From Candidatus Nitrospinota bacterium M3_3B_026 (GTDB lineage: Bacteria > Nitrospinota_A > UBA7883 > JBPRGF01): 64,000 nucleotides of DNA. A program made the position numbers and the translations under genes. The stretch covers positions 192,001 to 256,000 of the forward strand of contig JBPRGF010000023.1 of assembly GCA_051418015.1 (NCBI GenBank), read 5' to 3'. The notes under the pieces were generated by a model. It was not told where the DNA came from and did not search any database. It saw nothing but the letters and a program-made list of their open reading frames with translations. The first letter of the stretch is position 1. Each line of letters starts with the position of its first letter. Below, piece after piece: positions 1 through 64,000 of this stretch.

Positions 1-852
1 CTGATCTCCCATCCGGCGACATCCTTCGTCATGTTCACCGGGTCGTGGGAGACGGGCTCGGCCATCGTGGAGGCGGCGGCGGTAAAAAGGGCAGGCAGGC
101 GCGGCTTCATCAAGACCTTCGCAGAGATGGGAGGTAAAAACGCCGTAATCGTGGACGGGTCGGCCGACCTGGACGAGGCCGTCGCGGGGGTTGTATCGTC
201 CGCCTTCGGGTTCGGAGGGCAGAAATGCTCCGCCTGCTCGAGGGTGATCGCGCTGAATGATGTGTACGGCGATTTCGTGGAAAGACTCGTCGCCGCCGCG
301 GAGAGCCTCGTCGTAGGCCCCCCATCAGACCCCGCGTCCTTCTACGGGCCGCTGATCGACGAGGCGGCGGTGGAGAAAGCCGGAAAGTACATCAGGATGG
401 GGGAGAAAGAGGCCACGCCCCTGCTGGTCCGCAAGGATGTTTTCGAGAAGGGGCGCTTTGTCCCCCCCGCCCTGTTCGGCGACGTGGACCCCGCTTCGAG
501 CCTTGCCAGGGACGAAATATTCGGCCCCGTGCTCTCCGTCATGAGGGCGAAGGATATGAGCCGGGCGATAGAGATCGTCAACGGCTCCGATTACGCCCTT
601 ACAGCGGGCCTTTACTCGCGCACGCCTTCGAGCGTGGAGAAGCTCATGGAAGGAATAGAGGCGGGCAACGTCTACATCAACAGGGGGATCACCGGCGCCG
701 TCGTGGGAAGACAGCCTTTCGGCGGTTTCAAGAAATCCGGCGCGGGCTCGGCTAAGGCCGGGTCGCTCGCTCTTTTAAAGGAGCTTTCCATCCCCGTGGC
801 GGAGACGGAGAACATCGTCCGCCACGGCTTTTCGCCGGACATCGGGAGCTGA
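1..852 (+). CDS. putA: C-terminal part of delta-1-pyrroline-5-carboxylate dehydrogenase / PutA (5' truncated by window edge)
   Basis: Frame open from position 1; ALDH motifs FTGS, AEMGGKN, catalytic GQKCSACSR, EIFGP, GNVYINRGITGAVVGRQPFGG; PutA-like tail ENIVRHGFSP. Confidence 0.8.
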   Translation: MISHPATSFVMFTGSWETGSAIVEAAAVKRAGRRGFIKTFAEMGGKNAVIVDGSADLDEAVAGVVSSAFGFGGQKCSACSRVIALNDVYGDFVERLVAAAESLVVGPPSDPASFYGPLIDEAAVEKAGKYIRMGEKEATPLLVRKDVFEKGRFVPPALFGDVDPASSLARDEIFGPVLSVMRAKDMSRAIEIVNGSDYALTAGLYSRTPSSVEKLMEGIEAGNVYINRGITGAVVGRQPFGGFKKSGAGSAKAGSLALLKELSIPVAETENIVRHGFSPDIGS

Positions 853-875
853 CCCCCATCCTTCGGAGAGGACGC

Positions 876-2138
876 TCAGGCCTTCTCCAGAACACCGCCC
901 ACGGAGACGAAAAGCTCCGGGAATGTGGGGAAGGTTATGTTCACCGCCTCGGCGGTGTCTATCACCGTCTCCCCCCCCGCCGCCGAGGCGAGAAGCGCAA
1001 GGCTCATCACCACCCTGTGGTCGCCGTGGCCTGTGACCTGCGCGCCGCTCGGCTCGCCGCCGTGTATGATGAGCGCGTCCGGCTCCTCCTCGCATCTGAT
1101 CCCCATCTTCGCAAGCTCCCCGGCCATGACGGCTATGCGATCGGTCTCCTTTATCCTCGCCTGGGGGACGGCGCCGAGCCTCGTCGTCCCCTCCGCCAGC
1201 GCCGCCAGGGCGGCCATGGCGGGAAGGGCGTCCGGCGTGGCGTTCAGGTCAAGCTCCACCCCGGCTAGCTCCGCGCCCGTCACCGTGACGCGGTCATCCC
1301 CAACCGTGACACGCGCCCCCATCTGTTCAAGATAGCCGAAGACGGCCTTGTCGCCCTGCGGGTCGTTCATATCAAGCCCCAGCAATGTCACCTCGTTGCC
1401 CGGGATCGCGCCCATGCAGGCGAAGAAGGTCGCCGAGGAAAAATCGCCCGGAATCGTCTCCTCGAAGGGCCTGTAGCCCTGCCCTCCGCGGGTTCTGAAA
1501 AGCTCGTAGCCCTCTCTTTCGTACTCGATCCCCATCTTGTCAAGCCACGCCAGGGTCATGTCCGCGTAGGGTTTTTCGTTGAGGCGGGCGAGCATCAGGG
1601 TTGTGTCTTCCGGCGCGAGGGGGGTATGGACAAGGAGGCTTGAAAGATACTGAGACGTGGCGCCGTCCACCTTCGTCTTCCCGCCTTTTAGCGGCCCCGT
1701 GACCGTGGCCGGCAACTTTCCGTTCGCGCTCTCGGTCCTCGCGCCCAGATTTGACAGCGCCTCCAGCAACGGCCCCATCGGGCGGGCGCTGGTGCTCCTG
1801 TCACCGGTGATGGTTATGGGTACGCTGCCAAGCGACGCCATGGAAAGGATGAACCGGGCCGTCGTGCCGGAGTTGCCGACGTCCACCGGCGCGCCGGGCG
1901 CCGTGATCCTGCCTCCCGTCCCCCGTATCCTCCAGGCGTCCGCGGCCGCCTCCGCCTCCGCCCCGAGAGCGGACACAGCCGTCAGGGCCGACCGGCCGTC
2001 GCTGGATTCCAGCGGGTTCCTTATCGTGGAGACGCCCCCGGCCAGCGCGGCTATGAAGACGGCGCGGATCGTGTGCGACTTCGACGCCGGTATACGCGCC
2101 TCGCCACGGATACGCGAAGGTTTTACAGCGAATCTCAT
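876..2138 (-). CDS. aroA: 3-phosphoshikimate 1-carboxyvinyltransferase (EPSP synthase)
   Basis: PASKSHTIRA, GNSGTTARF, SSQ-like TSQYLSSLL, RIKETDRI, DHRVVMS motifs; ATG at 2138 preferred over ORF-track start 2168, which overlaps surE. Confidence 0.93.
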   Translation of the reverse strand: MRFAVKPSRIRGEARIPASKSHTIRAVFIAALAGGVSTIRNPLESSDGRSALTAVSALGAEAEAAADAWRIRGTGGRITAPGAPVDVGNSGTTARFILSMASLGSVPITITGDRSTSARPMGPLLEALSNLGARTESANGKLPATVTGPLKGGKTKVDGATSQYLSSLLVHTPLAPEDTTLMLARLNEKPYADMTLAWLDKMGIEYEREGYELFRTRGGQGYRPFEETIPGDFSSATFFACMGAIPGNEVTLLGLDMNDPQGDKAVFGYLEQMGARVTVGDDRVTVTGAELAGVELDLNATPDALPAMAALAALAEGTTRLGAVPQARIKETDRIAVMAGELAKMGIRCEEEPDALIIHGGEPSGAQVTGHGDHRVVMSLALLASAAGGETVIDTAEAVNITFPTFPELFVSVGGVLEKA

Positions 2139-2155
2139 CCCGCCGCCCTTCCGCG

Positions 2156-2926
2156 TCAGAGCCCCCATCCCCGGATATCGTCGAGAAGGTCGTAACGGGT
2201 GAGGTCGAAGTGTATCGGCGTGACGGTGACGTACCCCTGCTCCAGCAGGACGATGTCCGCGTCGTTGTCCTCGTCGTCCACGACCATGTCGCCGCCCTGC
2301 CAGTAGTAGTCATGCTGGCGCAGGTCCACTCTCTTTTCGAACACCTCCAGGAACTTGCTCGACCCCATGCGGCAGACGGCGACGCCCTTGATCTCGTCCG
2401 CGCCGAGGGGGGGGACGTTGACGTTGAGCAGGACCCCTTTCGGCAGGCCCTTCTCCGCGACTTTCCGGGCTATCCGCGCGCCGTAGTCCGCCGCGGTTGA
2501 AAAATCCCCGCTGGAAAAGGAGGCCAGGGAGACGGCGACCGACGGGATACCGAGGATCATCCCCTCCGTTGCGGCGGAGACGGTGCCCGAGTATATGACG
2601 TTCGTGGCCACGTTGGGGCCCTGGTTCACTCCGGAGACCACCACGTCCGGCCTGTGTTTCAATATGGCGCGGACGGCGATCTTCACGCAGTCGGCCGGGG
2701 TGCCGTTCACGGCTATACCGAAAAGCGACCCGTTCCTGTTCACGTTCCGAACGCGCAGCGGGTCCGTGATGGTGATGGCGTGCCCCACGGCGGACATCTC
2801 CATCTCCGGCGCCACGACGTCCACCTGGGTCTCTTCAGCGAAGGCGCCGCGCATCGCCTTCAGGCCCCTGGCGTTTATTCCATCGTCGTTCGTAAGCAGT
2901 ACTTTCAAATCACTCTCCACGTTCAA
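2156..2926 (-). CDS. surE: 5'/3'-nucleotidase SurE
   Basis: LLTNDDG, GTPADCV, SGVNQGPN, YSGTVSAA, YVTVTPI motifs. Confidence 0.95.
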   Translation of the reverse strand: MNVESDLKVLLTNDDGINARGLKAMRGAFAEETQVDVVAPEMEMSAVGHAITITDPLRVRNVNRNGSLFGIAVNGTPADCVKIAVRAILKHRPDVVVSGVNQGPNVATNVIYSGTVSAATEGMILGIPSVAVSLASFSSGDFSTAADYGARIARKVAEKGLPKGVLLNVNVPPLGADEIKGVAVCRMGSSKFLEVFEKRVDLRQHDYYWQGGDMVVDDEDNDADIVLLEQGYVTVTPIHFDLTRYDLLDDIRGWGL

Positions 2927-2960
2927 AAAAAGGCTCCAGCCTCGAGGTGAATTTTAGAGT

Positions 2961-3812
2961 TTATCGCAAAGCGGCGGACCCTATCCACAACACGCCGGAT
3001 TTCCCGTCCGTCAAGTCATGCGGACGCAGGTAGAAATTCATCGCCTCGATCTTCTCCGGGTACGCCCATTTCTCCGGGAAGACATACCCTTTCCCGGCCA
3101 GGTTGTAAAACCACATCTCGAAATCCGTGAAGGGGATGGTTATCCGGCTCCACTCACCCTTCGGATCAAGGCCGTTGACGGTCCAACCGACGGTCCCCTT
3201 TCCCCTGGACGTCATGACGCTCAGGCTGAAACTTTCCAGGCCCTCGCTTTTCACGGCCAGCTCCATGCCCTTCATGCCAGCGGCGCTGACGGGCTCCGGA
3301 AACTCGACAAGCCCCGCCGCGAACCTCTCGCCTCCCCCGCCAAGGCCGGCCACGGAGAGCCTGGCGGAGACCGGGACGGGTTCTTCCTCCGTCTTCACTA
3401 TCTCGAAGGCCGCCTTTGCGCCGGGGGAGCTTTTGAGTCTTGTCATGGAGGCCTGCCGCTCGGACGAGAAGTCCAGAAAGATCACCGGCGTGTCCGAAAG
3501 AGGGGGCGGCTCAGGCTTGGAGGCGCGTTGCCTGGCCCTTGCGAGCCTGGCCTCCCGCTCGCGCTCCATGGCCTTTTCTTTTTCCGACAGGCCGCTGAAA
3601 AGACCGCCCGAGCCTTCCAGCTCCTTCAATAGCATCTTCGCGGCCTTTTTCGTCTCCTCGATCACCCTCGTCGCCGCTCCCATCCCGCGGCCTGTCTCGA
3701 TAGACGCGACGAAGGAATAGACCCCAAACAGAAACACGGCCACGAAGACAAAAAAGGCTATGGGGATGTAATTCAGATAAGCGGGTGGGCCTTGTTTTTT
3801 CACCGCTTTCAA
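2961..3812 (-). CDS. Membrane-anchored hypothetical protein with possible CBM11/CIA30-like beta-sandwich domain
   Basis: N-terminal TM helix, charged helical linker, C-terminal W-x-x-I-x-I-P-F-x-D-F pattern typical of galactose-binding-like folds; co-oriented between ftsH and surE. Confidence 0.55.
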   Translation of the reverse strand: MKAVKKQGPPAYLNYIPIAFFVFVAVFLFGVYSFVASIETGRGMGAATRVIEETKKAAKMLLKELEGSGGLFSGLSEKEKAMEREREARLARARQRASKPEPPPLSDTPVIFLDFSSERQASMTRLKSSPGAKAAFEIVKTEEEPVPVSARLSVAGLGGGGERFAAGLVEFPEPVSAAGMKGMELAVKSEGLESFSLSVMTSRGKGTVGWTVNGLDPKGEWSRITIPFTDFEMWFYNLAGKGYVFPEKWAYPEKIEAMNFYLRPHDLTDGKSGVLWIGSAALR

Positions 3813-3883
3813 CGATCTTCAGGTTTTCGTCCCGCCATGGCGGCGGATCCGGCGGCAGGGCCGCGCGGCGCTCCGTGAAAACT

Positions 3884-5803
3884 TCAGGACCCGCCGACGC
3901 TCTCCCTGGAGCCGCGCTCCCCGCGCTCCAGCGCCACGCCCTCGTCCTCCTTCTCGCCTTTGCCGGAAGAGGCCGCGGCGCGCGCGGCTTCATCCCCGGT
4001 CTTCTCTTTGGAGGTTTTGCGCTCGTCCACCATCTTCTGGATTTCCGATCCGTCGACGACCTCGTTCTCCAGCAGAAGCTCCATCACCTCGTCCAGGACG
4101 TCCCTGTACTCGATGAGCAGGCTTTTGGCCGTGTTGTAGGCCTCATAGACGAGCTTTTTGACCTCCTTGTCTATCTCGATGGCCGTGTGTTCGCTGTAGT
4201 CGCGGTGCTGGGCGATCTCGCGGCCGAGGAAAATCTGCTCCTCCTTCTGGCCGAAGGCTATGGGCCCGAGCTTGTCGCTCATCCCCCACTCGCACACCAT
4301 CTTGCGCGCGAGGTTGCTCACCCGCTCGATGTCATTGGTGGCGCCAGTCGTGAGCTGGTCCAGCACAAGCTCCTCAGCCGCGCGGCCGCCCATCAGTATC
4401 TTCAGCTGGTTGACCAGGTAGCTTTTGGGGTGCGTGTGCTTTTCGTCCACCGGCAGCTGCTGGGTCACGCCGAGAGCCCTGCCACGGGGGATTATGCTCA
4501 CCTTGTGTATGGGGTCCGTCCCCGGCAGCAGGGACGCCACCAGGGCATGGCCGGCCTCGTGGACGGCGGTGGTTTTCTTCTCCTCGTCGCTTATTATCAT
4601 GGAGCGGCGCTCCGCCCCCATCATCACCTTGTCCTTGGCCTGCTCGAAATGGCGCATACCGACCTTGTCCGCGTCCTCCCTGGCCGCCAGCAGCGCCGCC
4701 TCGTTGGTCAGGTTGGCAAGGTCCGCCCCCGTGAAGCCGGGAGTGCCGCGGGCGAGGACGCGGATATTCACGTCGTCCTCGAGGGGCAGGTTGCGGGTGT
4801 GCACCTTGAGTATCGCCTCCCGGCCGCCTATGTCCGGCCGGGGGACGACTATCTGCCTGTCGAACCTGCCGGGGCGCAGAAGCGCCGGGTCCAGCACGTC
4901 GGGCCTGTTCGTGGCGGCGATGACGATGGCGCCCTCGTTGCCCTCGAACCCGTCCATCTCCACCAGCAGGGCGTTCAGCGTTTGCTCCCGCTCATCGTGG
5001 CCGCCTCCGAGGCCCGCGCCGCGATGCCGCCCCACGGCGTCTATCTCATCGACGAAGATAATGCACGGGGCGCTCTTTTTAGCCTGCTCGAAAAGGTCTC
5101 GCACGCGGGAGGCGCCGACGCCGACGAACATCTCCACGAAGTCAGAGCCGGATATGGAAAAGAACGGCACGCCGGCCTCGCCGGCTATGGCGCGGGCCAG
5201 CAGGGTCTTGCCGGTCCCCGGAGGGCCCATCAGCAGAACGCCTTTGGGTATCTTGCCGCCGAGTTTCTGGAACTTCTGGGGGTCCTTCAGAAACTCGATA
5301 ATCTCCTGCAGGTCGTCCTTGGCCTCCTCCACGCCGGCCACGTCTTTGAAAGTGGCTTTCTGGTTCGTGTCAGAGACGAGCCTGGCCTTGCTCTTGCCGA
5401 AAGACAGCGCCCGCGTCCCGCCGTTTTGCATCTGGCGCATGAAAAATATCCAGATGGCTATCAGCAGGATCATCGGGAACCAGGAGATCAGGACGCTGAG
5501 GTACCACGGCGTCTGCTCCTGGGGGCGGACGGTCACCTTGACCTCGGCCTCCCGGAGGTCCTGGAAAAGCTCCGGGTAATCCATGATGTAGACCCGGAAA
5601 TTCCTGCCGTCCACGAACTTTCCGAGGGCCGTGTTGCCCTGGATGATTACTTCGCCTATCTTTCCGTTCTCCACCGAGTTTATGAACTCGGTGAAAGTTA
5701 TCTCGGAACCCGCCGGCCTGGTCTGGCTGAACATGTTGAACAGGGCTATCATCACGAGCCCCACGACCAGCCAGAGGGCTATGTTTTTGTAAAACTGGTT
5801 CAA
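3884..5803 (-). CDS. ftsH: ATP-dependent zinc metalloprotease FtsH
   Basis: Two N-terminal TMs, Walker A GPPGTGKT, Walker [26 protein letters not shown] zinc motif. Confidence 0.98.
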
Positions 5804-5958
5804 ACCTGCTCTCCCGGTTGGATCAACGATCTAATGGGTCTTACTTGAGACTCAATGCATCTACATTAACATGCGTGGCGGCGCGCCTCAATCTATTTCA
5901 AGCCCGCGGCGGCGTGTCCCTCAGGGGCTGGATGAGACGAACGGGGAAATCCCGGCCG

Positions 5959-6375
5959 CTACCGTTTTTCAGCCCCGGCGCCCTCCTCCGTGGAGGGCGG
6001 AGCGGGGGGCAGGGTCCTGGAGAAAGTCTCCGCGGCGATGGGAAGAGAGGCCGCGGGCTCTTCCCCGGGAACGGGGTAGACGCCGGGCTCATCCGGGAGG
6101 GGTTTTTGTTTCAGCTCGGTAAGCTCTTTTTCCAGACGGGAGACCTTCCTTGAAAGCCTCCAGTTTCTGCCCTTTTCCCTCAACGAAGAGACAGCCCACC
6201 CCAGCCCCGCAAGCAGAGCCCCCGCGCCGAAGGAAGCCAGGATGGCGACCCACAGCCTGACGGTGTACTCGTACCCGAAAAAGTAGGATATATCCACCAT
6301 CCCCTGGTTCTTTACGGCGAAGGTGACCAGGAAGAAAACGATTATAAGGCCGAGTACAAGTTTGACCGCCAACAT
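5959..6375 (-). CDS. LapA-family (DUF1049) membrane protein
   Basis: Two TM helices with FAVKNQGMV linker followed by a basic coiled coil. Confidence 0.65.
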   Translation of the reverse strand: MLAVKLVLGLIIVFFLVTFAVKNQGMVDISYFFGYEYTVRLWVAILASFGAGALLAGLGWAVSSLREKGRNWRLSRKVSRLEKELTELKQKPLPDEPGVYPVPGEEPAASLPIAAETFSRTLPPAPPSTEEGAGAEKR

Positions 6376-6381
6376 GGGCTT

Positions 6382-6885
6382 TTACTCTTCCCCCCGCGGT
6401 TTGTCATCATCGCCCCGGCCGCTCTCCCCGCCGGACCGGGGAGAGGGTTCGCCGCCCGCCGCGGCTTCGTCCGCCTTTTTCCCTTCACCGCCCGCCGGCT
6501 TCTGAAAAGAGCTGGCGCCGCTGGCCCCGGCGGATGACGCGGCGGCCTTCTCTCGCCTGGCGGACCTGAGCTTTTGCCGGTATTCTTCCCTTTCGCGCCG
6601 GGCCTCGGCTTTCCGCTGGTCGATGGCCTCCTCGGCCTTCGATATCTCATCCCCGGCCGAGCGCGTCTCCTCGACAAGTCTTTTGACCTTTTCGTCCTCC
6701 CAGGCGGGTTTCCCTTCAGCGATGTTCCTGTATACGGCCTCCCCAAGCTTGGTCAGCAGGCCGTTTCTTTTGTTGGAGAAGCCTATTATCCTGAGTTTCA
6801 GCCTCATGATCTCGATGAAGTGGGACGTCTGCCGCCATGCGGCCCTCAGGGTATCCTTCAAAACCTCAAGAAAGCTCATATACAA
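6382..6885 (-). CDS. Hypothetical coiled-coil protein
   Basis: Fits tightly between neighbouring minus-strand genes; helical N-terminus (KLGEAVY) and low-complexity tail. Confidence 0.6.
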   Translation of the reverse strand: MYMSFLEVLKDTLRAAWRQTSHFIEIMRLKLRIIGFSNKRNGLLTKLGEAVYRNIAEGKPAWEDEKVKRLVEETRSAGDEISKAEEAIDQRKAEARREREEYRQKLRSARREKAAASSAGASGASSFQKPAGGEGKKADEAAAGGEPSPRSGGESGRGDDDKPRGEE

Positions 6886-6900
6886 AAATCCCCGCCTCGT

Positions 6901-7812
6901 TTAAAGCCCCGTTCCCCTCTCTTCGGACTCGATCGGCTGAGTCTCTATGTCAAGCGGGGAAAGGGGCTCCATGATGTCCCCGTCGCTTTCTCCCTCCTCG
7001 GGCGTCCCGGCCTCCGCGTCCATCGGCTCTTCCATTCCGGCCGGGCTCTGCTCTTCCTCCAGCCCCGTAACGGGCTCATCCACACCGATCTCCTCTTCTT
7101 CGGGAAGGTATTCTCCCACGTCCCCGGGCTCGGGGGCGCCGGGCCCTTCCTCCATGACCACGGCTGGCTCTTCGGTCTCCACGGGCTCCTCCATCAGCGG
7201 CGATTCTTCTTCGGCTCCAGGGGCCAGGGCGTCGGCGCCAGGCGCCACGAATATCCCCGCCCTTCCCTCTTCCGGGGCTCGCTTCCCGGCGTCCGACCCG
7301 AGGACAGCGAGAAGCCCGAGCGTCTCATCCTTCAACTCGCGGGCCCTTTCGGCCGCCTCCGGCCCCCCCAGCGCGATCGCCTCGTCAAGGGCGTTCAGGG
7401 TTTGCCTCAGCTCGGCCCGGGCGGCGGCGGCGCTGGCCGCCCTGCCCTCCTCCCGTTGCGCTCGAAGCTGGCCGGACAGTTTCCTCACGGCGGCGTTCAG
7501 CCTCTCCATCTCGCCGGACACGTCACCCGCGACCTTCCACGCCATGAAACCCACGGCAAGGACCGCCGCCAGCGAGACAACGGCCGCCACGTTGGCCAAT
7601 GAGAGAATGGCCCTCGAAGAGCGTTCCCGGCCCCTATCTTCCTCCTCGAAGCCGTAGTCATATGGTGAACGGCCGCTTTCCACGTAGTCGGCCATTCTCC
7701 TCCTGGCGTCGCCTGCGCGCCCGGCGCTTTCCCTGGACTCCGGCGGCGCCGGGGCGTCCGGATTGGGAGGACGGTCTTCCCCGGACGAGGAGCCTTCGTT
7801 TTTCTCCGTCAT
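6901..7812 (-). CDS. Hypothetical single-pass membrane protein with acidic disordered C-terminus
   Basis: One TM (AAVVSLAAVLAVGFMAW), coiled coil, Glu/Pro-rich tail; first gene of a minus-strand run. Confidence 0.6.
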   Translation of the reverse strand: MTEKNEGSSSGEDRPPNPDAPAPPESRESAGRAGDARRRMADYVESGRSPYDYGFEEEDRGRERSSRAILSLANVAAVVSLAAVLAVGFMAWKVAGDVSGEMERLNAAVRKLSGQLRAQREEGRAASAAAARAELRQTLNALDEAIALGGPEAAERARELKDETLGLLAVLGSDAGKRAPEEGRAGIFVAPGADALAPGAEEESPLMEEPVETEEPAVVMEEGPGAPEPGDVGEYLPEEEEIGVDEPVTGLEEEQSPAGMEEPMDAEAGTPEEGESDGDIMEPLSPLDIETQPIESEERGTGL

Positions 7813-7843
7813 CTAAATAGCCCCGTAGGATTCAACAGAAAAT

Positions 7844-7871
7844 TTGACCTCGCGCCCGTTATCCGCATAAT
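7844..7871 (+). promoter_or_regulatory. Candidate sigma70 promoter upstream of folD
   Basis: TTGACC-N16-CATAAT in the intergenic region. Confidence 0.4.
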
Positions 7872-8021
7872 ATCTTCTCTCGGCGGGGACATTTGCAAAT
7901 CTTCCCGGCTTTTGCGCGCGCGGCCGTGGCTTTTTAATTATGGAAAAATCGTACTTGAGCTTCCCTTGAGCGTCAAGACCAATTAAGGTTCCAGGTTTTA
8001 CAAGAGGAGATTGAACGAGTA

Positions 8022-8879
8022 ATGACGGTAAAGATAGACGGCAGGGAGGTGGCGGCCTCCATTCGCGAAGAGATCAAAAAGGAGACCTGGCACATAGAGA
8101 AGGAGAAGGGCGAGCGCCCCGGCCTCGCCGTCATCCTCGTGGGCGACGACCCGGCCTCGCAGGTCTACGTCCGCCTGAAGAAAAAGGGATGCGAGGAGGT
8201 GGGGATCACATCCTACCAGCATATCCTCCCGGCGGACACGGGGATGGAGGAGCTGCTAGCCCTGATCGACAGGCTGAACACGGATCCCAAGGTGAACGGG
8301 ATACTGGTCCAGTTGCCGTTGCCGGATCATATGGATAAAAGCGTCGTCCTGGACAGGATCCACCCGGACAAGGACGTGGACGGCTTTCATCCGGTGAACG
8401 TGGGGCTGCTGTCGCACAAGCTGGCCAAACTCATGCCCTGTACGCCGTCGGGCTGCATGGAGCTTCTCGACCGGAGCCACATCCCCATCGAGGGCGCCCA
8501 CGCGGTGGTGGCGGGCAGGTCTGACATCGTGGGCAAGCCGGTGGCCATGATGCTGTTGCACAGGAACGCCACGGTCACCATCTGCCACTCCAGAACAAAA
8601 GACCTCAAGGCGATAACCTCCCAGGCGGACATACTCGTCGCCGCCATCGGCAGGCCGGGGACGATCACCGCGGACATGGTGAAGGAGGGGGCGGCCGTAA
8701 TAGACGTCGGCGTCAACAAGGTGGACAACAAGATAGTGGGCGACGTGGACTATGACGGCGTCTTCGGCAAGGCTGGGTGGATAACCCCCGTGCCCGGCGG
8801 CGTCGGGCCGATGACTATCGCCATGCTGCTTTACAACACGATGCTCGCCTACAAAATCCAGCGCGGGCTGGTGGTCTAG
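8022..8879 (+). CDS. folD: Bifunctional methylenetetrahydrofolate dehydrogenase/cyclohydrolase
   Basis: YVRLK, GILVQLPLP, KDVDGFHP, PCTPSG, GRSDIVGKP, TPVPGGVGPMT. Confidence 0.97.
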   Translation: MTVKIDGREVAASIREEIKKETWHIEKEKGERPGLAVILVGDDPASQVYVRLKKKGCEEVGITSYQHILPADTGMEELLALIDRLNTDPKVNGILVQLPLPDHMDKSVVLDRIHPDKDVDGFHPVNVGLLSHKLAKLMPCTPSGCMELLDRSHIPIEGAHAVVAGRSDIVGKPVAMMLLHRNATVTICHSRTKDLKAITSQADILVAAIGRPGTITADMVKEGAAVIDVGVNKVDNKIVGDVDYDGVFGKAGWITPVPGGVGPMTIAMLLYNTMLAYKIQRGLVV

Positions 8880-8892
8880 AAACCAGCGAGCC

Positions 8893-10329
8893 ATGCCTGA
8901 GGACGAAGGCCGCAAAATATACACCGTCGCGGAGCTTTCCCGCGACATCAAGACCATCCTGGAGGGCGCTTTTTCGAGCGTCTGGGTCGAGGGCGAAGTC
9001 TCCAAGTTTTTCGTTCAGCCCGTCTCCGGGCACGCCTACATAACCATCAAGGACGAACAGGCCGTTCTCAACGCGGTCATGTGGAAGAGCAAGAGAGCCT
9101 ACCTCAAGTTCGAGCCCAAAATGGGCGACCTTATCGTCTGCCGCGGCAGGGTGTCGGCCTACGGTAAGCGCAGCGAGTACCAGCTCGTCGTGGAGGCGAT
9201 GGAGCCAAAGGGGCTGGGGGCGCTTCAGGCGGCTTTCGAGCAGCTGAAAAAAAAGCTGGCCGCCGAGGGGCTCTTCGACGAGAAACATAAAAAACCGCTT
9301 CCCGACATCCCATGGTCCGTCGGCCTGGTCACGGCTCCGAAGGGCGCGGCCGTCCGCGACATGGCGCGGACGATCAATCGCAGGTTTCCCGGCCTGCGGA
9401 TAGTTCTCGCCCCGGTTAGAGTGCAGGGCGAAGGGGCGGCCGAGGAAATCGCGGCGGCGATAAAAGATTTCAATGAGTATGGGAAGGTGGACGTCATCAT
9501 AGCCGGGCGCGGCGGCGGCTCGCTGGAGGACCTCTGGGCGTTCAACGAGGAGGTGGTGGCGCGGGCCATATTCGCGTCGAAAATCCCGGTCGTCTCCGCC
9601 GTGGGGCACGAGACGGACTTTACGATAGCCGACTTCACGGCGGACGTGAGAGCCTCCACGCCCACCGCCGCGGCGGAGCTTGTCGCGCCGGAGAAGGAGA
9701 CAGTCTACAGGCAGATCGACGATCACGCCAGGCGGCTGACCGTGGCCCTTCGCGACATGACGGAGAAATATATTAGAGACGTCGACGAGCTTTACGCAAG
9801 GGGGCGACGGGCCGTCGAATCCTCGAACCGGGAACTTAAAGAGCGCCTGAACGGCGCCGCGCGCCACCTTGGGGCGCTCAGCCCGATGGCAAGGCTGAAA
9901 GAGAGAAAAACCATCGCCGCGACTCTTTCAAGGCGGCTCGGGAGGTCCGCCGAAAAGGCGACAAAGGAAAAACGAAAAGAGGCGCGGGCGTTCGCCTCAA
10001 GACTTTTCGCCTTCAGGCCGGAGCGGGTGGCGGCCCAGCTTCGCGGCGTACTCGATAAAAACCTCGCCACCCTCGTGGACAGGACGCGGGCGCTCGCCTC
10101 CATCAGGCGCGGACGGCTGGAGACGGCCGCGGGCAGGCTCAACGCCGTCAGCCCCCTGGCGGTGCTCGAGCGCGGGTACAGCATCGTCTCATCGCCCGAC
10201 GGCAAGAGGGTTTACAGATCGATCAAAACCCTGAAACCGGGCGACAGGGTCAGGATCCGCATGGCCGACGGCCACACCGGCGCCACGATCAGCGGCGACA
10301 GGTCTGAACGGCAGGAAAAACTTTTTTGA
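8893..10329 (+). CDS. xseA: Exodeoxyribonuclease VII large subunit
   Basis: VWVEGEVS, SGHAYITIKD, GRGGGSLEDLWAFNEE, SAVGHETD, TPTAAAE, VLERGYS. Confidence 0.97.
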   Translation: MPEDEGRKIYTVAELSRDIKTILEGAFSSVWVEGEVSKFFVQPVSGHAYITIKDEQAVLNAVMWKSKRAYLKFEPKMGDLIVCRGRVSAYGKRSEYQLVVEAMEPKGLGALQAAFEQLKKKLAAEGLFDEKHKKPLPDIPWSVGLVTAPKGAAVRDMARTINRRFPGLRIVLAPVRVQGEGAAEEIAAAIKDFNEYGKVDVIIAGRGGGSLEDLWAFNEEVVARAIFASKIPVVSAVGHETDFTIADFTADVRASTPTAAAELVAPEKETVYRQIDDHARRLTVALRDMTEKYIRDVDELYARGRRAVESSNRELKERLNGAARHLGALSPMARLKERKTIAATLSRRLGRSAEKATKEKRKEARAFASRLFAFRPERVAAQLRGVLDKNLATLVDRTRALASIRRGRLETAAGRLNAVSPLAVLERGYSIVSSPDGKRVYRSIKTLKPGDRVRIRMADGHTGATISGDRSERQEKLF

Positions 10330-10346
10330 TGTGTTAAACTGCGCTC

Positions 10347-10613
10347 ATGGCCGAAAAGGAAAAACCTGAAAAAGAGATGAAGTTCGAGGCGGCTCTGAAA
10401 CGCCTCGAGGAGATAGTCGGCAAGCTCGAGGACGGAGACCTCGAGCTCGAAAAATCCATAGAGCTTTTCGAGGAAGGGATCAAGATGGCCAAGACCTGCC
10501 AGAAGAAGCTCGACGAAGCGGAAAAGAAAATAGAGAAACTGGTCAAAGAGCGCGGCGGGGAGCTTGGCGCCGAGCCTCTGGAAGAGATCGGCGAGGAGGA
10601 CGCGCCGTTCTAG
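10347..10613 (+). CDS. xseB: Exodeoxyribonuclease VII small subunit
   Basis: FEAALKRLEEIVGKLEDGDLELEKSIELFEEG motif; follows xseA. Confidence 0.95.
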   Translation: MAEKEKPEKEMKFEAALKRLEEIVGKLEDGDLELEKSIELFEEGIKMAKTCQKKLDEAEKKIEKLVKERGGELGAEPLEEIGEEDAPF

Positions 10614-10663
10614 CCCATGCCCGCGTCATATAACCATCCGTCCGGCCGGCTCTTCCAGCGCGA

Positions 10664-11557
10664 TTGATGCCTCTTACAAGGTATTTCGCTGAAATAAAAG
10701 AACAGGTTGACGTCGAGCTTGACCGCCTCGTCCCGGACGAGACGACGCGCCCAGCCGCGCTGATAAAAGCCATGCGCCACTCCCTTTTCGCCGGGGGCAA
10801 GCGCCTGCGCCCAATACTGGCCGTGGCGGCGGCGGAGGCCGTCGACGGCTCCCGCGAAGCCGTCATGCCCTTCGCGGCGGCGGTGGAGATCATCCACACC
10901 TACACCCTCATCCACGACGACCTTCCCGCCCTGGACGACGACGACACCAGGCGCGGCGCGGCGACATGCCATGTCAAGTTCGGCGAGGCCACGGCCATAC
11001 TGGCCGGCGACGCTCTCCTGACGCTGGCCTTCGAAGTGATGACAGACTCTAAAAATTTTCCCGGCGCGGAGGCGGCCATGCTTCTCGACGTGGCCAGGGA
11101 GACGGCGGAGGCCATCGGCTCCACAGGCACGATCGGCGGGCAGGTGGTGGACCTCGAGATGGAGGGCAAGGAAGCGGACATGGCCGCGCTCGAGTATATC
11201 CATACGCACAAGACCGGAAAACTCATCGTGGCGTCTATCAGAGGCGGCGCAAGGCTCGGCGGCGCGGAGGAGGACAGGCTGGAGGCGCTGACCGTCTACG
11301 GCAAGAACGTTGGGCTGGCCTTCCAGGTGGTGGATGACATCCTGGACGTTGAGGGAGACGCGGAAAAGCTCGGAAAGGCGGCGGGAGCGGACGCGAAAAA
11401 GAAGAAGGCGACATACCCTTCGCTCATGGGCGTCGAGGAGTCCCGCAAGCTCGCCGCAAGGCTCATCGACAGGGCGATAGCGGCCTTGGATATGCTGGGA
11501 GACAGCGGGGAGAAGCTCTCGGACCTGGCGCGATACGTTATAGCCCGCGCCTTCTAG
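10664..11557 (+). CDS. ispA: Farnesyl/geranylgeranyl diphosphate synthase
   Basis: GGKRLRP, first Asp-rich motif LIHDDLPALDDDDTRRG, KTG, FQVVDDILD; xseB-ispA synteny. Confidence 0.92.
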   Translation: MMPLTRYFAEIKEQVDVELDRLVPDETTRPAALIKAMRHSLFAGGKRLRPILAVAAAEAVDGSREAVMPFAAAVEIIHTYTLIHDDLPALDDDDTRRGAATCHVKFGEATAILAGDALLTLAFEVMTDSKNFPGAEAAMLLDVARETAEAIGSTGTIGGQVVDLEMEGKEADMAALEYIHTHKTGKLIVASIRGGARLGGAEEDRLEALTVYGKNVGLAFQVVDDILDVEGDAEKLGKAAGADAKKKKATYPSLMGVEESRKLAARLIDRAIAALDMLGDSGEKLSDLARYVIARAF

Positions 11558-11656
11558 GGCCGCCCGGCGCGCCGCGGAAACCGGGCGGCGTGGAAAGCGA
11601 AAAGGAGCTTATATTAAGCTATGTGACTATCACCAAACGACGCTGCGGCTTCCGGC

Positions 11657-12802
11657 ATGAATGAACACCACGGACAGAACAACGGCGCCAGGCTGATGGA
11701 CTCGTCCGGTCTGGACGCGCTCATCGCCGCCCTTGTCCGTGAGGGCCGCCGGGTCGTGGGGCCGGTGATCCGGGACGGGGCCATACTCCTCGACGAGATC
11801 AACGGCGTCGAAGACCTGCCGCGCGGCGTGTCGGACGAGCAGGACGCCGCATTCTACCGGCTCCGCGAGACCGGTGGGAATACCCTTTTCGGATATAACG
11901 CAGGCCCCCAACTCTGGAAAAAGTTTCTGTTTCCCCCGAGGCTTACTTTGTGGACGGCGAAGCGGAACGGCCAAGGCTTCGAGATCGAGCCGGACGGGGG
12001 GGAACCTGAGAAACTCGCCCTCCTCGGCGTCCGGCCCTGCGATCTGGCGGCGATAAGGATACAGGACAGGGTCTTCGCGGATGGCGAATTCAAGGACCTC
12101 TCATATGCGACGCGAAGGCGAAATATTTTCGCCATCGCCGTGAACTGCTCCCGCGCCGGGGGGACGTGCTTTTGCGCCTCCATGGGGACGGGACCGAAAG
12201 CTTCCGGTGAGTTCGACATCGCGCTCACGGAGATAGAAGACGAAGTGGGCCATCGTTTCCTGCTTGAAACAGGCTCGGCCGAAGGCGAAAGAGTTCTCGA
12301 AAACACATCCACCACGAAAGCCAGCGAGAACGACCTCATCGCCGCGAAGGCGATTCTCGAAAAGACCTCCCGGAGCATGGGCAGGAGGCTTGAAACGGAG
12401 GGCCTGAAAGAGATTTTGTACGAGTCCGCCGAAGGCAGGATTTGGGAGGACGCGGCTGAAAGATGCCTCGCCTGCGCTAATTGTACGATGGTGTGCCCCA
12501 CCTGTTTTTGCTCCACGGTGGAGGACATGACGGATCTTTCCGGCGATTTCACGAGGCGGGAGCGGCGCTGGGACTCGTGCTTCACGCTGGATTTTTCCTA
12601 CATCCACGGCGGGCCCGTCAGGAGGACGCGCGCGGCCCGGTACCGCCACTGGATAACCCATAAGCTAGCGTCGTGGATGGACCAGTTCGGGACGGCCGGG
12701 TGCACAGGGTGCGGGCGCTGCATCACATGGTGCCCCGCGGCGATAGACATTACGAAAGAGGCCCGGGCGGCGCGGGACGCGGCGGCCCGGGAGAAAGTAT
12801 GA
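11657..12802 (+). CDS. hydB: Group 3b [NiFe] hydrogenase (sulfhydrogenase-type) beta subunit, 4Fe-4S protein
   Basis: GVRPCD, CFC, CLACANCTMVCPTCFC and CTGCGRCITWCP clusters. Confidence 0.88.
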   Translation: MNEHHGQNNGARLMDSSGLDALIAALVREGRRVVGPVIRDGAILLDEINGVEDLPRGVSDEQDAAFYRLRETGGNTLFGYNAGPQLWKKFLFPPRLTLWTAKRNGQGFEIEPDGGEPEKLALLGVRPCDLAAIRIQDRVFADGEFKDLSYATRRRNIFAIAVNCSRAGGTCFCASMGTGPKASGEFDIALTEIEDEVGHRFLLETGSAEGERVLENTSTTKASENDLIAAKAILEKTSRSMGRRLETEGLKEILYESAEGRIWEDAAERCLACANCTMVCPTCFCSTVEDMTDLSGDFTRRERRWDSCFTLDFSYIHGGPVRRTRAARYRHWITHKLASWMDQFGTAGCTGCGRCITWCPAAIDITKEARAARDAAAREKV

Positions 12803-12824
12803 TTTTTCAAGGGGAGACGAGGCG

Positions 12825-13292
12825 ATGAGACCAAAATCCCTTGCGCCGGTACTGGAGGGGCACCCGTTCCTTGAGGGGATGGAGAAAAAGCACATCGACC
12901 TGATCGTGGGATGCGCCAAAAACGTCCGCTTCAACGCCGGGGACTACATCTTCCGCGAAGGCGAAGCGGCGAACGATTTCTACATCATCCGCCGGGGCCT
13001 CGTCTCGGTGGAGCTTTACAGCCCCCGGAAAGGCCCCATCTCCATCCAGACCCTTCGCGACGGCGACATACTCGGCTGGTCGTGGCTCATACCGCCACAC
13101 CAGTGGCGGTTCGACGCGCGGGCGGTGGAGACAACGAGGGCCATAGCGCTGGACGGCGGATGCCTGCGCGGGAAGCTGGAGGACGACCACGGCCTCGGCT
13201 ACCAGCTGCTGAAAAGATTCTCCCGGGTCATGGCAAAGACGCTCGAGGGCACGAGGCTCCAGCTGCTGGACCTTTACGGCGAAGGCGCATGA
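12825..13292 (+). CDS. Stand-alone cyclic-nucleotide-binding domain protein
   Basis: IFREGEAANDFYIIRRGLV...GDILGWSWL...RFDARA cNMP fold; no C-terminal HTH; stop overlaps the next ATG. Confidence 0.85.
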   Translation: MRPKSLAPVLEGHPFLEGMEKKHIDLIVGCAKNVRFNAGDYIFREGEAANDFYIIRRGLVSVELYSPRKGPISIQTLRDGDILGWSWLIPPHQWRFDARAVETTRAIALDGGCLRGKLEDDHGLGYQLLKRFSRVMAKTLEGTRLQLLDLYGEGA

Positions 13293-14143
13293 CGACGCCC
13301 GTTTCCATCAATCCCGGAGCGGACGCGGCGATCCCCGTTCCCTGGATGGTGACGGCCAGGAGGGAGCAGACGCGCGACGTCTTCACCCTCGAGCTTGCCC
13401 CGCCCGCCGGGATGGACGGTCTCCGGTTCGCGCCGGGCCAGTTCAACATGCTGTACCAGTTCGGCGCGGGCGAGGCGCCGATCTCCATCAGCGGCGACCC
13501 AGCGAGGACCGGCGCGCTGGAGCACACGATCCGGGCCGTCGGCGGCGTGACAAGGCTTATGGCCAGCCTTAGGGAAGGAGACGCCATCGGCGTCCGGGGC
13601 CCATACGGGCGTGGATGGCCGATGCCTGAGGCGGAGGGGAAAGACGTCGTCATCGCCGCGGGCGGGATCGGGCTGGCCCCGCTGCGCCCGGCGGTTCTTG
13701 GCATACTGGCGGAGCGGGAAAAATTTGGAAGAGTCGTCCTGTTTTACGGCGCGCGATCCGACGAGGACATAGTCTTCGAAGACGACCTGCGGGAATGGCG
13801 GTCGAGGTTCGACATGGAGATCGAGGTGACCGTCGACCGGGGGTCCGGCGGATGGCGCGGACCCGTCGGCGTCGTCACACAGCTTATTCCGCGGGCCGCC
13901 TTTGATCCCGCGAAAACGCTGGCCATGATATGCGGGCCGGAGGTGATGGCGAAGTTCACCGTGTCGGAGTTTTTAAGGCTCGGCGTTGAGCCGGGGAGGA
14001 TATACGTCTCCATGGAACGGAGCATGAAATGCGGAGTCGGCCTTTGCGGGCATTGCCAGATGGGCCCGCTTTTCGTCTGCAAGGACGGGCCGGTTTTCAC
14101 CTATGACAGCATCCGCCGCCTCATGGCTCTGCGGGAGATATAG
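13289..14143 (+). CDS. hydG: Group 3b hydrogenase gamma subunit (FAD/NAD(P)-binding, 2Fe-2S)
   Basis: PGQFNML, GPYGRGW, GGIGLAP, CGPEVM, MKCGVGLCGHCQ...CKDGPVF; ATG at 13289 (ATGA overlap), so the ORF-track extension from 12911 is spurious. Confidence 0.9.
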   Translation: MTTPVSINPGADAAIPVPWMVTARREQTRDVFTLELAPPAGMDGLRFAPGQFNMLYQFGAGEAPISISGDPARTGALEHTIRAVGGVTRLMASLREGDAIGVRGPYGRGWPMPEAEGKDVVIAAGGIGLAPLRPAVLGILAEREKFGRVVLFYGARSDEDIVFEDDLREWRSRFDMEIEVTVDRGSGGWRGPVGVVTQLIPRAAFDPAKTLAMICGPEVMAKFTVSEFLRLGVEPGRIYVSMERSMKCGVGLCGHCQMGPLFVCKDGPVFTYDSIRRLMALREI

Positions 14144-14908
14144 ATGAAAAAGAAACTGGCCGTCTTCAAGTTCGCCTCATGCGACGGCTGCCAGCTTTCG
14201 CTTCTCAACCTGGAGGACGAGCTTCTGGCCATCGCCGGCGCCATCGACATCGCCTATTTCCCCGAGGCGTCGCGGGAGTACGTCAAGGGGCCTTACGACC
14301 TTTCCCTGGTGGAAGGCTCCATAACCACCTCCCACGACGCGGAGCGGATCCAGAAGGTGAGGGAAAACTCGAAATTCCTCGTGACCATCGGCGCCTGCGC
14401 GACGGCGGGGGGCATCCAGGCGCTCCGGAATTTTCAGGACGTAAACGAGTTCATATCCGTGGTCTATGCCTCGCCGGAGTATATCAGCGCGCTCGGCGAG
14501 TCCACGCCCATCGCCGATCACGTCGCCGTGGACTTCGAGCTTCGCGGCTGCCCCGTGAACAAAGGGCAGCTGCTGGAGGTCGTAACGGCCTTCATCCACG
14601 GGAGAGCGCCAAAAGTCCCGGCCCACAGCGTCTGCCTGGACTGCAAGCTGGCGGGGAACGTCTGCGTGATGGTGGCCCGGAGTGAGCCGTGTCTTGGGCC
14701 CGTGACCCACACAGGCTGCGGCGCGCTCTGCCCGGCGTATCATCGCGGCTGCTACGGCTGTTTCGGGCCGATGGAGACGCCGAACACGCGCTCCATGGGC
14801 GGGCGGCTGAAGGCGCTGGGGCTTTCGGGGGAGGACGTCGTCCGCTCTTTCCGGGGCTTCAACGCCTGGGCGGAGGATTTCAGGGAGGCCGGCGGGGAGG
14901 ATGAGTGA
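14144..14908 (+). CDS. hydD: Group 3b hydrogenase delta (small) subunit
   Basis: [27 protein letters not shown]...[13 protein letters not shown]...CYGCFGP. Confidence 0.92.
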
Positions 14909-16196
14909 AACCAGGAAGATAAGGGTGGACTACCTCGCCCGCGTCGAGGGAGAGGGGGCTATGACATTGAAGATAAAGGACGGCGCCGTCTCCGGCGTGG
15001 CCCTTGAGATATTCGAGCCGCCACGCTTTTTCGAGGCTTTTTTGAGGGGGCGGAGATTCCAGGAAGCGCCGGACATCACCGCCCGGATATGCGGCATATG
15101 CCCCATCGCCTACCAGATGAGCGCCGTCCACGCCATGGAGGACGCGCTGGGGGTCGCCGTCGACGGGGCCACGAGGGATCTTCGCAGGCTGATCTACTGC
15201 GGCGAGTGGATAGAAAGCCACGCCCTCCACGTCTACATGCTCCATGCCCCCGATTTCCTCGGGTACGAAAGCGCCATCCACATGGCAAAAGACCACCCGG
15301 AAATAGTAAAACGCGGTCTTTTTATAAAGAAGGCGGGCAACGCCATCGTCTCGCTTCTTGGCGGCAGGGAGGTTCACCCCATAAACGTCCGGGTGGGGGG
15401 TTTTTACAGGTTGCCGCGAGCTGGCGAGCTTTCCGGCCTGGAGGAGACTCTCAAAAGAGCCAGGGACGAGGCCGTGGAAACCGTGAAATGGGCCGCCGCC
15501 CTCCCCTTCCCCGAGTTTGAGAGGGATTATGTCTTCGTGGCGTTGTCTCATGAAAGAGAGTATCCCTTCAACGAGGGAAGAATCACCTCCACCGGCGGGC
15601 TCGACATCCCTGTCAGCGACTACGAAAAACATTTCGAGGAGGAGCACGCCGCCCATTCCACGGCCCTGCGCTCGAAGATAAAGGGAGGCGGCGCGTACAT
15701 GACCGGGCCGATGGCGCGGTATAGCATCAACTTCGGGAAGCTGCGGCCGATAGCGGTGGAAACGGCGCGGGCGGCGGGCCTTGCGCCGTACATCACGAAC
15801 CCGTACAAGAGCATAGCCGTCCGCGCCGTGGAGATTCTCCACGCCATAGACGAGGCGCTGCGGATCATCGGGGACGGAAAGCTTCCCGAAAAGCCGTTCG
15901 TGGAGGCGGAGCCCTCCGAGTCCACGGGATACGGCGCGACGGAGGCGCCGCGGGGGCTTCTCTACCACAGGTACACGCTTGACGAGAGCGGGCTGATAAC
16001 GAGCGCCAGGATCGTCCCCCCCACGTCGCAGAACCAGCGGATAATCGAGGAGGACCTTTTCAAGGCCGCCTCCGAAAACCTCCGCCTGCCCGACGATGAG
16101 CTTACGTTACGGCTGGAACAGACGATAAGGAACTATGACCCGTGCATATCCTGCTCCACGCATTTTCTGAAGCTGAAAATAGAACATGAACGGTAA
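14901..16196 (+). CDS. hydA: Group 3b [NiFe] hydrogenase alpha (large) subunit
   Basis: ARVEGEG, L1 [16 protein letters not shown]2 DPCISCSTH with short cleavable tail. Confidence 0.95.
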
Positions 16197-16662
16197 GGTC
16201 CTCATAGGCGTCGGGTCCGAGGATCGCGGCGACGACGCCGCAGGGCTCAGGATCGTCCGCGCCCTCAGGGACATGGTTCCCAGGAGCGTCGAGGTGGTGG
16301 AGGCGCCGGGCGAGGGAGCGCGTATAATGGAGGCTTGGCAGGGTTTTCATTTCACGCGGGTGTTCGACGCCGTCTCCTCCGGCGCGCCGCCGGGGACGAT
16401 CGTAAAGCTCGACCCGCGTAAGGACCCCTTTCCCGCGGCCTTTTTTCGCAGTTCCTCCCACACTTTCGGCCTGGCGGAGGCGGTGGAGCTTGCGCGGTCG
16501 CTCGGCGCTCTTCCGCCGTCTCTCATGATCTACGGGGTGGAGGGGAAGGACTACGGGCTGGGGCGGGGGCTCTCGGCGGAGGTGTCCGCCGCCGTGGATG
16601 AGATCGTGGAGATGGTCAAAAAGGAGATGCTCTCTTCGCCATCCATGGGAGATGATGGCTAG
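16186..16662 (+). CDS. Hydrogenase maturation protease
   Basis: [23 protein letters not shown] motifs; directly after the large subunit. Confidence 0.9.
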
Positions 16663-17180
16663 GACTTGGAGAACCGCTCCGACACGGAGTCGAAGCCTAT
16701 GACCACCTTGTCGCGGCTTTCGAGGGTGACCGTCCCTTCGAAAGAGTGGCCGAACGTCTCGTCCCCGTCCCTGGTGTCCTTTATGGCCACTTTTATCGCA
16801 TGCGAGCCGAGGGGCAGGATGAACTTCTCGTAGACATACGTGGCGCTGTCCTGCCTTATGCCCGATGGGACGATCTGCTTGTCCAGGGCGGTTTCGCCGT
16901 CGATCCACACCTTGAGCCGCAGGGGGACGCGTTCCCGGCTGCCGCAAACCCTGTCCGCCCGCTGCATGTGCGGGCGTCTCAGCTTGGCCTCCTTTTTGAA
17001 CTCTTCGAGCTCCTCCTCGTCGCACAGGCTCCTGCGCTCGGTCACTCTCTTGAACGATATGATGACCCCCCCCACGTCGTCGCTGTAATAGCTGTAGGAC
17101 GGCGAGTCGGAAAGAAAATACACCAGCGGCGCGGGGGACAAAAGCAGGATCACGGCCCAGACCGTCAGTCTATCCTTCAT
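16659..17180 (-). CDS. Membrane-anchored hypothetical protein coupled to the cytochrome b fusion
   Basis: N-terminal hydrophobic segment, two Cys, beta-rich soluble domain; ATGA overlap with the upstream gene stop. Confidence 0.7.
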   Translation of the reverse strand: MKDRLTVWAVILLLSPAPLVYFLSDSPSYSYYSDDVGGVIISFKRVTERRSLCDEEELEEFKKEAKLRRPHMQRADRVCGSRERVPLRLKVWIDGETALDKQIVPSGIRQDSATYVYEKFILPLGSHAIKVAIKDTRDGDETFGHSFEGTVTLESRDKVVIGFDSVSERFSKS

Positions 17181-18856
17181 TTCAGCGCGCCCTCCATGTC
17201 GTTGGCGGCGGTCTTTCCGCCGGATGGTTTTCTGACGATCTCCAGGAACTTCTTTATGTCCGCCACCACTTCCTCGTCCTCAAACCTCGACACCAGCATG
17301 ACTTTTATCCGCTCCCCCGCGCTCTCGTCCACTCCGGTGATGTTCGCCGGGTCCGTCGCCTCCTCGATCCGCTCGTTGCCTTCCCTGTAATGGCAGTCCA
17401 GCGGCCTGCAGCCCACGACCACGACCCCCTTCGCGCCGTCCTTGAACGCCGCTCCCACAAGGTCCGGCTCCAGGACGCCGGCGCAGGGGATGACCATCAC
17501 GGCCGCCGCGGGCTCGCCGGCAAGGCTTCTCTCGTCGTCCGACAGGACGTTCGAGAGGGTCATGCTCCGCTCGCACATGAAGCAGAGGATGACCGGCTTC
17601 TCCCCCTCCGCGGGCGCCATAAGGGACTTTATGTCCTCCAGCATCGAATCCCGCGTCATCTCCCCCATGGATATCCCGGACGTGGGGCACGCCGTCACGC
17701 AGAACCCGCATCCCTCGCACCGCGCCGGGAATATTTCCACCTGTGTGTCGTATGGTCTTCCGTCCGTTCTGGGAGTTATGCTCACCGCCTCGAAAGGGCA
17801 GACCGGCTGGCAGAGGTTGCATCCTTTGCATTTTTCAAGGTCTACCAGCGCGAACTGTTTTCGGGCTTTTTTTTTTGCCGCCGCCTTTCGCTTCTCACGC
17901 TCCAGCGCCGGCGCGGGGATGAGCCATGGCAGGGCCGTGAAAAGCGCGAGGGCCGCGGAGCCGGCGATCCACATCGCGCCGGGGGCGACCCTGAAGGCGT
18001 CCATGAAGGGGAACGGGATCAGGTAGAACCAGTCTATCTCCACTCTTCCTAAAAGCTTCGAAAGGTCCGCGGGTCCCATACTGACGGCCGGTTTCACGAG
18101 GGAGAGGCCCAGCAGGCCCGCCAGTATGACCAACGCCACCGGCCGCGGCGGGGAGATCAGGGGCCTGGAAAGGCGCATGTAGTGGATCCAGGCCATTATC
18201 AACAGGAAACAGGGGATCATGAGATGCAGGTAGTTGGTCACGAAAAAGAGCACGCTCGTGACCGTCTCGTTGGTCAGGAACGTCCTGGAGACGGGCTCCA
18301 CGGTGATGGGGAGGGCGTCCAGCAGGCGGGCGAACTCCACGGCCACCATCTTCCCCTTCTCGTCCCACACCAGCACGTAGCCGGATATCCCCTCGAACCA
18401 GACCCAGAACAGGATCACCGAGCCGGAGACCCACGCCACCCATCTAGCGCGCCTGAACCGGTCGGAGAAAAAGACCTGGGCCACGTGCAGAAGGATGGAT
18501 ATGGCCAGCCCGTCGGCGGCGTAGCGGTGCATGGAGCGCATTATGCCGCCGTAATATTTCTGCTCCTTGGTGATGTATTGTACGGACTCGTAGGCCCCTT
18601 CCACGCTCATATCGTAAAAGAGGAACAGGTATGACCCGGTGATGATGAGGATCCAGAACAGGAACAGGGATATGGCCCCGAGGAAGTACATGGGGTTCAG
18701 CCTCGGCGGGAAGATCTTGTTCAGCTGCTCCTGGATGAAGACCAGCGTCGTGTTGCCGGGCCGCAATATCCAGGGGATAAGCTCATTCTGGTACGTCTTG
18801 GAGGCCCTTTTCAGGGACCTTTCGAGTTCTCTCTCCTTGTCCGTGTCTTGTCTCAT
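17177..18856 (-). CDS. Cytochrome b domain + 2x[4Fe-4S] ferredoxin + MvhD/FlpD-like [2Fe-2S] fusion protein
   Basis: RSMHRYAAD..LLHVAQVF and YLHL..WIHY heme His pairs; CKGCNLCQPVCP and CEGCGFCVTACP; FMC..IPCAG..GCRPLDCHYREGN. Confidence 0.88.
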   Translation of the reverse strand: MRQDTDKERELERSLKRASKTYQNELIPWILRPGNTTLVFIQEQLNKIFPPRLNPMYFLGAISLFLFWILIITGSYLFLFYDMSVEGAYESVQYITKEQKYYGGIMRSMHRYAADGLAISILLHVAQVFFSDRFRRARWVAWVSGSVILFWVWFEGISGYVLVWDEKGKMVAVEFARLLDALPITVEPVSRTFLTNETVTSVLFFVTNYLHLMIPCFLLIMAWIHYMRLSRPLISPPRPVALVILAGLLGLSLVKPAVSMGPADLSKLLGRVEIDWFYLIPFPFMDAFRVAPGAMWIAGSAALALFTALPWLIPAPALEREKRKAAAKKKARKQFALVDLEKCKGCNLCQPVCPFEAVSITPRTDGRPYDTQVEIFPARCEGCGFCVTACPTSGISMGEMTRDSMLEDIKSLMAPAEGEKPVILCFMCERSMTLSNVLSDDERSLAGEPAAAVMVIPCAGVLEPDLVGAAFKDGAKGVVVVGCRPLDCHYREGNERIEEATDPANITGVDESAGERIKVMLVSRFEDEEVVADIKKFLEIVRKPSGGKTAANDMEGALK

Positions 18857-18905
18857 GTCAAGTGTAGATTCGATAACTGCGTGGCGGATTCGGCGCTGGT
18901 CTCAC

Positions 18906-19721
18906 TTAGGAGGCTTGCGCGCCCCTCGCGCGGCCTGAGTGGCGGGAGAAAAGATGGGCTATCCTGCCCCGCAACAGGTAAACGACAGTGGCCACTATCA
19001 GGATGTACTGCAAAATGACTGCGAAGACAAACGTGTAATCGACCTTGTAGGTCTTGGTGACGGGATCGTAGTTCGAGCAGTAGATCAACAGCTTTGACAG
19101 GGCGCTGGTCATCCTCCCCTGCGCCGTGCGGCCGGCGAGGACATCCCGGACGGCGTTCTCCACTTCCGCGGGATCGTAGTCCACTCCGTAGAAATGCCTG
19201 GCGACGGAGCCGTCGGGCGCGACGAGGGTGAGGCGGTTCAGGTGATCGAGGCTGTCCGCCTTCTTCTCGTAGGAAAAGCCGAGGTCCGACACCATCATCC
19301 CCAGCGTCTCGTCGTCGGTGGTCGTGAATATCCATCTTTCGAAATTGTCCGCGAAAGCCGCGCCGTACTCCCTGAGCCTGGCGGGGTTGTCGTTATGGTT
19401 GTCGATGCTTATCGACAGCGTCATCAGCTTCCCGGCGACGGCCGGGTCGATGGCCGCCAACATGTTTTTAAGGCTCTCGTTTATGAGCCAGCAAGGGCCG
19501 TGGCAGTCCACGTACATGAAGCTTACGAGGACGGGCCTGCCTTTCAGGCTGTGGAACGGGAGGTAGTCCCCGTCCTGCGTAATAAGCCTGTAGTTTCGCA
19601 CCTTCCGCCCCACCGCCAGCTCCGAGCGCTCCAGGACCGAAGCCCCAGGCGCGGCCGGCGCCGTGGCGGAAAGCGGCGAAACGATCAGAACAACCGCTAA
19701 TACCAGCGCACGTTTCAGCAT
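18906..19721 (-). CDS. SCO1/SenC family copper chaperone
   Basis: Signal peptide, CHGPC (CxxxC), SISID, conserved His (LDHLNR), C-terminal YCSNYDP plus TM. Confidence 0.88.
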   Translation of the reverse strand: MLKRALVLAVVLIVSPLSATAPAAPGASVLERSELAVGRKVRNYRLITQDGDYLPFHSLKGRPVLVSFMYVDCHGPCWLINESLKNMLAAIDPAVAGKLMTLSISIDNHNDNPARLREYGAAFADNFERWIFTTTDDETLGMMVSDLGFSYEKKADSLDHLNRLTLVAPDGSVARHFYGVDYDPAEVENAVRDVLAGRTAQGRMTSALSKLLIYCSNYDPVTKTYKVDYTFVFAVILQYILIVATVVYLLRGRIAHLFSRHSGRARGAQAS

Positions 19722-19742
19722 GGGGTAAAGGCCGCTCCCCTT

Positions 19743-19794
19743 AAAAACCGCCGCGGCTCCGGGCCGGTGGTGTTACCCCCGCCGGAGCCGCGGC
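19743..19794 (-). terminator. Intrinsic terminator-like hairpin between the small subunit gene and SCO
   Basis: 13-bp stem GCCGCGGCTCCGG (19750-19762) / CCGGAGCCGCGGC (19782-19794), followed on the minus strand by GGTTTTT. Confidence 0.6.
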
Positions 19795-19811
19795 TCCCCT
19801 CTCTAAGCGCG

Positions 19812-19940
19812 TCAACCCACCTTCCATACTCCTACAAGATACTTCCAGTTGAGGAAGTAGAAGGCCACGAACGTAATGAAAAATATGATGATGATGGCGA
19901 ACGAGCCTTTCGGCCTGTGTTCGTCTCTCTCTTCAACCAT
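19812..19940 (-). CDS. 42-aa single-TM subunit, resembling subunit IIa of B-family heme-copper oxidases (not in ORF track)
   Basis: Hand translation MVEERDEHRPKGSFAIIIIFFITFVAFYFLNWKYLVGVWKVG*; SD GGAGGTG just upstream; immediately after subunit I. Confidence 0.75.
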   Translation of the reverse strand: MVEERDEHRPKGSFAIIIIFFITFVAFYFLNWKYLVGVWKVG

Positions 19941-19970
19941 GATGACACCTCCTATGCTAAAAAGGCCCTG

Positions 19971-21491
19971 TCAAGCCTCGATCTTTTTGCCGACTAGCAG
20001 CGTCCCGACGGCCACCAACACATACATGGCGCCGCCCAGCACCGCTATGACGCCGCCGATGCCCACGATCGCCATCGAAAGGTCCACGATGGGCCCGAAG
20101 TTGACGGCGAAGGGCGAATCCGCCCCGGTCATGTCCCAGCTTCTCCTGGGCACGCCGAACACCCCGGCGAACATCATGAAGATGCACAGCAGGTACATCC
20201 CTATGCCATAGACGTAGGGCTGGGCCTTGGCTATGCCCTTGAAGGCCACCTCGCGCCTGAATATGAGAGGCAGCACGTAGTAGGTCACGCCCATGAAGGC
20301 CATCGTCGTGCCCGCCACCACTGTGGCGTGGAAATGGCCGGGGACGCGGATGGTGTTGTGGACGACTATGTTCAGCTGCTCCGTGCCGTATATGACGCCG
20401 GAGATGCCTCCCAGGAAGCCGAAGCCCACCATCGAGAACCACAGCGAGGACCATCCCGGATCGCCCCACGGGGCCTTCTTGAGCCACTCGAAAAGACCGG
20501 CGGTGTAGCCCTTCTTCCTGAGCGCCACCTCCGTCGCCGCCGGCACGGAGAAGGCGTGGATCATCGAGGCCAGCACAGCAAGGTGCATGAAGTACCCCGT
20601 GTTCCACGACTTGTGCGCCGCCGAGAGGCCCGGGTCGACCAGCAGGTGGTGCTCCGAGGCTATCAGGATGAACAAGATGTAAAGGCCGAAAGCGATGCGG
20701 CTGACCTTCTCGTTGATCGGCGTGGAGCCGACCGTCAATGTCCCCAGAAGGTACCAGACAGCCACCATGGCGCAGACGTTTATCTGCTGCGACGAGTGGC
20801 CGAAGCCCCAGAACAGCAGCCTGTAGACCTCCGCGTCCATCATGGGGATGAGCCCCAGGGCCCACAGCCACGTGGGGATAAAAGTGGCCGCTCCATGCGC
20901 CAGGGTCAGTATGGCGATGATCGCCGCCGCCATGGCCCCGAAGGTCACAAGCGGGACGGAGCCTTCGTAGGTCTTGTCCCTCTTGGCCACCGCCAGCGTG
21001 GCGAAAAAGACCACGCAACCCACGATGGCGCCCACGGCGAAGAGTATCACGCCGAGGTAGTACCAATGGTCGGCCTTCAAGGGGATGTACGAGGTGAACA
21101 TCACGTCCGCCTTGCCGAGCAGTATCTCCACCGCCGCTATTGCGGCTCCGCCCAGCATCAGCAGATACGCCAGCCACCCGGCCCATGGCGCGGCCAGCCT
21201 GGTGTTCAGCAACACCGCGGACGCGAAGTAGAGCACAGCTATCTCGAAGAAGATGATCCACGCCACCAGCATGGCGATCCCGTGCAGGGTCAGCAGCCGG
21301 TAGAACCACTCGTCATTGAGTATGTGCACGGCCTGCCACCTGGTGAGGACCATGAACAGCCCGATTATCCCCCCCACGAGGAGGAACACGATCGAAGTCA
21401 CCGCGTTGACCTGTATCAGGGTCTGCGCGGGAAGGTGTATCTTGAAACCGGTTGTCGGACAGGTTCTGAACCGTCCTTCTTGCTCCGCCAT
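19971..21491 (-). CDS. Heme-copper oxidoreductase subunit I, eNOR-type nitric oxide reductase (B-family derived)
   Basis: Polytopic; LTLHG, FWGFGHSSQQINV (Gln at the His+4 Tyr position), SEHHLL, PGHFH, GVPRR; divergent from nirS. Confidence 0.82.
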   Translation of the reverse strand: MAEQEGRFRTCPTTGFKIHLPAQTLIQVNAVTSIVFLLVGGIIGLFMVLTRWQAVHILNDEWFYRLLTLHGIAMLVAWIIFFEIAVLYFASAVLLNTRLAAPWAGWLAYLLMLGGAAIAAVEILLGKADVMFTSYIPLKADHWYYLGVILFAVGAIVGCVVFFATLAVAKRDKTYEGSVPLVTFGAMAAAIIAILTLAHGAATFIPTWLWALGLIPMMDAEVYRLLFWGFGHSSQQINVCAMVAVWYLLGTLTVGSTPINEKVSRIAFGLYILFILIASEHHLLVDPGLSAAHKSWNTGYFMHLAVLASMIHAFSVPAATEVALRKKGYTAGLFEWLKKAPWGDPGWSSLWFSMVGFGFLGGISGVIYGTEQLNIVVHNTIRVPGHFHATVVAGTTMAFMGVTYYVLPLIFRREVAFKGIAKAQPYVYGIGMYLLCIFMMFAGVFGVPRRSWDMTGADSPFAVNFGPIVDLSMAIVGIGGVIAVLGGAMYVLVAVGTLLVGKKIEA

Positions 21492-21504
21492 AAGCCCCCC
21501 CTAC

Positions 21505-22032
21505 CTATTCAACGTATATCTTGCCGAACATCAGGTGATGCCCGATGCCGCAGAACTCGTTGCAGATTATGGTGTACTCCCCGGCTTTCGTCGGCGTGAT
21601 GGTCAGCACCGAGTCCCACCCGGGGACGGCCTGGAAGTTCATGTTCAAAGGATAGATCGAAAAACCGTGGTTCACGTCCACGGAGGACAGATGCAGCCTG
21701 TAGGTCTGGCCCGCCTTGAGCTTCAGGATGGGGTCCCACGACCACTGGGCGGCTCTCATGAAGGCGTCGCTGTTGGGAGGAGGCTCCACGACCGGGATTC
21801 CTTCCTCCTCGCCCACCTTGTACTTCTCTATGAACTTATCGGTCAGGTTGTAGAAATCGTCGGTGGTGAGCTTGTAGTACTCCTGCGGCGGGTTCTGCTC
21901 CCCGATTATATGCCAGGCCGGCATAATAAGTGTTATCAATATGCACCATATCAGCGCGATGGTGATCCATATCTTCTCCTCCGCATGGAGAGGACTGCGC
22001 CACCAGTGCCGCGCGGGCGAATGAATGCTCAT
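21505..22032 (-). CDS. Heme-copper oxidoreductase subunit II (CuA)
   Basis: Single TM; DVNHGF and CNEFCGIGHHLM CuA ligands. Confidence 0.92.
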   Translation of the reverse strand: MSIHSPARHWWRSPLHAEEKIWITIALIWCILITLIMPAWHIIGEQNPPQEYYKLTTDDFYNLTDKFIEKYKVGEEEGIPVVEPPPNSDAFMRAAQWSWDPILKLKAGQTYRLHLSSVDVNHGFSIYPLNMNFQAVPGWDSVLTITPTKAGEYTIICNEFCGIGHHLMFGKIYVE

Positions 22033-22054
22033 GTCTTCCCCCCTTATTTAGTTT

Positions 22055-22225
22055 TCACCCTTTGACCAAAGGAGACGTGGCGACGCTGCCCAACTCCACA
22101 AGTCCCCAGACGGTGTACAACAGCAGGAAAATCGCCGCCCCGAGGAAAAACAGCAGATACACGTCATCGAAAAACACCTGCCAGAAAGATACCGGCTCCT
22201 CTTCCCGCGCCTCTTCTTGTTCCAT
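22055..22225 (-). CDS. 56-aa single-TM protein, first gene of the eNOR-type operon
   Basis: MEQEEAREEEPVSFWQVFFDDVYLLFFLGAAIFLLLYTVWGLVELG...; G-rich SD before ATG 22225. Confidence 0.7.
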   Translation of the reverse strand: MEQEEAREEEPVSFWQVFFDDVYLLFFLGAAIFLLLYTVWGLVELGSVATSPLVKG

Positions 22226-22361
22226 ATGACTTCCCCCCTTTAATCTAAGGTTCGCCAAAGATGAGGATCACGCCTGTAGCGCCGGCTCCGTCGCCGGGTA
22301 CCGCGCCGCGCGCCGCGATCACGCTCAAACCGGCGCTCATGCGCCACGCTCTTACCGCGTT

Positions 22362-22404
22362 TTTATATCGGCAACCATCGGTAAAAGCTATGATAAAAGT
22401 CATA
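22362..22404 (-). promoter_or_regulatory. Crp/Fnr-type operator plus -10 for the eNOR-type operon
   Basis: Minus strand TATGACTTTTATCATA (22404-22389), N21, TATAAA (22367-22362). Confidence 0.7.
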
Positions 22405-22654
22405 AACAACAGACGCATTTCATTACCATCCGCGACGCTCTGGCTATATGCCTGCGGCGCCCCGTAAGCGCCGGGACGCTCTGGCGAACACCCTGGAAAA
22501 CCGTCGGCGCCAAGGAAAGCAAAACGCTTCGCCCGAAGAAAATAATTTCGCGCGGAGGGCGCAATTTTTTTCCAGGCCACCGCGGAATCTTCAGCAACCG
22601 CCGAGAATCCAAAAAGTTACATCATGAAAAATTCCGCAAGATACTTTTCAAATG

Positions 22655-22697
22655 TATGACTTTAATCATATCGTCCGGCCGGAGTCCCGTTTATAAA
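22655..22697 (+). promoter_or_regulatory. Crp/Fnr-type operator plus -10 for the nirS operon
   Basis: TATGACTTTAATCATA (22655-22670), N21, TATAAA (22692-22697); mirror image of the site at 22362-22404. Confidence 0.7.
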
Positions 22698-22739
22698 CGG
22701 TATTAAGCAGCGAATAAGACTTTTTTTTGGGGGGGACAC

Positions 22740-24344
22740 ATGAAAAGATATTTCTTTCTGTTCGCGCTGAGTCTTGCGTTAATCACCACGTTTTACACGC
22801 CACAAGCCCTGGCGGAGCCCGAAGCGCCACCGTTGAACCAGGATGAATGGCACATCGCCAAGAGCATCTACTTCAACAGGTGCGCCGGCTGCCACGGCAC
22901 CCTGAGGAAAGGCGCCACGGGGCCCAACCTCCTTCCGGAGAAGACCCTCGAATTCGGCACGGAGACCATCAGGAGCTTCATTATGGAGGGGACCGAGGGG
23001 GGCATGCCGGCCTTCGGCAGGGGCGGAATCCTGACGCCGGAGGAGGTCGACATCATGGCCAGGTTCGTCCAGCATGACCCCGTGGCCCCGCCGGAGATGT
23101 CGCTGGCGGACATGATGGAAAGCTGGAACCTTGTCGTGCCGCCGAACAAGAGGCCGAAAAAGCCGGCCCACAACAGGAACTGGCAGAACTTCTTCGGCGT
23201 GGTCCTGCGCGACGCTGGCCAGGTGGCCATCATCGACGGCGACACCAAGGAGAAGGTATCCACCGTCAACACAGGCTTCGCGGTGCACATCCTGCGCGCC
23301 TCGGCGTCGGGCCGGTATATCTTCTCAATCGGCCGCGACGGCAAGGCGACCATGATCGACACCTGGATGAAAAAGCCGTCCATCGTGGCCGAGGTCAAGA
23401 CCTGCTCCGAGGCCCGCTCCATCGACACCAGCAAATACGAAGGCTACGAGGACAAGTACGCCGTGGTGGGCTGCTACTGGCCGCCGCACTTCGTCGTCCT
23501 GAACGGCGCCACGCTGGAGCCGATGAAAATCGTCAGCACCAGAAGCTACACCTACGACTCGTATGAGTACCATCCCGAGCCCCGCGTGGCGGCGATCGTC
23601 TCCTCGCACTACAGCCCGGAGTGGGTCCTGAACGTCAAGGAGACGGGCTACGTCTGGCTGGTCGATTACTCCGATATCGAGAACATGAAGATCACCCAGA
23701 TCGAGTCTGAGCGCTTCCTTCACGACGGGGGCTGGGACGCCAAGCACCGCTACTTCATGGCGGCGGCGAACATGCGCGACACCATGGTTGTCATAGACAC
23801 CAAGACCAGGAAGAAGGTGGCGCAGTTCAAGGTCGGCACCAAGCCGCACCCGGGCCGCGGCGGAAACTGGGTCGACCCGAAATACGGCCCCGTCTCGGGC
23901 ACGGTGCACCTCGGCGAGGGACTGCTCTCGGTGTGGGGGTCCGACCCTGAGGGTCACCCGGAACACGCCTGGAAGGTCGTGAGAAGCATCGAGCTTCCCG
24001 GCGGCGCCGGCAGCCTGTTCATGAAGACCCACCCCAAGAGCAAACACATGTGGATGGACTTCACCCTGAACCCGGACCCGAAGAACCATCGCAGCGTATG
24101 CGTGATGGACATCAACAAGCCTAACACCAAGGACCTGAACTGTTTCCAGGTGACCGACCACGGACGCGTCGTGCACATGGAGTACAACAAGAAAGGGGAC
24201 GAGGTGTGGCTGAGCGTCTGGGACAAGGAGGGCGAGCTGGTCATCTACGACGACAGGACCCTGAAGGTCAAGAAGAGGATCAAGGGTCTTCGCACTCCCA
24301 CGGGCAAGTTCAACGTGTACAACACGCAGCACGACATCTACTGA
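22740..24344 (+). CDS. nirS: Cytochrome cd1 nitrite reductase
   Basis: Signal peptide, CAGCHGTLRKGATG, GFAVHI, YHPEPRVAAI, FLHDGGWD, PHPGRG, C-terminal TPTGKFNVYNT. Confidence 0.96.
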   Translation: MKRYFFLFALSLALITTFYTPQALAEPEAPPLNQDEWHIAKSIYFNRCAGCHGTLRKGATGPNLLPEKTLEFGTETIRSFIMEGTEGGMPAFGRGGILTPEEVDIMARFVQHDPVAPPEMSLADMMESWNLVVPPNKRPKKPAHNRNWQNFFGVVLRDAGQVAIIDGDTKEKVSTVNTGFAVHILRASASGRYIFSIGRDGKATMIDTWMKKPSIVAEVKTCSEARSIDTSKYEGYEDKYAVVGCYWPPHFVVLNGATLEPMKIVSTRSYTYDSYEYHPEPRVAAIVSSHYSPEWVLNVKETGYVWLVDYSDIENMKITQIESERFLHDGGWDAKHRYFMAAANMRDTMVVIDTKTRKKVAQFKVGTKPHPGRGGNWVDPKYGPVSGTVHLGEGLLSVWGSDPEGHPEHAWKVVRSIELPGGAGSLFMKTHPKSKHMWMDFTLNPDPKNHRSVCVMDINKPNTKDLNCFQVTDHGRVVHMEYNKKGDEVWLSVWDKEGELVIYDDRTLKVKKRIKGLRTPTGKFNVYNTQHDIY

Positions 24345-24370
24345 TGGCAAGCGCGCGGTAACACCGTTGA

Positions 24371-24407
24371 GGGCGCCCCGGCGCGGCGGCAAGCCCCCGG
24401 GGCGCCC
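24371..24407 (+). other. GC-rich stem-loop after nirS (mRNA stabiliser or weak terminator)
   Basis: GGGCGCCCCGG / CCGGGGCGCCC 11-bp stem with no U-tract. Confidence 0.5.
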
Positions 24408-24427
24408 CGAATTAAAAGAGGCGCATT

Positions 24428-26143
24428 ATGACCTCGCCATCCATGACGCGGATCGCGGCTCTCATCCTTGCGCCGGTGTTTATCTCCGGCCCCGGATCGG
24501 CCTTCGCCGAAACTTCCGCGAAGAACCTCTATGGGGAGCATTGCGCGAGCTGCCATCACCCGAAAAGGCTGGGGCTCACGGCCCCTCCCTTGATACCGGG
24601 TCTTTTTTCAAGAAGCGCCAAGGGCCGCCTGCCCCAAATAATCCGCGACGGGCTTCCGGCCACGCGGATGCCGGCTTTCGGCGGCGAGCTTTCTGATGAA
24701 CAGATAAAACTTCTGGCGGAACTCATACAAGAACCGGCGAAGGAGTTGGACTGGACTTTTGAGGACATACGGTCTAGCAAGATTGACATTGACGAGCCTG
24801 GAAAAGTTTTAAGAGCCGACATCGAGAATATAACGCTGGTCATGGAGCGCGGGACGCAGAGCCTCGTCGTTCTGGACGGCGCGGATTTCAGCGAGCTCGG
24901 CAGGTTCCACGTGGGCGCCGTCCACGGCGGGCCGAAGTTTTCGTATTCCCTGGATCGTGTGTACGCCCTTGCCAGGGACGGGATACTGACAAGCTATAAT
25001 CTGAGAGCCCTTTCCGCCGAGACCAGGCTCAAGGCGGGGATAAACTCCCGCTCCGTCGCCGTATCAAGCGGCGACAAAACGGTGGCCGTGGCCAATTACC
25101 TTCCGTCCAACGTCGTCCTTTTCGACAAAGACCTGGAGCCCGTCGGCGAGATACCACTGCCCGGAAAGGCGGGGGGGTTCTACTCGCTGCCGTCCCTGAA
25201 AAGCTTCGCCCTGTCGTTCAGGGAGATTCCGGAACTCTGGATAATCGGCGAGAGCCCGCCTTTCGAGATCGAAAAACGAAAGCTGCCCGAGGCTTTCCAG
25301 GATTTTTCGGTCAGTCCCGTCAAGCCTTACATAATCGGGACGAAACGGGGCGGCGATCATATGTACATCTACGACTACATGGAGGACAGGATACTCAAAA
25401 AGATCCCCACCAGCGGCCTGCCGCACCTGGCCTCGGCCGCGTTCTACATACACAAGGGCGAGCTTTTCGCCGGGGTCAACCACATAAAAAAGCCAGCGGC
25501 CACGATCATATCCCTCGACCGGCTCGACAAGGTGGCCGAGATACCCCTTCCCGGCGCGGGCTTTTTCGTCCGGACGCATCATGCCACGCCGTACCTGTGG
25601 ATAGATACCGAGACGGAGCGGATCGCCCTCGTGAACAAGGACGACTTCTCCGATATCCGCTACCTGACGCCCCACGAGGGGCGCAAGGCGATGCACGTGG
25701 AATTCACCAAGGAGGGCGCCCGCGCCCTGGTCACCATCCCGGGCAGGGGCGGCGAGGTGGTCATATACGACGCGAAGACCCTGGAAAAGATCAACGCCAT
25801 CCCCTTCGAACGGCCCGTCGGCAAGTACAACGCCACGAACAAGACGTACCCGGGCAGATCGCTCGCGGCGCGGAAGGCGGATGGGGCCAGCGCGGGCAAA
25901 CAGGTCTTCGACAAATACTGCATGGGGTGCCACCACCAGGTCTACGAGGCGTTCGGGCCATCCTTCACCCGGATAGCCAGGGAGAGGGGCGCGGCAAGGA
26001 TAAAGTTTCACATCCTGTCGCCCGAGGCCAGCGCAAAGACCCTGGGGTACAAGAGAAACTCCATGCCCAGGATAAAACTTTCGCCGGAGCAGCTGGAGGC
26101 GATAGTCAGATACATAAAAAGCTTCGGCCAGACGGGGGGATAA
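24428..26143 (+). CDS. nirN: NirN-like heme d1 biosynthesis protein with an extra C-terminal c-type cytochrome domain
   Basis: N-terminal CASCH..RLG..PPL, d1 beta-propeller (VHGGPKFS, PHL, GFFVRTH, HVEFT, PVGKYN), second CMGCH at the C-terminus. Confidence 0.8.
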   Translation: MTSPSMTRIAALILAPVFISGPGSAFAETSAKNLYGEHCASCHHPKRLGLTAPPLIPGLFSRSAKGRLPQIIRDGLPATRMPAFGGELSDEQIKLLAELIQEPAKELDWTFEDIRSSKIDIDEPGKVLRADIENITLVMERGTQSLVVLDGADFSELGRFHVGAVHGGPKFSYSLDRVYALARDGILTSYNLRALSAETRLKAGINSRSVAVSSGDKTVAVANYLPSNVVLFDKDLEPVGEIPLPGKAGGFYSLPSLKSFALSFREIPELWIIGESPPFEIEKRKLPEAFQDFSVSPVKPYIIGTKRGGDHMYIYDYMEDRILKKIPTSGLPHLASAAFYIHKGELFAGVNHIKKPAATIISLDRLDKVAEIPLPGAGFFVRTHHATPYLWIDTETERIALVNKDDFSDIRYLTPHEGRKAMHVEFTKEGARALVTIPGRGGEVVIYDAKTLEKINAIPFERPVGKYNATNKTYPGRSLAARKADGASAGKQVFDKYCMGCHHQVYEAFGPSFTRIARERGAARIKFHILSPEASAKTLGYKRNSMPRIKLSPEQLEAIVRYIKSFGQTGG

Positions 26144-26144
26144 G

Positions 26145-27314
26145 ATGTTCAGACTAAGCCATTATTACAACATAGCTGAAGGGCGCGCGGGCCGCGGCGG
26201 AAAGTCCCATGGCGCCAGATGCGGCGGGAAGCCGATCGTGATATGGAACCTCACGAGGACATGCAACCTCTCGTGCGTCCATTGCTACGCCTCGTCGAAG
26301 GCGCGCGGCTACAGCAGGGAGCTTTCCACGGAGCAGGCCGTCTCGGTCATGGACGGCCTTTACGCCGCCGGGGTGAGAACGGTCATCCTCTCCGGCGGCG
26401 AGCCGATGATCCGCGGGGATATCCTTAACCTTGCCGCAAGCGCTAAAGAAAAAGGCTTCATGACCTCCATCTCCACCAACGGCACACTTATAGGAGAGAA
26501 GGAGGCGGACAGGATAGCCGCCGCGGGGCTGGACTACGTCGGCGTGAGCCTGGACGGCATCGGCGAGACCCACGACCGCGTCCGGGGCGTCGAAGGCTCT
26601 TTCGAGCAGGCCGTGGCGGGGCTTTTCAGGCTGGCGGAGCGGGGGGTAAAATGCGGCGTGCGTTTCACGCTGACGAGGATGAACATGAACGACCTGCCGG
26701 CGATCTTCGAGTTCGCCGAGAAGAACGGGATAGGGAAAATATATTTATCACACCTCGTCTACTCCGGCAGGGGTGGCGTCAATCGGGGGGAGGACGTCAC
26801 CCCGGCTGAGACGAGGGAAGCGATGGATTACGTTTTCAGCAAGGCGCGGGAGTACACGCGGCGCGGGCGCGGGCCGCAGATCGTCACCGGGAACAACGAC
26901 GCCGACGCCGCGTACCTGCTCCTGCGTCTCATGGAGGGGAGCCCGGAGGGGGCCGAGCGGCTCCTGCCGGTGATGGAGAGGTTCGGCGGGGCCAACGCCG
27001 GGGTGGGGGTCGCGAACATAGACCCCACCGGTGAGGTCCACCCCGATCCTCTCATGTCCTCCGTGAACCTGGGGAACGTCACCGAAAAATCTTTCGGTGA
27101 GATATGGCATGACTCCGAAAACCCCGTCCTGAAAAGGCTCCGGGCGAGGCCCCGCGTCTTCAACGGCCGGTGCGGACGGTGCGCCTGGCTGAAGGTGTGC
27201 GGCGGCTCCTGCCGCGTCCGGGCTCTGCGGATGACGGGGGACATGTGGGGTCACGACCCCGCCTGCTACCTTACCGACGAGGAAACCCAGGTTGAGCTTG
27301 CGCAGGCTGTATAG
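26145..27314 (+). CDS. nirJ: Radical SAM/SPASM heme d1 biosynthesis protein
   Basis: MFRLS start, VIWNLTRTCNLSCVHCY, SGGEP, GNNDAD, CGRC...CGGSCR..DPACY; located between nirN and nirF. Confidence 0.88.
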   Translation: MFRLSHYYNIAEGRAGRGGKSHGARCGGKPIVIWNLTRTCNLSCVHCYASSKARGYSRELSTEQAVSVMDGLYAAGVRTVILSGGEPMIRGDILNLAASAKEKGFMTSISTNGTLIGEKEADRIAAAGLDYVGVSLDGIGETHDRVRGVEGSFEQAVAGLFRLAERGVKCGVRFTLTRMNMNDLPAIFEFAEKNGIGKIYLSHLVYSGRGGVNRGEDVTPAETREAMDYVFSKAREYTRRGRGPQIVTGNNDADAAYLLLRLMEGSPEGAERLLPVMERFGGANAGVGVANIDPTGEVHPDPLMSSVNLGNVTEKSFGEIWHDSENPVLKRLRARPRVFNGRCGRCAWLKVCGGSCRVRALRMTGDMWGHDPACYLTDEETQVELAQAV

Positions 27315-28464
27315 CGCTGTTATCCCGGCCGTTCTCGCGCTCGCGGCAGCAGCGGCGACAGCGGGCGAGTGGGGCACGGGGGCGCTCATGGTGGTCATCG
27401 AGCGCGAAAGCGGCTCCGTCCTGGTCATAGACTCCGCCCAGGACCACAAAGTCCTGGGCAGGATAGAGGGTCTCGGCGTACTGCATCACGCATCGGTCTC
27501 CTTCTCCCGCGGCGGGCGCTACGGCTACGTCGTCAGCCGCGACGGCTTTTTGAGCAAGATCGACCTTCTGAGGCTCGAAGTCACCGCCAGGGTGAAGGTG
27601 GGAGAGAGCGCCATCGGGCTGGCTGTCACGCAGGACGGGAAACATATCGCCATCAGCAATTACAAGCCGGGGAACATCGTCATCGTCTCCGATGAGACTT
27701 TTGAGATCGTAAAGACCATAGACGCCGACGAGTCGAAGACCGTCGGCCTCGTGGACGCCCCGGAGAACAGGCTGGTGGTCTCTTTAATGGACGCGAACGA
27801 GATATGGGTAATAGACGCGAACGATCCGGATTTCCCCGTCATCAAAAAGTTCAAGGACGTCGGCGAGAAGCCATACGACGGCCTGCTGACTCCCGACGGG
27901 CGGTATTACATCGCCGGGCTTTTCCATTCCCCGTGGGCGGCGATGGTGGACCTCTGGAGCATGGACGGGGTTGAAAAAATCCCGCTGCCCGTCCCGCCCG
28001 AAAAAAAGGACAAACCGCCGGTCCTGAAGATCCCCCACCTGGAGGGGTGGATCATGGCCGGGCAGGGCCTTTTCGCGCCGGTGATAGGCGGCTCCGGGCT
28101 GGCGCTGATCGACATGGAGACATGGAAGGTAAAGAAGGTGATAGACCTGCTGGCATACCCCGTCTTCGCCATGGCCCAGCCGGACATGAGGAGGATATGG
28201 ACCAACTACGTCCTGGGCGAACACCACGACACCGTGCAGGTCGTGGACGTGAAAACCCTCGAGGTGGTCAAAACCCTCAAACCCGGCGACAAAATTTTCC
28301 ACATGCAGTTCACGCCCAAGGGCGGCGCCGTCTACCTCTCCTCCAACGGCGACGACAAGGTCCTGATCTACGACACGAAGACTTTTGGGCTTGTCAGGGA
28401 GATATCAGCCAGAAAACCATCCGGGATATTCTCAAGCGCCCGCTCCGCCACCTTCGGGCTGTGA
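27292..28464 (+). CDS. nirF: Periplasmic heme d1 biosynthesis/insertion protein
   Basis: Signal peptide, GTGAL.VVIER, HASVSFS..GRYGYV.SRDG, PYDGL, KIPHLEGW, PSGIFS.ARS..FGL. Confidence 0.88.
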   Translation: MSLRRLYSAVIPAVLALAAAAATAGEWGTGALMVVIERESGSVLVIDSAQDHKVLGRIEGLGVLHHASVSFSRGGRYGYVVSRDGFLSKIDLLRLEVTARVKVGESAIGLAVTQDGKHIAISNYKPGNIVIVSDETFEIVKTIDADESKTVGLVDAPENRLVVSLMDANEIWVIDANDPDFPVIKKFKDVGEKPYDGLLTPDGRYYIAGLFHSPWAAMVDLWSMDGVEKIPLPVPPEKKDKPPVLKIPHLEGWIMAGQGLFAPVIGGSGLALIDMETWKVKKVIDLLAYPVFAMAQPDMRRIWTNYVLGEHHDTVQVVDVKTLEVVKTLKPGDKIFHMQFTPKGGAVYLSSNGDDKVLIYDTKTFGLVREISARKPSGIFSSARSATFGL

Positions 28465-28614
28465 TCCCTCCGAAACGCGCCGGCCGGGGAGCGGAGTGAC
28501 AAAAAACATGGCGGACTGGTCTCGGTAATGTAGAATATCTCGCATGTTTTTTCGGCTGTAACCCAGGGCGGGCCGCAGCGGCGCCTCCCGCATCATCCAG
28601 CGGCAGCATACGCA

Positions 28615-29718
28615 ATGAGCACGATCCTTATCGTGGACGACAACGAGGACAGCATTGTCCTTTACGAGTCCATCATCTCGTCGCGCGGCTACAGGGTCAT
28701 CACCGCCGGCGACGGCGAGGAAGCCCTGGAGAAGCTTAAAGCCGCCGAAGGGGGCGTGGACCTCGTCCTCTCCGACATCATGATGCCGAAAATAGACGGG
28801 CTGGGCCTTGCCAGGAGGATAAAGAGCGACCCCGACGCGCGCCACATCCCGGTGATCCTGCTCACCGCCGGGAAACGTGAGCGCGAGGACATGGCGGGCG
28901 GACTGGACGTCGGCGCGGACGACTATCTCGTAAAGCCCGTGGACACCGTGGAGCTGATGGCGAGGCTGCGCTCACACCTGAGGGTGAAAAAGCTCCAGGA
29001 CGAGCTGACGCTGGCGAACCGCCGCCTGGCGGAGATGAACGACAACCTGGAGCAGTTGGTCGAGGAGCGGACGGTCGAGATCATGCTGACCAGGAACGCG
29101 GCCATATTCGGCCTCGCCAAGATCGCCGAGCGCCGCGACCCGGAGACCGGCGGGCATCTTGAGAGGATACGCGAATACACCAGGGCGCTGGCCATCCAGA
29201 TGCGGAAGGCGCCGCGTTTCAGGGACGTGATCGACGACGACTTCATCGTCAATATCTACCAGTCCAGCCCCCTGCACGACGTGGGCAAGGTGGGCATCCC
29301 GGACAGCATATTGCTCAAGCCCGGCAAGCTGACGCCCGAGGAGTTCGAGATCATGAAAACCCATTCAACGATCGGCGGGGACTCCCTCGCGGCGGCGGAG
29401 CGCTCCTTCGCGGGTGACAGCTTTCTTTCCATGGGAAGAGACATCGCCTACTACCACCATGAACGGTGGAACGGGAAGGGATACCCGAAAGGTTTGGAGG
29501 GGGATGAAATCCCTCTCGCCGCCCGGATAATGGCCCTGGCCGACGTCTACGACGCCCTGGTCAGCAAACGGGTCTACAAGGAGGCCATGTCCCACGAAGA
29601 GGCCAGGAAAATCATCCTGGGCGAAGAGGGGGAGCATTTCGACCCGGACATCGTGGCGGCTTTCCGGGAGATAGACCAGTTGTTCCTGGAGACAAGAAGA
29701 AAACACTCGGACGAGTGA
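28615..29718 (+). CDS. Response regulator with HD-GYP cyclic-di-GMP phosphodiesterase domain
   Basis: REC domain (VDD, SDIMMP, KP), ETGGHLERI, LHDVGK, HHERWNGKGYP. Confidence 0.93.
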   Translation: MSTILIVDDNEDSIVLYESIISSRGYRVITAGDGEEALEKLKAAEGGVDLVLSDIMMPKIDGLGLARRIKSDPDARHIPVILLTAGKREREDMAGGLDVGADDYLVKPVDTVELMARLRSHLRVKKLQDELTLANRRLAEMNDNLEQLVEERTVEIMLTRNAAIFGLAKIAERRDPETGGHLERIREYTRALAIQMRKAPRFRDVIDDDFIVNIYQSSPLHDVGKVGIPDSILLKPGKLTPEEFEIMKTHSTIGGDSLAAAERSFAGDSFLSMGRDIAYYHHERWNGKGYPKGLEGDEIPLAARIMALADVYDALVSKRVYKEAMSHEEARKIILGEEGEHFDPDIVAAFREIDQLFLETRRKHSDE

Positions 29719-29771
29719 ACGGAGGGTAAAAAGAAGACCTTTGCCTAACCTGGATGCTCCGGTGTTTTGAA

Positions 29772-29865
29772 GTCCTGAGCCGCAAGGCGAAGGATCTTGC
29801 CTTTGCCGTCCCATGATGAAATCAAGGTCCTTCACGTCACGGCGAAGACTCCGCTCGTTCAGGAC
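29772..29865. repeat. REP-like palindromic intergenic element, copy 1
   Basis: Nested inverted repeats GTCCTGA/TCAGGAC and GAAGGATCTTG/CAAGGTCCTTC; related copy at 57525. Confidence 0.6.
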
Positions 29866-29913
29866 GGCGGCAACGGGCGGCAAGGCCGGTTGCGAAGGTA
29901 TCGGAAAAGGCCC

Positions 29914-30300
29914 TCAAGCCCCCTGTCCCGGCTCCGGGGTCAGGACCTCCGCCACCGCCTCCAGCATCTCCTGCTGGTTGATCGGCTTCCTGAACACCTT
30001 TGCCGCTCCCAGGATGCTGGCCATCCTGAGCATGTCGGACATGTCATCCTTCGAGCCGCCGGAAATGACGATTATTTTGACGCCGGGGAAATCCTTCCGC
30101 AGCTTCTCCAGGACCTCTATCCCGCTCCTGCCGGGCATCATGACGTCGGTGACGATAAGGTCGGGCTTGTTCTCCTTGAAAAGACGCATCCCCTCCCCGC
30201 CGTCGGCGGCCTCCACCACGTTGTGCCCCCTCGGCTCAAGAAGATAGCGCAACGTCATGCGCATCAACTCGTCGTCGTCTATTACCAGTATGTCAGCCAT
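29914..30300 (-). CDS. Single-domain (CheY-like) response regulator
   Basis: ILVIDDD, TDVMMP, ISG, KP; ATG at 30300. Confidence 0.9.
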   Translation of the reverse strand: MADILVIDDDELMRMTLRYLLEPRGHNVVEAADGGEGMRLFKENKPDLIVTDVMMPGRSGIEVLEKLRKDFPGVKIIVISGGSKDDMSDMLRMASILGAAKVFRKPINQQEMLEAVAEVLTPEPGQGA

Positions 30301-30577
30301 TACAGACCCCTGACAGATCAGGCGGACGCGCGAAAAAACCTGGCCGCCCCCACTCGTTGAAAGCCTCAGCTTCGGCCGCAAGTTTACACAGATTCTACAC
30401 CATGCCCGGTGTTTTTGACATTATAACTTATCCATACAGCTTTCGAGCAGAAAAAACAAAGACTCCTCCCGCAGAACCCCGCGAGAGGTAAAATGATTTT
30501 TTACTATCCCCGGCGCCTCCGCGCGATTGAGCGCGCTATTGATGAAATCTTTATAACCTGTTATTATTAATGGAATT

Positions 30578-31462
30578 ATGAAAAGCTTTGACCTGCGCCC
30601 GGCGAGATTCCTCCTGCTCTTCGCGGCGTTCGTTCTCGCCGCCTGCGGCGCCGAGCCCGGCGGGACGGCGCCAGACAGCGCGTCGGATGGCGCGGAAAAC
30701 AGGCGCGCTTTCGGCCGCGGCGCCCCGGATAACACCCTCGCCCGGGAGCGGGAATTAAGGGAAAACCCGGCCTGCGGCAGGGCTGGCGAAGAGTTCGTCT
30801 TGCCGATCCTGTACATAGTGGACAGGTTCAACGAGTTCGTCTCCAAAACCGGCGGGGAAAAGGGGATGGCGCTCCTGCCCGCCGGACATCCGGACTCCCC
30901 CGATGGCGTCTCCGTCCTTGTCTGCCGCGATGAGGGAGTCGCCGCCTACGCTTACGGCAGGACGGTGGTTCTCGGCGGAGGTCTTCTGGCCGTCCTGAGG
31001 GACGCGGCCCGAAGCGCCGTGGTCTACAACGGCGACGATGCGGCGATCAGGGCGAGGCTCGACCACATCGCCGCCAGGGCGAGGATGGGCGATTTCTCCG
31101 GCATTGCGTTCCCGGAGACGCGGGAGCGGACGCAAGACGACGACGGCGCGCGCGAGGCCGAGGAGCTTTTCACCTCCGCCACGGCGTTCGTGCTGTTCCA
31201 CGAGCTCGCCCACACCCAGGCCGGCCAGGAGGCGGCAAAGATGGATTACCCAGACCCTTACGCCGAGCTCAAGGCGGATATCTTCGCCGCCGAGGTCATG
31301 CGCCCGACCGGCTTCAGCATGGAGGGAGTGGACCTCGTTTTCGAGGTGCTGGAGAGGCTGGCCCCCGGCGAGTCCATAGGGCACCTGCCGCCATGGGAGA
31401 GGGCCAGGGCGGTTAAAGAGGCCGAAGGGGATTACGGCCCCCTCGCCTTCGCCCGGGAATAG
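30578..31462 (+). CDS. Lipoprotein with M48-like zinc metallopeptidase motif
   Basis: Lipobox LAAC, AYAYG, HELAH, ELKAD, HLPPWER. Confidence 0.7.
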   Translation: MKSFDLRPARFLLLFAAFVLAACGAEPGGTAPDSASDGAENRRAFGRGAPDNTLARERELRENPACGRAGEEFVLPILYIVDRFNEFVSKTGGEKGMALLPAGHPDSPDGVSVLVCRDEGVAAYAYGRTVVLGGGLLAVLRDAARSAVVYNGDDAAIRARLDHIAARARMGDFSGIAFPETRERTQDDDGAREAEELFTSATAFVLFHELAHTQAGQEAAKMDYPDPYAELKADIFAAEVMRPTGFSMEGVDLVFEVLERLAPGESIGHLPPWERARAVKEAEGDYGPLAFARE

Positions 31463-31481
31463 CCGCCGCCCCAGGCTTTCC

Positions 31482-33722
31482 CTACTTGGCGAGGTCGTAC
31501 ACCCCCTCCCAGTCATCCGTCGGCAGCTCCCGCATGAGCCGCGATATCCTCTCCAGGTAAAGCGACACAGCCTTGTCCTCGCCGCCCGCCGCGGCGTCGA
31601 GGTTTTTGAATATCTCTAAGGCGCGGGAGAGGGCGCGTCCCTGGAACGCCTTCACCGCCTCCTGGAACTCGTGGGCGAAGCGCCGCTGCTCCTCCGTCGC
31701 GGCGTCTTTCTCCTCGATGACCTCGTAAACCCTGATAGGCTCCTTCTTCCCGGCCACCCGCACCCTGTCCAATTCCCTGAGCAGGAACCTGTCGGCCACC
31801 TCGGCGCGGGTGAACTCCGATATCATTATCTTCGACCCGTAATACTTGTTCGCTCCCTCCAGGCGGGAGGCCAGGTTCACGGCGTCGCCCATCATGGTGT
31901 AGTCCATCCTGTCCTTGGACCCCATGTTGCCCACCACCATCGGGCCGGTGTTGATCCCCATCCTGACGTTTATGTCGGCCTTCGCCCCGCGCCGCCACCT
32001 TTCCCTGTCCGCGGCTATCCTTCGCTGCATCATCACCGCCGCGAGAACGCAAAGCTCGGCGTGATTCTTCACGTCGAGGGGCGCGCCCCAGAAGGCGATG
32101 ATCGCGTCGCCCTCGTACTTGTCCACTGTCCCGTCGAGCTCCAGGATTATGTCCGTCATGGCGGAGAGGTAGTCGTTCAACAGCGCCACCAGCTCGTTCG
32201 GCTGGAGTTTCTCGCTTATGCTGGTGAACCCGGCTATGTCCGAAAAAAAGGCGGTCATCTCCCTCTTCTCCCCGCCGAGTTTCAGCAGACCGGGGTCTTC
32301 TATAATCTTCGCGATCACCTTGGGGGAAAGGTAATGCCCGAACGCCTCCTGGATGAACTTCTTGGACTTGCGCTCGGCGACGAACTGGTAAACCGTGATC
32401 GTCAGGTAGCCGAGCCCGATCGTCCCGGAGGGGATAACGCTGTTGAACCAGACCAGCTTCTCCCTGAACATCCAGTAGTTGAACCACCCCAGCGCCCCGA
32501 ACAGAAGCAGGGCAAATACAAGCCCTATGTATATGTTGACCCTTGGGATGACCAGCAGCAGGACCAGCCCGATGACAACCGCCAGGGCCGCGTCGTAGGC
32601 GCTCTGGTATCCGAACTTGGTGACGGACAGGTTATTGAGCGCGGCGGCCATGGCGTTCGCCTGGACCTCGACGCCGTTCGTCTGGCCGTAGGGGGTCGTC
32701 CGCACATCCTTGATCTCCGTAGCCGTGGCCCCCACCAGCGCCAGCCGCCCGGCCAGCATCCCGCGCAGCCTCTCGTCGTCCGGCGGCGCTTCCATGAGCG
32801 TCTTGACGGAGACGCTGTTGAAAATCCCCTCCGGCCCGAGAAAGCGCAGGAGAACCATCCCGTGCTCGTCCGTGTCCACGAAATGGCTTCCCAGTCCCAC
32901 ACCGTGAAAGACGCCGTGCTTGAAATAGACGTAGGTGTCGTTCAACACCCCGCCGTAGAGCGCCACCGAAGCAAGAGCCAGCGAGGGATAGAAGTCTCCC
33001 TTGTGCTCCATGACCATGGGATATGAGCGGAAAACCCCGTCCGGGCCCGACGCGACGTTCAAAAACCCCGACGCCGCGGAGACCTTCTGTATGACCGGGA
33101 TGTTGGGCGCCACGCTGGTCATCCCGGCGTCTATCGACACCTCGCGGCTGTCCTTGGTCCTTCGAACGAGCTTGATCCTGAAGGGCCTTATCTGTTTTCG
33201 CTTCTCCTCCCGCGCTTCGGCGGTGAACTCGTCGCCCTTGTGGAACAAAAAGCCCGTGACGACGTTCCCCGCCTTCCTGAGCGACCCGGCCAGCGCGTCG
33301 TCTCTGGACACCTCCCCGCGCAAAGCCAGAAGCTCGCTGTAGAACCCAGGATGCGCCCTGTCCACCCCCTCTTCCTTCGCCGCTTCGCCGATCCTCTCCA
33401 CGACCTCCCCGGTCAGCTTGTTAGCCTCGGTCGTGAAAGTCATGTCCAGAGCCGTCACCACGGCGCCGTATCCGGCCAGCTTCTCCACTATCTCGCCGAT
33501 GAAGCTCCTGGGCCATGGCCACCTGCCGAAGGCGTCCAGAGAGCTTTCGTCCACGCCGACTATCACTATCCTGGGGTCCGGCTCGTTGGGGGCGGTCTGC
33601 TTGATAAGAAGATCGTATATCTTCAGCTCGAACTCCTCGATGAAACCCGGCGGACGAAAGGCGAGGAGAGCCAGCACGGCCAGCAGCGGAAGGTATATCC
33701 TGCCAAGGGAGATCATCGCCAA
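31482..33722 (-). CDS. CHASE2-domain adenylate/guanylate cyclase
   Basis: GRWPWPR, DGVFR, CHASE2 followed by three TMs; FFSDIAGFT, DKYEGDAI, GDAVNLASRLEGANK; start may be ATG 33716. Confidence 0.93.
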   Translation of the reverse strand: MAMISLGRIYLPLLAVLALLAFRPPGFIEEFELKIYDLLIKQTAPNEPDPRIVIVGVDESSLDAFGRWPWPRSFIGEIVEKLAGYGAVVTALDMTFTTEANKLTGEVVERIGEAAKEEGVDRAHPGFYSELLALRGEVSRDDALAGSLRKAGNVVTGFLFHKGDEFTAEAREEKRKQIRPFRIKLVRRTKDSREVSIDAGMTSVAPNIPVIQKVSAASGFLNVASGPDGVFRSYPMVMEHKGDFYPSLALASVALYGGVLNDTYVYFKHGVFHGVGLGSHFVDTDEHGMVLLRFLGPEGIFNSVSVKTLMEAPPDDERLRGMLAGRLALVGATATEIKDVRTTPYGQTNGVEVQANAMAAALNNLSVTKFGYQSAYDAALAVVIGLVLLLVIPRVNIYIGLVFALLLFGALGWFNYWMFREKLVWFNSVIPSGTIGLGYLTITVYQFVAERKSKKFIQEAFGHYLSPKVIAKIIEDPGLLKLGGEKREMTAFFSDIAGFTSISEKLQPNELVALLNDYLSAMTDIILELDGTVDKYEGDAIIAFWGAPLDVKNHAELCVLAAVMMQRRIAADRERWRRGAKADINVRMGINTGPMVVGNMGSKDRMDYTMMGDAVNLASRLEGANKYYGSKIMISEFTRAEVADRFLLRELDRVRVAGKKEPIRVYEVIEEKDAATEEQRRFAHEFQEAVKAFQGRALSRALEIFKNLDAAAGGEDKAVSLYLERISRLMRELPTDDWEGVYDLAK

Positions 33723-33727
33723 CCTCT

Positions 33728-33762
33728 AAAAAAACCGCCGCCGGGCGGCGCGCCCCGGCGGC
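33728..33762 (-). terminator. Intrinsic terminator-like hairpin after the outer-membrane barrel gene
   Basis: GCCGCCGGG / CCCGGCGGC stem followed on the minus strand by GG and T7. Confidence 0.55.
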
Positions 33763-33767
33763 CGCCG

Positions 33768-34937
33768 TCAGAAACTGTACACCAGCCCGGCGTCCACGTT
33801 AAAGACGTCGTAGGCGGCGTCCTCGGACGACGCGGCGTCCTTTTTGTCCAGAACGCGGGAATAGCGCGCCCGCAGCGTCGCGTAGACGCTGGAGCTGAAG
33901 CTCCAGGTCATCCCCGGCTCGATGTACGCCTTGCTCCGGCCGGCGTCGTAGTAATCGTCCTCCTCGTGATAGCCGTTCGCGCCCACCTCCTTGTAGCCGA
34001 GAAGGCCCGTTGCGGAAAGCCTGCCGGAGAATTTGTACGAGCCGCTGACATATGCCTCCAGGGAGTTGTTGTTGGAGTTGGCCCGCTCGCTCTCCAGGGT
34101 GTCGCCGTCGCCTATGACCTCGTTTTTCCGCTGTGTGGAATACGTGACCCCCGCCACGCTGGTGAAAGACCCGCCCCACTTGCGAATGTAGCGGGCGGTG
34201 GCGATGATGACATCCCCCTGCCGGAAAACGCCGCGCCCGCTCTGCTTGTCCTCTCCGTACCGGCTGTAGGCAAGTGAGAAAAGGGCGTAGTCCTCCCCCA
34301 CGGTCCGCGCCACCGTGTTCAGGACGAGAAGAAGCCTGTCCCCTGGGTCGAACTCGTCGCCCGCGGTCTCGGTGGCGGGGTCGTATTCCCCCGTGAACTC
34401 GTACCGCGCTCCCAGCCCCGCGGCGCCCCATTTGAACCTGTATACCGCCATCAGGTGCGGCGCGACGTTGAGCCCGGCGCCGTAGGTGTTTATCAGCATC
34501 AGGTCCTGGCTCAGGTCGTCCACCATCACTTTCTTGAGCTCGTCCTCCGAGTACGAGCTTTTCCCGGTGGGCGCGCCCACGTCCACCCCGCCGCGAAGGG
34601 TGAGCCCGCCTCTTTTGATGGAGTAGTACGTGGATATGTCCGTGTCCGCCAGCGTCGTGACATCGAACCTGTCCTCGGCGTGGGAGGCTTTGTACGAGGT
34701 GCTCACGAAAACGCCGTTTATCGCCGCGCCCCAGCTTTTCCCCTCGTAGGAGACTTGCGCGAAGCTCAAAGCCTGCGTCCCGTCGCTGTCGAGGTCGCCG
34801 GTCCTCCATGAGCCGTAATTCAGGGAAAGCGAGACAAGCCACGGCCGCTTTTCGTCTTCGCCGTGGGCGACGCCGGCCGTCCCCGCGAGAAGGGCCGCCA
34901 ACAGCGCGAAACCGGACAACCACGGGCGGCGTTTCAT
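33768..34937 (-). CDS. Putative outer-membrane beta-barrel protein
   Basis: Signal peptide, alternating Tyr/Gly-rich strands, C-terminal GLVYSF beta-signal; ATGA overlap with the FecR gene. Confidence 0.75.
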   Translation of the reverse strand: MKRRPWLSGFALLAALLAGTAGVAHGEDEKRPWLVSLSLNYGSWRTGDLDSDGTQALSFAQVSYEGKSWGAAINGVFVSTSYKASHAEDRFDVTTLADTDISTYYSIKRGGLTLRGGVDVGAPTGKSSYSEDELKKVMVDDLSQDLMLINTYGAGLNVAPHLMAVYRFKWGAAGLGARYEFTGEYDPATETAGDEFDPGDRLLLVLNTVARTVGEDYALFSLAYSRYGEDKQSGRGVFRQGDVIIATARYIRKWGGSFTSVAGVTYSTQRKNEVIGDGDTLESERANSNNNSLEAYVSGSYKFSGRLSATGLLGYKEVGANGYHEEDDYYDAGRSKAYIEPGMTWSFSSSVYATLRARYSRVLDKKDAASSEDAAYDVFNVDAGLVYSF

Positions 34938-36016
34938 CTGAGGTCGATGATAATGTCGAAGGTTGTCTTGCTGACGGGTGGGGCGGCTTCTCCCCCGCTC
35001 TTCGTCTTCTGCTCCACTATCCCCTGCTCGCCGGTATTCTGGCCCTCGACCCCCTCGTCGGTTCCCACCTTGTCAGGCGCGATTTGCTTGGGGATGGAGA
35101 CGCTCCTGGTCATGTTGTTTATGGCCATGCTCTCCGCGGCGTCCTGGGGAGGGGGCGGCGGCGGAGAAGACGGCTCAGGAGGAGCGGGAGCCCCGGCCTT
35201 TTCCTGAGCTTTCTCAGGCTCTTTGCCGGGCTTTTCCTCGGGGGGCGCCTCCGGCTCTTCTTTCTTCTCCTCCTCTGGCGCCTTCGGGGCGGGCTTTGGC
35301 TTTTCGGCCGGGGGACGCTCCTTTTTCGGCGTCGTTTTAAAGGGGATCGTCCTGTTGAGATTCCTCAGGCGCGCGGGCGAGATGGGGAACGGCTTGAGAG
35401 GCGGCGCCCCGGGCGTGACGGCGGTGCGGCGTCCGGCTGTCAGGTTCACGACGGTCGCCGCCGGGTCGAACCCGCGGACATAGACCTGGCCCTTCTCCCC
35501 GGCCCTTCCGAGCAGGTCTATCGACGTCCTTTCCTTCTTGTGCTCCACGACGAAGGGGGGGGTTCCAGCGACGCCGCATATCGCCGCCTTGGTGTGGTAT
35601 TCGAACTTGGAATCCGGCGTGGTCAGCTTCGTCACGGAGGCTTTCACCCTCCCCACCATCAGTCCGAACACGGAGGATGTGGCCCCCTTCTCGTCCCTGC
35701 TCAGCGATTTTATGACCATGTCCGTGTCACGGTCCACGCGCATCAGGTCGCCGGTGTCGAACTCTATCTCAATGATTCCGTCGGCGGCGGTCCTGATCCT
35801 GTCCCCCTCGCTGAACACCATTCCGATGGACACCTCGCTCTCCCTGGAGTCGGCCGCCGATATGACCATGACCTTCCCTTCCACGTAGACGGCTTCGGCG
35901 ATTATCGGCGTGGAAGACGCAAAAGTTGGTGACCCAACGGATAAAACCAGCGCGAAGACGAAGACGGAAAAAAAACCCGCGCCAAAGTTGCTGGGGATCG
36001 ACCCGGGGATTCTCAT
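34934..36016 (-). CDS. FecR-domain protein with Pro/Glu/Lys-rich linker
   Basis: VEGKV..., GDRIRTAADG, T.AAICGVAGT FecR pattern; ATG 36016 preferred over ORF-track start 36133. Confidence 0.75.
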   Translation of the reverse strand: MRIPGSIPSNFGAGFFSVFVFALVLSVGSPTFASSTPIIAEAVYVEGKVMVISAADSRESEVSIGMVFSEGDRIRTAADGIIEIEFDTGDLMRVDRDTDMVIKSLSRDEKGATSSVFGLMVGRVKASVTKLTTPDSKFEYHTKAAICGVAGTPPFVVEHKKERTSIDLLGRAGEKGQVYVRGFDPAATVVNLTAGRRTAVTPGAPPLKPFPISPARLRNLNRTIPFKTTPKKERPPAEKPKPAPKAPEEEKKEEPEAPPEEKPGKEPEKAQEKAGAPAPPEPSSPPPPPPQDAAESMAINNMTRSVSIPKQIAPDKVGTDEGVEGQNTGEQGIVEQKTKSGGEAAPPVSKTTFDIIIDLR

Positions 36017-36217
36017 CCGGATCAACCGGAAAAGCTTGTTGAGTGAAACATGACGCCGCTTTCGCGCCTCCGCCGATATGAAAGCTTTGGCTTTTTGAAT
36101 CAGTATTTTACAAGGGAGTCGCGATGTTGTCAACGAAAGCGCGGCTCTTTTTTCAAAGCGGCGGGCCTCCGCCTGCTTGACAATTTCCAGGCGCGAGGGG
36201 CGGTGGTATAATTGAGA

Positions 36218-36892
36218 ATGCTCAAACTCGGGAGATTTTCAGGTTTTTCGGTACTGCTGATCCTGCTCCTTTCCGGCGCGCTTCCCGACGCCGCCCGCGC
36301 CGATATCTACAAGTGGGTTGACGACGCGGGGAAAGTACATTTCACCGACGACCCATACGAAGCTGAGCGCAAAGGCGTCAAGCCCGCCGAAACCGGCGAG
36401 GTCCGCAAGCCGGAAGATGAGGCCCCGGAGCAGGCCGAGCCAGCCGCCGAGGTCGGCGGCGCCGACGAAGAGAAAAAAGAAGAAGCCCAGCGAAAAGGCT
36501 CCGTGGAGCTGGTGGGGGATATCGAGTTCAAGCCTTCCGCGGGCGGGCGGGCCATATTGAGCGCGGCGATAAAAAACGGCTCCTCCCTGCCCGTTCGCGA
36601 CATATGGCTGGACGTTTTCCTTTTCACCCGCGAGGGGGAGCGTTTCGACTATTCCGTCAAGCTCACCAGCGGAAAGACCGCTCCGGACAGGCTCGCGCCG
36701 GGCGAGACGGGGATCATGGAACAGGAGACGGATCTTGCCCCCGAGGAGATATTCGCCCACAAGTACAGGCTCTCCTGGCGGGAGTTCGACATCGTCTCTC
36801 CTCCACCGGGCGACAAAGAGCTTCCCGAGGGGGTCATCCACAAGGTCATAAAAAAGAGCCCCGAAAAAGCGTCCGAGGGCGCGCCGCAGTAA
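36218..36892 (+). CDS. DUF4124-like exported protein
   Basis: Signal peptide then ADIYKWVDDAGKVHFTDDP; ATG 36218 just after TGGTATAAT. Confidence 0.75.
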   Translation: MLKLGRFSGFSVLLILLLSGALPDAARADIYKWVDDAGKVHFTDDPYEAERKGVKPAETGEVRKPEDEAPEQAEPAAEVGGADEEKKEEAQRKGSVELVGDIEFKPSAGGRAILSAAIKNGSSLPVRDIWLDVFLFTREGERFDYSVKLTSGKTAPDRLAPGETGIMEQETDLAPEEIFAHKYRLSWREFDIVSPPPGDKELPEGVIHKVIKKSPEKASEGAPQ

Positions 36893-36894
36893 CC

Positions 36895-38262
36895 GTGGCG
36901 AAATCCTCCACAGTTTTCATCTGCCAGTCCTGCGGCTACCAGAGCGCCAAGTGGATGGGCAAATGCCCCTCCTGTGACAAATGGGACACCTTCAGCGAGG
37001 AGCTCTCAGTCCCCACGGCCCGCTCCCACGAAAAGCGAAGATGGGTCGAAACCGACGGACGAAACGATCCCGTTCCCATAACCGAAGTGAAGTCCGACGC
37101 CGCCGAGCGCGTATCCACCGGGATAGGCGAGCTGGACAGGACGCTCGGCGGAGGGGTCGTCTCCGGCTCGCTGACGCTCGTGGGGGGCGACCCGGGGATA
37201 GGCAAGTCAACCCTTCTTCTGCAGGTGGCGGGAGCGCTCGCGAAAACCGCGCCGGTCCTTTACGTCTCCGGAGAGGAGTCGCCCAGCCAGATCAGGATGA
37301 GGGGCGAGCGGCTGGGGCTCATGTCCGAGGCGCTAATGGTCCTGCCGGAGACGCAGGTGGAGATGATCGAGAGGCGAATCCTCGAGATACGCCCCGCCCT
37401 CGCCGTGGTGGACTCCATCCAGACCATATTCACATCCGAGCTGCCCTCGGCGCCGGGGACGGTGGGGCAGGTCCGCGAGTCCGCCGGGAGGCTCCTTGCG
37501 TTGTCCAAGCGGACCGGCATCCCGCTGTTCCTGATCGGACACGTCACGAAGGACGGGGCCATAGCAGGCCCGAGGCTGCTTGAGCACATGGTGGACACGG
37601 TGCTCTACTTCGAGGGGGACAAGGGCGGCCCGTACAGGATATTGCGCGGGGTGAAAAACAGGTTCGGCTCCACAAACGAGATAGGCGTTTTCGAGATGAA
37701 AGGCGACGGGCTGGCCTGCGTGGACAACCCGTCGGAGATATTCATCTCCGAGCGGCCCGGCGGCGTCTCAGGCTCGGTGGTGGTGGCCTGCGTCCACGGC
37801 GCGCGGCCGCTGCTTGTGGAGACACAGGCCCTCGTCGCCTCGTCGCATTATCCCACGCCGCGCAGGACGAGCGTCGGCGTGGACCCGAACAGGGTGGCGA
37901 TACTGCTTGCGATCGTGGAAAAACGGGCGGGCTACCACATCATGGGAGAGGACGTCTTCGTCAACGCCGCCGGAGGCGTCCGCGTCGACGAGCCGGCGAC
38001 GGACCTGGGCGTGGTGACCGCCATGGTCTCCAGCTTCCGCGACGCGCCGGTGGACTCCCGAACCGTCGTCATCGGCGAGGTGGGCCTGAGCGGGGAGATA
38101 CGCTCCGTGCCGATGATGGACCTGCGGCTGAACGAGGCGGCCAAGCTCGGGTTCCGCCGCGCCGTCATCCCGAAAGCGAGGAAGACCGCGCCGTTGCCGG
38201 ACAGCATCGAGCTTATCGAAGTGGCAGACGTCGGCGAGGCGCTGGAAGTGTTGCTGGACTAA
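36895..38262 (+). CDS. radA: DNA repair protein RadA/Sms
   Basis: CQSCG...CPSC zinc finger, GDPGIGKST, KNRFG motif, Lon-like C-terminus; GTG start at 36895. Confidence 0.97.
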   Translation: MAKSSTVFICQSCGYQSAKWMGKCPSCDKWDTFSEELSVPTARSHEKRRWVETDGRNDPVPITEVKSDAAERVSTGIGELDRTLGGGVVSGSLTLVGGDPGIGKSTLLLQVAGALAKTAPVLYVSGEESPSQIRMRGERLGLMSEALMVLPETQVEMIERRILEIRPALAVVDSIQTIFTSELPSAPGTVGQVRESAGRLLALSKRTGIPLFLIGHVTKDGAIAGPRLLEHMVDTVLYFEGDKGGPYRILRGVKNRFGSTNEIGVFEMKGDGLACVDNPSEIFISERPGGVSGSVVVACVHGARPLLVETQALVASSHYPTPRRTSVGVDPNRVAILLAIVEKRAGYHIMGEDVFVNAAGGVRVDEPATDLGVVTAMVSSFRDAPVDSRTVVIGEVGLSGEIRSVPMMDLRLNEAAKLGFRRAVIPKARKTAPLPDSIELIEVADVGEALEVLLD

Positions 38263-38277
38263 AATGGCGCGGCGGCG

Positions 38278-38778
38278 TCAACCGTCGACCTCCGTCAGCT
38301 TTCCCGTCCCGACGTCGTACACGAAGCCGCGAGCTGTGACGGGGGCGGGTATCCATGGGTGTTTTTTAATCTTCCGTACCTGCTCGCGAACGTTCTCCTC
38401 AAGGCCGGAGAAGGCGTGGAACGCGCGCGGAGCGTCCGCCTCGGCGCCGGTGTCCTTTATCAACCTGCCCCGCAGCTCTTCGTCCGTGAAGGTCAGCATC
38501 CCGCAATCGGTGTGGTTGACGACCATGACCTCCTCCACGCCGAGCAGCTCGCAGGCTATGACAAGCGACCGGATAGCGTCATCGGAGACGATCCCGCCCG
38601 CGTTGCGGATCACGCACGCGTCGCCTTTTTCGAGTCCCATGACGCTGAACACGTCGAGGCGCGCGTCCATGCATGTGATCACGGCCAGTTTTTTACCAGG
38701 CCGCCGGGCAAGCCCGCCGTCCCTGAAATCGGCTGAAAACTCCTCGTTGGCCTCCAACACCTCATCGATCGCGCTCAT
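38278..38778 (-). CDS. Beta-class carbonic anhydrase
   Basis: TCMDARL, RNAGG, HTDCG zinc ligands. Confidence 0.92.
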   Translation of the reverse strand: MSAIDEVLEANEEFSADFRDGGLARRPGKKLAVITCMDARLDVFSVMGLEKGDACVIRNAGGIVSDDAIRSLVIACELLGVEEVMVVNHTDCGMLTFTDEELRGRLIKDTGAEADAPRAFHAFSGLEENVREQVRKIKKHPWIPAPVTARGFVYDVGTGKLTEVDG

Positions 38779-40744
38779 GCCCTCCCCCCATGCTTCGCAT
38801 CACCCCCATCATCTCGTCCACGCGGTGGGCGTAGGTGTGCTTTTCCAGGACCGCCCGCCTGCCCGCCGCGGCGATCCGCTCACGCTCCTTTTCATGTTCG
38901 ATGTAATACTCGGCCAGCTCGGCCGCGTTCTCGTCGTCGTAGATGACAAGGCTCTCGCGGTCGGTGAAAAAGTCGCGCAGACCGTCGGCGTCGTCGGTCA
39001 GCAGCATGGAGCCCGAACAGAGAGCCTCGAAGACGCGCATGTTCAGATCGTTTTTTATCGCGTTGTTGAAAACGATGCGCGACTGGCAGAAAAACCTGGC
39101 CATGTCCTCGAGGAACAGCCGGTCGTAGCGCGTCCGCGTCCTCTCGGCGATCCGCATGAGAAGCCGCGTCCGCCGCTCGTCGGTCAGCGATCCGACGAAC
39201 CCCACGTCGTGTTTTTTCTCCACGTCGATTTTGCCGTGTATCTCGGGGTCGCAGGCCAGCGGGAGCCAGTGGACGTTCTCGACCCCGGCTTCACTGAAGT
39301 TTGGAATATAAGCCCGCTGGGCGAGGAAAACCACGTCGAACATCTTCGCCGTCTGGATATGCTTTTCAAGGTGTATGTGCGTGTCGATGAGGTAGGCCGC
39401 CTTCGGGACGGAAAGCGCCTCCAGCGCGGCGGGAGGGCCGCCGATCCCCGTCTCCACCCAGACGAAAAAGTCCGGCGCGAACCCCTCCGGCAGCCTTTCG
39501 ATGACGGAGCGCATGTCCAGAACCGCCTTCTGGTCGTCGATATCGTGCGTCCACGCGGGAGTTTTCATGTTCCCAAGGTCCCATTTCGCGATGGCCTCTC
39601 GCGGCAGCTTCGCGCCTGCCGTCACCACGTTCAGCTTTTTACGCATAGCCCTTTCCAGGTACGCGCCTGTCGTGGCTGGGTAGGAGGTGTACGAGAGAAG
39701 GACGTTCTCGGCGCCTTCGAAGGAGGGTTTGAACACCTTCTTTTTCGCCGCTTTCGGAAAGGCCGCGCGCGGCTTTGCGGGGCGCCACTCCACGGCGCGC
39801 CTTATGGCGGCGCTCCATTTTTCCAGGAACGCGCTCAGCGGGAAGAGTCTTTCAACGGTTTTGCGCCCTTCGGCGCCGATCTTTTTCGCAAGGTCTGCGT
39901 CATCGAGCAGCGCCAGAACCTTTTCGCGCAACTCCTCGGCCGTCGCGCCGATGAACCCATCCACGCCGCCGGTTATCGGGCAGGTGGGGTTCTCCACGGC
40001 GGCCACCGGCATACCCGTGGCCATCGCCTCCAGAACGGCGAGGTTGTAGCCGTCCTCCCAGGGCGGCATGGCCGTGCTCAAAAGCAGCCTGTTCTCCCGG
40101 TACGCCTTTTTCAAGCCCTCCCATCCGGCGGAGACCCGCGACTCCGGGATGTCCGGGTTCTCGCCCACTATGACGTTGGGAAGACCGTCCTTCAGAACCT
40201 CCTCCTGGAGCGAGAAGCCGGTCATCAGGTCCCGCGCCTTTATGCTGTTGCCGACCCTCAGGACGCGCCGCTGCTCGCCGGTGTAGCCGCCGTATTGCGA
40301 AACATCCACGCCGGGGAGGATGATCTCGCCCGGCATGTCCCAGTCGGCCCGCTTCGTCTCGGAGATAAAGACGCGGTAGACGAGGCTGGTCAGGGTCTTC
40401 ACCTGTTCTCTGTGACCGTCCGCCGCCTCCGGCCTGCCGCCGAGCGCCGCCTCGGTGGAGAGCCTGTTGTGGAACACCAGGAGCTTCGGAAGGCGCGCCT
40501 CCTTCGCCATCACGATGTCTTTCACGTTGTGGGCGAGCAGCAGATCGTAATGACCCTCCTTTAATAGCCGCTCGCTGGCCTGCGCCGTCGTGATTTCCTT
40601 CACGTTCGGCGGCATGGGGCGCATGGCGTGGTCCCACGATTTCAACGGCGCGCCTATGTTCGGCGGGGCCACCTCGAACTCATGATCGAGCCGGACGAGA
40701 AGCGACAGGTAGGGCGTGTGCCAGTTGAAGGTTAAAATTCTCAT
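38762..40744 (-). CDS. Two-domain glycosyltransferase (GT4-like plus CgeB/DUF3880-like)
   Basis: EDGYNLAVLEAMATG, then WLPLACDP..DVGFVG..DLNMRVFEALCSG..HTYAHRV. Confidence 0.85.
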   Translation of the reverse strand: MRILTFNWHTPYLSLLVRLDHEFEVAPPNIGAPLKSWDHAMRPMPPNVKEITTAQASERLLKEGHYDLLLAHNVKDIVMAKEARLPKLLVFHNRLSTEAALGGRPEAADGHREQVKTLTSLVYRVFISETKRADWDMPGEIILPGVDVSQYGGYTGEQRRVLRVGNSIKARDLMTGFSLQEEVLKDGLPNVIVGENPDIPESRVSAGWEGLKKAYRENRLLLSTAMPPWEDGYNLAVLEAMATGMPVAAVENPTCPITGGVDGFIGATAEELREKVLALLDDADLAKKIGAEGRKTVERLFPLSAFLEKWSAAIRRAVEWRPAKPRAAFPKAAKKKVFKPSFEGAENVLLSYTSYPATTGAYLERAMRKKLNVVTAGAKLPREAIAKWDLGNMKTPAWTHDIDDQKAVLDMRSVIERLPEGFAPDFFVWVETGIGGPPAALEALSVPKAAYLIDTHIHLEKHIQTAKMFDVVFLAQRAYIPNFSEAGVENVHWLPLACDPEIHGKIDVEKKHDVGFVGSLTDERRTRLLMRIAERTRTRYDRLFLEDMARFFCQSRIVFNNAIKNDLNMRVFEALCSGSMLLTDDADGLRDFFTDRESLVIYDDENAAELAEYYIEHEKERERIAAAGRRAVLEKHTYAHRVDEMMGVMRSMGGGHERDR

Positions 40745-43110
40745 GACCCCAAAACCCCCGCCTCGCCAAGCGTTTTGAAAATCTCCTGGAAGCGTTTTTC
40801 GAGGGTATGGTTTTCGATTACCTTTCTATATCCCGCCTCCGCCACGCGCTCCCGCTCTTCCGGGTGGTCAAGGTAATACCGCGCCTTCTCCCGCGCCTCC
40901 TCCGGCGTCGAGTAACAGGCGAAGTCCTCCCCCTCCGCAAGGACACCCTCCCAGGCCGCGCGCCGCTCGGCCAGGGCGAACCCGCCGCAGGCCATGATCT
41001 CCAGCGCCCTCAGGGGGGCGGCGTCCCACGGGGCGGCGGCGTCATGGGCGAGGTTTACCTTCGCATTGAAGTAGATATCGGGGTATGACTCCGGGTCAAA
41101 CGGGCGCCAGTAATCCCCGGCGCTCCCGGAGGCGGCGGAGAATAAATCGCCCAGCCCTTCGGCGACGGCTCCCAGAATTCTCGCGGAAACCTCCTCGCCC
41201 AGGATGGCCTGGATATCCTCCTCCGAAAAAACCCCGCCGAGAGGCGGCGCGCCTTGCGCCTCCTCCTCCCACAGCCTTGGTATTATCCAGTCCCCGTAGT
41301 TTTCAAGCTGCCGCTCCATTATCCGCCGGAACCCGCGAAGCCACCCGAAAAGCGCGTCCTTGCTCTCCACCGGAAGGCCGCGTCCCGTAAGTTCTTTCTT
41401 TATCCGCTCCATAAAGCCGGGGTACCTGTTTTCCCACTCCGGCCGTTCGAGATAGAGAACAGCCGCCTCCCGTTTCGAGTTCAGCGCGCCGCGTTTTACC
41501 ACGCCAGTGTCCACTCCGGGGGGGAGAACGTGGACGTTCTCAGCGCCAAGCCTCTTGTAGCGCGCAAGCTCCGAAGGCGACGAGCTGAATATGAAGATAG
41601 TTTTGTCCATAAGGCCGCGCCGCCACTCGATCTTTCCCCGCCGCCTGCCGTACTCCCACGCCGCGTATGGTATCCCCATCAGCGCCATCCTTTCGGCGAC
41701 TCTGAAATCGTAGACCGGCGTGATGAAAACCTCCGGCGCGAAGTCCCGCAAGACCAGCTCCTGGGACCACGTGACCCCGCCCTTCTCCGCCATGGGGATC
41801 TCGATCACGGAGTTTCCGATCCGCTCCAGGACGTCGAGCCAGCCGAAGGAGGAGGCATGGCCGCAGGCCAGCGCCACGCGGCGGCCGCCGCGCTCACGCG
41901 AGACGTGGAAGGGGGGCTCCCCGGGAAAGGGGAAAGGATGGAGTTCGTCCGGATCAGCGGGAAGCTCGGCGTCTGGATCAAGCTCCCTCGCCTTGCGCAG
42001 GGCCGCGGCGGCGGTGTCGTTCATGCCCGCCATAACGGCCAGCTCGGCGCGCTTCAAGACACCCGCGGCGATCATCCGGTTGAGCTTTTTCCTGTAAGGA
42101 TACGACGCCTTCGCGCCCGGCGCGGTTTTCTCCGCCACGAGGTATATCGACCATTCGTTCTGGCACGTCCCCTGCTCCACAATGGACAGGCCGGGGATGA
42201 GAGAGACCAGGGAACAGAGTGATGCGCGGGTGAAGGCGCTCTTGTGGGCCGGGTCTGCGCGCAGGGTGTCGAACGCCTCGTCGTCGGGCAGGACCAGCCC
42301 CAGGACGCCGCCGGGTTTCAACACGCGCGTCCATTCCGAGAGCGCCCTGACGGGGTCGGCATAATGCTCCAGGTTGTGGCGGGCGATAACGTAGTCCAAC
42401 GAGTCATCGGCGAACATGTAAAGATTGTCCCCGCTGGCCTGGACGTCCGCCTGGGAGGTCATCTGTCTCTGGCTGGTCTCGGCCCCGCTCTTCCCCGGCG
42501 GTGTGATGTCAACCCCTATGGCCTCCGGGCTCGTCTTCGCCCCGCCGCATCCCACGTCGATCCCCCTGCCCTCGACCAGGGGCAGCATCGGCTCGGCCTC
42601 GGGATTAAGATGGCGGTGGGTGTTTTTCATCATCGTGTTGGCCAGGTTCAGGACGATCCTGGCGTCCTTGTGGTTCGCGTTGACCTTCACGGCCTCGGTC
42701 CACTTCATGAACGCCCGGCCCCAGGCGCCCATGACGTAGTCCGCCACGCCCGCCAGGAACCACAGCTCGCCATAGCCCTCGAAGCGGGTCAGCGCCTTCT
42801 CGAAATATTTCGACGCCTCGTGGTAGCTCTTGTGATAGAAGAGGATTTTTCCCAGCAGGTAGTCCAGCTCGAAAGAGCGGGTCAGGAAGTCGCGCTCCGC
42901 CTCGGTTTCGGCGACCGACTCGAAAACGACGTCCGTGTTCCCCTGCGCCGCCTCCCTGACAAGATACTCAAAAGCCTTCCTCTCCACCTCGCCGAGGTCT
43001 TCCGGGACGACGGGGATGTCCGCGTAGTCCGGCGGCCCGGAAAGGATCTCGTCGATGAGCTTGGCGAGCATGTCCGGCGCGTCGCCGGGCCTGATGTAAA
43101 GATCGGTCAT
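40741..43110 (-). CDS. TPR + class I SAM-methyltransferase + CgeB-like glycosyltransferase fusion
   Basis: TPR-like helices, IDVGCGG..HNLEH..RVLKPGG, C-terminal RALEIMACGGF..HTLEKRF. Confidence 0.8.
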   Translation of the reverse strand: MTDLYIRPGDAPDMLAKLIDEILSGPPDYADIPVVPEDLGEVERKAFEYLVREAAQGNTDVVFESVAETEAERDFLTRSFELDYLLGKILFYHKSYHEASKYFEKALTRFEGYGELWFLAGVADYVMGAWGRAFMKWTEAVKVNANHKDARIVLNLANTMMKNTHRHLNPEAEPMLPLVEGRGIDVGCGGAKTSPEAIGVDITPPGKSGAETSQRQMTSQADVQASGDNLYMFADDSLDYVIARHNLEHYADPVRALSEWTRVLKPGGVLGLVLPDDEAFDTLRADPAHKSAFTRASLCSLVSLIPGLSIVEQGTCQNEWSIYLVAEKTAPGAKASYPYRKKLNRMIAAGVLKRAELAVMAGMNDTAAAALRKARELDPDAELPADPDELHPFPFPGEPPFHVSRERGGRRVALACGHASSFGWLDVLERIGNSVIEIPMAEKGGVTWSQELVLRDFAPEVFITPVYDFRVAERMALMGIPYAAWEYGRRRGKIEWRRGLMDKTIFIFSSSPSELARYKRLGAENVHVLPPGVDTGVVKRGALNSKREAAVLYLERPEWENRYPGFMERIKKELTGRGLPVESKDALFGWLRGFRRIMERQLENYGDWIIPRLWEEEAQGAPPLGGVFSEEDIQAILGEEVSARILGAVAEGLGDLFSAASGSAGDYWRPFDPESYPDIYFNAKVNLAHDAAAPWDAAPLRALEIMACGGFALAERRAAWEGVLAEGEDFACYSTPEEAREKARYYLDHPEERERVAEAGYRKVIENHTLEKRFQEIFKTLGEAGVLGS

Positions 43111-43157
43111 GGCTCCTTCAGGCGGGCTCTTCGGCCCGCCCCCCGGCGCGCCCCCTG

Positions 43158-45716
43158 TCAGCTCCAGCTCGCAAGGCCCGGCTCGATCCTGTTGAACATG
43201 CTCGGGTGGGTGGGGAGAACGCGGATTGAAAAGCCGTGGCGGCCGCTTTCAGTAAGCGGTATGGCGCCCTTGAACATCGCCCTGTGGCTGTCCAGCTCCT
43301 CGAAGACCATCGGGGCGGGTTTGCCCTCCACCAGCCGATCGTTGTAGTCCAGCGCGCCGTAGTACAGCTCCACCCTCAGGTCCTCCGGCTTCAGGCGGCC
43401 GAGACGGATGAACGCCGCCACCTCCAGCATCCTGCCCACGTACAGGTCCCCGTCACCGTCCTTCTGCCTCACTTCTTCTATGGCCACCTGCGCCCACTGG
43501 TCGTAAAGCTCCCTTTTCCACGCGGCCAGTTCCTTGAGCTTTTTTCTGTCTTCCCCTTTAAGCTCCCTGATCCTGCTGACGCAGGGCAGGTAGAAATACG
43601 TGGTGTAGTTTCTTACCATCCTGTTGGTGTTGAAGACCGCGTTGAGCTTCGATATCGAGGATTTCACCATTTTTATCCAGCCCCGGGGCATGTCATCCCT
43701 TCCGCGGCCGTAAAACAGCGGCACGATCTCTTTTTCCAGCATGTCGTAGAGCGCCCTGGACTCTATCTGGTCCTGCTCGGCGGTGTCGGTGTACTCCTCG
43801 CCGCGGCCGATGGCCCAGCCCGTGTCCACGCTGTAGCCCTCGCACCACCAGCCGTCCAGCACCGAGAAGTTCAGGGCTCCGTTTGCGGCGGCTTTCATGC
43901 CCGACGTGCCCGAGGCCTCCATTGGCCGGCGAGGGTTGTTCAGCCAGACGTCGACGCCCTGGACCATGTACCTTGCGACGTTGATGTCGTAGTTTTCCAG
44001 GAAGACCACCTTGTCGCGCAGGTCCTCGTCGCGGGCCCAGTGGACTATGTTCTTGATGAGGGTTTTCCCTTCGTGGTCGCGGGGATGGGCCTTGCCGGCG
44101 AAGATGATCTGGACGGGCCTGTCCTTGTCGCAGAGGATGGACTTGAGCCTCTCCATGTCCGTGAAGATGAGATTGCCGCGCTTGTACGTGGCGAAGCGCC
44201 TGCCGAAGCCGATGGTCAGGGCGTCCGCCCGGAGCGCCTCGTCCGCCAGCCGAACCTCCACCGCCGGGGCGCCCCTCTTCCTGAGCTGCTCCTTGAGCCT
44301 CTCCCTGGCGAAGCCGACGAGCCTCTCCCTCCTTCGCTCATGTGTGCGCCACAGCTCGGCGTCGGGGATGTCCTGGATCCTTTTCCAGACGCTGTCGTTG
44401 GCCGGCTCGTGGACCCAGTGCAGGCCGAGATACCTGTCGAACAGCGTCCACATGTCGTCGGATATCCAGGAGCGGATATGCGCGCCGTTGGTGATGGCCC
44501 GGATGGGGACATCGTGGGCGTCCAGGCCTTTGTAGATGTCCGCCCACATCTTCTTGGACACCTTGCTGTGAAGCTGGGAGACCCCGTTGGTGAAAGACGA
44601 CAGCTTCATGGCCAGGACGGTCATGCAGAACGGCTCCTGGTCGTTGTCCGGGTTCTGCCTGCCGAGAGAGAGGAAACTCTTGTGGTCCACCCCGAGGTCC
44701 CGCTGATAGTCCCCGAAATACTTGCTGATCAACTGGGGGCTGAACATGTCGTTGCCGGCGGGGACGGGGGTGTGGGTGGTGAAGACCGAGGAGGCTATCA
44801 TCTCCTCCCTCGCCTCGTCGAAGGTGTACCCCTCCTCTTTCACAAGCCGCCTGATTCTCTCCAGCGCCAGGAAGGCGGAATGGCCCTCGTTCATATGGTA
44901 AACCTCGGGCTCGATCCCCATCGTCCGCAGCGCTATCACACCCCCCATGCCGAGCATTATCTCCTGCCTGATCCGCGTCTCTATGTCCCCTCCGTAGAGC
45001 TGGTGGGTGATGGCCCTGTCTTCGGGGCTGTTCTCGGGGACGTTGCTGTCCAACAGGAAAAGGGGCGTCCTGCCCACCTGGGCGCGCCATACCCTGGCCG
45101 TCACATCCCTCCCGGGATAGGGGACTTTTATCTTGATCTCGTTCCCCTCGTCATCGGTTTCGGGGAAGATGGGCATGTTGTAAAAATCGTTTGGGGGGTA
45201 AAACTCCTGCTGCCAGCCGTCGGGGTTCAGGTATTGCTGGAAATAGCCCTCGGAGTAGAGCAGGCCCATCCCCACCAGCGGCAGGCCCAGGTCGGAGGCG
45301 GACTTGAGATGGTCCCCGGCCAGGATCCCAAGCCCGCCGGAGTATATCGGCAGGCACTCGTTTATTCCGTACTCGGCGGAGAAATAGGCGATTCTCACGT
45401 CGCCGATCTTGGGCTGGCTCGTCTTCTGGAACCAGAAGGATGACTCCATGTAGTCGGTCAGGTCATAGAGGACGCGGTCCATGTGCGTCGTGAACCCGTC
45501 GTCTTCGGCCAGCTGGTCGAGCCGGGACTGGCTGATGAGGCCCAGCAGCCGGACCGGGTTGTGATAGGTCTCGTTCCAGAGCGCCGGGTCCAGCCGCCGC
45601 CACAGCTGCACCGCGTCCGGGTGCCACGTCCACCACAGGTTTCTGGAAAGGCCCGCCAGCGGCTTCAACCGCTCCGGCAGGGAAGGGTGAATCATGTACT
45701 CTACGATCTTGCGCAT
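43158..45716 (-). CDS. glgP: Alpha-glucan (glycogen) phosphorylase
   Basis: YSGGLGILAGDHLK, HMNEGH, RRFATYKR, PLP site EASGTSGMK. Confidence 0.96.
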   Translation of the reverse strand: MRKIVEYMIHPSLPERLKPLAGLSRNLWWTWHPDAVQLWRRLDPALWNETYHNPVRLLGLISQSRLDQLAEDDGFTTHMDRVLYDLTDYMESSFWFQKTSQPKIGDVRIAYFSAEYGINECLPIYSGGLGILAGDHLKSASDLGLPLVGMGLLYSEGYFQQYLNPDGWQQEFYPPNDFYNMPIFPETDDEGNEIKIKVPYPGRDVTARVWRAQVGRTPLFLLDSNVPENSPEDRAITHQLYGGDIETRIRQEIMLGMGGVIALRTMGIEPEVYHMNEGHSAFLALERIRRLVKEEGYTFDEAREEMIASSVFTTHTPVPAGNDMFSPQLISKYFGDYQRDLGVDHKSFLSLGRQNPDNDQEPFCMTVLAMKLSSFTNGVSQLHSKVSKKMWADIYKGLDAHDVPIRAITNGAHIRSWISDDMWTLFDRYLGLHWVHEPANDSVWKRIQDIPDAELWRTHERRRERLVGFARERLKEQLRKRGAPAVEVRLADEALRADALTIGFGRRFATYKRGNLIFTDMERLKSILCDKDRPVQIIFAGKAHPRDHEGKTLIKNIVHWARDEDLRDKVVFLENYDINVARYMVQGVDVWLNNPRRPMEASGTSGMKAAANGALNFSVLDGWWCEGYSVDTGWAIGRGEEYTDTAEQDQIESRALYDMLEKEIVPLFYGRGRDDMPRGWIKMVKSSISKLNAVFNTNRMVRNYTTYFYLPCVSRIRELKGEDRKKLKELAAWKRELYDQWAQVAIEEVRQKDGDGDLYVGRMLEVAAFIRLGRLKPEDLRVELYYGALDYNDRLVEGKPAPMVFEELDSHRAMFKGAIPLTESGRHGFSIRVLPTHPSMFNRIEPGLASWS

Positions 45717-45823
45717 ACCATAAATTCTCCAGGCGCCGGCCGCTCGCCGCGAAAGCCGGCCTCGGTGGATTTCAATGAAAAAGCATAAGGCCCTGCCGCC
45801 TCGTCATGAACGTTTATTGTAGA

Positions 45824-47353
45824 TCAACCCGGCGCCACTTCAAACCTTTCCTGGTGGAGCTTGTAGTCCGTGTTCACGAATATCCTGGCATCAAGCTCTT
45901 TTTCAAGCCGGTCCAGGTGGCCCGGCTCCTCCTCGAACATCAGGTCGGCAACTCCGGGGGGAACCATGACCTTTATGTCGCGCCTTCCTCCCGGAAGCTT
46001 GCCCGCCACGCGCTGTATCTCCCGGTACACCTCGTATAACACCGTGGCGCTCGACTTCACGGCGCCCCTCCCCTCGCAGTAAGGGCACATGGTGGTAAGT
46101 GAGCGGGAAAGAGACTCCCTCACGCGCTTCCTGGTCATCTCCACCAAGCCCAGCTCGGATATCTTCAGGATGTTCGAGCGCGACCTGTCGCCCTTCAGCG
46201 CCTGGGCCAGGGCGGAGTAGACCTTCTCCTTGCTCTCGTCACGCTCCATGTCTATGAAATCTATTATGATAAGCCCGCCGATGTTCCTGAGGCGCAGTTG
46301 GTAGACTATCTCCCTGACCGCCTCGAGGTTCGTCTTCAGGATGGTCTCTTCCTGGTCGGTCTTGCCGACGTACCTTCCGGTGTTGACGTCCACGGTGGTC
46401 AGCGCCTCGGTCTGGTCGATGACGATGTAGCCGCCGGACTTGAGCCAGACCTTGCGCTCCAGGGCGCGCTCTATTTCCAGCTCCAGGCCGTACACGTCGA
46501 ACAGAGGCTCCCTGCCGGAATAGAACCTCACCCTGTCCTCGATGTCCGGCAGGTACGAGCGGCAGAAGGCGGCCGTCCGCCTGTATTCCTCCTCGTCGTC
46601 GATCACCACGCTCTCAAAATCCAGGCCGAAAATGTCGCGTATCGCCCTCTGGATGATGTTGAGGTCCTGGTAAATGGGGCTCGGCGCGGGGGCGGACTCG
46701 TAGCGCTCCTTTATGACGGCCCACAGCTTGTCCAGAAACTCTATGTCCGATTCGAGGTCCTCCTCCCCCACTCCCTCGGCGGCGGTGCGGACTATGTAGC
46801 CGGAGAGGTTTTTCTTGAGCCGCCGAACGATCTCTCTGAGCCTTTTGCGCTCGGCCTCGTTCTCGATCCTCCGGGAGACGCCGACCTGGTTCACCACTGG
46901 CATATAGACAAGGTGCCTGCCGGGAAGGGTTATGTAGCTTGTGATCCTGGCCCCCTTGGCGCCCATGGGGTCCTTGGAGACCTGGGCCATGATCTCGTCC
47001 CCTTCGCTCAGTATGTCCTCTATGGACTGGCTTTCAGGGCGCTGCATGTCCTGCTCCAGCTCCACCTCCTCCCCGTTCTCCCCCCCGTTCGAGCCGGCGC
47101 CGAGGTATCCGGAAAGGTTCCTGCCGGAGGGGTTCACGTCCGAGACGTACAGGAAACCGGCCTTGGGCAGGCCAATGTCAACGAAGGCCACCTGCATCCC
47201 CGGCAAGACCTTCGTAACCCGGCCCTTGTATATGGAGCCGACTATCCCCTGTTCGGACTTGCGCTCTATGAAAAGCTCCACGATGGCCCCGTTCTCCAGG
47301 ACAGCGACCCTGGTCTCGCGGGACGTCACGTTGCATACTATGTTGGACGACAC
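45824..47353 (-). CDS. rng: Ribonuclease G (Rne/Rng family)
   Basis: IYKGRVTKVLPGMQVAFVDIG S1 domain, TEALTTVDVNTG, IIIDFIDM, CPYCEGRG. Confidence 0.92.
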   Translation of the reverse strand: MSSNIVCNVTSRETRVAVLENGAIVELFIERKSEQGIVGSIYKGRVTKVLPGMQVAFVDIGLPKAGFLYVSDVNPSGRNLSGYLGAGSNGGENGEEVELEQDMQRPESQSIEDILSEGDEIMAQVSKDPMGAKGARITSYITLPGRHLVYMPVVNQVGVSRRIENEAERKRLREIVRRLKKNLSGYIVRTAAEGVGEEDLESDIEFLDKLWAVIKERYESAPAPSPIYQDLNIIQRAIRDIFGLDFESVVIDDEEEYRRTAAFCRSYLPDIEDRVRFYSGREPLFDVYGLELEIERALERKVWLKSGGYIVIDQTEALTTVDVNTGRYVGKTDQEETILKTNLEAVREIVYQLRLRNIGGLIIIDFIDMERDESKEKVYSALAQALKGDRSRSNILKISELGLVEMTRKRVRESLSRSLTTMCPYCEGRGAVKSSATVLYEVYREIQRVAGKLPGGRRDIKVMVPPGVADLMFEEEPGHLDRLEKELDARIFVNTDYKLHQERFEVAPG

Positions 47354-47457
47354 TTCCCAAAACTCATTAAAATGAAACCATTTGTGGAAAATTCTAACAC
47401 AGGCCGCGCCAGCCTATGGCGGCGGGGGCCTTTTTTTCACCGCGCGGAGGTTTGCCA

Positions 47458-47877
47458 ATGACGGTCACGACCAGTTCTTTCAGCTTGGGAACACAGGGTT
47501 TCTCGGACATCATCGACATCACCGGCGAGGTGGAAAGGGCCGTGAAAGAATCAGGCGCGAGATCGGGCAGCGTCCTGGTCTTCGTCCCGGGCTCCACCGC
47601 CGGGATCACTACCATAGAGTACGAGTCCGGCGCCGTCTCGGATCTGGAGGCGGCGATAGACAGGCTGGTCCCGAGAAACATCCATTACAGCCACGACGCC
47701 CGCTGGGGCGACGGCAACGGTTTTTCCCATGTTCGCGCCGCGCTCATGGGCGCCTCCTTCACAGCGCCTTTCGACAACGGCCGGCTGCTGACGGGAACGT
47801 GGCAGCAAATCGTCCTGGTAGACTTCGACAACAGGCCGAGAAGGCGGGACGTGATCGTCCAGGTCCAGGGGGAGTGA
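47458..47877 (+). CDS. yjbQ: YjbQ/UPF0047 family protein
   Basis: GSTAGITTIE, H.., NGFSHVRAAL, GTWQQIVLVDFD; GGAGG SD before ATG 47458. Confidence 0.88.
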   Translation: MTVTTSSFSLGTQGFSDIIDITGEVERAVKESGARSGSVLVFVPGSTAGITTIEYESGAVSDLEAAIDRLVPRNIHYSHDARWGDGNGFSHVRAALMGASFTAPFDNGRLLTGTWQQIVLVDFDNRPRRRDVIVQVQGE

Positions 47878-47986
47878 CAACCGGCGCCCCGGGAATGAAC
47901 TCTGCCCGGATATCGGGTACAATACGGGCTTCAAGCGCGTCTTTTAATGCTTTGCCGATAAAGGGAATCGAGAGCGTGAGGAGGTT

Positions 47987-48883
47987 GTGATGCCGGACAT
48001 GAGGGTGGGGTTTATCGGGCTTGGCGCCATGGGCGCCCGCATGGCGAAAAACATCCATGAAAAAGGCTTCAAGCTCAACGTCTATAACAGGACGCCCTCC
48101 CGCGCCGAGCCTTTCAAGAATCTCGGGGCCGGCGTCTACGGCTCGCCTTCGGCCCTCGCCGAAAACAGCGAGATCATAATCATCATGGTCACGGGCCCGG
48201 ACGCCCTCCACGAGGTGGTGGAGGCGGAGAACGGCGTGGCCGCGGGCGTGGGCGAAGGAGCCGTGGTCGTGAACATGAGTACCGTCTCCTACGGCGCCAC
48301 GATGCGGGCCTCGGCGGAGATATCCTGCAGGAAGGCCGCCTTCGTCGACGCGCCGGTCTCCGGCTCCATAAAACCCGCGGAGGAGGGAAGGCTGGTGATC
48401 CTCGCCAGCGGCGAAAAGGCCATGGTGGACAGGGTGGAGCCCGTGCTGAACGCCATGGGGGAGCAGATCGTCTACCTCGGCGGCGTGGGTAAGGGGACGA
48501 ACATGAAACTGGCCGTGAACATCCTCCTCGCCGGCATGGTCCAGGCCCTGGCCGAGTCCCTGACGCTGGGCCGGAGGCTTGGCCTCAGGCTTGCCGACAT
48601 GCTGAGGGTCATAGAGTCCGGCGGGATGTCCTCGCCGCTTTACAAGGCCAAGGGAGACGCCATATTGAATGGTGACTTCTCGAAAAAGTTCCCCGTCAGC
48701 CTGGCTTTCAAGGACCTCAGCCTTGCCCTGGACGCCGCCGGGGACGCCTGCGTCCCCCTCCCCGTGACAGCCGCCGCCAGGGAGATGTACAACGCCGCCA
48801 TGGCCCGCGGGCTGGGGGACGAGGATTTCGCGGCGGTCGTAAAGGTAATGGAAAGCCTCGCCGGGGCGAAAAACACGGGCTGA
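47987..48883 (+). CDS. NAD(P)-dependent oxidoreductase, 3-hydroxyisobutyrate dehydrogenase family
   Basis: GFIGLGAMG, YNRT, DAPVSGS, MKLAVN, FKDL. Confidence 0.9.
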   Translation: MMPDMRVGFIGLGAMGARMAKNIHEKGFKLNVYNRTPSRAEPFKNLGAGVYGSPSALAENSEIIIIMVTGPDALHEVVEAENGVAAGVGEGAVVVNMSTVSYGATMRASAEISCRKAAFVDAPVSGSIKPAEEGRLVILASGEKAMVDRVEPVLNAMGEQIVYLGGVGKGTNMKLAVNILLAGMVQALAESLTLGRRLGLRLADMLRVIESGGMSSPLYKAKGDAILNGDFSKKFPVSLAFKDLSLALDAAGDACVPLPVTAAAREMYNAAMARGLGDEDFAAVVKVMESLAGAKNTG

Positions 48884-48999
48884 CAGGAAACCCGCCGCCG
48901 GCCCCCCGCTTTAGCCGTTCCCGGAAGGGGCGCTCCGTCAAGACTTCGTTGATTTTCAGTCCGTTGCCGTGCCGCGTTTATTATATTACTTGATACCGC

Positions 49000-49029
49000 T
49001 TGACATGCCGTATGAATGGGTGATTTAAT
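49000..49029 (+). promoter_or_regulatory. Candidate sigma70 promoter for the cytochrome-porin gene
   Basis: TTGACA-N18-TTTAAT with extended TG, in an AT-rich intergenic region. Confidence 0.45.
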
Positions 49030-49069
49030 TAGCGATGACAGTTGAAAAGGGGCATGAGACTGATCTGAC

Positions 49070-50014
49070 ATGAGTAGACCTGCGTTTACATCACTGATCC
49101 TGGCGGCGGGCATGATTGGCCACTGGCTGTTCGCGGGCGCCGCCTACGCCATGCCCAACTACGCCCGGGACGCGGGCGTCTCCTGCTTCAGCTGCCATTC
49201 CAAGCCGGCCAAGGAGCTTGGCGCGGCGTCTATACTGCCGGCGCAGGAGACCGGCAGCCGGGTCTACTCCGTCCCGGTGGGAGGCGTGCAGGCGGGTTTG
49301 TCCATCCATAAAACGCCGGGTATCGGCGGCGAGTCGAAAACCGGCTTGGCCGGGGATCTTTCCTTTTCAGATATCGCGCGGGACAACGCCCTGAACGGCG
49401 GCGAGGTGACCGGGCTTTCCGGCGTCGTGAACAGCGAGAATTTCATGGCCAGCTTGAGCCTGTTGAAACCGAACGGCTCAGCCGGCGACGCCGGGGAAGA
49501 CAGCCTGGCCCTGAGATACCGGTTCGCGTTCACTCCCAGGCTCGGGGGGATCGACTTCACCTTCGGCCTTTTCGGCGAGTCCAGGGCCGCGGGCGGCGTG
49601 GGCAGCCTGGGAGAGGGGGATTCTCCCCTGGAGCGCCCCAGGGCCTTCGGCCTGGACGCCGGGATGGGAGGCTGGATCGGCTCCGTGACCCTTGACCTGA
49701 AAGCCATGTACGTGAACTCAAGGGACGGCGAGCTTTTCACCGGCAAAACAACGGCGCTTGGCGATACGGTGGACGGCTACGGCGCCGCGGCCGAGGTTGG
49801 TTTCGACAGGAAGTTCGGCCTCAGCGCGGCCTACAGGACCTACAAGGGAAGGAACGTGGCCGGAGAGGCGACCGAGGACATGGCCAGTATTGGCGCGTGG
49901 GTGAGCCTGTCCGGCGACACGACGCTGGAGTCGCAGTACACCGCCTTCGGCTCCGACAGGAAGTTTTTCACCGACGAGGGCGCGTTCACCCTCCTTTTCA
50001 TAACAGGCTTCTGA
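49070..50014 (+). CDS. Putative monoheme cytochrome c-porin fusion (Cyc2-like N-terminus)
   Basis: Signal peptide, AMPNYARDAGVSCFSCH, Gly/aromatic-rich beta-strands, terminal Phe. Confidence 0.6.
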   Translation: MSRPAFTSLILAAGMIGHWLFAGAAYAMPNYARDAGVSCFSCHSKPAKELGAASILPAQETGSRVYSVPVGGVQAGLSIHKTPGIGGESKTGLAGDLSFSDIARDNALNGGEVTGLSGVVNSENFMASLSLLKPNGSAGDAGEDSLALRYRFAFTPRLGGIDFTFGLFGESRAAGGVGSLGEGDSPLERPRAFGLDAGMGGWIGSVTLDLKAMYVNSRDGELFTGKTTALGDTVDGYGAAAEVGFDRKFGLSAAYRTYKGRNVAGEATEDMASIGAWVSLSGDTTLESQYTAFGSDRKFFTDEGAFTLLFITGF

Positions 50015-50071
50015 TCTCCCCGGAGAACGGGCGCCGCGGCGGACGGGGGGCGATCGGCGGCGGCTTTCCTT

Positions 50072-50830
50072 TCAGGAACGCTCGCGGGGCAGGGGAACGG
50101 CCAACTCGCTGTCTATCCTGTCAAACAGCCTGTTGGTAATCACGATGCTAGGTCTGGCGGGAGCCCATCGCCTGCCTTCGATCACCTGCGCGAAAGGGAC
50201 AACCATCACCCGCGTCATGACCCCGCGGTCCAGCGCCCGGATGGTATACCTGTAGCGGATCTTGATCTCGAGGGCGCTGAGCGGGCTCAAGGCCAGCAGG
50301 CCCTTCTCGCTTTTTTCGTCGTATATCCAGTCCGTGATGATGATCCCGCTGGACCTGTCCACGGTCTCGAGCGGCATGTCCAGGAACGCTTCCAGCATCC
50401 GCTCCCACACCACGCCGAAACTCAAAAGATAGTCTTTCTCCACGGCGTTGTTGTCGTAGGTGACCACCCTGACGGGGCGGGCGTTCTCATCGATCGTCGG
50501 CGCCAGGGCCTCGGAGCTCTTTTCCTCCACGACGTCATAATACGACGACCCAGAGCCCGCGCCATCCCCCATCTCCTGTATCTTGACGACCTTCGGACGG
50601 CTCAGCGCCGTCCTCCTGGCCTCTTCGGGGGTTATGGGGCTCGCGGGAGCCTTCAACAGGCCGGCCGGGGCGACCGTCTCCCCGCCGGGGTCGCTCCCGC
50701 GCCGCGGCGCGGTCTTGTCCGTTTCCTCGTTTTTCCATACAAGCTTTTGCGGCAGAGACTCGCACCCCGCCGAAAAGGCGAAAAGCGCGGCCAGGGCGAT
50801 CCAGCCCGGAAATTTGAATGGTCGTGTCAT
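50072..50830 (-). CDS. Lipoprotein, BamC/DUF3576-like domain
   Basis: Lipobox SAGC; VWERMLEAF...DRSSGIIITDW pattern; ATG at 50830. Confidence 0.6.
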   Translation of the reverse strand: MTRPFKFPGWIALAALFAFSAGCESLPQKLVWKNEETDKTAPRRGSDPGGETVAPAGLLKAPASPITPEEARRTALSRPKVVKIQEMGDGAGSGSSYYDVVEEKSSEALAPTIDENARPVRVVTYDNNAVEKDYLLSFGVVWERMLEAFLDMPLETVDRSSGIIITDWIYDEKSEKGLLALSPLSALEIKIRYRYTIRALDRGVMTRVMVVPFAQVIEGRRWAPARPSIVITNRLFDRIDSELAVPLPRERS

Positions 50831-50895
50831 GTCTCGATCCGGAAAATCTAAATGTTTTAATTTATTTGGGAAGAAGCGAGGCGTCAAGGAAAAAG

Positions 50896-51861
50896 CTATT
50901 TCATCGACCAGACCTCGCCCTGGTAAAAAATCCCCACCCTGTCGTAAAACTCGTCCCCCGCCGCGGCGCGGAGCCAGTTCATGGGGTCCTCCACCGGCTC
51001 CTGGCTGTTGATGAAAGTCCCCCAGTGAACCGGCAGCAGGACGGGAGCGCCGGTCTGCTTGTACATCTTCCATATATCCTCGCTGGTGGCGTGGTTTTTC
51101 CTGAACCACTCCGGCCTGTACGCCCCCAGGTCGAATATCGCGGCGTCAATCCGGCTCGTTTTGGCCACTTCCCCGAACACGCCCGTATAGCCCGTGTCGC
51201 CGGCCAGGAGGATGGTCCTCCCGTTTTTCTTGAAAAGATAGCTGTTATATCTTCTGTCCGCCTTCTCCCAGGGCGTCCTGTTCCCCCAGTGCCTTGGCGC
51301 GAAGGCGAAGATTTCCACCCCTCCAGCCTCGATCCGGCTGTTCCAGGCCGCCTCCCTCACTTTTTCAAACCCCAGCCCGGCGGCAAGGTCCGAAAACCCC
51401 GTGGGGGTTATCAGCTCCGCGTCCTTCGGGAGCCTTTCGAGGGAGGGCGGGTCGAAGTGGTCCATGTGCGCGTGGGTGATGACCACGAGGTCGAGCCGCG
51501 GCAGGTCGCCGATCGAAAGGGCGGGCTCTATCATCCTGCGGGAGCCGAGGACGCCGAACGGCGTCTGGATCCCCACCCTATCCGAAAAAACCGGGTCGGT
51601 GAGTATCCACGTCCCGTAGAAATTGATAAGACACGTCGCGTGCCCTATCCAGGCGACTGAGACTTTCTCATCCGTCATGGAAGAAACGTCCGGCCGCAGC
51701 CGCGCCGGGGCGATCGGATGCGCCAGCTCGTGGACCCAGCCGCGCAGGGGTATCGTCAGACGGAAAAAACCGGCGTACAGCGCAACGGCGAACAGGACGG
51801 CCGCAACGAGCGAAACCGCGCCGATGAGCTCGAGCATCCTTCGCGCCACCGTTTTGCTCAA
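50896..51861 (-). CDS. MBL-fold metallo-hydrolase (NAPE-PLD/RomA-like)
   Basis: WIGHAT, TDPVFS, THAHMDH, RHW, AGDTGY, PVHWGTF. Confidence 0.9.
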   Translation of the reverse strand: MSKTVARRMLELIGAVSLVAAVLFAVALYAGFFRLTIPLRGWVHELAHPIAPARLRPDVSSMTDEKVSVAWIGHATCLINFYGTWILTDPVFSDRVGIQTPFGVLGSRRMIEPALSIGDLPRLDLVVITHAHMDHFDPPSLERLPKDAELITPTGFSDLAAGLGFEKVREAAWNSRIEAGGVEIFAFAPRHWGNRTPWEKADRRYNSYLFKKNGRTILLAGDTGYTGVFGEVAKTSRIDAAIFDLGAYRPEWFRKNHATSEDIWKMYKQTGAPVLLPVHWGTFINSQEPVEDPMNWLRAAAGDEFYDRVGIFYQGEVWSMK

Positions 51862-51912
51862 CCGTGAATCATCGGGTCAACAGCCCTGGCTAAGAGCTCC
51901 ACCGGGGGCGGT

Positions 51913-54153
51913 TCAGCGCCTTTTGCGAACCTTTTTTTTCCCGCCCGTCTTGCGGGCGGGCCTTTTCCCGGCCGGCTTCCGGGCCGCCCTTCCGCGGCGT
52001 CCGGGGGATGGCCTTTTGCCCTTTGCAGCGGCGGGTTTTTCGCCTTCCTTCGCGACGAGCTTGAAGTCGATCTGCCTGCGCTCCACGGAGACATTGTCCA
52101 CCACGATCCTCACCCTCTCGCCCAGGCGGAACTTCCTGCCCGTCCTCTCGCCGTAGAGGGCATGGTCGCGCTCGTTAAAAATATAGTAGTCGTTCGGGAT
52201 CGACGTTATGTGCACAAGGCCTTCCACCGGCGGCGCGGAAAGCTCCACGAAAAAGCCGAAAGACGTGACCCCGGAGATTATCCCGTCGAATTCCTCGCCG
52301 ACGTGCCTCGCCATGTACTGCGTCTGCCGGAGCTTGAGCATCTCCCTTTCCGCCTCGTTGGCGTTGCGCTCCGCCGTGGACGACCGCTCCGCCACGCGGG
52401 GCAGGCGCTTTTCCCACGCCGCCTCCCTTTTCTCCCTCCTCACCAGGTCACGCAACAGCCTGTGGACAGCCAGGTCCGGGTAACGCCTTATGGGGCTCGT
52501 GAAATGGGTGTAATGGTCGAAACCCAGGCCGAAGTGGCCTATATTCTCCGTGGAATAGCGCGCCTGCTTCATCGAGCGCAGCATCACGTGGGTGATGAGC
52601 TTCTCCTCCGGGAGGCCGTCGACGGCGCTCAATATCTCCTGCAGCCTCTTGGCGGTGATCTTCTCCCCCTTCCTGAAGAAAAAGCCGAACGCCGCCGCGA
52701 ACTCCTTGAACGCCTCGAGCTTCACCGGGTCCGGCTCGTCGTGGACCCTGAACAGCGCCGGGTAGCGCGCCTCCAGCAGATGGCCCGCCACGGTCCTATT
52801 GGCGGCGAGCATGAACTCCTCGATGATCCTGTGGGCGACGTTTCTCTCGGCGAGTATTATGTTCTCCGGCCTGCCGGTGACGTCCAGCACGATCTCCGGC
52901 TCCGGCAGGTCGAAGTCCAGCGCGCCAGCCTCCTGCCTTTTTTTCTTCAACAGCGCCGTCAGCTCCTCCATATCCCTGAACATCGGCGCAAGGCGCGCGT
53001 AGCGCTCCTTCATCGCCGGGTCATCCTTTTCCAGGATGGCGGCGACGGCGGTATACGTCATCCTATCGGCGGAACGGATGACGGACTCGTATATGCCGTA
53101 GTCCACCATCCTCCCCGTCCTGTCGAAGGTCATGACACAGCTCATGCTGAGGCGGTCCACCCGCGGGTTGAGCGAGCACAGGTCGTTGGAAAGCTCGAAG
53201 GGGAGCATGGGTATGACGGATCCGGGGAAATAGACCGATGTCCCCCGGAGCGCGGCCTCCTTGTCCAGCGCCGAGCCCTCCTTCACGTAGTTCGACACGT
53301 CGGCGATGTGCACGCCCAGCCGCCACCGGCCGCCGTCGAGCCGTTCCACCTCCACGGCGTCGTCGAAGTCCTTGGCCGTCTCGCCGTCGATTGTGACTAT
53401 GGTCCTGTCCCTGAAATCCTCCCGCCCCGCGCAGTCCTTCTCCGAAGGGGGTGAAAGCCTCCGCGCCTCCCGCAGCGCCGTCGGCGGGAACTGCGAGCGG
53501 AGCTTGTGGTTGGCTATGACGATCTCGATCTCGACGGCGGGATCGTCCGGCTCGCCGAGAACTTTCTCGATCTCGCCGTAGGGCTGGCGCGTCTTGGAGG
53601 GGTACTCCAGGATCCTGGCGATGACGGCCTGGCCGTTCCTGACGTTCGCCGTTTTCCCGGGCGGGATGTATATATCCAGGGCCACCTTCCGCTCGAAGGG
53701 GACGACGTATCCACCGGCGTTGACCTTCTCGAAGACCCCGGCGATGGTCTCGTAGGCGCGTTCTATTATCCTGATGACGCTGCCCTCCCTGCGCCCGTCG
53801 GACCTGGTGGATTCCACCCTGCACACGACCCTGTCGCCGTGCATCGCCTCGTTGAAACTCCTGGCGCGGATGAATACGTCGCTCTGCGAGGAGTCGTCGG
53901 GTATGATGAACCCGTAACCGTCCGGATGGCCCTGGACCACGCCAGTGACGAGGTTCATCTTGTCCGGCAGACCGTAGCGGTTGCCCTTGATACGGACGAT
54001 CACCCCCTCGTTGGCCAGCGCCCGGATGCGTCTTCTCATCGCGGCCCTGTCATCGGGGGCGATTTTAAGCTTGGACATTATCTCCCTCATGGATAGAGGG
54101 TTGGTCAGCAGTTTTCTGAGGGTCTTCGCCAGTTCCCCGTCTGTTCCGTTCAT
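51913..54153 (-). CDS. rnr: Ribonuclease R
   Basis: HPDGYGF, TIDGETAKDFDDA, IEEFMLAAN, HFTSPIRRYPD, S1 domain, basic tail. Confidence 0.96.
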   Translation of the reverse strand: MNGTDGELAKTLRKLLTNPLSMREIMSKLKIAPDDRAAMRRRIRALANEGVIVRIKGNRYGLPDKMNLVTGVVQGHPDGYGFIIPDDSSQSDVFIRARSFNEAMHGDRVVCRVESTRSDGRREGSVIRIIERAYETIAGVFEKVNAGGYVVPFERKVALDIYIPPGKTANVRNGQAVIARILEYPSKTRQPYGEIEKVLGEPDDPAVEIEIVIANHKLRSQFPPTALREARRLSPPSEKDCAGREDFRDRTIVTIDGETAKDFDDAVEVERLDGGRWRLGVHIADVSNYVKEGSALDKEAALRGTSVYFPGSVIPMLPFELSNDLCSLNPRVDRLSMSCVMTFDRTGRMVDYGIYESVIRSADRMTYTAVAAILEKDDPAMKERYARLAPMFRDMEELTALLKKKRQEAGALDFDLPEPEIVLDVTGRPENIILAERNVAHRIIEEFMLAANRTVAGHLLEARYPALFRVHDEPDPVKLEAFKEFAAAFGFFFRKGEKITAKRLQEILSAVDGLPEEKLITHVMLRSMKQARYSTENIGHFGLGFDHYTHFTSPIRRYPDLAVHRLLRDLVRREKREAAWEKRLPRVAERSSTAERNANEAEREMLKLRQTQYMARHVGEEFDGIISGVTSFGFFVELSAPPVEGLVHITSIPNDYYIFNERDHALYGERTGRKFRLGERVRIVVDNVSVERRQIDFKLVAKEGEKPAAAKGKRPSPGRRGRAARKPAGKRPARKTGGKKKVRKRR

Positions 54154-54354
54154 TCAGGCTCCGGATTTCGTGTTTCGACGTTGTGGCGCATTGTATCGCA
54201 AACCGGGCGCGAACATAAGTAAGGACTCTCCATCGGCCATTTTGGCGTTGTCCGCGCCGGGAAAATACAATAATATCTAAGTTTTCAAACGAGTGTAAAA
54301 TCCGGCCGGAACGGCGCTTCCCGCCGCGGGTCTTTTTCATACGGGAGCCAGACG

Positions 54355-55374
54355 ATGATTATAGTGATGCAGGAGAAGGCGACGAAACAGGATGTCGAGG
54401 ACGTCGTCAGGAGGGTGAAGGACTTCGGCTACACGCCGAAACTCATAGAGGGGTCGCTGAGGACGGTCGTGGCCGCCCTGGGCGACGCCCGGGACAAGGC
54501 CAGGCTGCAGGCGCTGGAGTCGCTCCACCACGTGGAGAGCGTTATGCCGATACTCAAGCCGTACAAACTCTGTTCCAGGGAGGTGAAAGCGGAGGACACC
54601 GTGGTGGACGTCAAAGGAGTGAGGATTGGGGGCGGCGAGAAGCTCGCCGTCATGGCGGGGCCCTGCTCCGTCGAGGGCCGTGAGCAACTCCTGGAGACCG
54701 CCTGGGCCGTGAAGAAAGCGGGCGCCTCCATCCTGCGCGGCGGGGCGTTCAAGCCGCGCACGTCGCCCTACAGCTTCCAGGGGATGGAGGAGGAGGGCCT
54801 GAAGCTTTTAAGGGACGTCTCCGACGAGACGGGGCTGCCGGTCGTGACGGAGGTGATGAATCCCCGCGACGCCGAGCTTGTCCACCGCTACACCGATATC
54901 ATGCAGATAGGCGCCAGGAACGTGCAGAACTTCTCGCTTCTGCGCGAGGTGGGCAGGATGGAGAAGCCGATCCTGCTCAAACGCGGGCTCTCCACGACGA
55001 TCGAGGAGTGGCTGATGTCCGCCGAGTACATCCTTTCCGAGGGCAACGACAAGGTCATCCTGTGCGAGCGTGGCATCCGCACCTTCGAGAAGGCCACGCG
55101 CAACACGCTGGACCTGTCCGCGGTACCGGTGGTCAAGGAGCGCTCGCACCTGCCGATCATCATCGACCCCAGCCACGGCGTGGGGTACTGGCAGTACGTG
55201 GCGTCGATGTCCAAGGCCGCCGTGGCGGCGGGGGCGGACGGGCTGATGATCGAGGTGCACTGGAGGCCGGAGGAAGCCTTCTCCGACGGGCCGCAGTCGC
55301 TCAAACCGGGGAAATTCGCCAAGCTGATGGCCGAGCTGGCGCCCATAGCGGAAGCGGTAGGGCGGAAAATCTGA
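54355..55374 (+). CDS. aroF: DAHP synthase class I-beta with N-terminal regulatory domain
   Basis: AGPCSVE, GGAFKPRTSPYSFQG, IGARN, LKRG, CERGIRTF, DPSH. Confidence 0.95.
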   Translation: MIIVMQEKATKQDVEDVVRRVKDFGYTPKLIEGSLRTVVAALGDARDKARLQALESLHHVESVMPILKPYKLCSREVKAEDTVVDVKGVRIGGGEKLAVMAGPCSVEGREQLLETAWAVKKAGASILRGGAFKPRTSPYSFQGMEEEGLKLLRDVSDETGLPVVTEVMNPRDAELVHRYTDIMQIGARNVQNFSLLREVGRMEKPILLKRGLSTTIEEWLMSAEYILSEGNDKVILCERGIRTFEKATRNTLDLSAVPVVKERSHLPIIIDPSHGVGYWQYVASMSKAAVAAGADGLMIEVHWRPEEAFSDGPQSLKPGKFAKLMAELAPIAEAVGRKI

Positions 55375-55377
55375 CCG

Positions 55378-55407
55378 CCACGCGCCCAGGGCCGCGTGGG
55401 GCTTTTC
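55378..55407 (+). terminator. Probable terminator after aroF
   Basis: CCACGCG...CGCGTGG stem followed by GGCTTTT. Confidence 0.45.
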
Positions 55408-55524
55408 AGAACGTTCAGCGTAACACTGCCGCGACATCGTCACTCTGAGGCGGGAGCCGAAGAATCCTCCGCTCGTGGATATGTCTGAAAGACCTCCGGC
55501 GCGAGGACGGGTATAATCCCAAAC

Positions 55525-57471
55525 ATGGAAAAATATTTCGCCCCGGCGGGAAAGCTCGGCGAAGTCCTCAGCGGATTCAAGAGCAGGCCGGGGCAACTCC
55601 AGATGGCCGAGGCCGTCCGTGACACCATCGAAAAGGGCGGCGTCCTGCTCGTCGAGGCCGGAACCGGCGTCGGAAAGACGCTGGCCTACCTCGTCCCCGC
55701 CGTCCTTTCAGGGAAGAAGGTGGCCGTCTCCACGGGCACGAAGAACCTCCAGGAACAGCTTATAGAAAAAGACATACCGATCCTCCAGAAACTCTTTCCC
55801 GGCAGGTTCCAGGCCGCCGTGATGAAGGGCCGCGGCAACTACCTTTGCAAACGGCGTTTCAAAAACTTCGCCCAGCAGCCGCTCTTCCGGGAAGGCGGCG
55901 AGGCGAAGTTTTTCAGCCTTATCCAAGACTGGGCCATGAAAACCGCGACGGGCGACCGCGCGGAGATAGAGGGCCTGCCGGACGACTACGCGGCGTGGGG
56001 GGAGATGAACTCGAAGTCCGAACTGTGCCTCGGCCAGGCCTGCCCCACCTTCAGCTCCTGTTTCATCACAAAGATGCGCGCCGAGGCGGCGGTAGCGGAC
56101 ATCGTCGTCGTGAACCATCATCTCTTCTTCGCCGACCTGAACGTGCGCGAGGCCGCCTTCGGCGAGGTGATCCCCCGCTGCGACGCGGTGATATTCGACG
56201 AGGCGCACCAGGTGGAGGAGACGTCGATGAGCTACTTCGGGCAGGCCATATCGAACCACCGCGTGGCCGACGCCGTCCGCGACGCGGAGAGGGAGCTTCG
56301 CGCGGCGGGCCTTTCGGACCCCGACGCGGCGGCCCTCCTCGCGAACCTGGCACGCCGCTCCCAGGAGTTCTTCGACCTCTTGCGGGGGGCTGGGGGCAGG
56401 CGCAGGCTCACGCATAAAGAGGTCGAGGCGGTGTCCGAGGCGTCCGGCGTCCTTCTGAACACCCTCAGCCTCGTCAGCGATTTTCTGGCCTCCACGGTGA
56501 AGGGGCCGGACGCTGTGAAAAACCTGTCCATGCGGTTTTCGGAGCTGGCGGAGCTGCTCTCGGAGATACTCTCCCTGGAGCGGGACGACCATGTCTACTG
56601 GGTGGAGAGCAGGGGCTGGGGCGTCTTCCTGCAAAGCTCCCCCATAGAAGTATCAGAGCTTCTGCGGGAGAAGCTTTATCCCGCTTTCGAGTCGATCATC
56701 CTGACCTCCGCGACGCTCACCACAGGCGGCGGGTTCGGCTTCATGAAGTCGCGGCTCGGGCTTGAGGACGCCGAGGAGCTTTGCGTCGCCTCTCCTTTCG
56801 ACTATGAGCGGCAGACGGTTTTCTACGCCCCGGACGACCTCCCGCCCCCATCCTCGCCCGCCTTCCCCGCCCGCGCCGCGGAGAGGATGAGGGAGCTTCT
56901 GGCCGAGACGAACGGGAGGGCCTTCCTGCTTTTCACAAGCTACAGGAACATGGAGAAGGTGAGCCATGAACTTGCCGGCAGGCTGCCCTACCCCACCTTG
57001 AAGCAGGGAGAAAGCCCGCGCTCTGTCATCCTGAAAAAGTTCAGGGATGGCGAAAACCTCGTCCTGTTCGCCACGACATCGTTCTGGCAGGGGGTGGACG
57101 TGCCCGGCGAGGCTCTCTCGGCCGTGATCGTGGACAAGCTGCCATTCGCTCCGCCGGACGACCCTCTGACGGCGGCCATCATCGAAGCGATCGAAAAACG
57201 GGGCGGCTCGGCGTTCATGGAGTACCAGCTGCCCCTGGCGGCGCTGATGCTCAAGCAGGGGCTGGGAAGGCTTGTAAGAAGCGAGACAGACACGGGGCTG
57301 CTGGCGGTGCTGGACGGAAGGCTCCTTGGCAAAAGCTACGGCAAAATCTTCCTGAAAAGCCTCCCCCCCATCACCGTCCATCGCAGGCTGGACAACGTGA
57401 GGAAGAGCCTGCGAAAGCTTTGGGGAAAGGGCGCCGCCGAAAAGACGGCGCCGAAACAGGCCCGGCGCTGA
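55525..57471 (+). CDS. dinG: ATP-dependent DNA helicase, DinG/YoaA family
   Basis: RPGQ, EAGTGVGKT, KGRGNYLC with Fe-S Cys, DEAH, TSATL, QGVDVPG, QGLGRL. Confidence 0.9.
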   Translation: MEKYFAPAGKLGEVLSGFKSRPGQLQMAEAVRDTIEKGGVLLVEAGTGVGKTLAYLVPAVLSGKKVAVSTGTKNLQEQLIEKDIPILQKLFPGRFQAAVMKGRGNYLCKRRFKNFAQQPLFREGGEAKFFSLIQDWAMKTATGDRAEIEGLPDDYAAWGEMNSKSELCLGQACPTFSSCFITKMRAEAAVADIVVVNHHLFFADLNVREAAFGEVIPRCDAVIFDEAHQVEETSMSYFGQAISNHRVADAVRDAERELRAAGLSDPDAAALLANLARRSQEFFDLLRGAGGRRRLTHKEVEAVSEASGVLLNTLSLVSDFLASTVKGPDAVKNLSMRFSELAELLSEILSLERDDHVYWVESRGWGVFLQSSPIEVSELLREKLYPAFESIILTSATLTTGGGFGFMKSRLGLEDAEELCVASPFDYERQTVFYAPDDLPPPSSPAFPARAAERMRELLAETNGRAFLLFTSYRNMEKVSHELAGRLPYPTLKQGESPRSVILKKFRDGENLVLFATTSFWQGVDVPGEALSAVIVDKLPFAPPDDPLTAAIIEAIEKRGGSAFMEYQLPLAALMLKQGLGRLVRSETDTGLLAVLDGRLLGKSYGKIFLKSLPPITVHRRLDNVRKSLRKLWGKGAAEKTAPKQARR

Positions 57472-57524
57472 TCCCCCTCTTCGTCCAAGACCTTCGCGCA
57501 AACAACGTTTTCGCTGCCTTTGCC

Positions 57525-57613
57525 GTCCCGCGCCGCCAGGCGAGGAACCTCGCCACGGTTGTTTGTCATAACAAAATCAAGGTCCTTCGCTGCACCACCG
57601 CTCCGCTCAGGGG
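57525..57613. repeat. REP-like palindromic intergenic element, copy 2 (degenerate)
   Basis: 23/30 identity to 29772-29801, exact shared AAATCAAGGTCCTTC and CTCCGCTC at similar spacing. Confidence 0.55.
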
Positions 57614-57659
57614 TCCAGAGGATTTTTTGCCCCACAGGTCCTTTTCACGCAGGCCCACC

Positions 57660-59801
57660 TCATAACCCTCTACCCAGTGGGAACCCAAGGATCACTTCCG
57701 TCCCTTTACCGGGGCCGCCGCTGTCCATCTCGAATTTTCCGTCGTGGCTTTCCATTATCAGCCGGATGATAGTGAGGCCCAGCCCCATCCCACCTCCCAC
57801 GACCCTGCTCTGTCCTGTGGAGTGATGGAGGGGGTCCTCCAGGGAAAAGTATGGCTCCAGCACCTGGCCCCTCTTGTCCGCGGGGATCCCCTCTCCCTCG
57901 TCTTTTATCCTTATGACGACGGACCCGCCCTCCAACACAGCCGAGACCCTGACCACACCACCCCTCGGGGAGTACCTGACGGCGTTTGACACGGCCTCAT
58001 CGACGGCGCTCCTGAAAAGACGCCTGTCGCTCAGTATCTTCGCCTCCCTGGCGTCCCCCTCCACGCCCAGGGCGATCGACACCTCCCTGCCCTCTTTGTC
58101 AATGGCCGCGCGGGCGCTCTCCACGCAGTAGAGAAGATCGAAATAATAATCGACGCTCTGAAACCTGTCCCTCGCCGCCGATACGGTCAGGTCGGATATA
58201 AGGGAGGTGGCGTATATGATCCTGTCCAACCCGAAAGAGGACTCTTTCAGAAGGCTCCTTATCTCCTCGAGCTTGTCCTTTTCCCCCGGCGCGGCCTCGA
58301 CGCCGTCGAGCATCATCCTCACAAGCTCCAGCTTGGAAAGCGGGGTGCGAAGCTCGTGGGAGGTCACGGCGGTGAAATAGTCCTTGGCGTGAGCCAGCAT
58401 GGCCTCGCGGGAGACATCCCTTTTTATCGCCACGAAGTTGATTATCTCCCCCTGGCTGTCGAACACGGGAGATATGGTGTTTTCCTCTTCGTAGAAGGAG
58501 CCGTCCTTCCTCCTGTTCGTCATGTAGCCGGTCCACGTCCTGCCGCCCTTTATCGTATCCCACATCTGGCGGTAGAAATGGACGTCCTGCCGGCCGCTCT
58601 TGAGCATCCTGGGGTTTCTCCCCAGCGCCTCCTCCCGGCTGTAGCCCGTCACCTTTTCGAAAGCGGGGTTCACGTACTGGATGACCCCCTCGGAGTCGGC
58701 TATCATAACCGTCTCCGCGGCCTGCTCCACCGCCGTCATCAGCCGGTCGCGCTCCTCCTCGGCGCGCTTTCTCTGGGTTATGTCGTCCACTATCCAGATA
58801 GAGCCCCTCGAAAGGTCCGAAGGCTCCACCGCCTTGCCGAAAAGCCTGGCCCAGAAAACCTCGCCGTCGAACCTTTTGAGCTTTATCTCGGTGTCATAGG
58901 TGTCCCCCCGCTCAAGCCTCGGATACGCCTCGGCGCCGACCTTCTCGAAACTTTCCGGGGAAATGTGGGCGACCTGCGCCGACAGTCCCTCGGCTCTCTC
59001 CGAGTCCGGGAGGCCGAAAAGCAGCCGCGCCTTCTGGTTGGCCCACACCACTTTCCTGTCCTTCAGGAGGATGATGCCCACGACGGCGTTGTCCAGCACG
59101 ATGTCCCTCTCTATCAGCGTCCGCCGCAGCCGCTCCTCCATGGCCTTGCGCTCCATGATATCTCTCATGATGGTGACAACGGCCGGGCCGCCTTCGTAGA
59201 CGAAGGGAGCGCAGACCGCCTCCACACTCATTATGGAGCCGTCCAGCCTGAGCATTTCCAGGTCCGTCAGGGGCTGTTTTCCGCCCTCCGCGTATGTTTT
59301 TTCCAGCCTTTCCATCAAGGGCTGGCGGCTCTCAAAGTCCACGAAATCGATCATGGGCCTGCCGAGGACTCTCTCCGCCGTCCCCGCGCCTAGTATCTCC
59401 ACCAGCGCGGGGTTCGCGTACACGATCTTGCCGCCCGCGGTGATGGCGATGGCGTCCGGGGAGTTTTCCACCAGCCGCCGGTAGCGCTCCTCGCTTTCAC
59501 GGAGCTTCTCACCGTACCTCTTGATATCGTTGAAAAGCGGCGCGATCCAGGCTATCCCCAGCAGCATGACCGCTGAGATGGCGAGCGCCACAAGCTCGGC
59601 GTATAAATCTGGCGGATAAGAGATGTCGCCTGATAAAACCCTTAAAAGGGTTATCCCCCTCCTCGCCGCCATCAGCGTGACGGCCAGGGCGATCAACGAC
59701 CACGCTACGCGGGAGCCGGTGACCCATATCAACCGCAGGGCGAACAGAGCCGCAAGGAGCTGTAAGATTATGGACAGAAGAAGAACACTGAGCTCCGCCA
59801 A
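57660..59801 (-). CDS. Membrane-bound multi-PAS sensor histidine kinase
   Basis: Three N-terminal TMs, three PAS repeats, SHELRTPL H-box, N/G boxes (SNAVRY, DEGEGI, GMGLGL); TTG 59801 with GGGGAGG SD. Confidence 0.88.
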   Translation of the reverse strand: MAELSVLLLSIILQLLAALFALRLIWVTGSRVAWSLIALAVTLMAARRGITLLRVLSGDISYPPDLYAELVALAISAVMLLGIAWIAPLFNDIKRYGEKLRESEERYRRLVENSPDAIAITAGGKIVYANPALVEILGAGTAERVLGRPMIDFVDFESRQPLMERLEKTYAEGGKQPLTDLEMLRLDGSIMSVEAVCAPFVYEGGPAVVTIMRDIMERKAMEERLRRTLIERDIVLDNAVVGIILLKDRKVVWANQKARLLFGLPDSERAEGLSAQVAHISPESFEKVGAEAYPRLERGDTYDTEIKLKRFDGEVFWARLFGKAVEPSDLSRGSIWIVDDITQRKRAEEERDRLMTAVEQAAETVMIADSEGVIQYVNPAFEKVTGYSREEALGRNPRMLKSGRQDVHFYRQMWDTIKGGRTWTGYMTNRRKDGSFYEEENTISPVFDSQGEIINFVAIKRDVSREAMLAHAKDYFTAVTSHELRTPLSKLELVRMMLDGVEAAPGEKDKLEEIRSLLKESSFGLDRIIYATSLISDLTVSAARDRFQSVDYYFDLLYCVESARAAIDKEGREVSIALGVEGDAREAKILSDRRLFRSAVDEAVSNAVRYSPRGGVVRVSAVLEGGSVVIRIKDEGEGIPADKRGQVLEPYFSLEDPLHHSTGQSRVVGGGMGLGLTIIRLIMESHDGKFEMDSGGPGKGTEVILGFPLGRGL

Positions 59802-60035
59802 GTATCTGCCTCCCCGGGTTCCAGGCTTCTTGACATGATATCGTAAATGACTCTTGTTTTCATAGTATCCTGAGGCGCATTTAAAAAAGAAAAATCGCGT
59901 CCACTTGGCCATTTTGCATCTTTCCATTGCATCGCGGCGTGGAGGACGTCAAGCTGGGCCGCAAAATCGGGCGGTCTTCTGTTCCCCGAGGGGGCAAGGT
60001 GTGAGAAACTTGTAAAAAACAGGATTGGCCGCCCG

Positions 60036-62693
60036 ATGCCCGACTTGGAGATAATAACCACGCACCTGCACGCCGACTTCGACTGCGTCGCCTCCATGGT
60101 GGCGGCGCGCAAGCTCCATCCCGAAGCCGTGCTTGTCTTCCCCGGATCTCAGGAGAAGAACGTGCGCGATTATCTGGCCGAGGCGGATATCGTCCTCCAG
60201 TCCCGCAGACTCAAAGGTTTGGATTTCAAGGAGATCCGGAAGGTCATAGTGGTGGACGCCTCCACGCGGGAGCGGATAGGGCCCTTTTCGGAGCTTGTCG
60301 GCGGGGAGGGGGTGGAGTTCGAGCTTTACGACCATCATCCCACGGCCAAGATGGACATCCCGGCGAAAAAGGCGCTCATAAAAGAGCGCGGCGCCACCAT
60401 CACGATATTCACGGAGATATTCAGGGAGAAGGGGATAGAGATAACCCCCGCCGAGGCGACCCTTTTCGCTCTGGGGCTTTACGAGGACACGGGGGCGCTG
60501 ATGTTCACCTCCACCCGCCCGGAGGATTACGAGGCCGCGGCGTGGCTTTTGAAAAAGGGGGCGGACCTGAATGTCGTGTCGGACTACATCAAAAGGGAGC
60601 TCAACGCGGCGCAGATCGACCTTCTGAACAGCCTGCTCAAGAGCCTCGAGGTGAGACGCGTAAGAGGTGTTCCCGTGGCCGTCGCCACCGCCTCCAGGCC
60701 GCGCTACGTAGGGGACGTGGCAAACGTGGCGCACAAGATCATGGACGTGGAAAACCTCGATGTCCTCTTCGTCCTCGTGCGCATGGAGGATCGGACGAGC
60801 CTGGTGGCAAGAAGCAGGCTGGAGAGCGTGAACGCCGGACTGGTGGCCGAAAAGCTGGGGGGAGGAGGGCATCCCACCGCCGCCTCTGCCAACATAAAAA
60901 AACTCACCCTTCCCCAGACCATTGACAGGCTCTGGGAGGCGGTGAGCGAGGTGATAGAGCCTGCCCCCATGGCCAGGGACATGATGATAGAACAGGCGAT
61001 AACCATCCGCCCCGGCGCGTCCATGACGGAGGCGGAAAGGATGATGACCCGGTACGACATAAACGGGATGCCGGTGACAAGCGATGACAGGCCCGTGGGG
61101 CTCATCACCCGCCAGATAGTGGAGAAGGCCATACACCACGGCATGGCGGATAGCCCCGTGAGTGATTTCATGATAAGCGAGTTCGCGGCGGCGGCCCCCG
61201 ACACGCCTCTGCGAGAGCTGATGGACATCATCCTTGGCCGCAGGCAGAAGCTTATCCCCGTGGTGGACAGGGAGACCTCGAAGCTCGTCGGTCTGGTGAC
61301 CCGCGGGATGGCCCTGGGCAGGCTCTACGGCGACGCTTTGAAGACACAGCCTGCGCCGATGATCCACGACAGGGCGGCGGGCGGCCCTGGCGCAAGGAGC
61401 GTGGAAGGGATCATGCGCGACAGGCTGCCGGGGCGTATTTTAAGGCTTTTCAAGTTCATAGCGGAAGTCGCCGGCGAGAGCGGGTGCTCGGCCTATGTCG
61501 CCGGCGGGTTCGTGCGCGACCTGCTGCTGCGCATAGAGAACACCGACGTGGACATCGTGATAGAGGGCGACGGAATAGACTTCGCCAGGAAACTGGCCGA
61601 ACGGCTCAAGGGGAGAGTGAGAGCCCACGAGAAGTTCAAGACGGCGGTGGTCGTCCTGCCTGATGGGTTCAAGATCGACGTGGCCACGGCGAGGATAGAG
61701 TACTACGCCAGCCCCGGCGCGCTGCCCACGGTGGAGATGAGCGCCCTGCGGCACGACCTGTACCGGCGCGACTTCACCATCAACGCCATGGCCATAAGGC
61801 TCAACGGCCCCAGGCCGAACACGCTGGTCGACTTTTTCGGGGGCCAGGCGGACCTGAAGGACCACGTGATCCGCGTCCTGAGCAATTTAAGCTTCGTGGA
61901 GGACCCCACCAGGGCCTTCCGCGCCGTCAGGTTCGAGCGCCGCTACGGCTTCACCATGGGCAAGCAGACGCTCCAGCTGCTGAAGGCCGCGGTGAAAAAC
62001 CAGCTGTTCAACCGCCTGTCGGGAGCCCGCCTCTTAGGGGAGCTGAAGCTGATACTAAGCGAGCGGAGGCCCGCCGGGGCCCTCGCCAGGATGAAGGAGC
62101 TCGACCTGCTCAAGTTCATTCATCCCGCCCTGGATTTCGACGAGGACACGGCCGGGGTCATGGACCGTCTCGACGACCTTCTGGCCTGGGCGGCCCTGGC
62201 CTTTCCGGACTCGCCGCTCGAAAGCTGGATGGCCCGCTTCCTGGCCATGACCTCCAAGCTCGACAACGCGAAAATGACCGAGATGGCCGAAAAGTTCCCC
62301 ACGGAGAGAAAGACCATAAATGAGATGATGAGCCTGCGTAAACCCGTCCAGGACGCCCTGGGGAAGATTCAAAGGCGCCGCGACACCCCTCCCTCGTGGC
62401 TTTACAGGCAGCTCAGGCCCATCCGCGCCGAGGGGCTTCTTTTCATGGCCGCGAAGGCCGGGGACGAGCGCGTGACAGACGCCGTCACGGGCTACATGAC
62501 GAAACTGGAGAACACAAAGCCTCTCGTCACAGGCGACGATGTGCTGAGAATGGGCGTCCCCCCCTCCCCCGCCGTCAGGAAGATACTGGAGGAAACCTTC
62601 GCCGCCCAGCTCGACGGCCGGATATCCTCCAGGGAGGAGGCGTTATTGTTCGCCGAAGGGCTGGCGAAAAAGGAAAAGGCCGCAAAAGGCTAG
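60036..62693 (+). CDS. cca: tRNA nucleotidyltransferase with DHH/DHHA1 and CBS domains (probably A-adding)
   Basis: ADFD, DHH, GGGGHPTAASA, CBS pair, GGFVRDLL..DVD, DLYRRDFTINA, EDPTR. Confidence 0.88.
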   Translation: MPDLEIITTHLHADFDCVASMVAARKLHPEAVLVFPGSQEKNVRDYLAEADIVLQSRRLKGLDFKEIRKVIVVDASTRERIGPFSELVGGEGVEFELYDHHPTAKMDIPAKKALIKERGATITIFTEIFREKGIEITPAEATLFALGLYEDTGALMFTSTRPEDYEAAAWLLKKGADLNVVSDYIKRELNAAQIDLLNSLLKSLEVRRVRGVPVAVATASRPRYVGDVANVAHKIMDVENLDVLFVLVRMEDRTSLVARSRLESVNAGLVAEKLGGGGHPTAASANIKKLTLPQTIDRLWEAVSEVIEPAPMARDMMIEQAITIRPGASMTEAERMMTRYDINGMPVTSDDRPVGLITRQIVEKAIHHGMADSPVSDFMISEFAAAAPDTPLRELMDIILGRRQKLIPVVDRETSKLVGLVTRGMALGRLYGDALKTQPAPMIHDRAAGGPGARSVEGIMRDRLPGRILRLFKFIAEVAGESGCSAYVAGGFVRDLLLRIENTDVDIVIEGDGIDFARKLAERLKGRVRAHEKFKTAVVVLPDGFKIDVATARIEYYASPGALPTVEMSALRHDLYRRDFTINAMAIRLNGPRPNTLVDFFGGQADLKDHVIRVLSNLSFVEDPTRAFRAVRFERRYGFTMGKQTLQLLKAAVKNQLFNRLSGARLLGELKLILSERRPAGALARMKELDLLKFIHPALDFDEDTAGVMDRLDDLLAWAALAFPDSPLESWMARFLAMTSKLDNAKMTEMAEKFPTERKTINEMMSLRKPVQDALGKIQRRRDTPPSWLYRQLRPIRAEGLLFMAAKAGDERVTDAVTGYMTKLENTKPLVTGDDVLRMGVPPSPAVRKILEETFAAQLDGRISSREEALLFAEGLAKKEKAAKG

Positions 62694-63754
62694 GGCCGCT
62701 TTCCCGCCGCCTTGACCACCCTGGGCCGCGCCGGCGCTTCCTCTTCCGCGCCCAGCGCGGCGGCGTCCACGCAAGGGAGCCTTCGCAGGCCGTTTTCCTC
62801 GAAGATGCTCTCCTCGTAGCTCATCATGAGCAGCCCGTCCTTGAAATCGCCGATGGCCGGCTCCGGCGCCTCGCCCAGAACCTCCCGCAGTATGGTCGTG
62901 AAAAAGTCCGCCCCCGCCGCCACGGTCAGCTGGATGGCGCCGGAGAACCGGGGATTTATCTCGAAAAAGACCGCCTCGCCGTCCCGCATCTTGAGCTGCA
63001 GGTTTACGGGCCCCACAACGCCGAGCTTTTCGAGTATCGCCCTGCTCAGAGCGATAAGCTTCGGATCCCGCCGCGTCCTGCCCCTGTCGCAGACGCCGGA
63101 GCGGATGACGATCCTCTCGCGGGGGACGATCGACAATATCCTGCCGTCGAGCCCCGCCAGGGCGTCGATGGTGTACTCCACCCCTTCCAGGTAGCGCTGG
63201 ATCACCGGATCCTCGACGTAATCCATGAAAAAGCGCAGCTCCCTTTCATCGCGCACGGGGAAAGCCTTTATGGAGCCTCTGCCCGTCCTAGGCTTTATGA
63301 AAAGGGGATATTCGATACTGTCGAAGTTCACCTCCCCCGGAAGAGTTGTTTCGGCGAAAGGGAAATCGTTCTCCTCGAAAAACCTGGCCGTCAGGTACTT
63401 GTCGTTGCATATGATCCCGGTCCGCTCATCCGACACCAGGACCGTGACCCCGATGGCCTCGAAGCCGTCCTTGCTCCGCCCCAGGATGGGAAGCTCCTCA
63501 TCTATGGTGGGGACAACGAGCCTGATCCCCTCCCGCCTGCAGATCTCCATGATCGCGGGGATATAATCGGGCGAGCTTGACAGGGGGACTATGTGGCTTT
63601 TGTCGCAAAACCTCAGGCCGGGCGACAGTTCATCGGTGTCGCAGACCTGCACCTGCCCCCGCAGGCCCAGCCCCCGCAGCGCCCGCGCGAACCCCCGGAT
63701 CATGGCGACCCTGCGCGAGGCGGCCGTAATGAGTATGTTGAAACTGTCCGGCAT
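62690..63754 (-). CDS. ATP-grasp domain protein
   Basis: VPTIDEEL, CNDKY, FIKPRTGRGS, EYTID, EINPRFSG. Confidence 0.85.
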   Translation of the reverse strand: MPDSFNILITAASRRVAMIRGFARALRGLGLRGQVQVCDTDELSPGLRFCDKSHIVPLSSSPDYIPAIMEICRREGIRLVVPTIDEELPILGRSKDGFEAIGVTVLVSDERTGIICNDKYLTARFFEENDFPFAETTLPGEVNFDSIEYPLFIKPRTGRGSIKAFPVRDERELRFFMDYVEDPVIQRYLEGVEYTIDALAGLDGRILSIVPRERIVIRSGVCDRGRTRRDPKLIALSRAILEKLGVVGPVNLQLKMRDGEAVFFEINPRFSGAIQLTVAAGADFFTTILREVLGEAPEPAIGDFKDGLLMMSYEESIFEENGLRRLPCVDAAALGAEEEAPARPRVVKAAGKRP

Positions 63755-64000
63755 CTGTCGTTACCTAGCGTTCAGTCCCCTGATTAGCTGAAAAACCCGG
63801 AAAAGCGTACCGAAGCGCAAACGGCCGAGTAAAGACTCGCCCGGGCGAAGCGAGCCCGGCAGGCGTATAAAAATACCCGCCCGCGCCGGGAAGCTCCAAA
63901 ATTTTCGGCGCTTAACAACCGTTTTGGCGCCTCCCGTGTATAATATTAGATATCGACATATACAGGCAATTACTTTATGAGCCGCGCGGCGGGCGAAACA

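Follow-up and report, generated by a model that had tools for sequence, protein, structure and literature searches.

NosR/NirI, CcoG/FixG, MsrQ-Fre, di-haem succinate:quinone reductase (SQR) and NarGHI all link cytoplasmic Fe-S or flavin centres, via a membrane domain, to a redox site on the periplasmic side that serves a respiratory enzyme. To the two-gene module described here they are functional analogues without homology, built on other membrane folds and other Fe-S families; in CcoG/FixG, the cupric reductase that assists cbb3 assembly, the order of transmembrane (TM) helices, cytoplasmic 2x[4Fe-4S] domain, TM helix and periplasmic Ig-like domain runs parallel to that of the module, but Fer4_5/Fer4_18 and FixG_C are not assigned to it, other Fer4 families being found on its fusion protein and no Pfam family on the partner of that protein. 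Homology leads to two other systems: for the membrane part to cytochrome b6 plus subunit IV and the cytochrome b of bc1 and b6f complexes (6rqf_I, 8smr), and for the cytoplasmic part to the two-domain unit of MvhD and the C-terminal ferredoxin domain of HdrA in Mvh-Hdr (5odc), which is fused in HdrA2 and has the same order in the fusion protein.

The enzyme beside which the module occurs, eNOR, shows two subunits on SDS-PAGE as purified from R. marinus, and its NO reduction was assayed with TMPD/ascorbate, as described in the sections covered here; the module is thus not needed for catalysis in vitro. The eNOR literature, in the portions covered, names only such artificial donors (TMPD/ascorbate) for characterised eNOR, and no physiological donor or dedicated partner was found there; the covered parts of the main and supplementary text of Murali et al. 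(2024) do not mention the fusion and use the word 'operon' once, on CtaA. The architecture itself is already in print, in an appendix table of PMC8756737 and in section 6.5.2 of a preprint on Ferrigenium straubiae (bioRxiv 10.64898/2026.01.22.701106), both represented here by extracts. In the latter, the eNOR operon comprises eNOR II, eNOR I, haem O synthase, sco1 and cytochrome b plus Fe-S genes, with all four proteins in the proteome, and the cytochrome b genes are termed 'rather unusual'; compared by description, the operon logic is alike, but Ferrigenium has two 'bc1 chain C-like' genes, whereas the locus described here has the Fe-S/FlpD type only. The sNOR cluster of AOB is given as 'norSY-senC-orf1', with orf1 merely named in the part of the source covered, and the cytochrome b 'subfamily H' of Dibrova et al. 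(PMC5600118), likened here by description from an extract, consists of large multi-domain proteins whose function is 'yet to be established'. A literature search found no biochemical characterisation of the fusion architecture, in agreement with an earlier reading of this DNA made from the sequence only (the sequence-only reading), which knew of none.

In the 64,000-nucleotide stretch of DNA analysed here (the window), a fusion gene and a 173-aa partner gene form an uncharacterised module beside the genes of a CuA-type eNOR (Table 1). The module adjoins every eNOR-type NO reductase gene examined, and thus probably supplies or services eNOR; its identity and its linkage to eNOR are held to be close to certain.

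Table 1. Features of the eNOR cluster and of the adjacent operon, in positions of the window.
Feature	Position	Strand	Description
eNOR subunit II	21505..22032	minus	one TM helix and cupredoxin domain, complete CuA site; Pfam COX2
eNOR subunit I	19971..21491	minus	haem-copper superfamily, Gln for cross-linked Tyr; Pfam COX1, E 4.6e-63
42-aa single-helix ORF after subunit I	19812..19940	minus	unlisted; conserved in phylum relatives
SCO1/SenC copper chaperone	18906..19721	minus	Pfam SCO1-SenC, E 7e-13; extra C-terminal TM helix
Fusion gene	17177..18856	minus	open ORF, 559 aa
Cytochrome b core	17912..18718	minus	residues 47-315, helices A-F, four haem His, IDWFY in Qo place
Basic linker after helix F	17852..17911	minus	residues 316-335
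2x[4Fe-4S] ferredoxin domain	17672..17851	minus	residues 336-395, Pfam Fer4/Fer4_7
MvhD/FlpD-like [2Fe-2S] domain	17231..17590	minus	residues 423-542, Pfam FlpD
173-aa partner	16659..17180	minus	TM helix and periplasmic beta-sandwich, conserved Cys pair
Group-3 [NiFe] hydrogenase operon	11657..16662	plus	ends 4 nt inside partner gene stop, convergent

The NO reductase is assigned by motifs as an eNOR in the sense of Murali et al. (2024), with Gln at His+4 and the CuA site kept. The subunit I motifs GHxSQQ (H-x3-Q), HH and HxH occur in all of 63 sequences, and Table A4 of PMC8756737 gives Q as the active-site residue of eNOR; in subunit II, the CuA motif CxExCx3Hx2M and the upstream His are present in 59/59 aligned homologues. 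The 42-aa ORF shows 47-65% identity in phylum relatives, and in several proteobacterial loci its match lies inside the 3' end of a longer subunit I ORF; its product is probably a small eNOR subunit. The SCO protein has TM helices at 5-23 and 232-250. A promoter and terminator scan of the operon was uninformative, yielding neither a sigma-70-like site nor a convincing terminator within it.

The fusion gene is far beyond chance, its protein having homologues down to E 1e-183. Pfam places Cytochrome_B at residues 47-229 (PF00033, E 2.8e-24, above cut-off), two Fer4 motifs within residues 338-393 (PF00037/PF12838) and FlpD at residues 423-542 (PF02662, E 2.4e-16, profile positions 1-120 of 123); PF02665 and PF01292 (NarI/HdrE/Ni-hydrogenase-type cytochrome b) are absent among the 17 Pfam matches with E up to 0.01. 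The haem ligands H110, H124, H211 and H225 are invariant in 24/24 aligned homologues, and the pairs H110/H124 and H211/H225, one His of each pair on helix B and one on helix D as in the bc1/b6f pattern for haems bL and bH, are kept in 12/12 sequences across subfamilies. Conservation in the 24 homologues extends to the Fe-S domains: in the ferredoxin domain, C343/346/349/353-P354 and C380/386/390 are invariant and C383 is kept at 90% or more, the second CxxCxxCxxxCP motif being C380-C390-P391; in the MvhD domain, C428, C458 and C483 are invariant and C488 is kept at 90% or more. The last three of these align with Cys of solved MvhD (9sw2_D, E 1.2e-9; 5odc_D, E 2.5e-9), with the whole chains of which the FlpD-like domain aligns along its full length. 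In the PEWY place, the family profile puts 'eidwfyl' on 'KPEWYFL' of the genome's canonical subunit IV (E 2.4e-6), the gene of which adjoins a Rieske/cyt b6 pair; the Asp is invariant in 12/12 sequences from three subfamilies, the Trp is near-invariant, and the Pro is absent. A PDB search with helices E-F as a single sequence gave no match. Behind the sixth helix of the core sits the basic linker REKRKAAAKKKARK. The sequence-only reading had described a cytochrome b core with four haem His, a PEWY motif altered to IDWFY, a basic linker into two CxxCxxCxxxCP clusters and an MvhD/FlpD-like domain with four Cys; all of this is borne out by the Pfam matches, the profile alignment onto subunit IV and the conserved residues.

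With bc1/b6f cytochrome b, the fusion thus shares the four-His two-haem bundle of helices A-F, the cd-loop motif 'GYxLxWD' and, in the PEWY place, an acidic residue with Trp after it. Cytochrome b6 chains are its best matches in sequence (E 7e-36), and bc1 cytochrome b chains are the best fold matches of its AF2 model (pLDDT 84.1, pTM 0.84; confidence lowest at 326-328). It differs from them in the lost PEWY Pro, in a cytoplasmic Fe-S/MvhD insert of 230 residues behind helix F, in the lack of a Rieske or c-type cytochrome partner in the cluster, and in its partner enzyme, which is eNOR. Residues 333-543, in turn, match positions 569-770 of HdrA2 (E 5e-32, with NCBIfam scores far below curated cut-offs), and the ferredoxin domain resembles the HdrA C-terminal ferredoxin domain 5odc_A; however, the unit has neither an HdrA flavoprotein nor HdrBC nor an Mvh hydrogenase attached to it or beside it, no HdrA-like gene occurs in the cluster, and the unit is joined to a membrane cytochrome b. 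In NCBIfam, neither the fusion nor the partner nor SCO scores above a curated cut-off, and the Protein Atlas holds only unnamed 'hypothetical protein' clusters for the module, which is without a named family or assigned function.

The partner, overlooked in the sequence-only reading, is the other half of the module, to which it contributes helix number seven and a beta-sandwich in the periplasm: the two genes overlap by 4 nt, partner start on fusion stop, the partner is present in 71/79 related loci, and in 96 of the best 150 family representatives (at 50% identity) it is fused in-frame to the C-terminus of the fusion. Neither Pfam nor NCBIfam matches it. Its AF2 model has a pLDDT of 90.6, and two Cys and one His of the periplasmic domain are kept at 90% or more; Foldseek finds only weak generic beta-sandwich matches (best E 8.7e-4, TMq 0.34), the best Z of a wide VIA search (7.6) lies within background, and no Rieske, cupredoxin or PCuAC-like chain is among the fold matches listed.

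The Fe-S domains are placed on the cytoplasmic side by homology (helices E-F align with canonical subunit IV), by the positive-inside rule (the K/R-rich stretches are the N-terminus, the B-C loop and the post-F linker), and by the fused forms, in which a TM helix lies between FlpD and the beta-sandwich; a periplasmic location, which the sequence-only reading had named as a refutation of its proposal, is thereby contradicted. The partner helix would take the place of helix G. Directly evident and strongly indicated features add up to the following build. The module has seven helices; its core, of the cytochrome b6/subunit-IV type, holds haems bH and bL and forms, on the periplasmic side, a quinone-type pocket whose PEWY place is taken by an invariant Asp. 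The cytoplasmic insert carries a pair of [4Fe-4S] clusters and, more distally, a [2Fe-2S] cluster of the MvhD type, and the last helix runs into a beta-sandwich that lies in the periplasm and has no cofactor.

The link to eNOR holds throughout the genomes sampled, in which the module is tied obligately, at the genomic level, to CuA-type eNOR. Among related loci with at least 6.5 kb upstream, eNOR subunit I lies upstream on the same strand in 47/47. In the organism's own phylum, eNOR is found in 23/33 genomes and the cytochrome b gene in 23/23 of these, both on the same contig within 3 kb in 21/23; in a class sample around an alphaproteobacterial MAG, both genes occur in the same 27 of 401 genomes and neither in the other 374; and in an order sample around a Gallionella MAG (401 genomes), the small partner is present in 49/49 eNOR genomes, a profile search of these 401 returning only matches that are both strong and eNOR-linked. 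A SCO gene is present in 72/79 related loci, and the linkage to eNOR and SCO proposed in the sequence-only reading thus stands. A two-gene, multi-cofactor membrane module therefore travels with eNOR in every eNOR genome sampled, and models of N2O production and energy yield in eNOR organisms are incomplete without it, whatever its role.

These observations are best explained if the fusion gene and the partner form one eNOR-specific transmembrane redox module. A cytoplasmic donor, perhaps ferredoxin or a partner linked to NAD(P)H, would deliver electrons to the MvhD cluster. The Fe-S chain would carry them to haem bH, and from there they would traverse the membrane, by way of haem bL, as far as the periplasmic pocket. 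Beyond it they would reach eNOR, where they would either serve turnover at CuA or hold the metal centres in a reduced, active state, a role that may be likened to those ascribed to NosR for N2O reductase and to MsrQ/Fre for MsrP. Such a path would free NO removal from dependence on the bc1/cytochrome c chain. By established redox potentials, outward flow is downhill, and a sister fusion described below carries a BenC-type module, the characterised relatives of which oxidise NAD(P)H. Nevertheless, the outward direction, with eNOR as the acceptor, is put forward tentatively, at somewhat less than an even chance. Counting against it are the NO reduction by two-subunit eNOR in vitro, the position of the fusion after the assembly genes CtaB and SCO, as for an assembly factor, the existence of a paralogue not linked to eNOR and of a locus without eNOR in the 4.1 kb upstream, and the pocket itself: the invariant acidic residue and the canonical cd/ef loops argue, as far as sequence can tell, for real quinone chemistry, of which a simple wire to CuA has no need.

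The same pocket is the starting point for a rival explanation, by which the module works, in a supercomplex with eNOR, as a quinol oxidase of the Qo type that does without Rieske, NO reduction driving reverse electron flow. Quinol would be oxidised at the periplasmic pocket, one electron passing to CuA in place of Rieske/c1, the other via bL and bH to the Fe-S chain and on to ferredoxin or NAD(P)+, or else re-reducing quinone as in a Q-cycle. Consistent with this are the conserved Asp in the PEWY place and the cd-loop motif, the complete CuA motif in 59/59, the strict linkage to eNOR, and the genomic surroundings: the three Rieske matches of the genome all lie outside the window, and a motif scan found no bc-type Rieske within 10 kb of the fusion in the 79 related loci, the two Rieske-domain matches inspected there, which lie 2-9 kb beyond the fusion gene, being an oxygenase and a CMD fusion. 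The window also holds no cytochrome c gene between COX2 and the 173-aa gene, and clustered neighbours of the related loci yield one small cytochrome c family, in 5 loci only. The lack of a nearby Rieske gene had been reported by the sequence-only reading, and is seen here both for the window and for its relatives; the module is a natural case of a bc-type cytochrome b without a Rieske protein, and as such bears on the evolution of Q-cycle machinery. There are precedents of a kind: the covered part of the Ferrigenium preprint proposes a supercomplex that would couple NO reduction to NAD+ reduction via the NADH-binding cytochrome b of its eNOR operon, and comparable proposals for anammox Rieske/cytochrome b complexes are summarised in Dibrova 2017 (PMC5600118, in extract). 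However, moving an electron from haem bH up to clusters of the ferredoxin type, with the membrane potential opposing it, would be energetically strained; CuA is held on subunit I and may not reach the Qo pocket; the BenC-like sister module is of an NAD(P)H-oxidising class; and the family also occurs in many alphaproteobacterial lineages (27/401 sampled). This quinol-oxidising reading is therefore rather unlikely, and its most specific form, a fixed supercomplex with the CuA domain standing in for Rieske at a Qo-type site and NO reduction, by its very high potential, driving quinol-based bifurcation to reduce ferredoxin or NAD(P)+, is decidedly so. Were it true, it would provide nitrite-, iron- and sulfur-oxidising autotrophs with a respiratory route to strong reductant, and denitrification with a new mode of energy conservation. 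An uncontrolled complex prediction of the cytochrome b part (1-330), the 173-aa partner and eNOR subunit II gave a score of 0.00 for subunit II, which speaks neither for nor against contact.

The place of the fusion gene directly after SCO, and in relatives after CtaB and often with CtaA nearby, raises a further alternative, namely that the module is an assembly or maturation factor only: a transmembrane reductase that readies copper, iron or haem a for eNOR, with no catalytic electron flow. Strict co-occurrence would be typical of such factors, two-subunit eNOR reduces NO in vitro (in the covered part of the R. marinus work), the genome's own FixG has an analogous layout, and the two Cys and one His of the partner domain are conserved. 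Against it, hhalign finds no relation between the partner family and this FixG (probability 0.2%), a bc-type core with two haems and an intact quinone-type pocket is more than metal reduction would call for, and the proteins were found in the proteome alongside eNOR, according to the extract of the Ferrigenium preprint. The sequence-only reading had argued for maturation from the lack of ctaA/ctaB in the operon, but this argument is not supported: CtaA is encoded elsewhere in the genome, so that no maturation step is evidently missing, and in relatives CtaB (33 loci) and CtaA (17 loci) occur in the same clusters as the fusion. An assembly role alone is accordingly judged improbable. The idea of the module as a substitute for a missing haem A synthase is discounted, given CtaA in this genome and in the 17 loci.

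The related loci have a denitrification or NO-stress context (nirS in 22, hemerythrin in 27, NnrS in 16 and NosR-like genes in 10 of the 79), which speaks for the eNOR-specific redox module; a hemerythrin gene lies behind the module in the 27. Alternatively, the module might be an autonomous quinone-linked redox loop that serves a cytoplasmic partner related to NO, the hemerythrin protein for example, without physical contact to eNOR, working either like NarGHI (quinol outside to a cytoplasmic acceptor) or like di-haem SQR (a cytoplasmic donor to quinone outside); the succession of Fe-S chain, proximal haem, distal haem and outer quinone site is as in those enzymes, and the paralogue occurs in a non-eNOR context. 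The one-to-one co-occurrence with eNOR and the position inside the eNOR operon would be left unexplained, however, and the window has no hemerythrin gene beside the module; an autonomous loop is therefore very unlikely.

As for the donor, the sequence-only reading had suggested perhaps the neighbouring hydrogenase, or ferredoxin; the hydrogenase would dock on the MvhD domain and send H2-derived electrons to eNOR. MvhD is the hydrogenase-facing connector in Mvh-Hdr complexes, and the two operons meet closely, as the table shows, but they are convergent and the genes are thus not co-transcribed; the Pfam set of the hydrogenase (Fer4_22, FNR-like, small and large subunits, HycI) is read as not of the Mvh type; and homologues of the small subunit occur in 0/79 related loci, those of the large subunit in 1/79, weakly. 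The suggestion is not sustained by these counts, and a hydrogenase donor is exceedingly improbable.

At least 10 of the 79 loci have a sister fusion with a BenC/NAD(P)H-flavin-reductase-type module (E 3.6e-55), and the Gallionella-type loci L042, L045, L048 and L076, laid out like the Ferrigenium operon, have a cytochrome b-Fer2-FAD-NAD gene together with a cytochrome b-Fe-S-FlpD gene; the Fe-S/FlpD type is universal among the eNOR clusters sampled, and the FNR type is a lineage-specific extra. Elsewhere in the genome there is a paralogue of the same architecture, not linked to eNOR, which the earlier reading had overlooked, and locus L015 has TPR genes, without SCO or eNOR, across the 4.1 kb upstream. 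The Pelomicrobium isolate of locus L079 is an example of a cultured carrier of the module; as cultured carriers exist, its role is open to testing.

The fusion gene and the partner gene that follows it form a real, conserved and widespread module to which no function has been assigned. The description that fits it best is of a Rieske-less cytochrome b that carries a ferredoxin-MvhD insert on the cytoplasmic side and a β-sandwich on the periplasmic side, is dedicated to the CuA-type nitric oxide reductase (eNOR) and belongs among the cytochrome bc/membrane-anchored oxidoreductases. What the module is, and that it is linked to eNOR, is firm; its mechanism we infer. The four haem His, the two [4Fe-4S] motifs and the four-Cys MvhD/FlpD-like domain named in the sequence-only reading all hold in Pfam and in an alignment of 24 homologues (30-51% identity): H110, H124, H211 and H225 are invariant, as are seven of the eight ferredoxin Cys (the eighth, C383, is conserved at at least 90%) and C428, C458 and C483 of the MvhD domain (C488 at at least 90%).

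Features of the eNOR operon, the module and the flanking clusters in the window
Feature	Position	Strand	Remark
CuA subunit II	21505-22032	-	first in operon order
Haem-copper subunit I	19971-21491	-	second in operon order
Single-helix (single-TM) ORF	19812-19940	-	42 aa; in the 249-nt gap from subunit I to SCO
SCO	18906-19721	-	followed by fusion gene, then partner gene
Fusion gene	17177-18856	-	open ORF, 559 residues
Cytochrome b/b6 domain	residues 47-229		Pfam E 2.8e-24, above curated cut-off
Two [4Fe-4S] motifs	within residues 338-393		Pfam, above curated cut-off
FlpD/MvhD domain	residues 423-542		Pfam E 2.4e-16, above curated cut-off
Partner gene	16659-17180	-	173-aa ORF; start 4 nt ahead of fusion-gene stop
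nirS cluster	22740-28464	+	upstream, divergent
HD-GYP-type response regulator	28615-29718		after nirS cluster
Group-3 [NiFe] hydrogenase operon	11657-16662	+	downstream, convergent; five genes

In the alignment of the MvhD-like region, C458, C483 and C488 (the GCxxxDCHY motif) fall over Cys of solved MvhD chains; the ferredoxin-plus-MvhD unit as a whole resembles the C-terminus of HdrA2 (NCBIfam, E 5e-32, a score far below that model's cut-off). At the place of the PEWY motif, D275, W276 and F277 are each conserved at at least 90% among the 24 homologues, and the family profile aligns 'eidwfyl' on 'KPEWYFL' in the canonical subunit IV of this genome (E 2.4e-6), which adjoins cytochrome b6 and Rieske genes; PEWY is therefore altered to IDWFY, as had been read from the sequence. 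Six helices are seen by hydropathy. Homology to cytochrome b6 and subunit IV puts the segments enriched in Lys/Arg (the N-terminus, the B-C loop and the linker that follows helix F) on the cytoplasmic side, and with them the Fe-S domains, for which a periplasmic position had been named as the finding that would count against the first reading. The AF2 model is confident (pLDDT 84.1, pTM 0.84), and over 280-330 columns it matches bc1 cytochrome b chains best.

Relatives were collected by a pattern scan with one genome per species, which shows them in at least 629 genomes; the locus counts refer to the best 79 loci, which come from Nitrospinota, Nitrospirota, 'delta', alpha and beta/gamma proteobacterial MAGs and from one isolate. 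All 47 loci with at least 6.5 kb of upstream sequence have a homologue of subunit I (51-83% identical) upstream on the same strand, and 15 of the 32 with less show one. Subunit I carries GHxSQQ (Gln at His+4) with the HH and HxH ligands in 63/63 aligned sequences, a Gln that Table A4 of PMC8756737 gives as the mark of eNOR, and subunit II the full CuA motif in 59/59. SCO clusters with the fusion gene in 72 of the 79 loci, which with subunit I bears out the predicted tie to the reductase; UbiA-type haem O synthase (33), hemerythrin (27), nirS (22), CtaA (17), NnrS (16), NosR-like (10) and a Crp-type regulator (10) occur in fewer. A Rieske-motif scan of all ORFs of the 79 loci finds no bc-type Rieske, in keeping with the earlier claim; the two genuine Rieske domains lie 2-9 kb past the fusion gene, one in an oxygenase and the other in a CMD fusion. 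The neighbouring hydrogenase, by contrast, had been proposed as electron donor and is hardly credible as such: its adjacency is not kept in relatives (small subunit 0/79, large subunit 1/79). That the module serves assembly only is unlikely; it would fit the position after SCO and CtaB and a layout resembling that of CcoG/FixG, to which, however, there is no homology.

The linkage is equally tight when counted from the eNOR side, where no statistic is attached because related genomes are not independent. In the window's phylum, eNOR subunit I is present in 23 of 33 genomes, and the module's cytochrome b gene, fused or split, in all 23, within 3 kb of eNOR on the same contig in 21. The ten genomes lacking subunit I include G011, in which a 4.9-kb contig begins with SCO, fusion and partner, G006, whose fragment of cytochrome b lies at the edge of a contig, and G022, with the paralogue only. 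Among 401 genomes drawn evenly from the class around an alphaproteobacterial carrier, 27 have subunit I and the same 27 the fusion (26 on the same contig), the other 374 having neither; among 401 of the order around a Gallionella carrier, 49 have eNOR, and the small partner occurs in those 49 and in one more, at a contig start. Every exception is explained by a contig break. A free-standing quinone loop, which would leave this co-occurrence unexplained, is accordingly a poor candidate, less probable still than a pure assembly role. Two tandem fusion-gene copies in a phylum relative (G007:C57:7727-11562), one with an in-frame TGA, and a subunit I that is split and carries two TAG codons beside a retained partner gene in the order sample (G782:C2:38340-39837) may be decaying copies.

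The partner gene is the other half of the module. Its homologues adjoin the fusion gene in 71 of the 79 loci, and in the remaining 8 the match stops no more than 252 nt short of the end of the contig; in 96 of the 150 best-scoring 50%-identity family representatives the domain is fused at the C-terminus, giving proteins of 600-750 aa, and the split arrangement of the window is therefore the minority form. A hydrophobic helix between the MvhD domain and the C-terminal domain of the fused proteins places the latter in the periplasm. The partner protein has no Pfam or NCBIfam match; its AF2 model (pLDDT 90.6) consists of a TM helix, a short helix and a β-sandwich, for which structure searches return generic β-sandwich matches only. 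Conservation of at least 90% is seen for two Cys and one His, and no cofactor motif can be recognised. In one locus (L125, on G011:C26) the gene directly after the partner gene encodes a type-II NADH dehydrogenase (NDH-2), a single case that could hint at a donor.

The cytochrome b-Fe-S-FlpD architecture is not exclusive to eNOR, because the same genome encodes a paralogue of 598 aa (G000:C1:34797-36593; L089:4798-6594) with cytochrome b, two [4Fe-4S] motifs, FlpD, a seventh helix and the C-terminal domain, which adjoins a Ser/Thr kinase gene and has no eNOR link. Of five loci of relatives examined, three (L120, L121, L124) again have the paralogue after the kinase, and two have a CcmH-like gene (L121, L124) and a zinc-ribbon gene after the paralogue. 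In a Thermodesulfobacteriota MAG (L015:1-4140) the 4.1 kb upstream of the fusion gene hold TPR genes, not SCO or eNOR, and the downstream sequence is missing. Cytochrome b and Fe-S/FlpD also occur as separate genes. At least 10 of the 79 loci, of beta-proteobacterial type, have an extra cytochrome b fused to plant-type [2Fe-2S], FAD and NAD domains (L042:5705-7642; like genes in L010, L025, L033, L045, L048, L062, L076 and L079), a module matching the BenC model below cut-off (E 3.6e-55). Some genomes with this FNR type hold a second copy of the small β-sandwich partner about 2 kb away, and the two cytochrome b proteins of one operon might form a heterodimer. Across eNOR type, paralogue and FNR type, 12/12 sequences keep R107, R111, D165, the four His and the Asp that stands in for PEWY's acidic position, so that the periplasmic pocket is a core feature of all three.

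The anatomy of the module is thus a chain from an MvhD-type [2Fe-2S] cluster through two [4Fe-4S] clusters, haem bH and haem bL to a quinone-type pocket on the outer side, which the cofactor-less β-sandwich of the partner caps or flanks, with neither Rieske nor c-type exit. A cytoplasmic chain of three clusters implies that electrons are exchanged with a partner in the cytoplasm, and the strict link to eNOR, which takes up electrons only at the periplasmic CuA, implies that eNOR is what the outer end serves. We tentatively rank first an outward flow, in which a cytoplasmic donor would feed eNOR for turnover or for reductive maintenance, because it runs downhill, because the sister FNR-type module belongs to a reductase class that oxidises NAD(P)H, and because NosR, MsrQ/Fre and NOX-type systems are precedents. 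Oxidation of quinol at the outer pocket, with one electron passing to CuA and the other inward, has the conserved pocket as its main argument but is energetically strained, and we hold it possible though doubtful. On the other side of the balance, eNOR purified from R. marinus shows two subunits on SDS-PAGE and its NO reduction was assayed with TMPD/ascorbate (bioRxiv 10.1101/2021.10.15.464467), so that the module is dispensable for catalysis in vitro.

The literature on eNOR/sNOR/gNOR, ba3-a1, cytochrome b-MvhD/FlpD and eNOR operons yielded no biochemical study of the fusion protein, in agreement with the sequence-only reading. In the parts of that literature covered, two publications already show the architecture: a single Chloroflexi protein, with cytochrome b6, DMSOR-beta-like and FlpD parts and near nirS/eNOR, appears without comment in an appendix table of PMC8756737, and section 6.5.2 of a Ferrigenium preprint (bioRxiv 10.64898/2026.01.22.701106) describes two such genes in the eNOR operon, suggests that the NADH-binding one acts as a quinol:NAD+ oxidoreductase, and finds all four proteins in a proteome. 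The cytochrome b 'subfamily H' of PMC5600118, large proteins without known function, may correspond to this family. The fusion gene is not discussed in the passages of Murali et al. 2024 (PMC11214002) that were covered, and 'cytochrome b', 'operon' and 'ferredoxin' are absent from the supplementary text as far as it was covered.

Within the operon, the 42-aa ORF is 47-65% identical among phylum relatives, and in several proteobacterial loci a matching stretch lies inside the 3' end of a subunit I ORF that is longer. The 42-aa ORF probably encodes a small subunit of eNOR that has gone unannotated. The SCO protein has hydrophobic helices at the N-terminus and at the C-terminus (residues 232-250), the second of which suggests that it is anchored twice in the membrane. 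The nirS cluster, of cd1 nitrite reductase type, comprises nirS, a second cd1-like protein with two cytochrome c domains, a radical-SAM/SPASM protein and a further cd1-fold protein. The hydrogenase operon encodes a Fer4_22 subunit, an FNR-like subunit, the small and large subunits and a HycI protease, and its last gene overlaps the stop of the partner gene by 4 nt.

Follow-up and report, generated by a model that had tools for sequence, protein, structure and literature searches.

A putative eNOR cassette divergent from nirS

The window, the whole 64,000-nucleotide stretch of contig JBPRGF010000023.1 (positions 192,001 to 256,000) from Candidatus Nitrospinota bacterium M3_3B_026, contains two adjacent genes for a haem-copper enzyme that resembles a cytochrome oxidase and likely belongs to the eNOR-type NO reductases. 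The genes belong to a cassette that is divergent from nirS, with 514 bp between the two. The features are listed below.

16659..17180, minus strand: 173-aa membrane-anchored protein without a family match; closes the cassette
17177..18856, minus strand: cytochrome b, [4Fe-4S] and MvhD/FlpD fusion; a recurrent eNOR partner
18906..19721, minus strand: SCO1/SenC copper chaperone (PF02630, E=7e-13)
19812..19940, minus strand: subunit IIa homologue of 42 aa with a single helix; weak PDB match to ba3 subunit IIa
19971..21491, minus strand: putative eNOR subunit I (506 aa), modelled with 12 long helices and carrying six His plus Q236, Y247, S309 and H312
21505..22032, minus strand: putative eNOR subunit II, 175 aa, single membrane helix and CuA domain, with Glu19 at the predicted entrance of the channel
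22055..22225, minus strand: 56-aa membrane peptide; opens the cassette and is conserved upstream of subunit II
22362..22403, minus strand: predicted promoter for the eNOR cassette, of class II Crp/Fnr type (14-bp box, 22390-22403; 22 nt; TATAAA), with a predicted transcript start near 22355
22656..22697, plus strand: predicted promoter for nirS, of class II Crp/Fnr type (box nearly identical, 22656-22669; 22 nt; TATAAA), with a predicted transcript start near 22704
22740-24344, plus strand: nirS (Cytochrom_D1, E=7e-131)
22740..28464, plus strand: nirS, nirN-like, nirJ and nirF-like genes for cd1 nitrite reductase and haem d1, from which NO is predicted to arise

The cassette reads 56-aa peptide, subunit II, subunit I, 42-aa peptide, SCO protein, cytochrome b-[4Fe-4S]-MvhD fusion and 173-aa protein. 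The opening peptide has no meaningful PDB match and no match in Pfam or NCBIfam. For the 42-aa peptide, ba3 subunit IIa is the top PDB match, at a weak E=0.069; in many other, longer eNORs this helix is clearly fused to the C-terminus of subunit I. The SCO1/SenC protein likely serves CuA assembly. The cytochrome b fusion recurs, in either gene order, in 72 of the 83 eNOR loci examined (counted from the locus listing), and is missing from some full-length flanks (for example L013, L127 and L129). Genes for haem O/A synthases are absent from the cassette; ctaA and ctaB sit elsewhere in the genome, after the A-family oxidase genes and in that operon.

Further features surround the cassette. A GC-rich inverted repeat, read directly from the sequence, lies between the IIa and SCO genes (19750-19796) and may represent a REP-like element or a hairpin that stabilises the transcript. 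The NirN-like protein (24428-26143) carries a cytochrome c domain at each end. A group 3b-type NiFe hydrogenase operon and a stand-alone cNMP-domain gene (11657-16662) converge on the cassette. We considered a functional link to this hydrogenase and rejected it, as the large subunit was found beside eNOR in 0 of 17 Nitrospinota-lineage loci.

Active-site residues point to an eNOR

Subunit I matches COX1 (E=5e-63), and no NCBIfam oxidase model comes near its cut-off (best score 71 bits against 671). The initial annotation had read a full set of six metal and haem histidines from this gene, and all are present: H70 and H388 at the low-spin haem positions, H386 at the high-spin haem position, and H232, H281 and H282 at the non-haem metal positions. 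It had also noted a Gln on helix VI in place of the cross-linked Tyr of O2 reductases. That reading holds, as the helix runs G-H232-S-S-Q-Q236 and Q236 shares a column with the cross-link Tyr in phmmer alignments to ba3-type PDB chains. The CuA site that it placed in subunit II has its full ligand set (H122, C157, E159, C161, H165 and M168), and Glu19 and the CuA-motif region are kept in 81 of 81 aligned loci.

These residues correspond to the published signature of the R. marinus eNOR, which consists of Q245, Y256, S318, H321 and E(II)21 (Dataset S1, PMC11214002). Q236, Y247, S309 and H312 match the subunit I residues, each shifted by 9, and subunit II has Glu19 for E(II)21. The Gln criterion for eNOR is also given in PMC8756737. 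An alignment of 241 proteins (the query and 240 matches) shows that H232, Q236, Y247, H281, H282, H312 and H386 are invariant in all 241, as is S or T at position 309. Position 388 is His in 218 of them and Lys in 23, the latter a known eNOR variant according to PMC11214002.

Other haem-copper classes fit less well. Residues at the Tyr site are Tyr in B1 oxidases, Asn in bNOR and sNOR, and Glu in nNOR (Dataset S1, PMC11214002). All nine Tyr control proteins have Tyr at the cross-link site; the window protein has Gln236 there, four residues past the helix VI His, and not the cross-linked Tyr of a B-family O2 reductase. The same Gln separates it from bNOR and sNOR, which have Asn, and from nNOR, cNOR and qNOR, which have Glu as a fourth metal ligand. 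As for the C family (cbb3), the ccoN model scores 24.6 bits against a cut-off of 583, the partner is a CuA subunit II, and the helix VII Tyr position holds I275. The protein also differs from gNOR, having no Asp at the active-site His and a subunit II with CuA ligands. The pair combines Gln at the Tyr site, K-channel-like residues, the three metal His with the haem ligands, and a CuA subunit II, as in eNOR.

Phylogeny, fold and annotation of relatives

The initial annotation had proposed placing subunit I in a phylogeny of the haem-copper superfamily. In our tree of 44 rows (47 were built, and L017, L036 and L039 were left out for wrong frames; the R. marinus protein is not among the rows), it does not cluster with the Tyr O2 reductases. 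All 32 Gln proteins, the window protein included, fall on one side of a branch with support 100/99, and the nine Tyr proteins form a separate clade (96/99). Three outgroup rows are long branches of unsure placement. The nearest named relatives come from Nitrospinota MAGs (68-83% identity), followed mostly by Gemmatimonadota at ~60%. Beside the query in the tree is a protein from MAG UBA7883 (locus L007; 76% identical), whose species, matched by name, is scored ENOR=1 in Dataset S8 of PMC11214002. In the same table, three UBA9942 Nitrospinota and T. roseum are likewise given ENOR=1, and the Gln clade of our tree holds proteins of two species so scored. Among the homologues is the Thermus protein WP_015717644.1, which PMC8756737 names in its eNOR alignment.

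By sequence, the closest solved structures are ba3-type B-family oxidases (E ~1e-39), and these are also the closest folds (TM 0.84-0.89; model pLDDT 89.8). No eNOR structure appears in either the sequence-match or the fold-match list. The similarity to B-family oxidases (Thermus thermophilus ba3, 1EHK/3S8F; Aquifex-type 7DEG) extends to the six His, CuA, a subunit IIa-like peptide and a K-channel-like path; unlike them, the window enzyme has Gln for the cross-link Tyr and His for the channel Thr312, shares ~25% identity and belongs to a separate clade.

Close homologues are labelled "cbb3-type cytochrome c oxidase subunit I" by NCBI. The initial annotation had stated that eNORs are often mistaken for oxidases; published work already describes this, as well as the family and its signature (PMC11214002, PMC8756737, bioRxiv 10.64898/2026.01.22.701106). 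The eNOR identity it proposed is likewise supported by the Gln site, the channel residues at constant offset, CuA, the B-family fold and the all-Gln clade. Thus, judging from residue tables, the tree and genome-level calls, the window protein likely belongs to the eNOR family.

In one relative (L016, 1-9506), a single contig carries two eNOR-type sets of subunits II and I, which share 71% and 57% identity with the query; a weak COX1-like gene follows one of the sets.

A Glu280/His293 subclade

Glu280 directly precedes the metal-binding His pair. It occurs in 59 of the 241 homologues and is paired with His293 in 59 of those 59; the other 182 have Ala or Val at 280 with Trp, Tyr or Phe at 293. 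All 17 Nitrospinota-lineage loci have E280/H293, and none of the other 63 loci does. The pairing is probably one evolutionary event, and we therefore treat it as a lead only. The subclade offers a natural variant for probing proton transfer in eNOR.

A conserved box and a candidate regulator for nirS and the eNOR cassette

The pattern of box and -10 element occurs twice in the window and in 0 of 100 shuffles. Its spacing puts the box at -41.5, the class II Crp/Fnr position. The initial annotation had the operon and nirS share a promoter region. nirS is indeed divergent across the gap; however, there are two separate, mirror-image predicted promoters and not one shared site.

The box is conserved among relatives. 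An exact copy lies within 300 nt upstream of the eNOR cassette in 13 of 22 usable loci. Once the genome from which the box was taken is set aside, 12 of 21 relatives have it, with ~0.03 expected. No box was found in the 450 nt that lie upstream of ccoN, nirK, the cox operon and the gNOR-like and NosZ-like genes. Elsewhere in the genome, it precedes genes for a ScdA_N/DUF542 protein and a DUF1858 membrane protein, which look like nitrosative-stress genes. A perfect box before ctaA (C29:166478) suggested co-regulated haem A synthesis, a candidate we rejected; the coxA-ctaA gap contains a box with up to one mismatch in none of 10 relatives, so the ctaA box is not relied on.

The strongest Crp/Fnr match of the genome (C24:53447-54157) contains a single Cys, lacks the FNR cysteine motif and has a box upstream. 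Across the phylum, 27 of 33 genomes encode it. Of 25 loci examined, 16 have the box upstream with at most one mismatch (nine exactly), and Phe-Glu occupies the specificity positions (CRP 180/181) in all 25. Rodionov et al. 2005 (PMC1274295) link the regulator specificity positions to box sequence and describe DNR, NnrR and HcpR as lacking the FNR cysteines. The system described here shares with those regulons a 14-bp TGA-N-TCA palindrome at the promoters of nir and nor genes and a candidate regulator without the FNR cysteine motif. It differs in that the box starts ATGAC/ATGAT where theirs start TTGAT/TTGAC (PMC1274295), and in the Phe-Glu pair of the candidate. We infer that this regulator may bind the box and sense NO. 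The conserved box and candidate regulator together allow a direct, cheap test of co-regulation. In the same region (L165; C24:52349-54157), the candidate is divergent from a COX1-like/DUF1858 membrane protein gene, with a box in between.

Other NO, O2 and N2O genes

Subunit I is the sole PF00115 match in the window, in keeping with the initial statement that no norBC or qnor is encoded there. The genome is 97% complete. By inspection, none of its seven PF00115 matches is a cNOR or qNOR, and the qNOR N-terminal family PF22085 was found in 0 of 33 genomes. The COX1-type set consists of A-family and cbb3 O2 reductases, the eNOR, a gNOR-like protein, a degenerate COX1-like protein and two short COX1-like matches. 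The gNOR-like pair (L131; C33:485468-487726) is intact, with Asp at the helix VI His site and a subunit II without CuA cysteines. Because this enzyme is also encoded, eNOR is not the sole candidate NO sink.

A NirK-like protein (171 bits against a cut-off of 296) is a predicted second NO source beside NirS. Neither Nap nor Nar was found in the genome, and a search for Hcp as an alternative NO sink also found none. We rejected a flavodiiron NO reductase: of two ODP-domain matches, one leaves no room for a flavodoxin domain and the other lies in a 248-aa frame.

The genome also encodes a NosZ-like protein of 598 aa (C17:267728-269524; L130:9729-11525, minus strand), which scores 602 bits on the clade III model (cut-off 700), 167 on the clade II model and 123 on the clade I model. 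Its CuA and propeller His residues are conserved in 20 of 20 loci, and cytochrome b6-like genes adjoin it. As its orthologues, present in 20 of 33 genomes, all score below the cut-off, the NCBIfam model would miss this lineage. Clade III nosZ has already been reported in Nitrospinota.

Two other loci deserve mention. The degenerate COX1-like protein (L132; C14:100849-102198; 449 aa) retains the His of the haem and of helix VI and lacks the His pair; in many relatives, weak COX1 matches of this kind adjoin cox, cbb3 or eNOR genes. It is possibly a haem-handling maturation factor. At the second locus (L135; C23:513-6172), two di-haem peroxidase-like genes accompany an arsenite-oxidase-like molybdoenzyme (411 bits, TIGR02693), a layout that we take to resemble the idrABP1P2 iodate reductase cluster.

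Distribution across the phylum

We surveyed 33 genomes of the phylum, many of them incomplete and related genomes not being independent. eNOR was found in 23, NosZ-like genes in 20, nirS in 15, nirK in 13, napA in 5 and gNOR-like genes in 3. Fourteen genomes combine Nir, eNOR and NosZ-like genes, two of them with napA as well. Many of these organisms may thus make and consume N2O. eNOR occurs in 14 of the 15 nirS genomes and in 9 of the 18 without nirS. Given incomplete genomes, no Nir was found by two queries in 4 of the 23 eNOR genomes, and no eNOR in 5 of the 24 Nir genomes.

The initial annotation had taken the pairing with nirS as contextual support for eNOR function. The common box and the co-occurrence in 14 of 15 nirS genomes uphold this. 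Adjacency does so less: the two are divergent neighbours in only 5 of the 15 nirS genomes and on different contigs in 9, and the gNOR-like enzyme and NirK further loosen the pairing. As contextual evidence, the regulator box that the two have in common outweighs nirS adjacency.

Proposed mechanism and alternatives

Given the observed residues, fold, tree position, gene order and boxes, the two genes very probably encode a CuA-fed, B-family-derived haem-copper eNOR with Gln236 that likely reduces NO to N2O. We infer its substrate, metal, haem type and proton path, together with the identity and signal of its regulator, as follows. Electrons would pass from a periplasmic cytochrome c to CuA, then via the bis-His low-spin haem to the site of the high-spin haem and non-haem metal (H232, H281 and H282), which would couple two NO into N2O in a two-electron reaction. 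Having no redox-active Tyr, this site should not run four-electron O2 chemistry; NO coupling would still be possible. Protons would come from the cytoplasm by way of Glu19 of subunit II, S309, H312 and Y247, and this origin would make NO reduction electrogenic. A Crp/Fnr regulator without the FNR cysteine motif would turn on nirS and the eNOR cassette jointly via the two matching class II promoters, so that NO from NirS (and NirK) would be consumed by eNOR.

We transfer the NO-reducing chemistry from the R. marinus eNOR, by analogy. That enzyme is reported to reduce NO and not O2, and its authors saw no migrated Tyr (PMC11214002). Within the cited literature, NO reductase activity has been measured in one family member and is slow, with a kcat of 0.68 per s at 25 C (PMC11214002). 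A modified haem a is a further eNOR trait, and ctaA and ctaB are present in this genome outside the cassette. An eNOR role also fits a genome already supplied with A- and C-family O2 reductases; against it count the absence of haem O/A synthase genes from the cassette and E280/H293, unlike most eNORs.

The B-family fold, the CuA subunit, the invariant Y271 and Y300 and the NCBI label of close homologues could instead suggest a high-affinity B-family O2 reductase or scavenger, in which another Tyr replaces that of helix VI and which shields NirS under microoxic conditions. We consider this very unlikely. The Tyr of the C family sits on helix VII six residues before the His pair, a position held here by I275, and Y271 lies ten before. 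Furthermore, subunit I falls outside the Tyr-enzyme group in the tree, and the R. marinus enzyme shows neither O2 reduction nor a migrated Tyr in the account of PMC11214002. It is also very unlikely that the gNOR-like enzyme is the main NO sink, with eNOR secondary or idle. The genome does hold its intact subunit I with the helix VI Asp and its subunit II without CuA cysteines; however, the enzyme occurs in 3 of 33 genomes against 23 for eNOR, its gene has no box upstream, and gNOR activity is itself only predicted, as stated in PMC11214002.

An eNOR that reduces NO mainly for detoxification, whatever the NO source, and not as energy-conserving respiration tied to NirS, has the same chemistry as the mechanism proposed here and differs from it in purpose. 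The box is common to the nitrosative-stress-like genes (ScdA_N/DUF542 and DUF1858), half of the genomes without nirS (9 of 18) have eNOR, and no Nar or Nap was found in this genome. The full conservation of the predicted proton-channel residues, the presence of eNOR in nearly all nirS genomes (14 of 15) and a NosZ-like gene that could use up the N2O product speak against it, and we regard detoxification as rather unlikely. On a wider reading, this Nitrospinota lineage may be an overlooked nitrite-to-N2 denitrifier whose components (NirS/NirK, eNOR and a clade III NosZ-like enzyme, combined in 14 of 33 genomes) escape standard screens; a single NO-sensing Crp/Fnr regulator with altered specificity would govern nirS and eNOR, and Glu280/His293, beside the metal-binding His pair, would change proton handling. 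We offer this tentatively, giving it somewhat less than an even chance.

Relation to known systems

The enzyme type is known, and the gene itself is an ordinary eNOR family member; Nitrospinota eNORs are already tabulated in the supplement of PMC11214002. As described by Murali et al. 2024 (PMC11214002), the R. marinus eNOR has the same Gln site, S/H/Y channel residues, subunit II Glu, CuA subunit, B-family ancestry and bis-His low-spin haem site. Compared with the family as presented there, the window enzyme has subunit IIa as its own gene, no haem O/A synthase in the cassette, and Glu280/His293 for Ala/Trp within a Nitrospinota-centred subclade (59 of 241 homologues). The eNOR operons of Ferrigenium straubiae (as reported in bioRxiv 10.64898/2026.01.22.701106) and of a Defluviimonas plasmid likewise cluster subunits II and I, SCO, cytochrome b-FeS and a small gene. 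Both of those clusters, as reported, carry a haem O synthase that is absent here; unlike in them, the cytochrome b-FeS protein here ends in MvhD/FlpD and the cassette stands head to head with nirS. We also drew on bioRxiv 2021.10.15.464467 and PMC13477213.

Our findings correct an annotation, in that close homologues of an eNOR bear a cbb3 label at NCBI. They also bear on the nitrogen metabolism of the phylum. Kop et al. 2024 (PMC10839748) report that norBC and nosZ are absent phylum-wide, so that reduction ends at nitrite or NO; the eNOR (23 of 33 genomes) and clade III NosZ-like (20 of 33) genes put this end point in doubt.

Outside the phylum, ten Thermus thermophilus plasmid records (L129 and related plasmids) encode an eNOR whose second low-spin haem ligand position is Lys, and in the single record inspected a nirK-like gene adjoins it.
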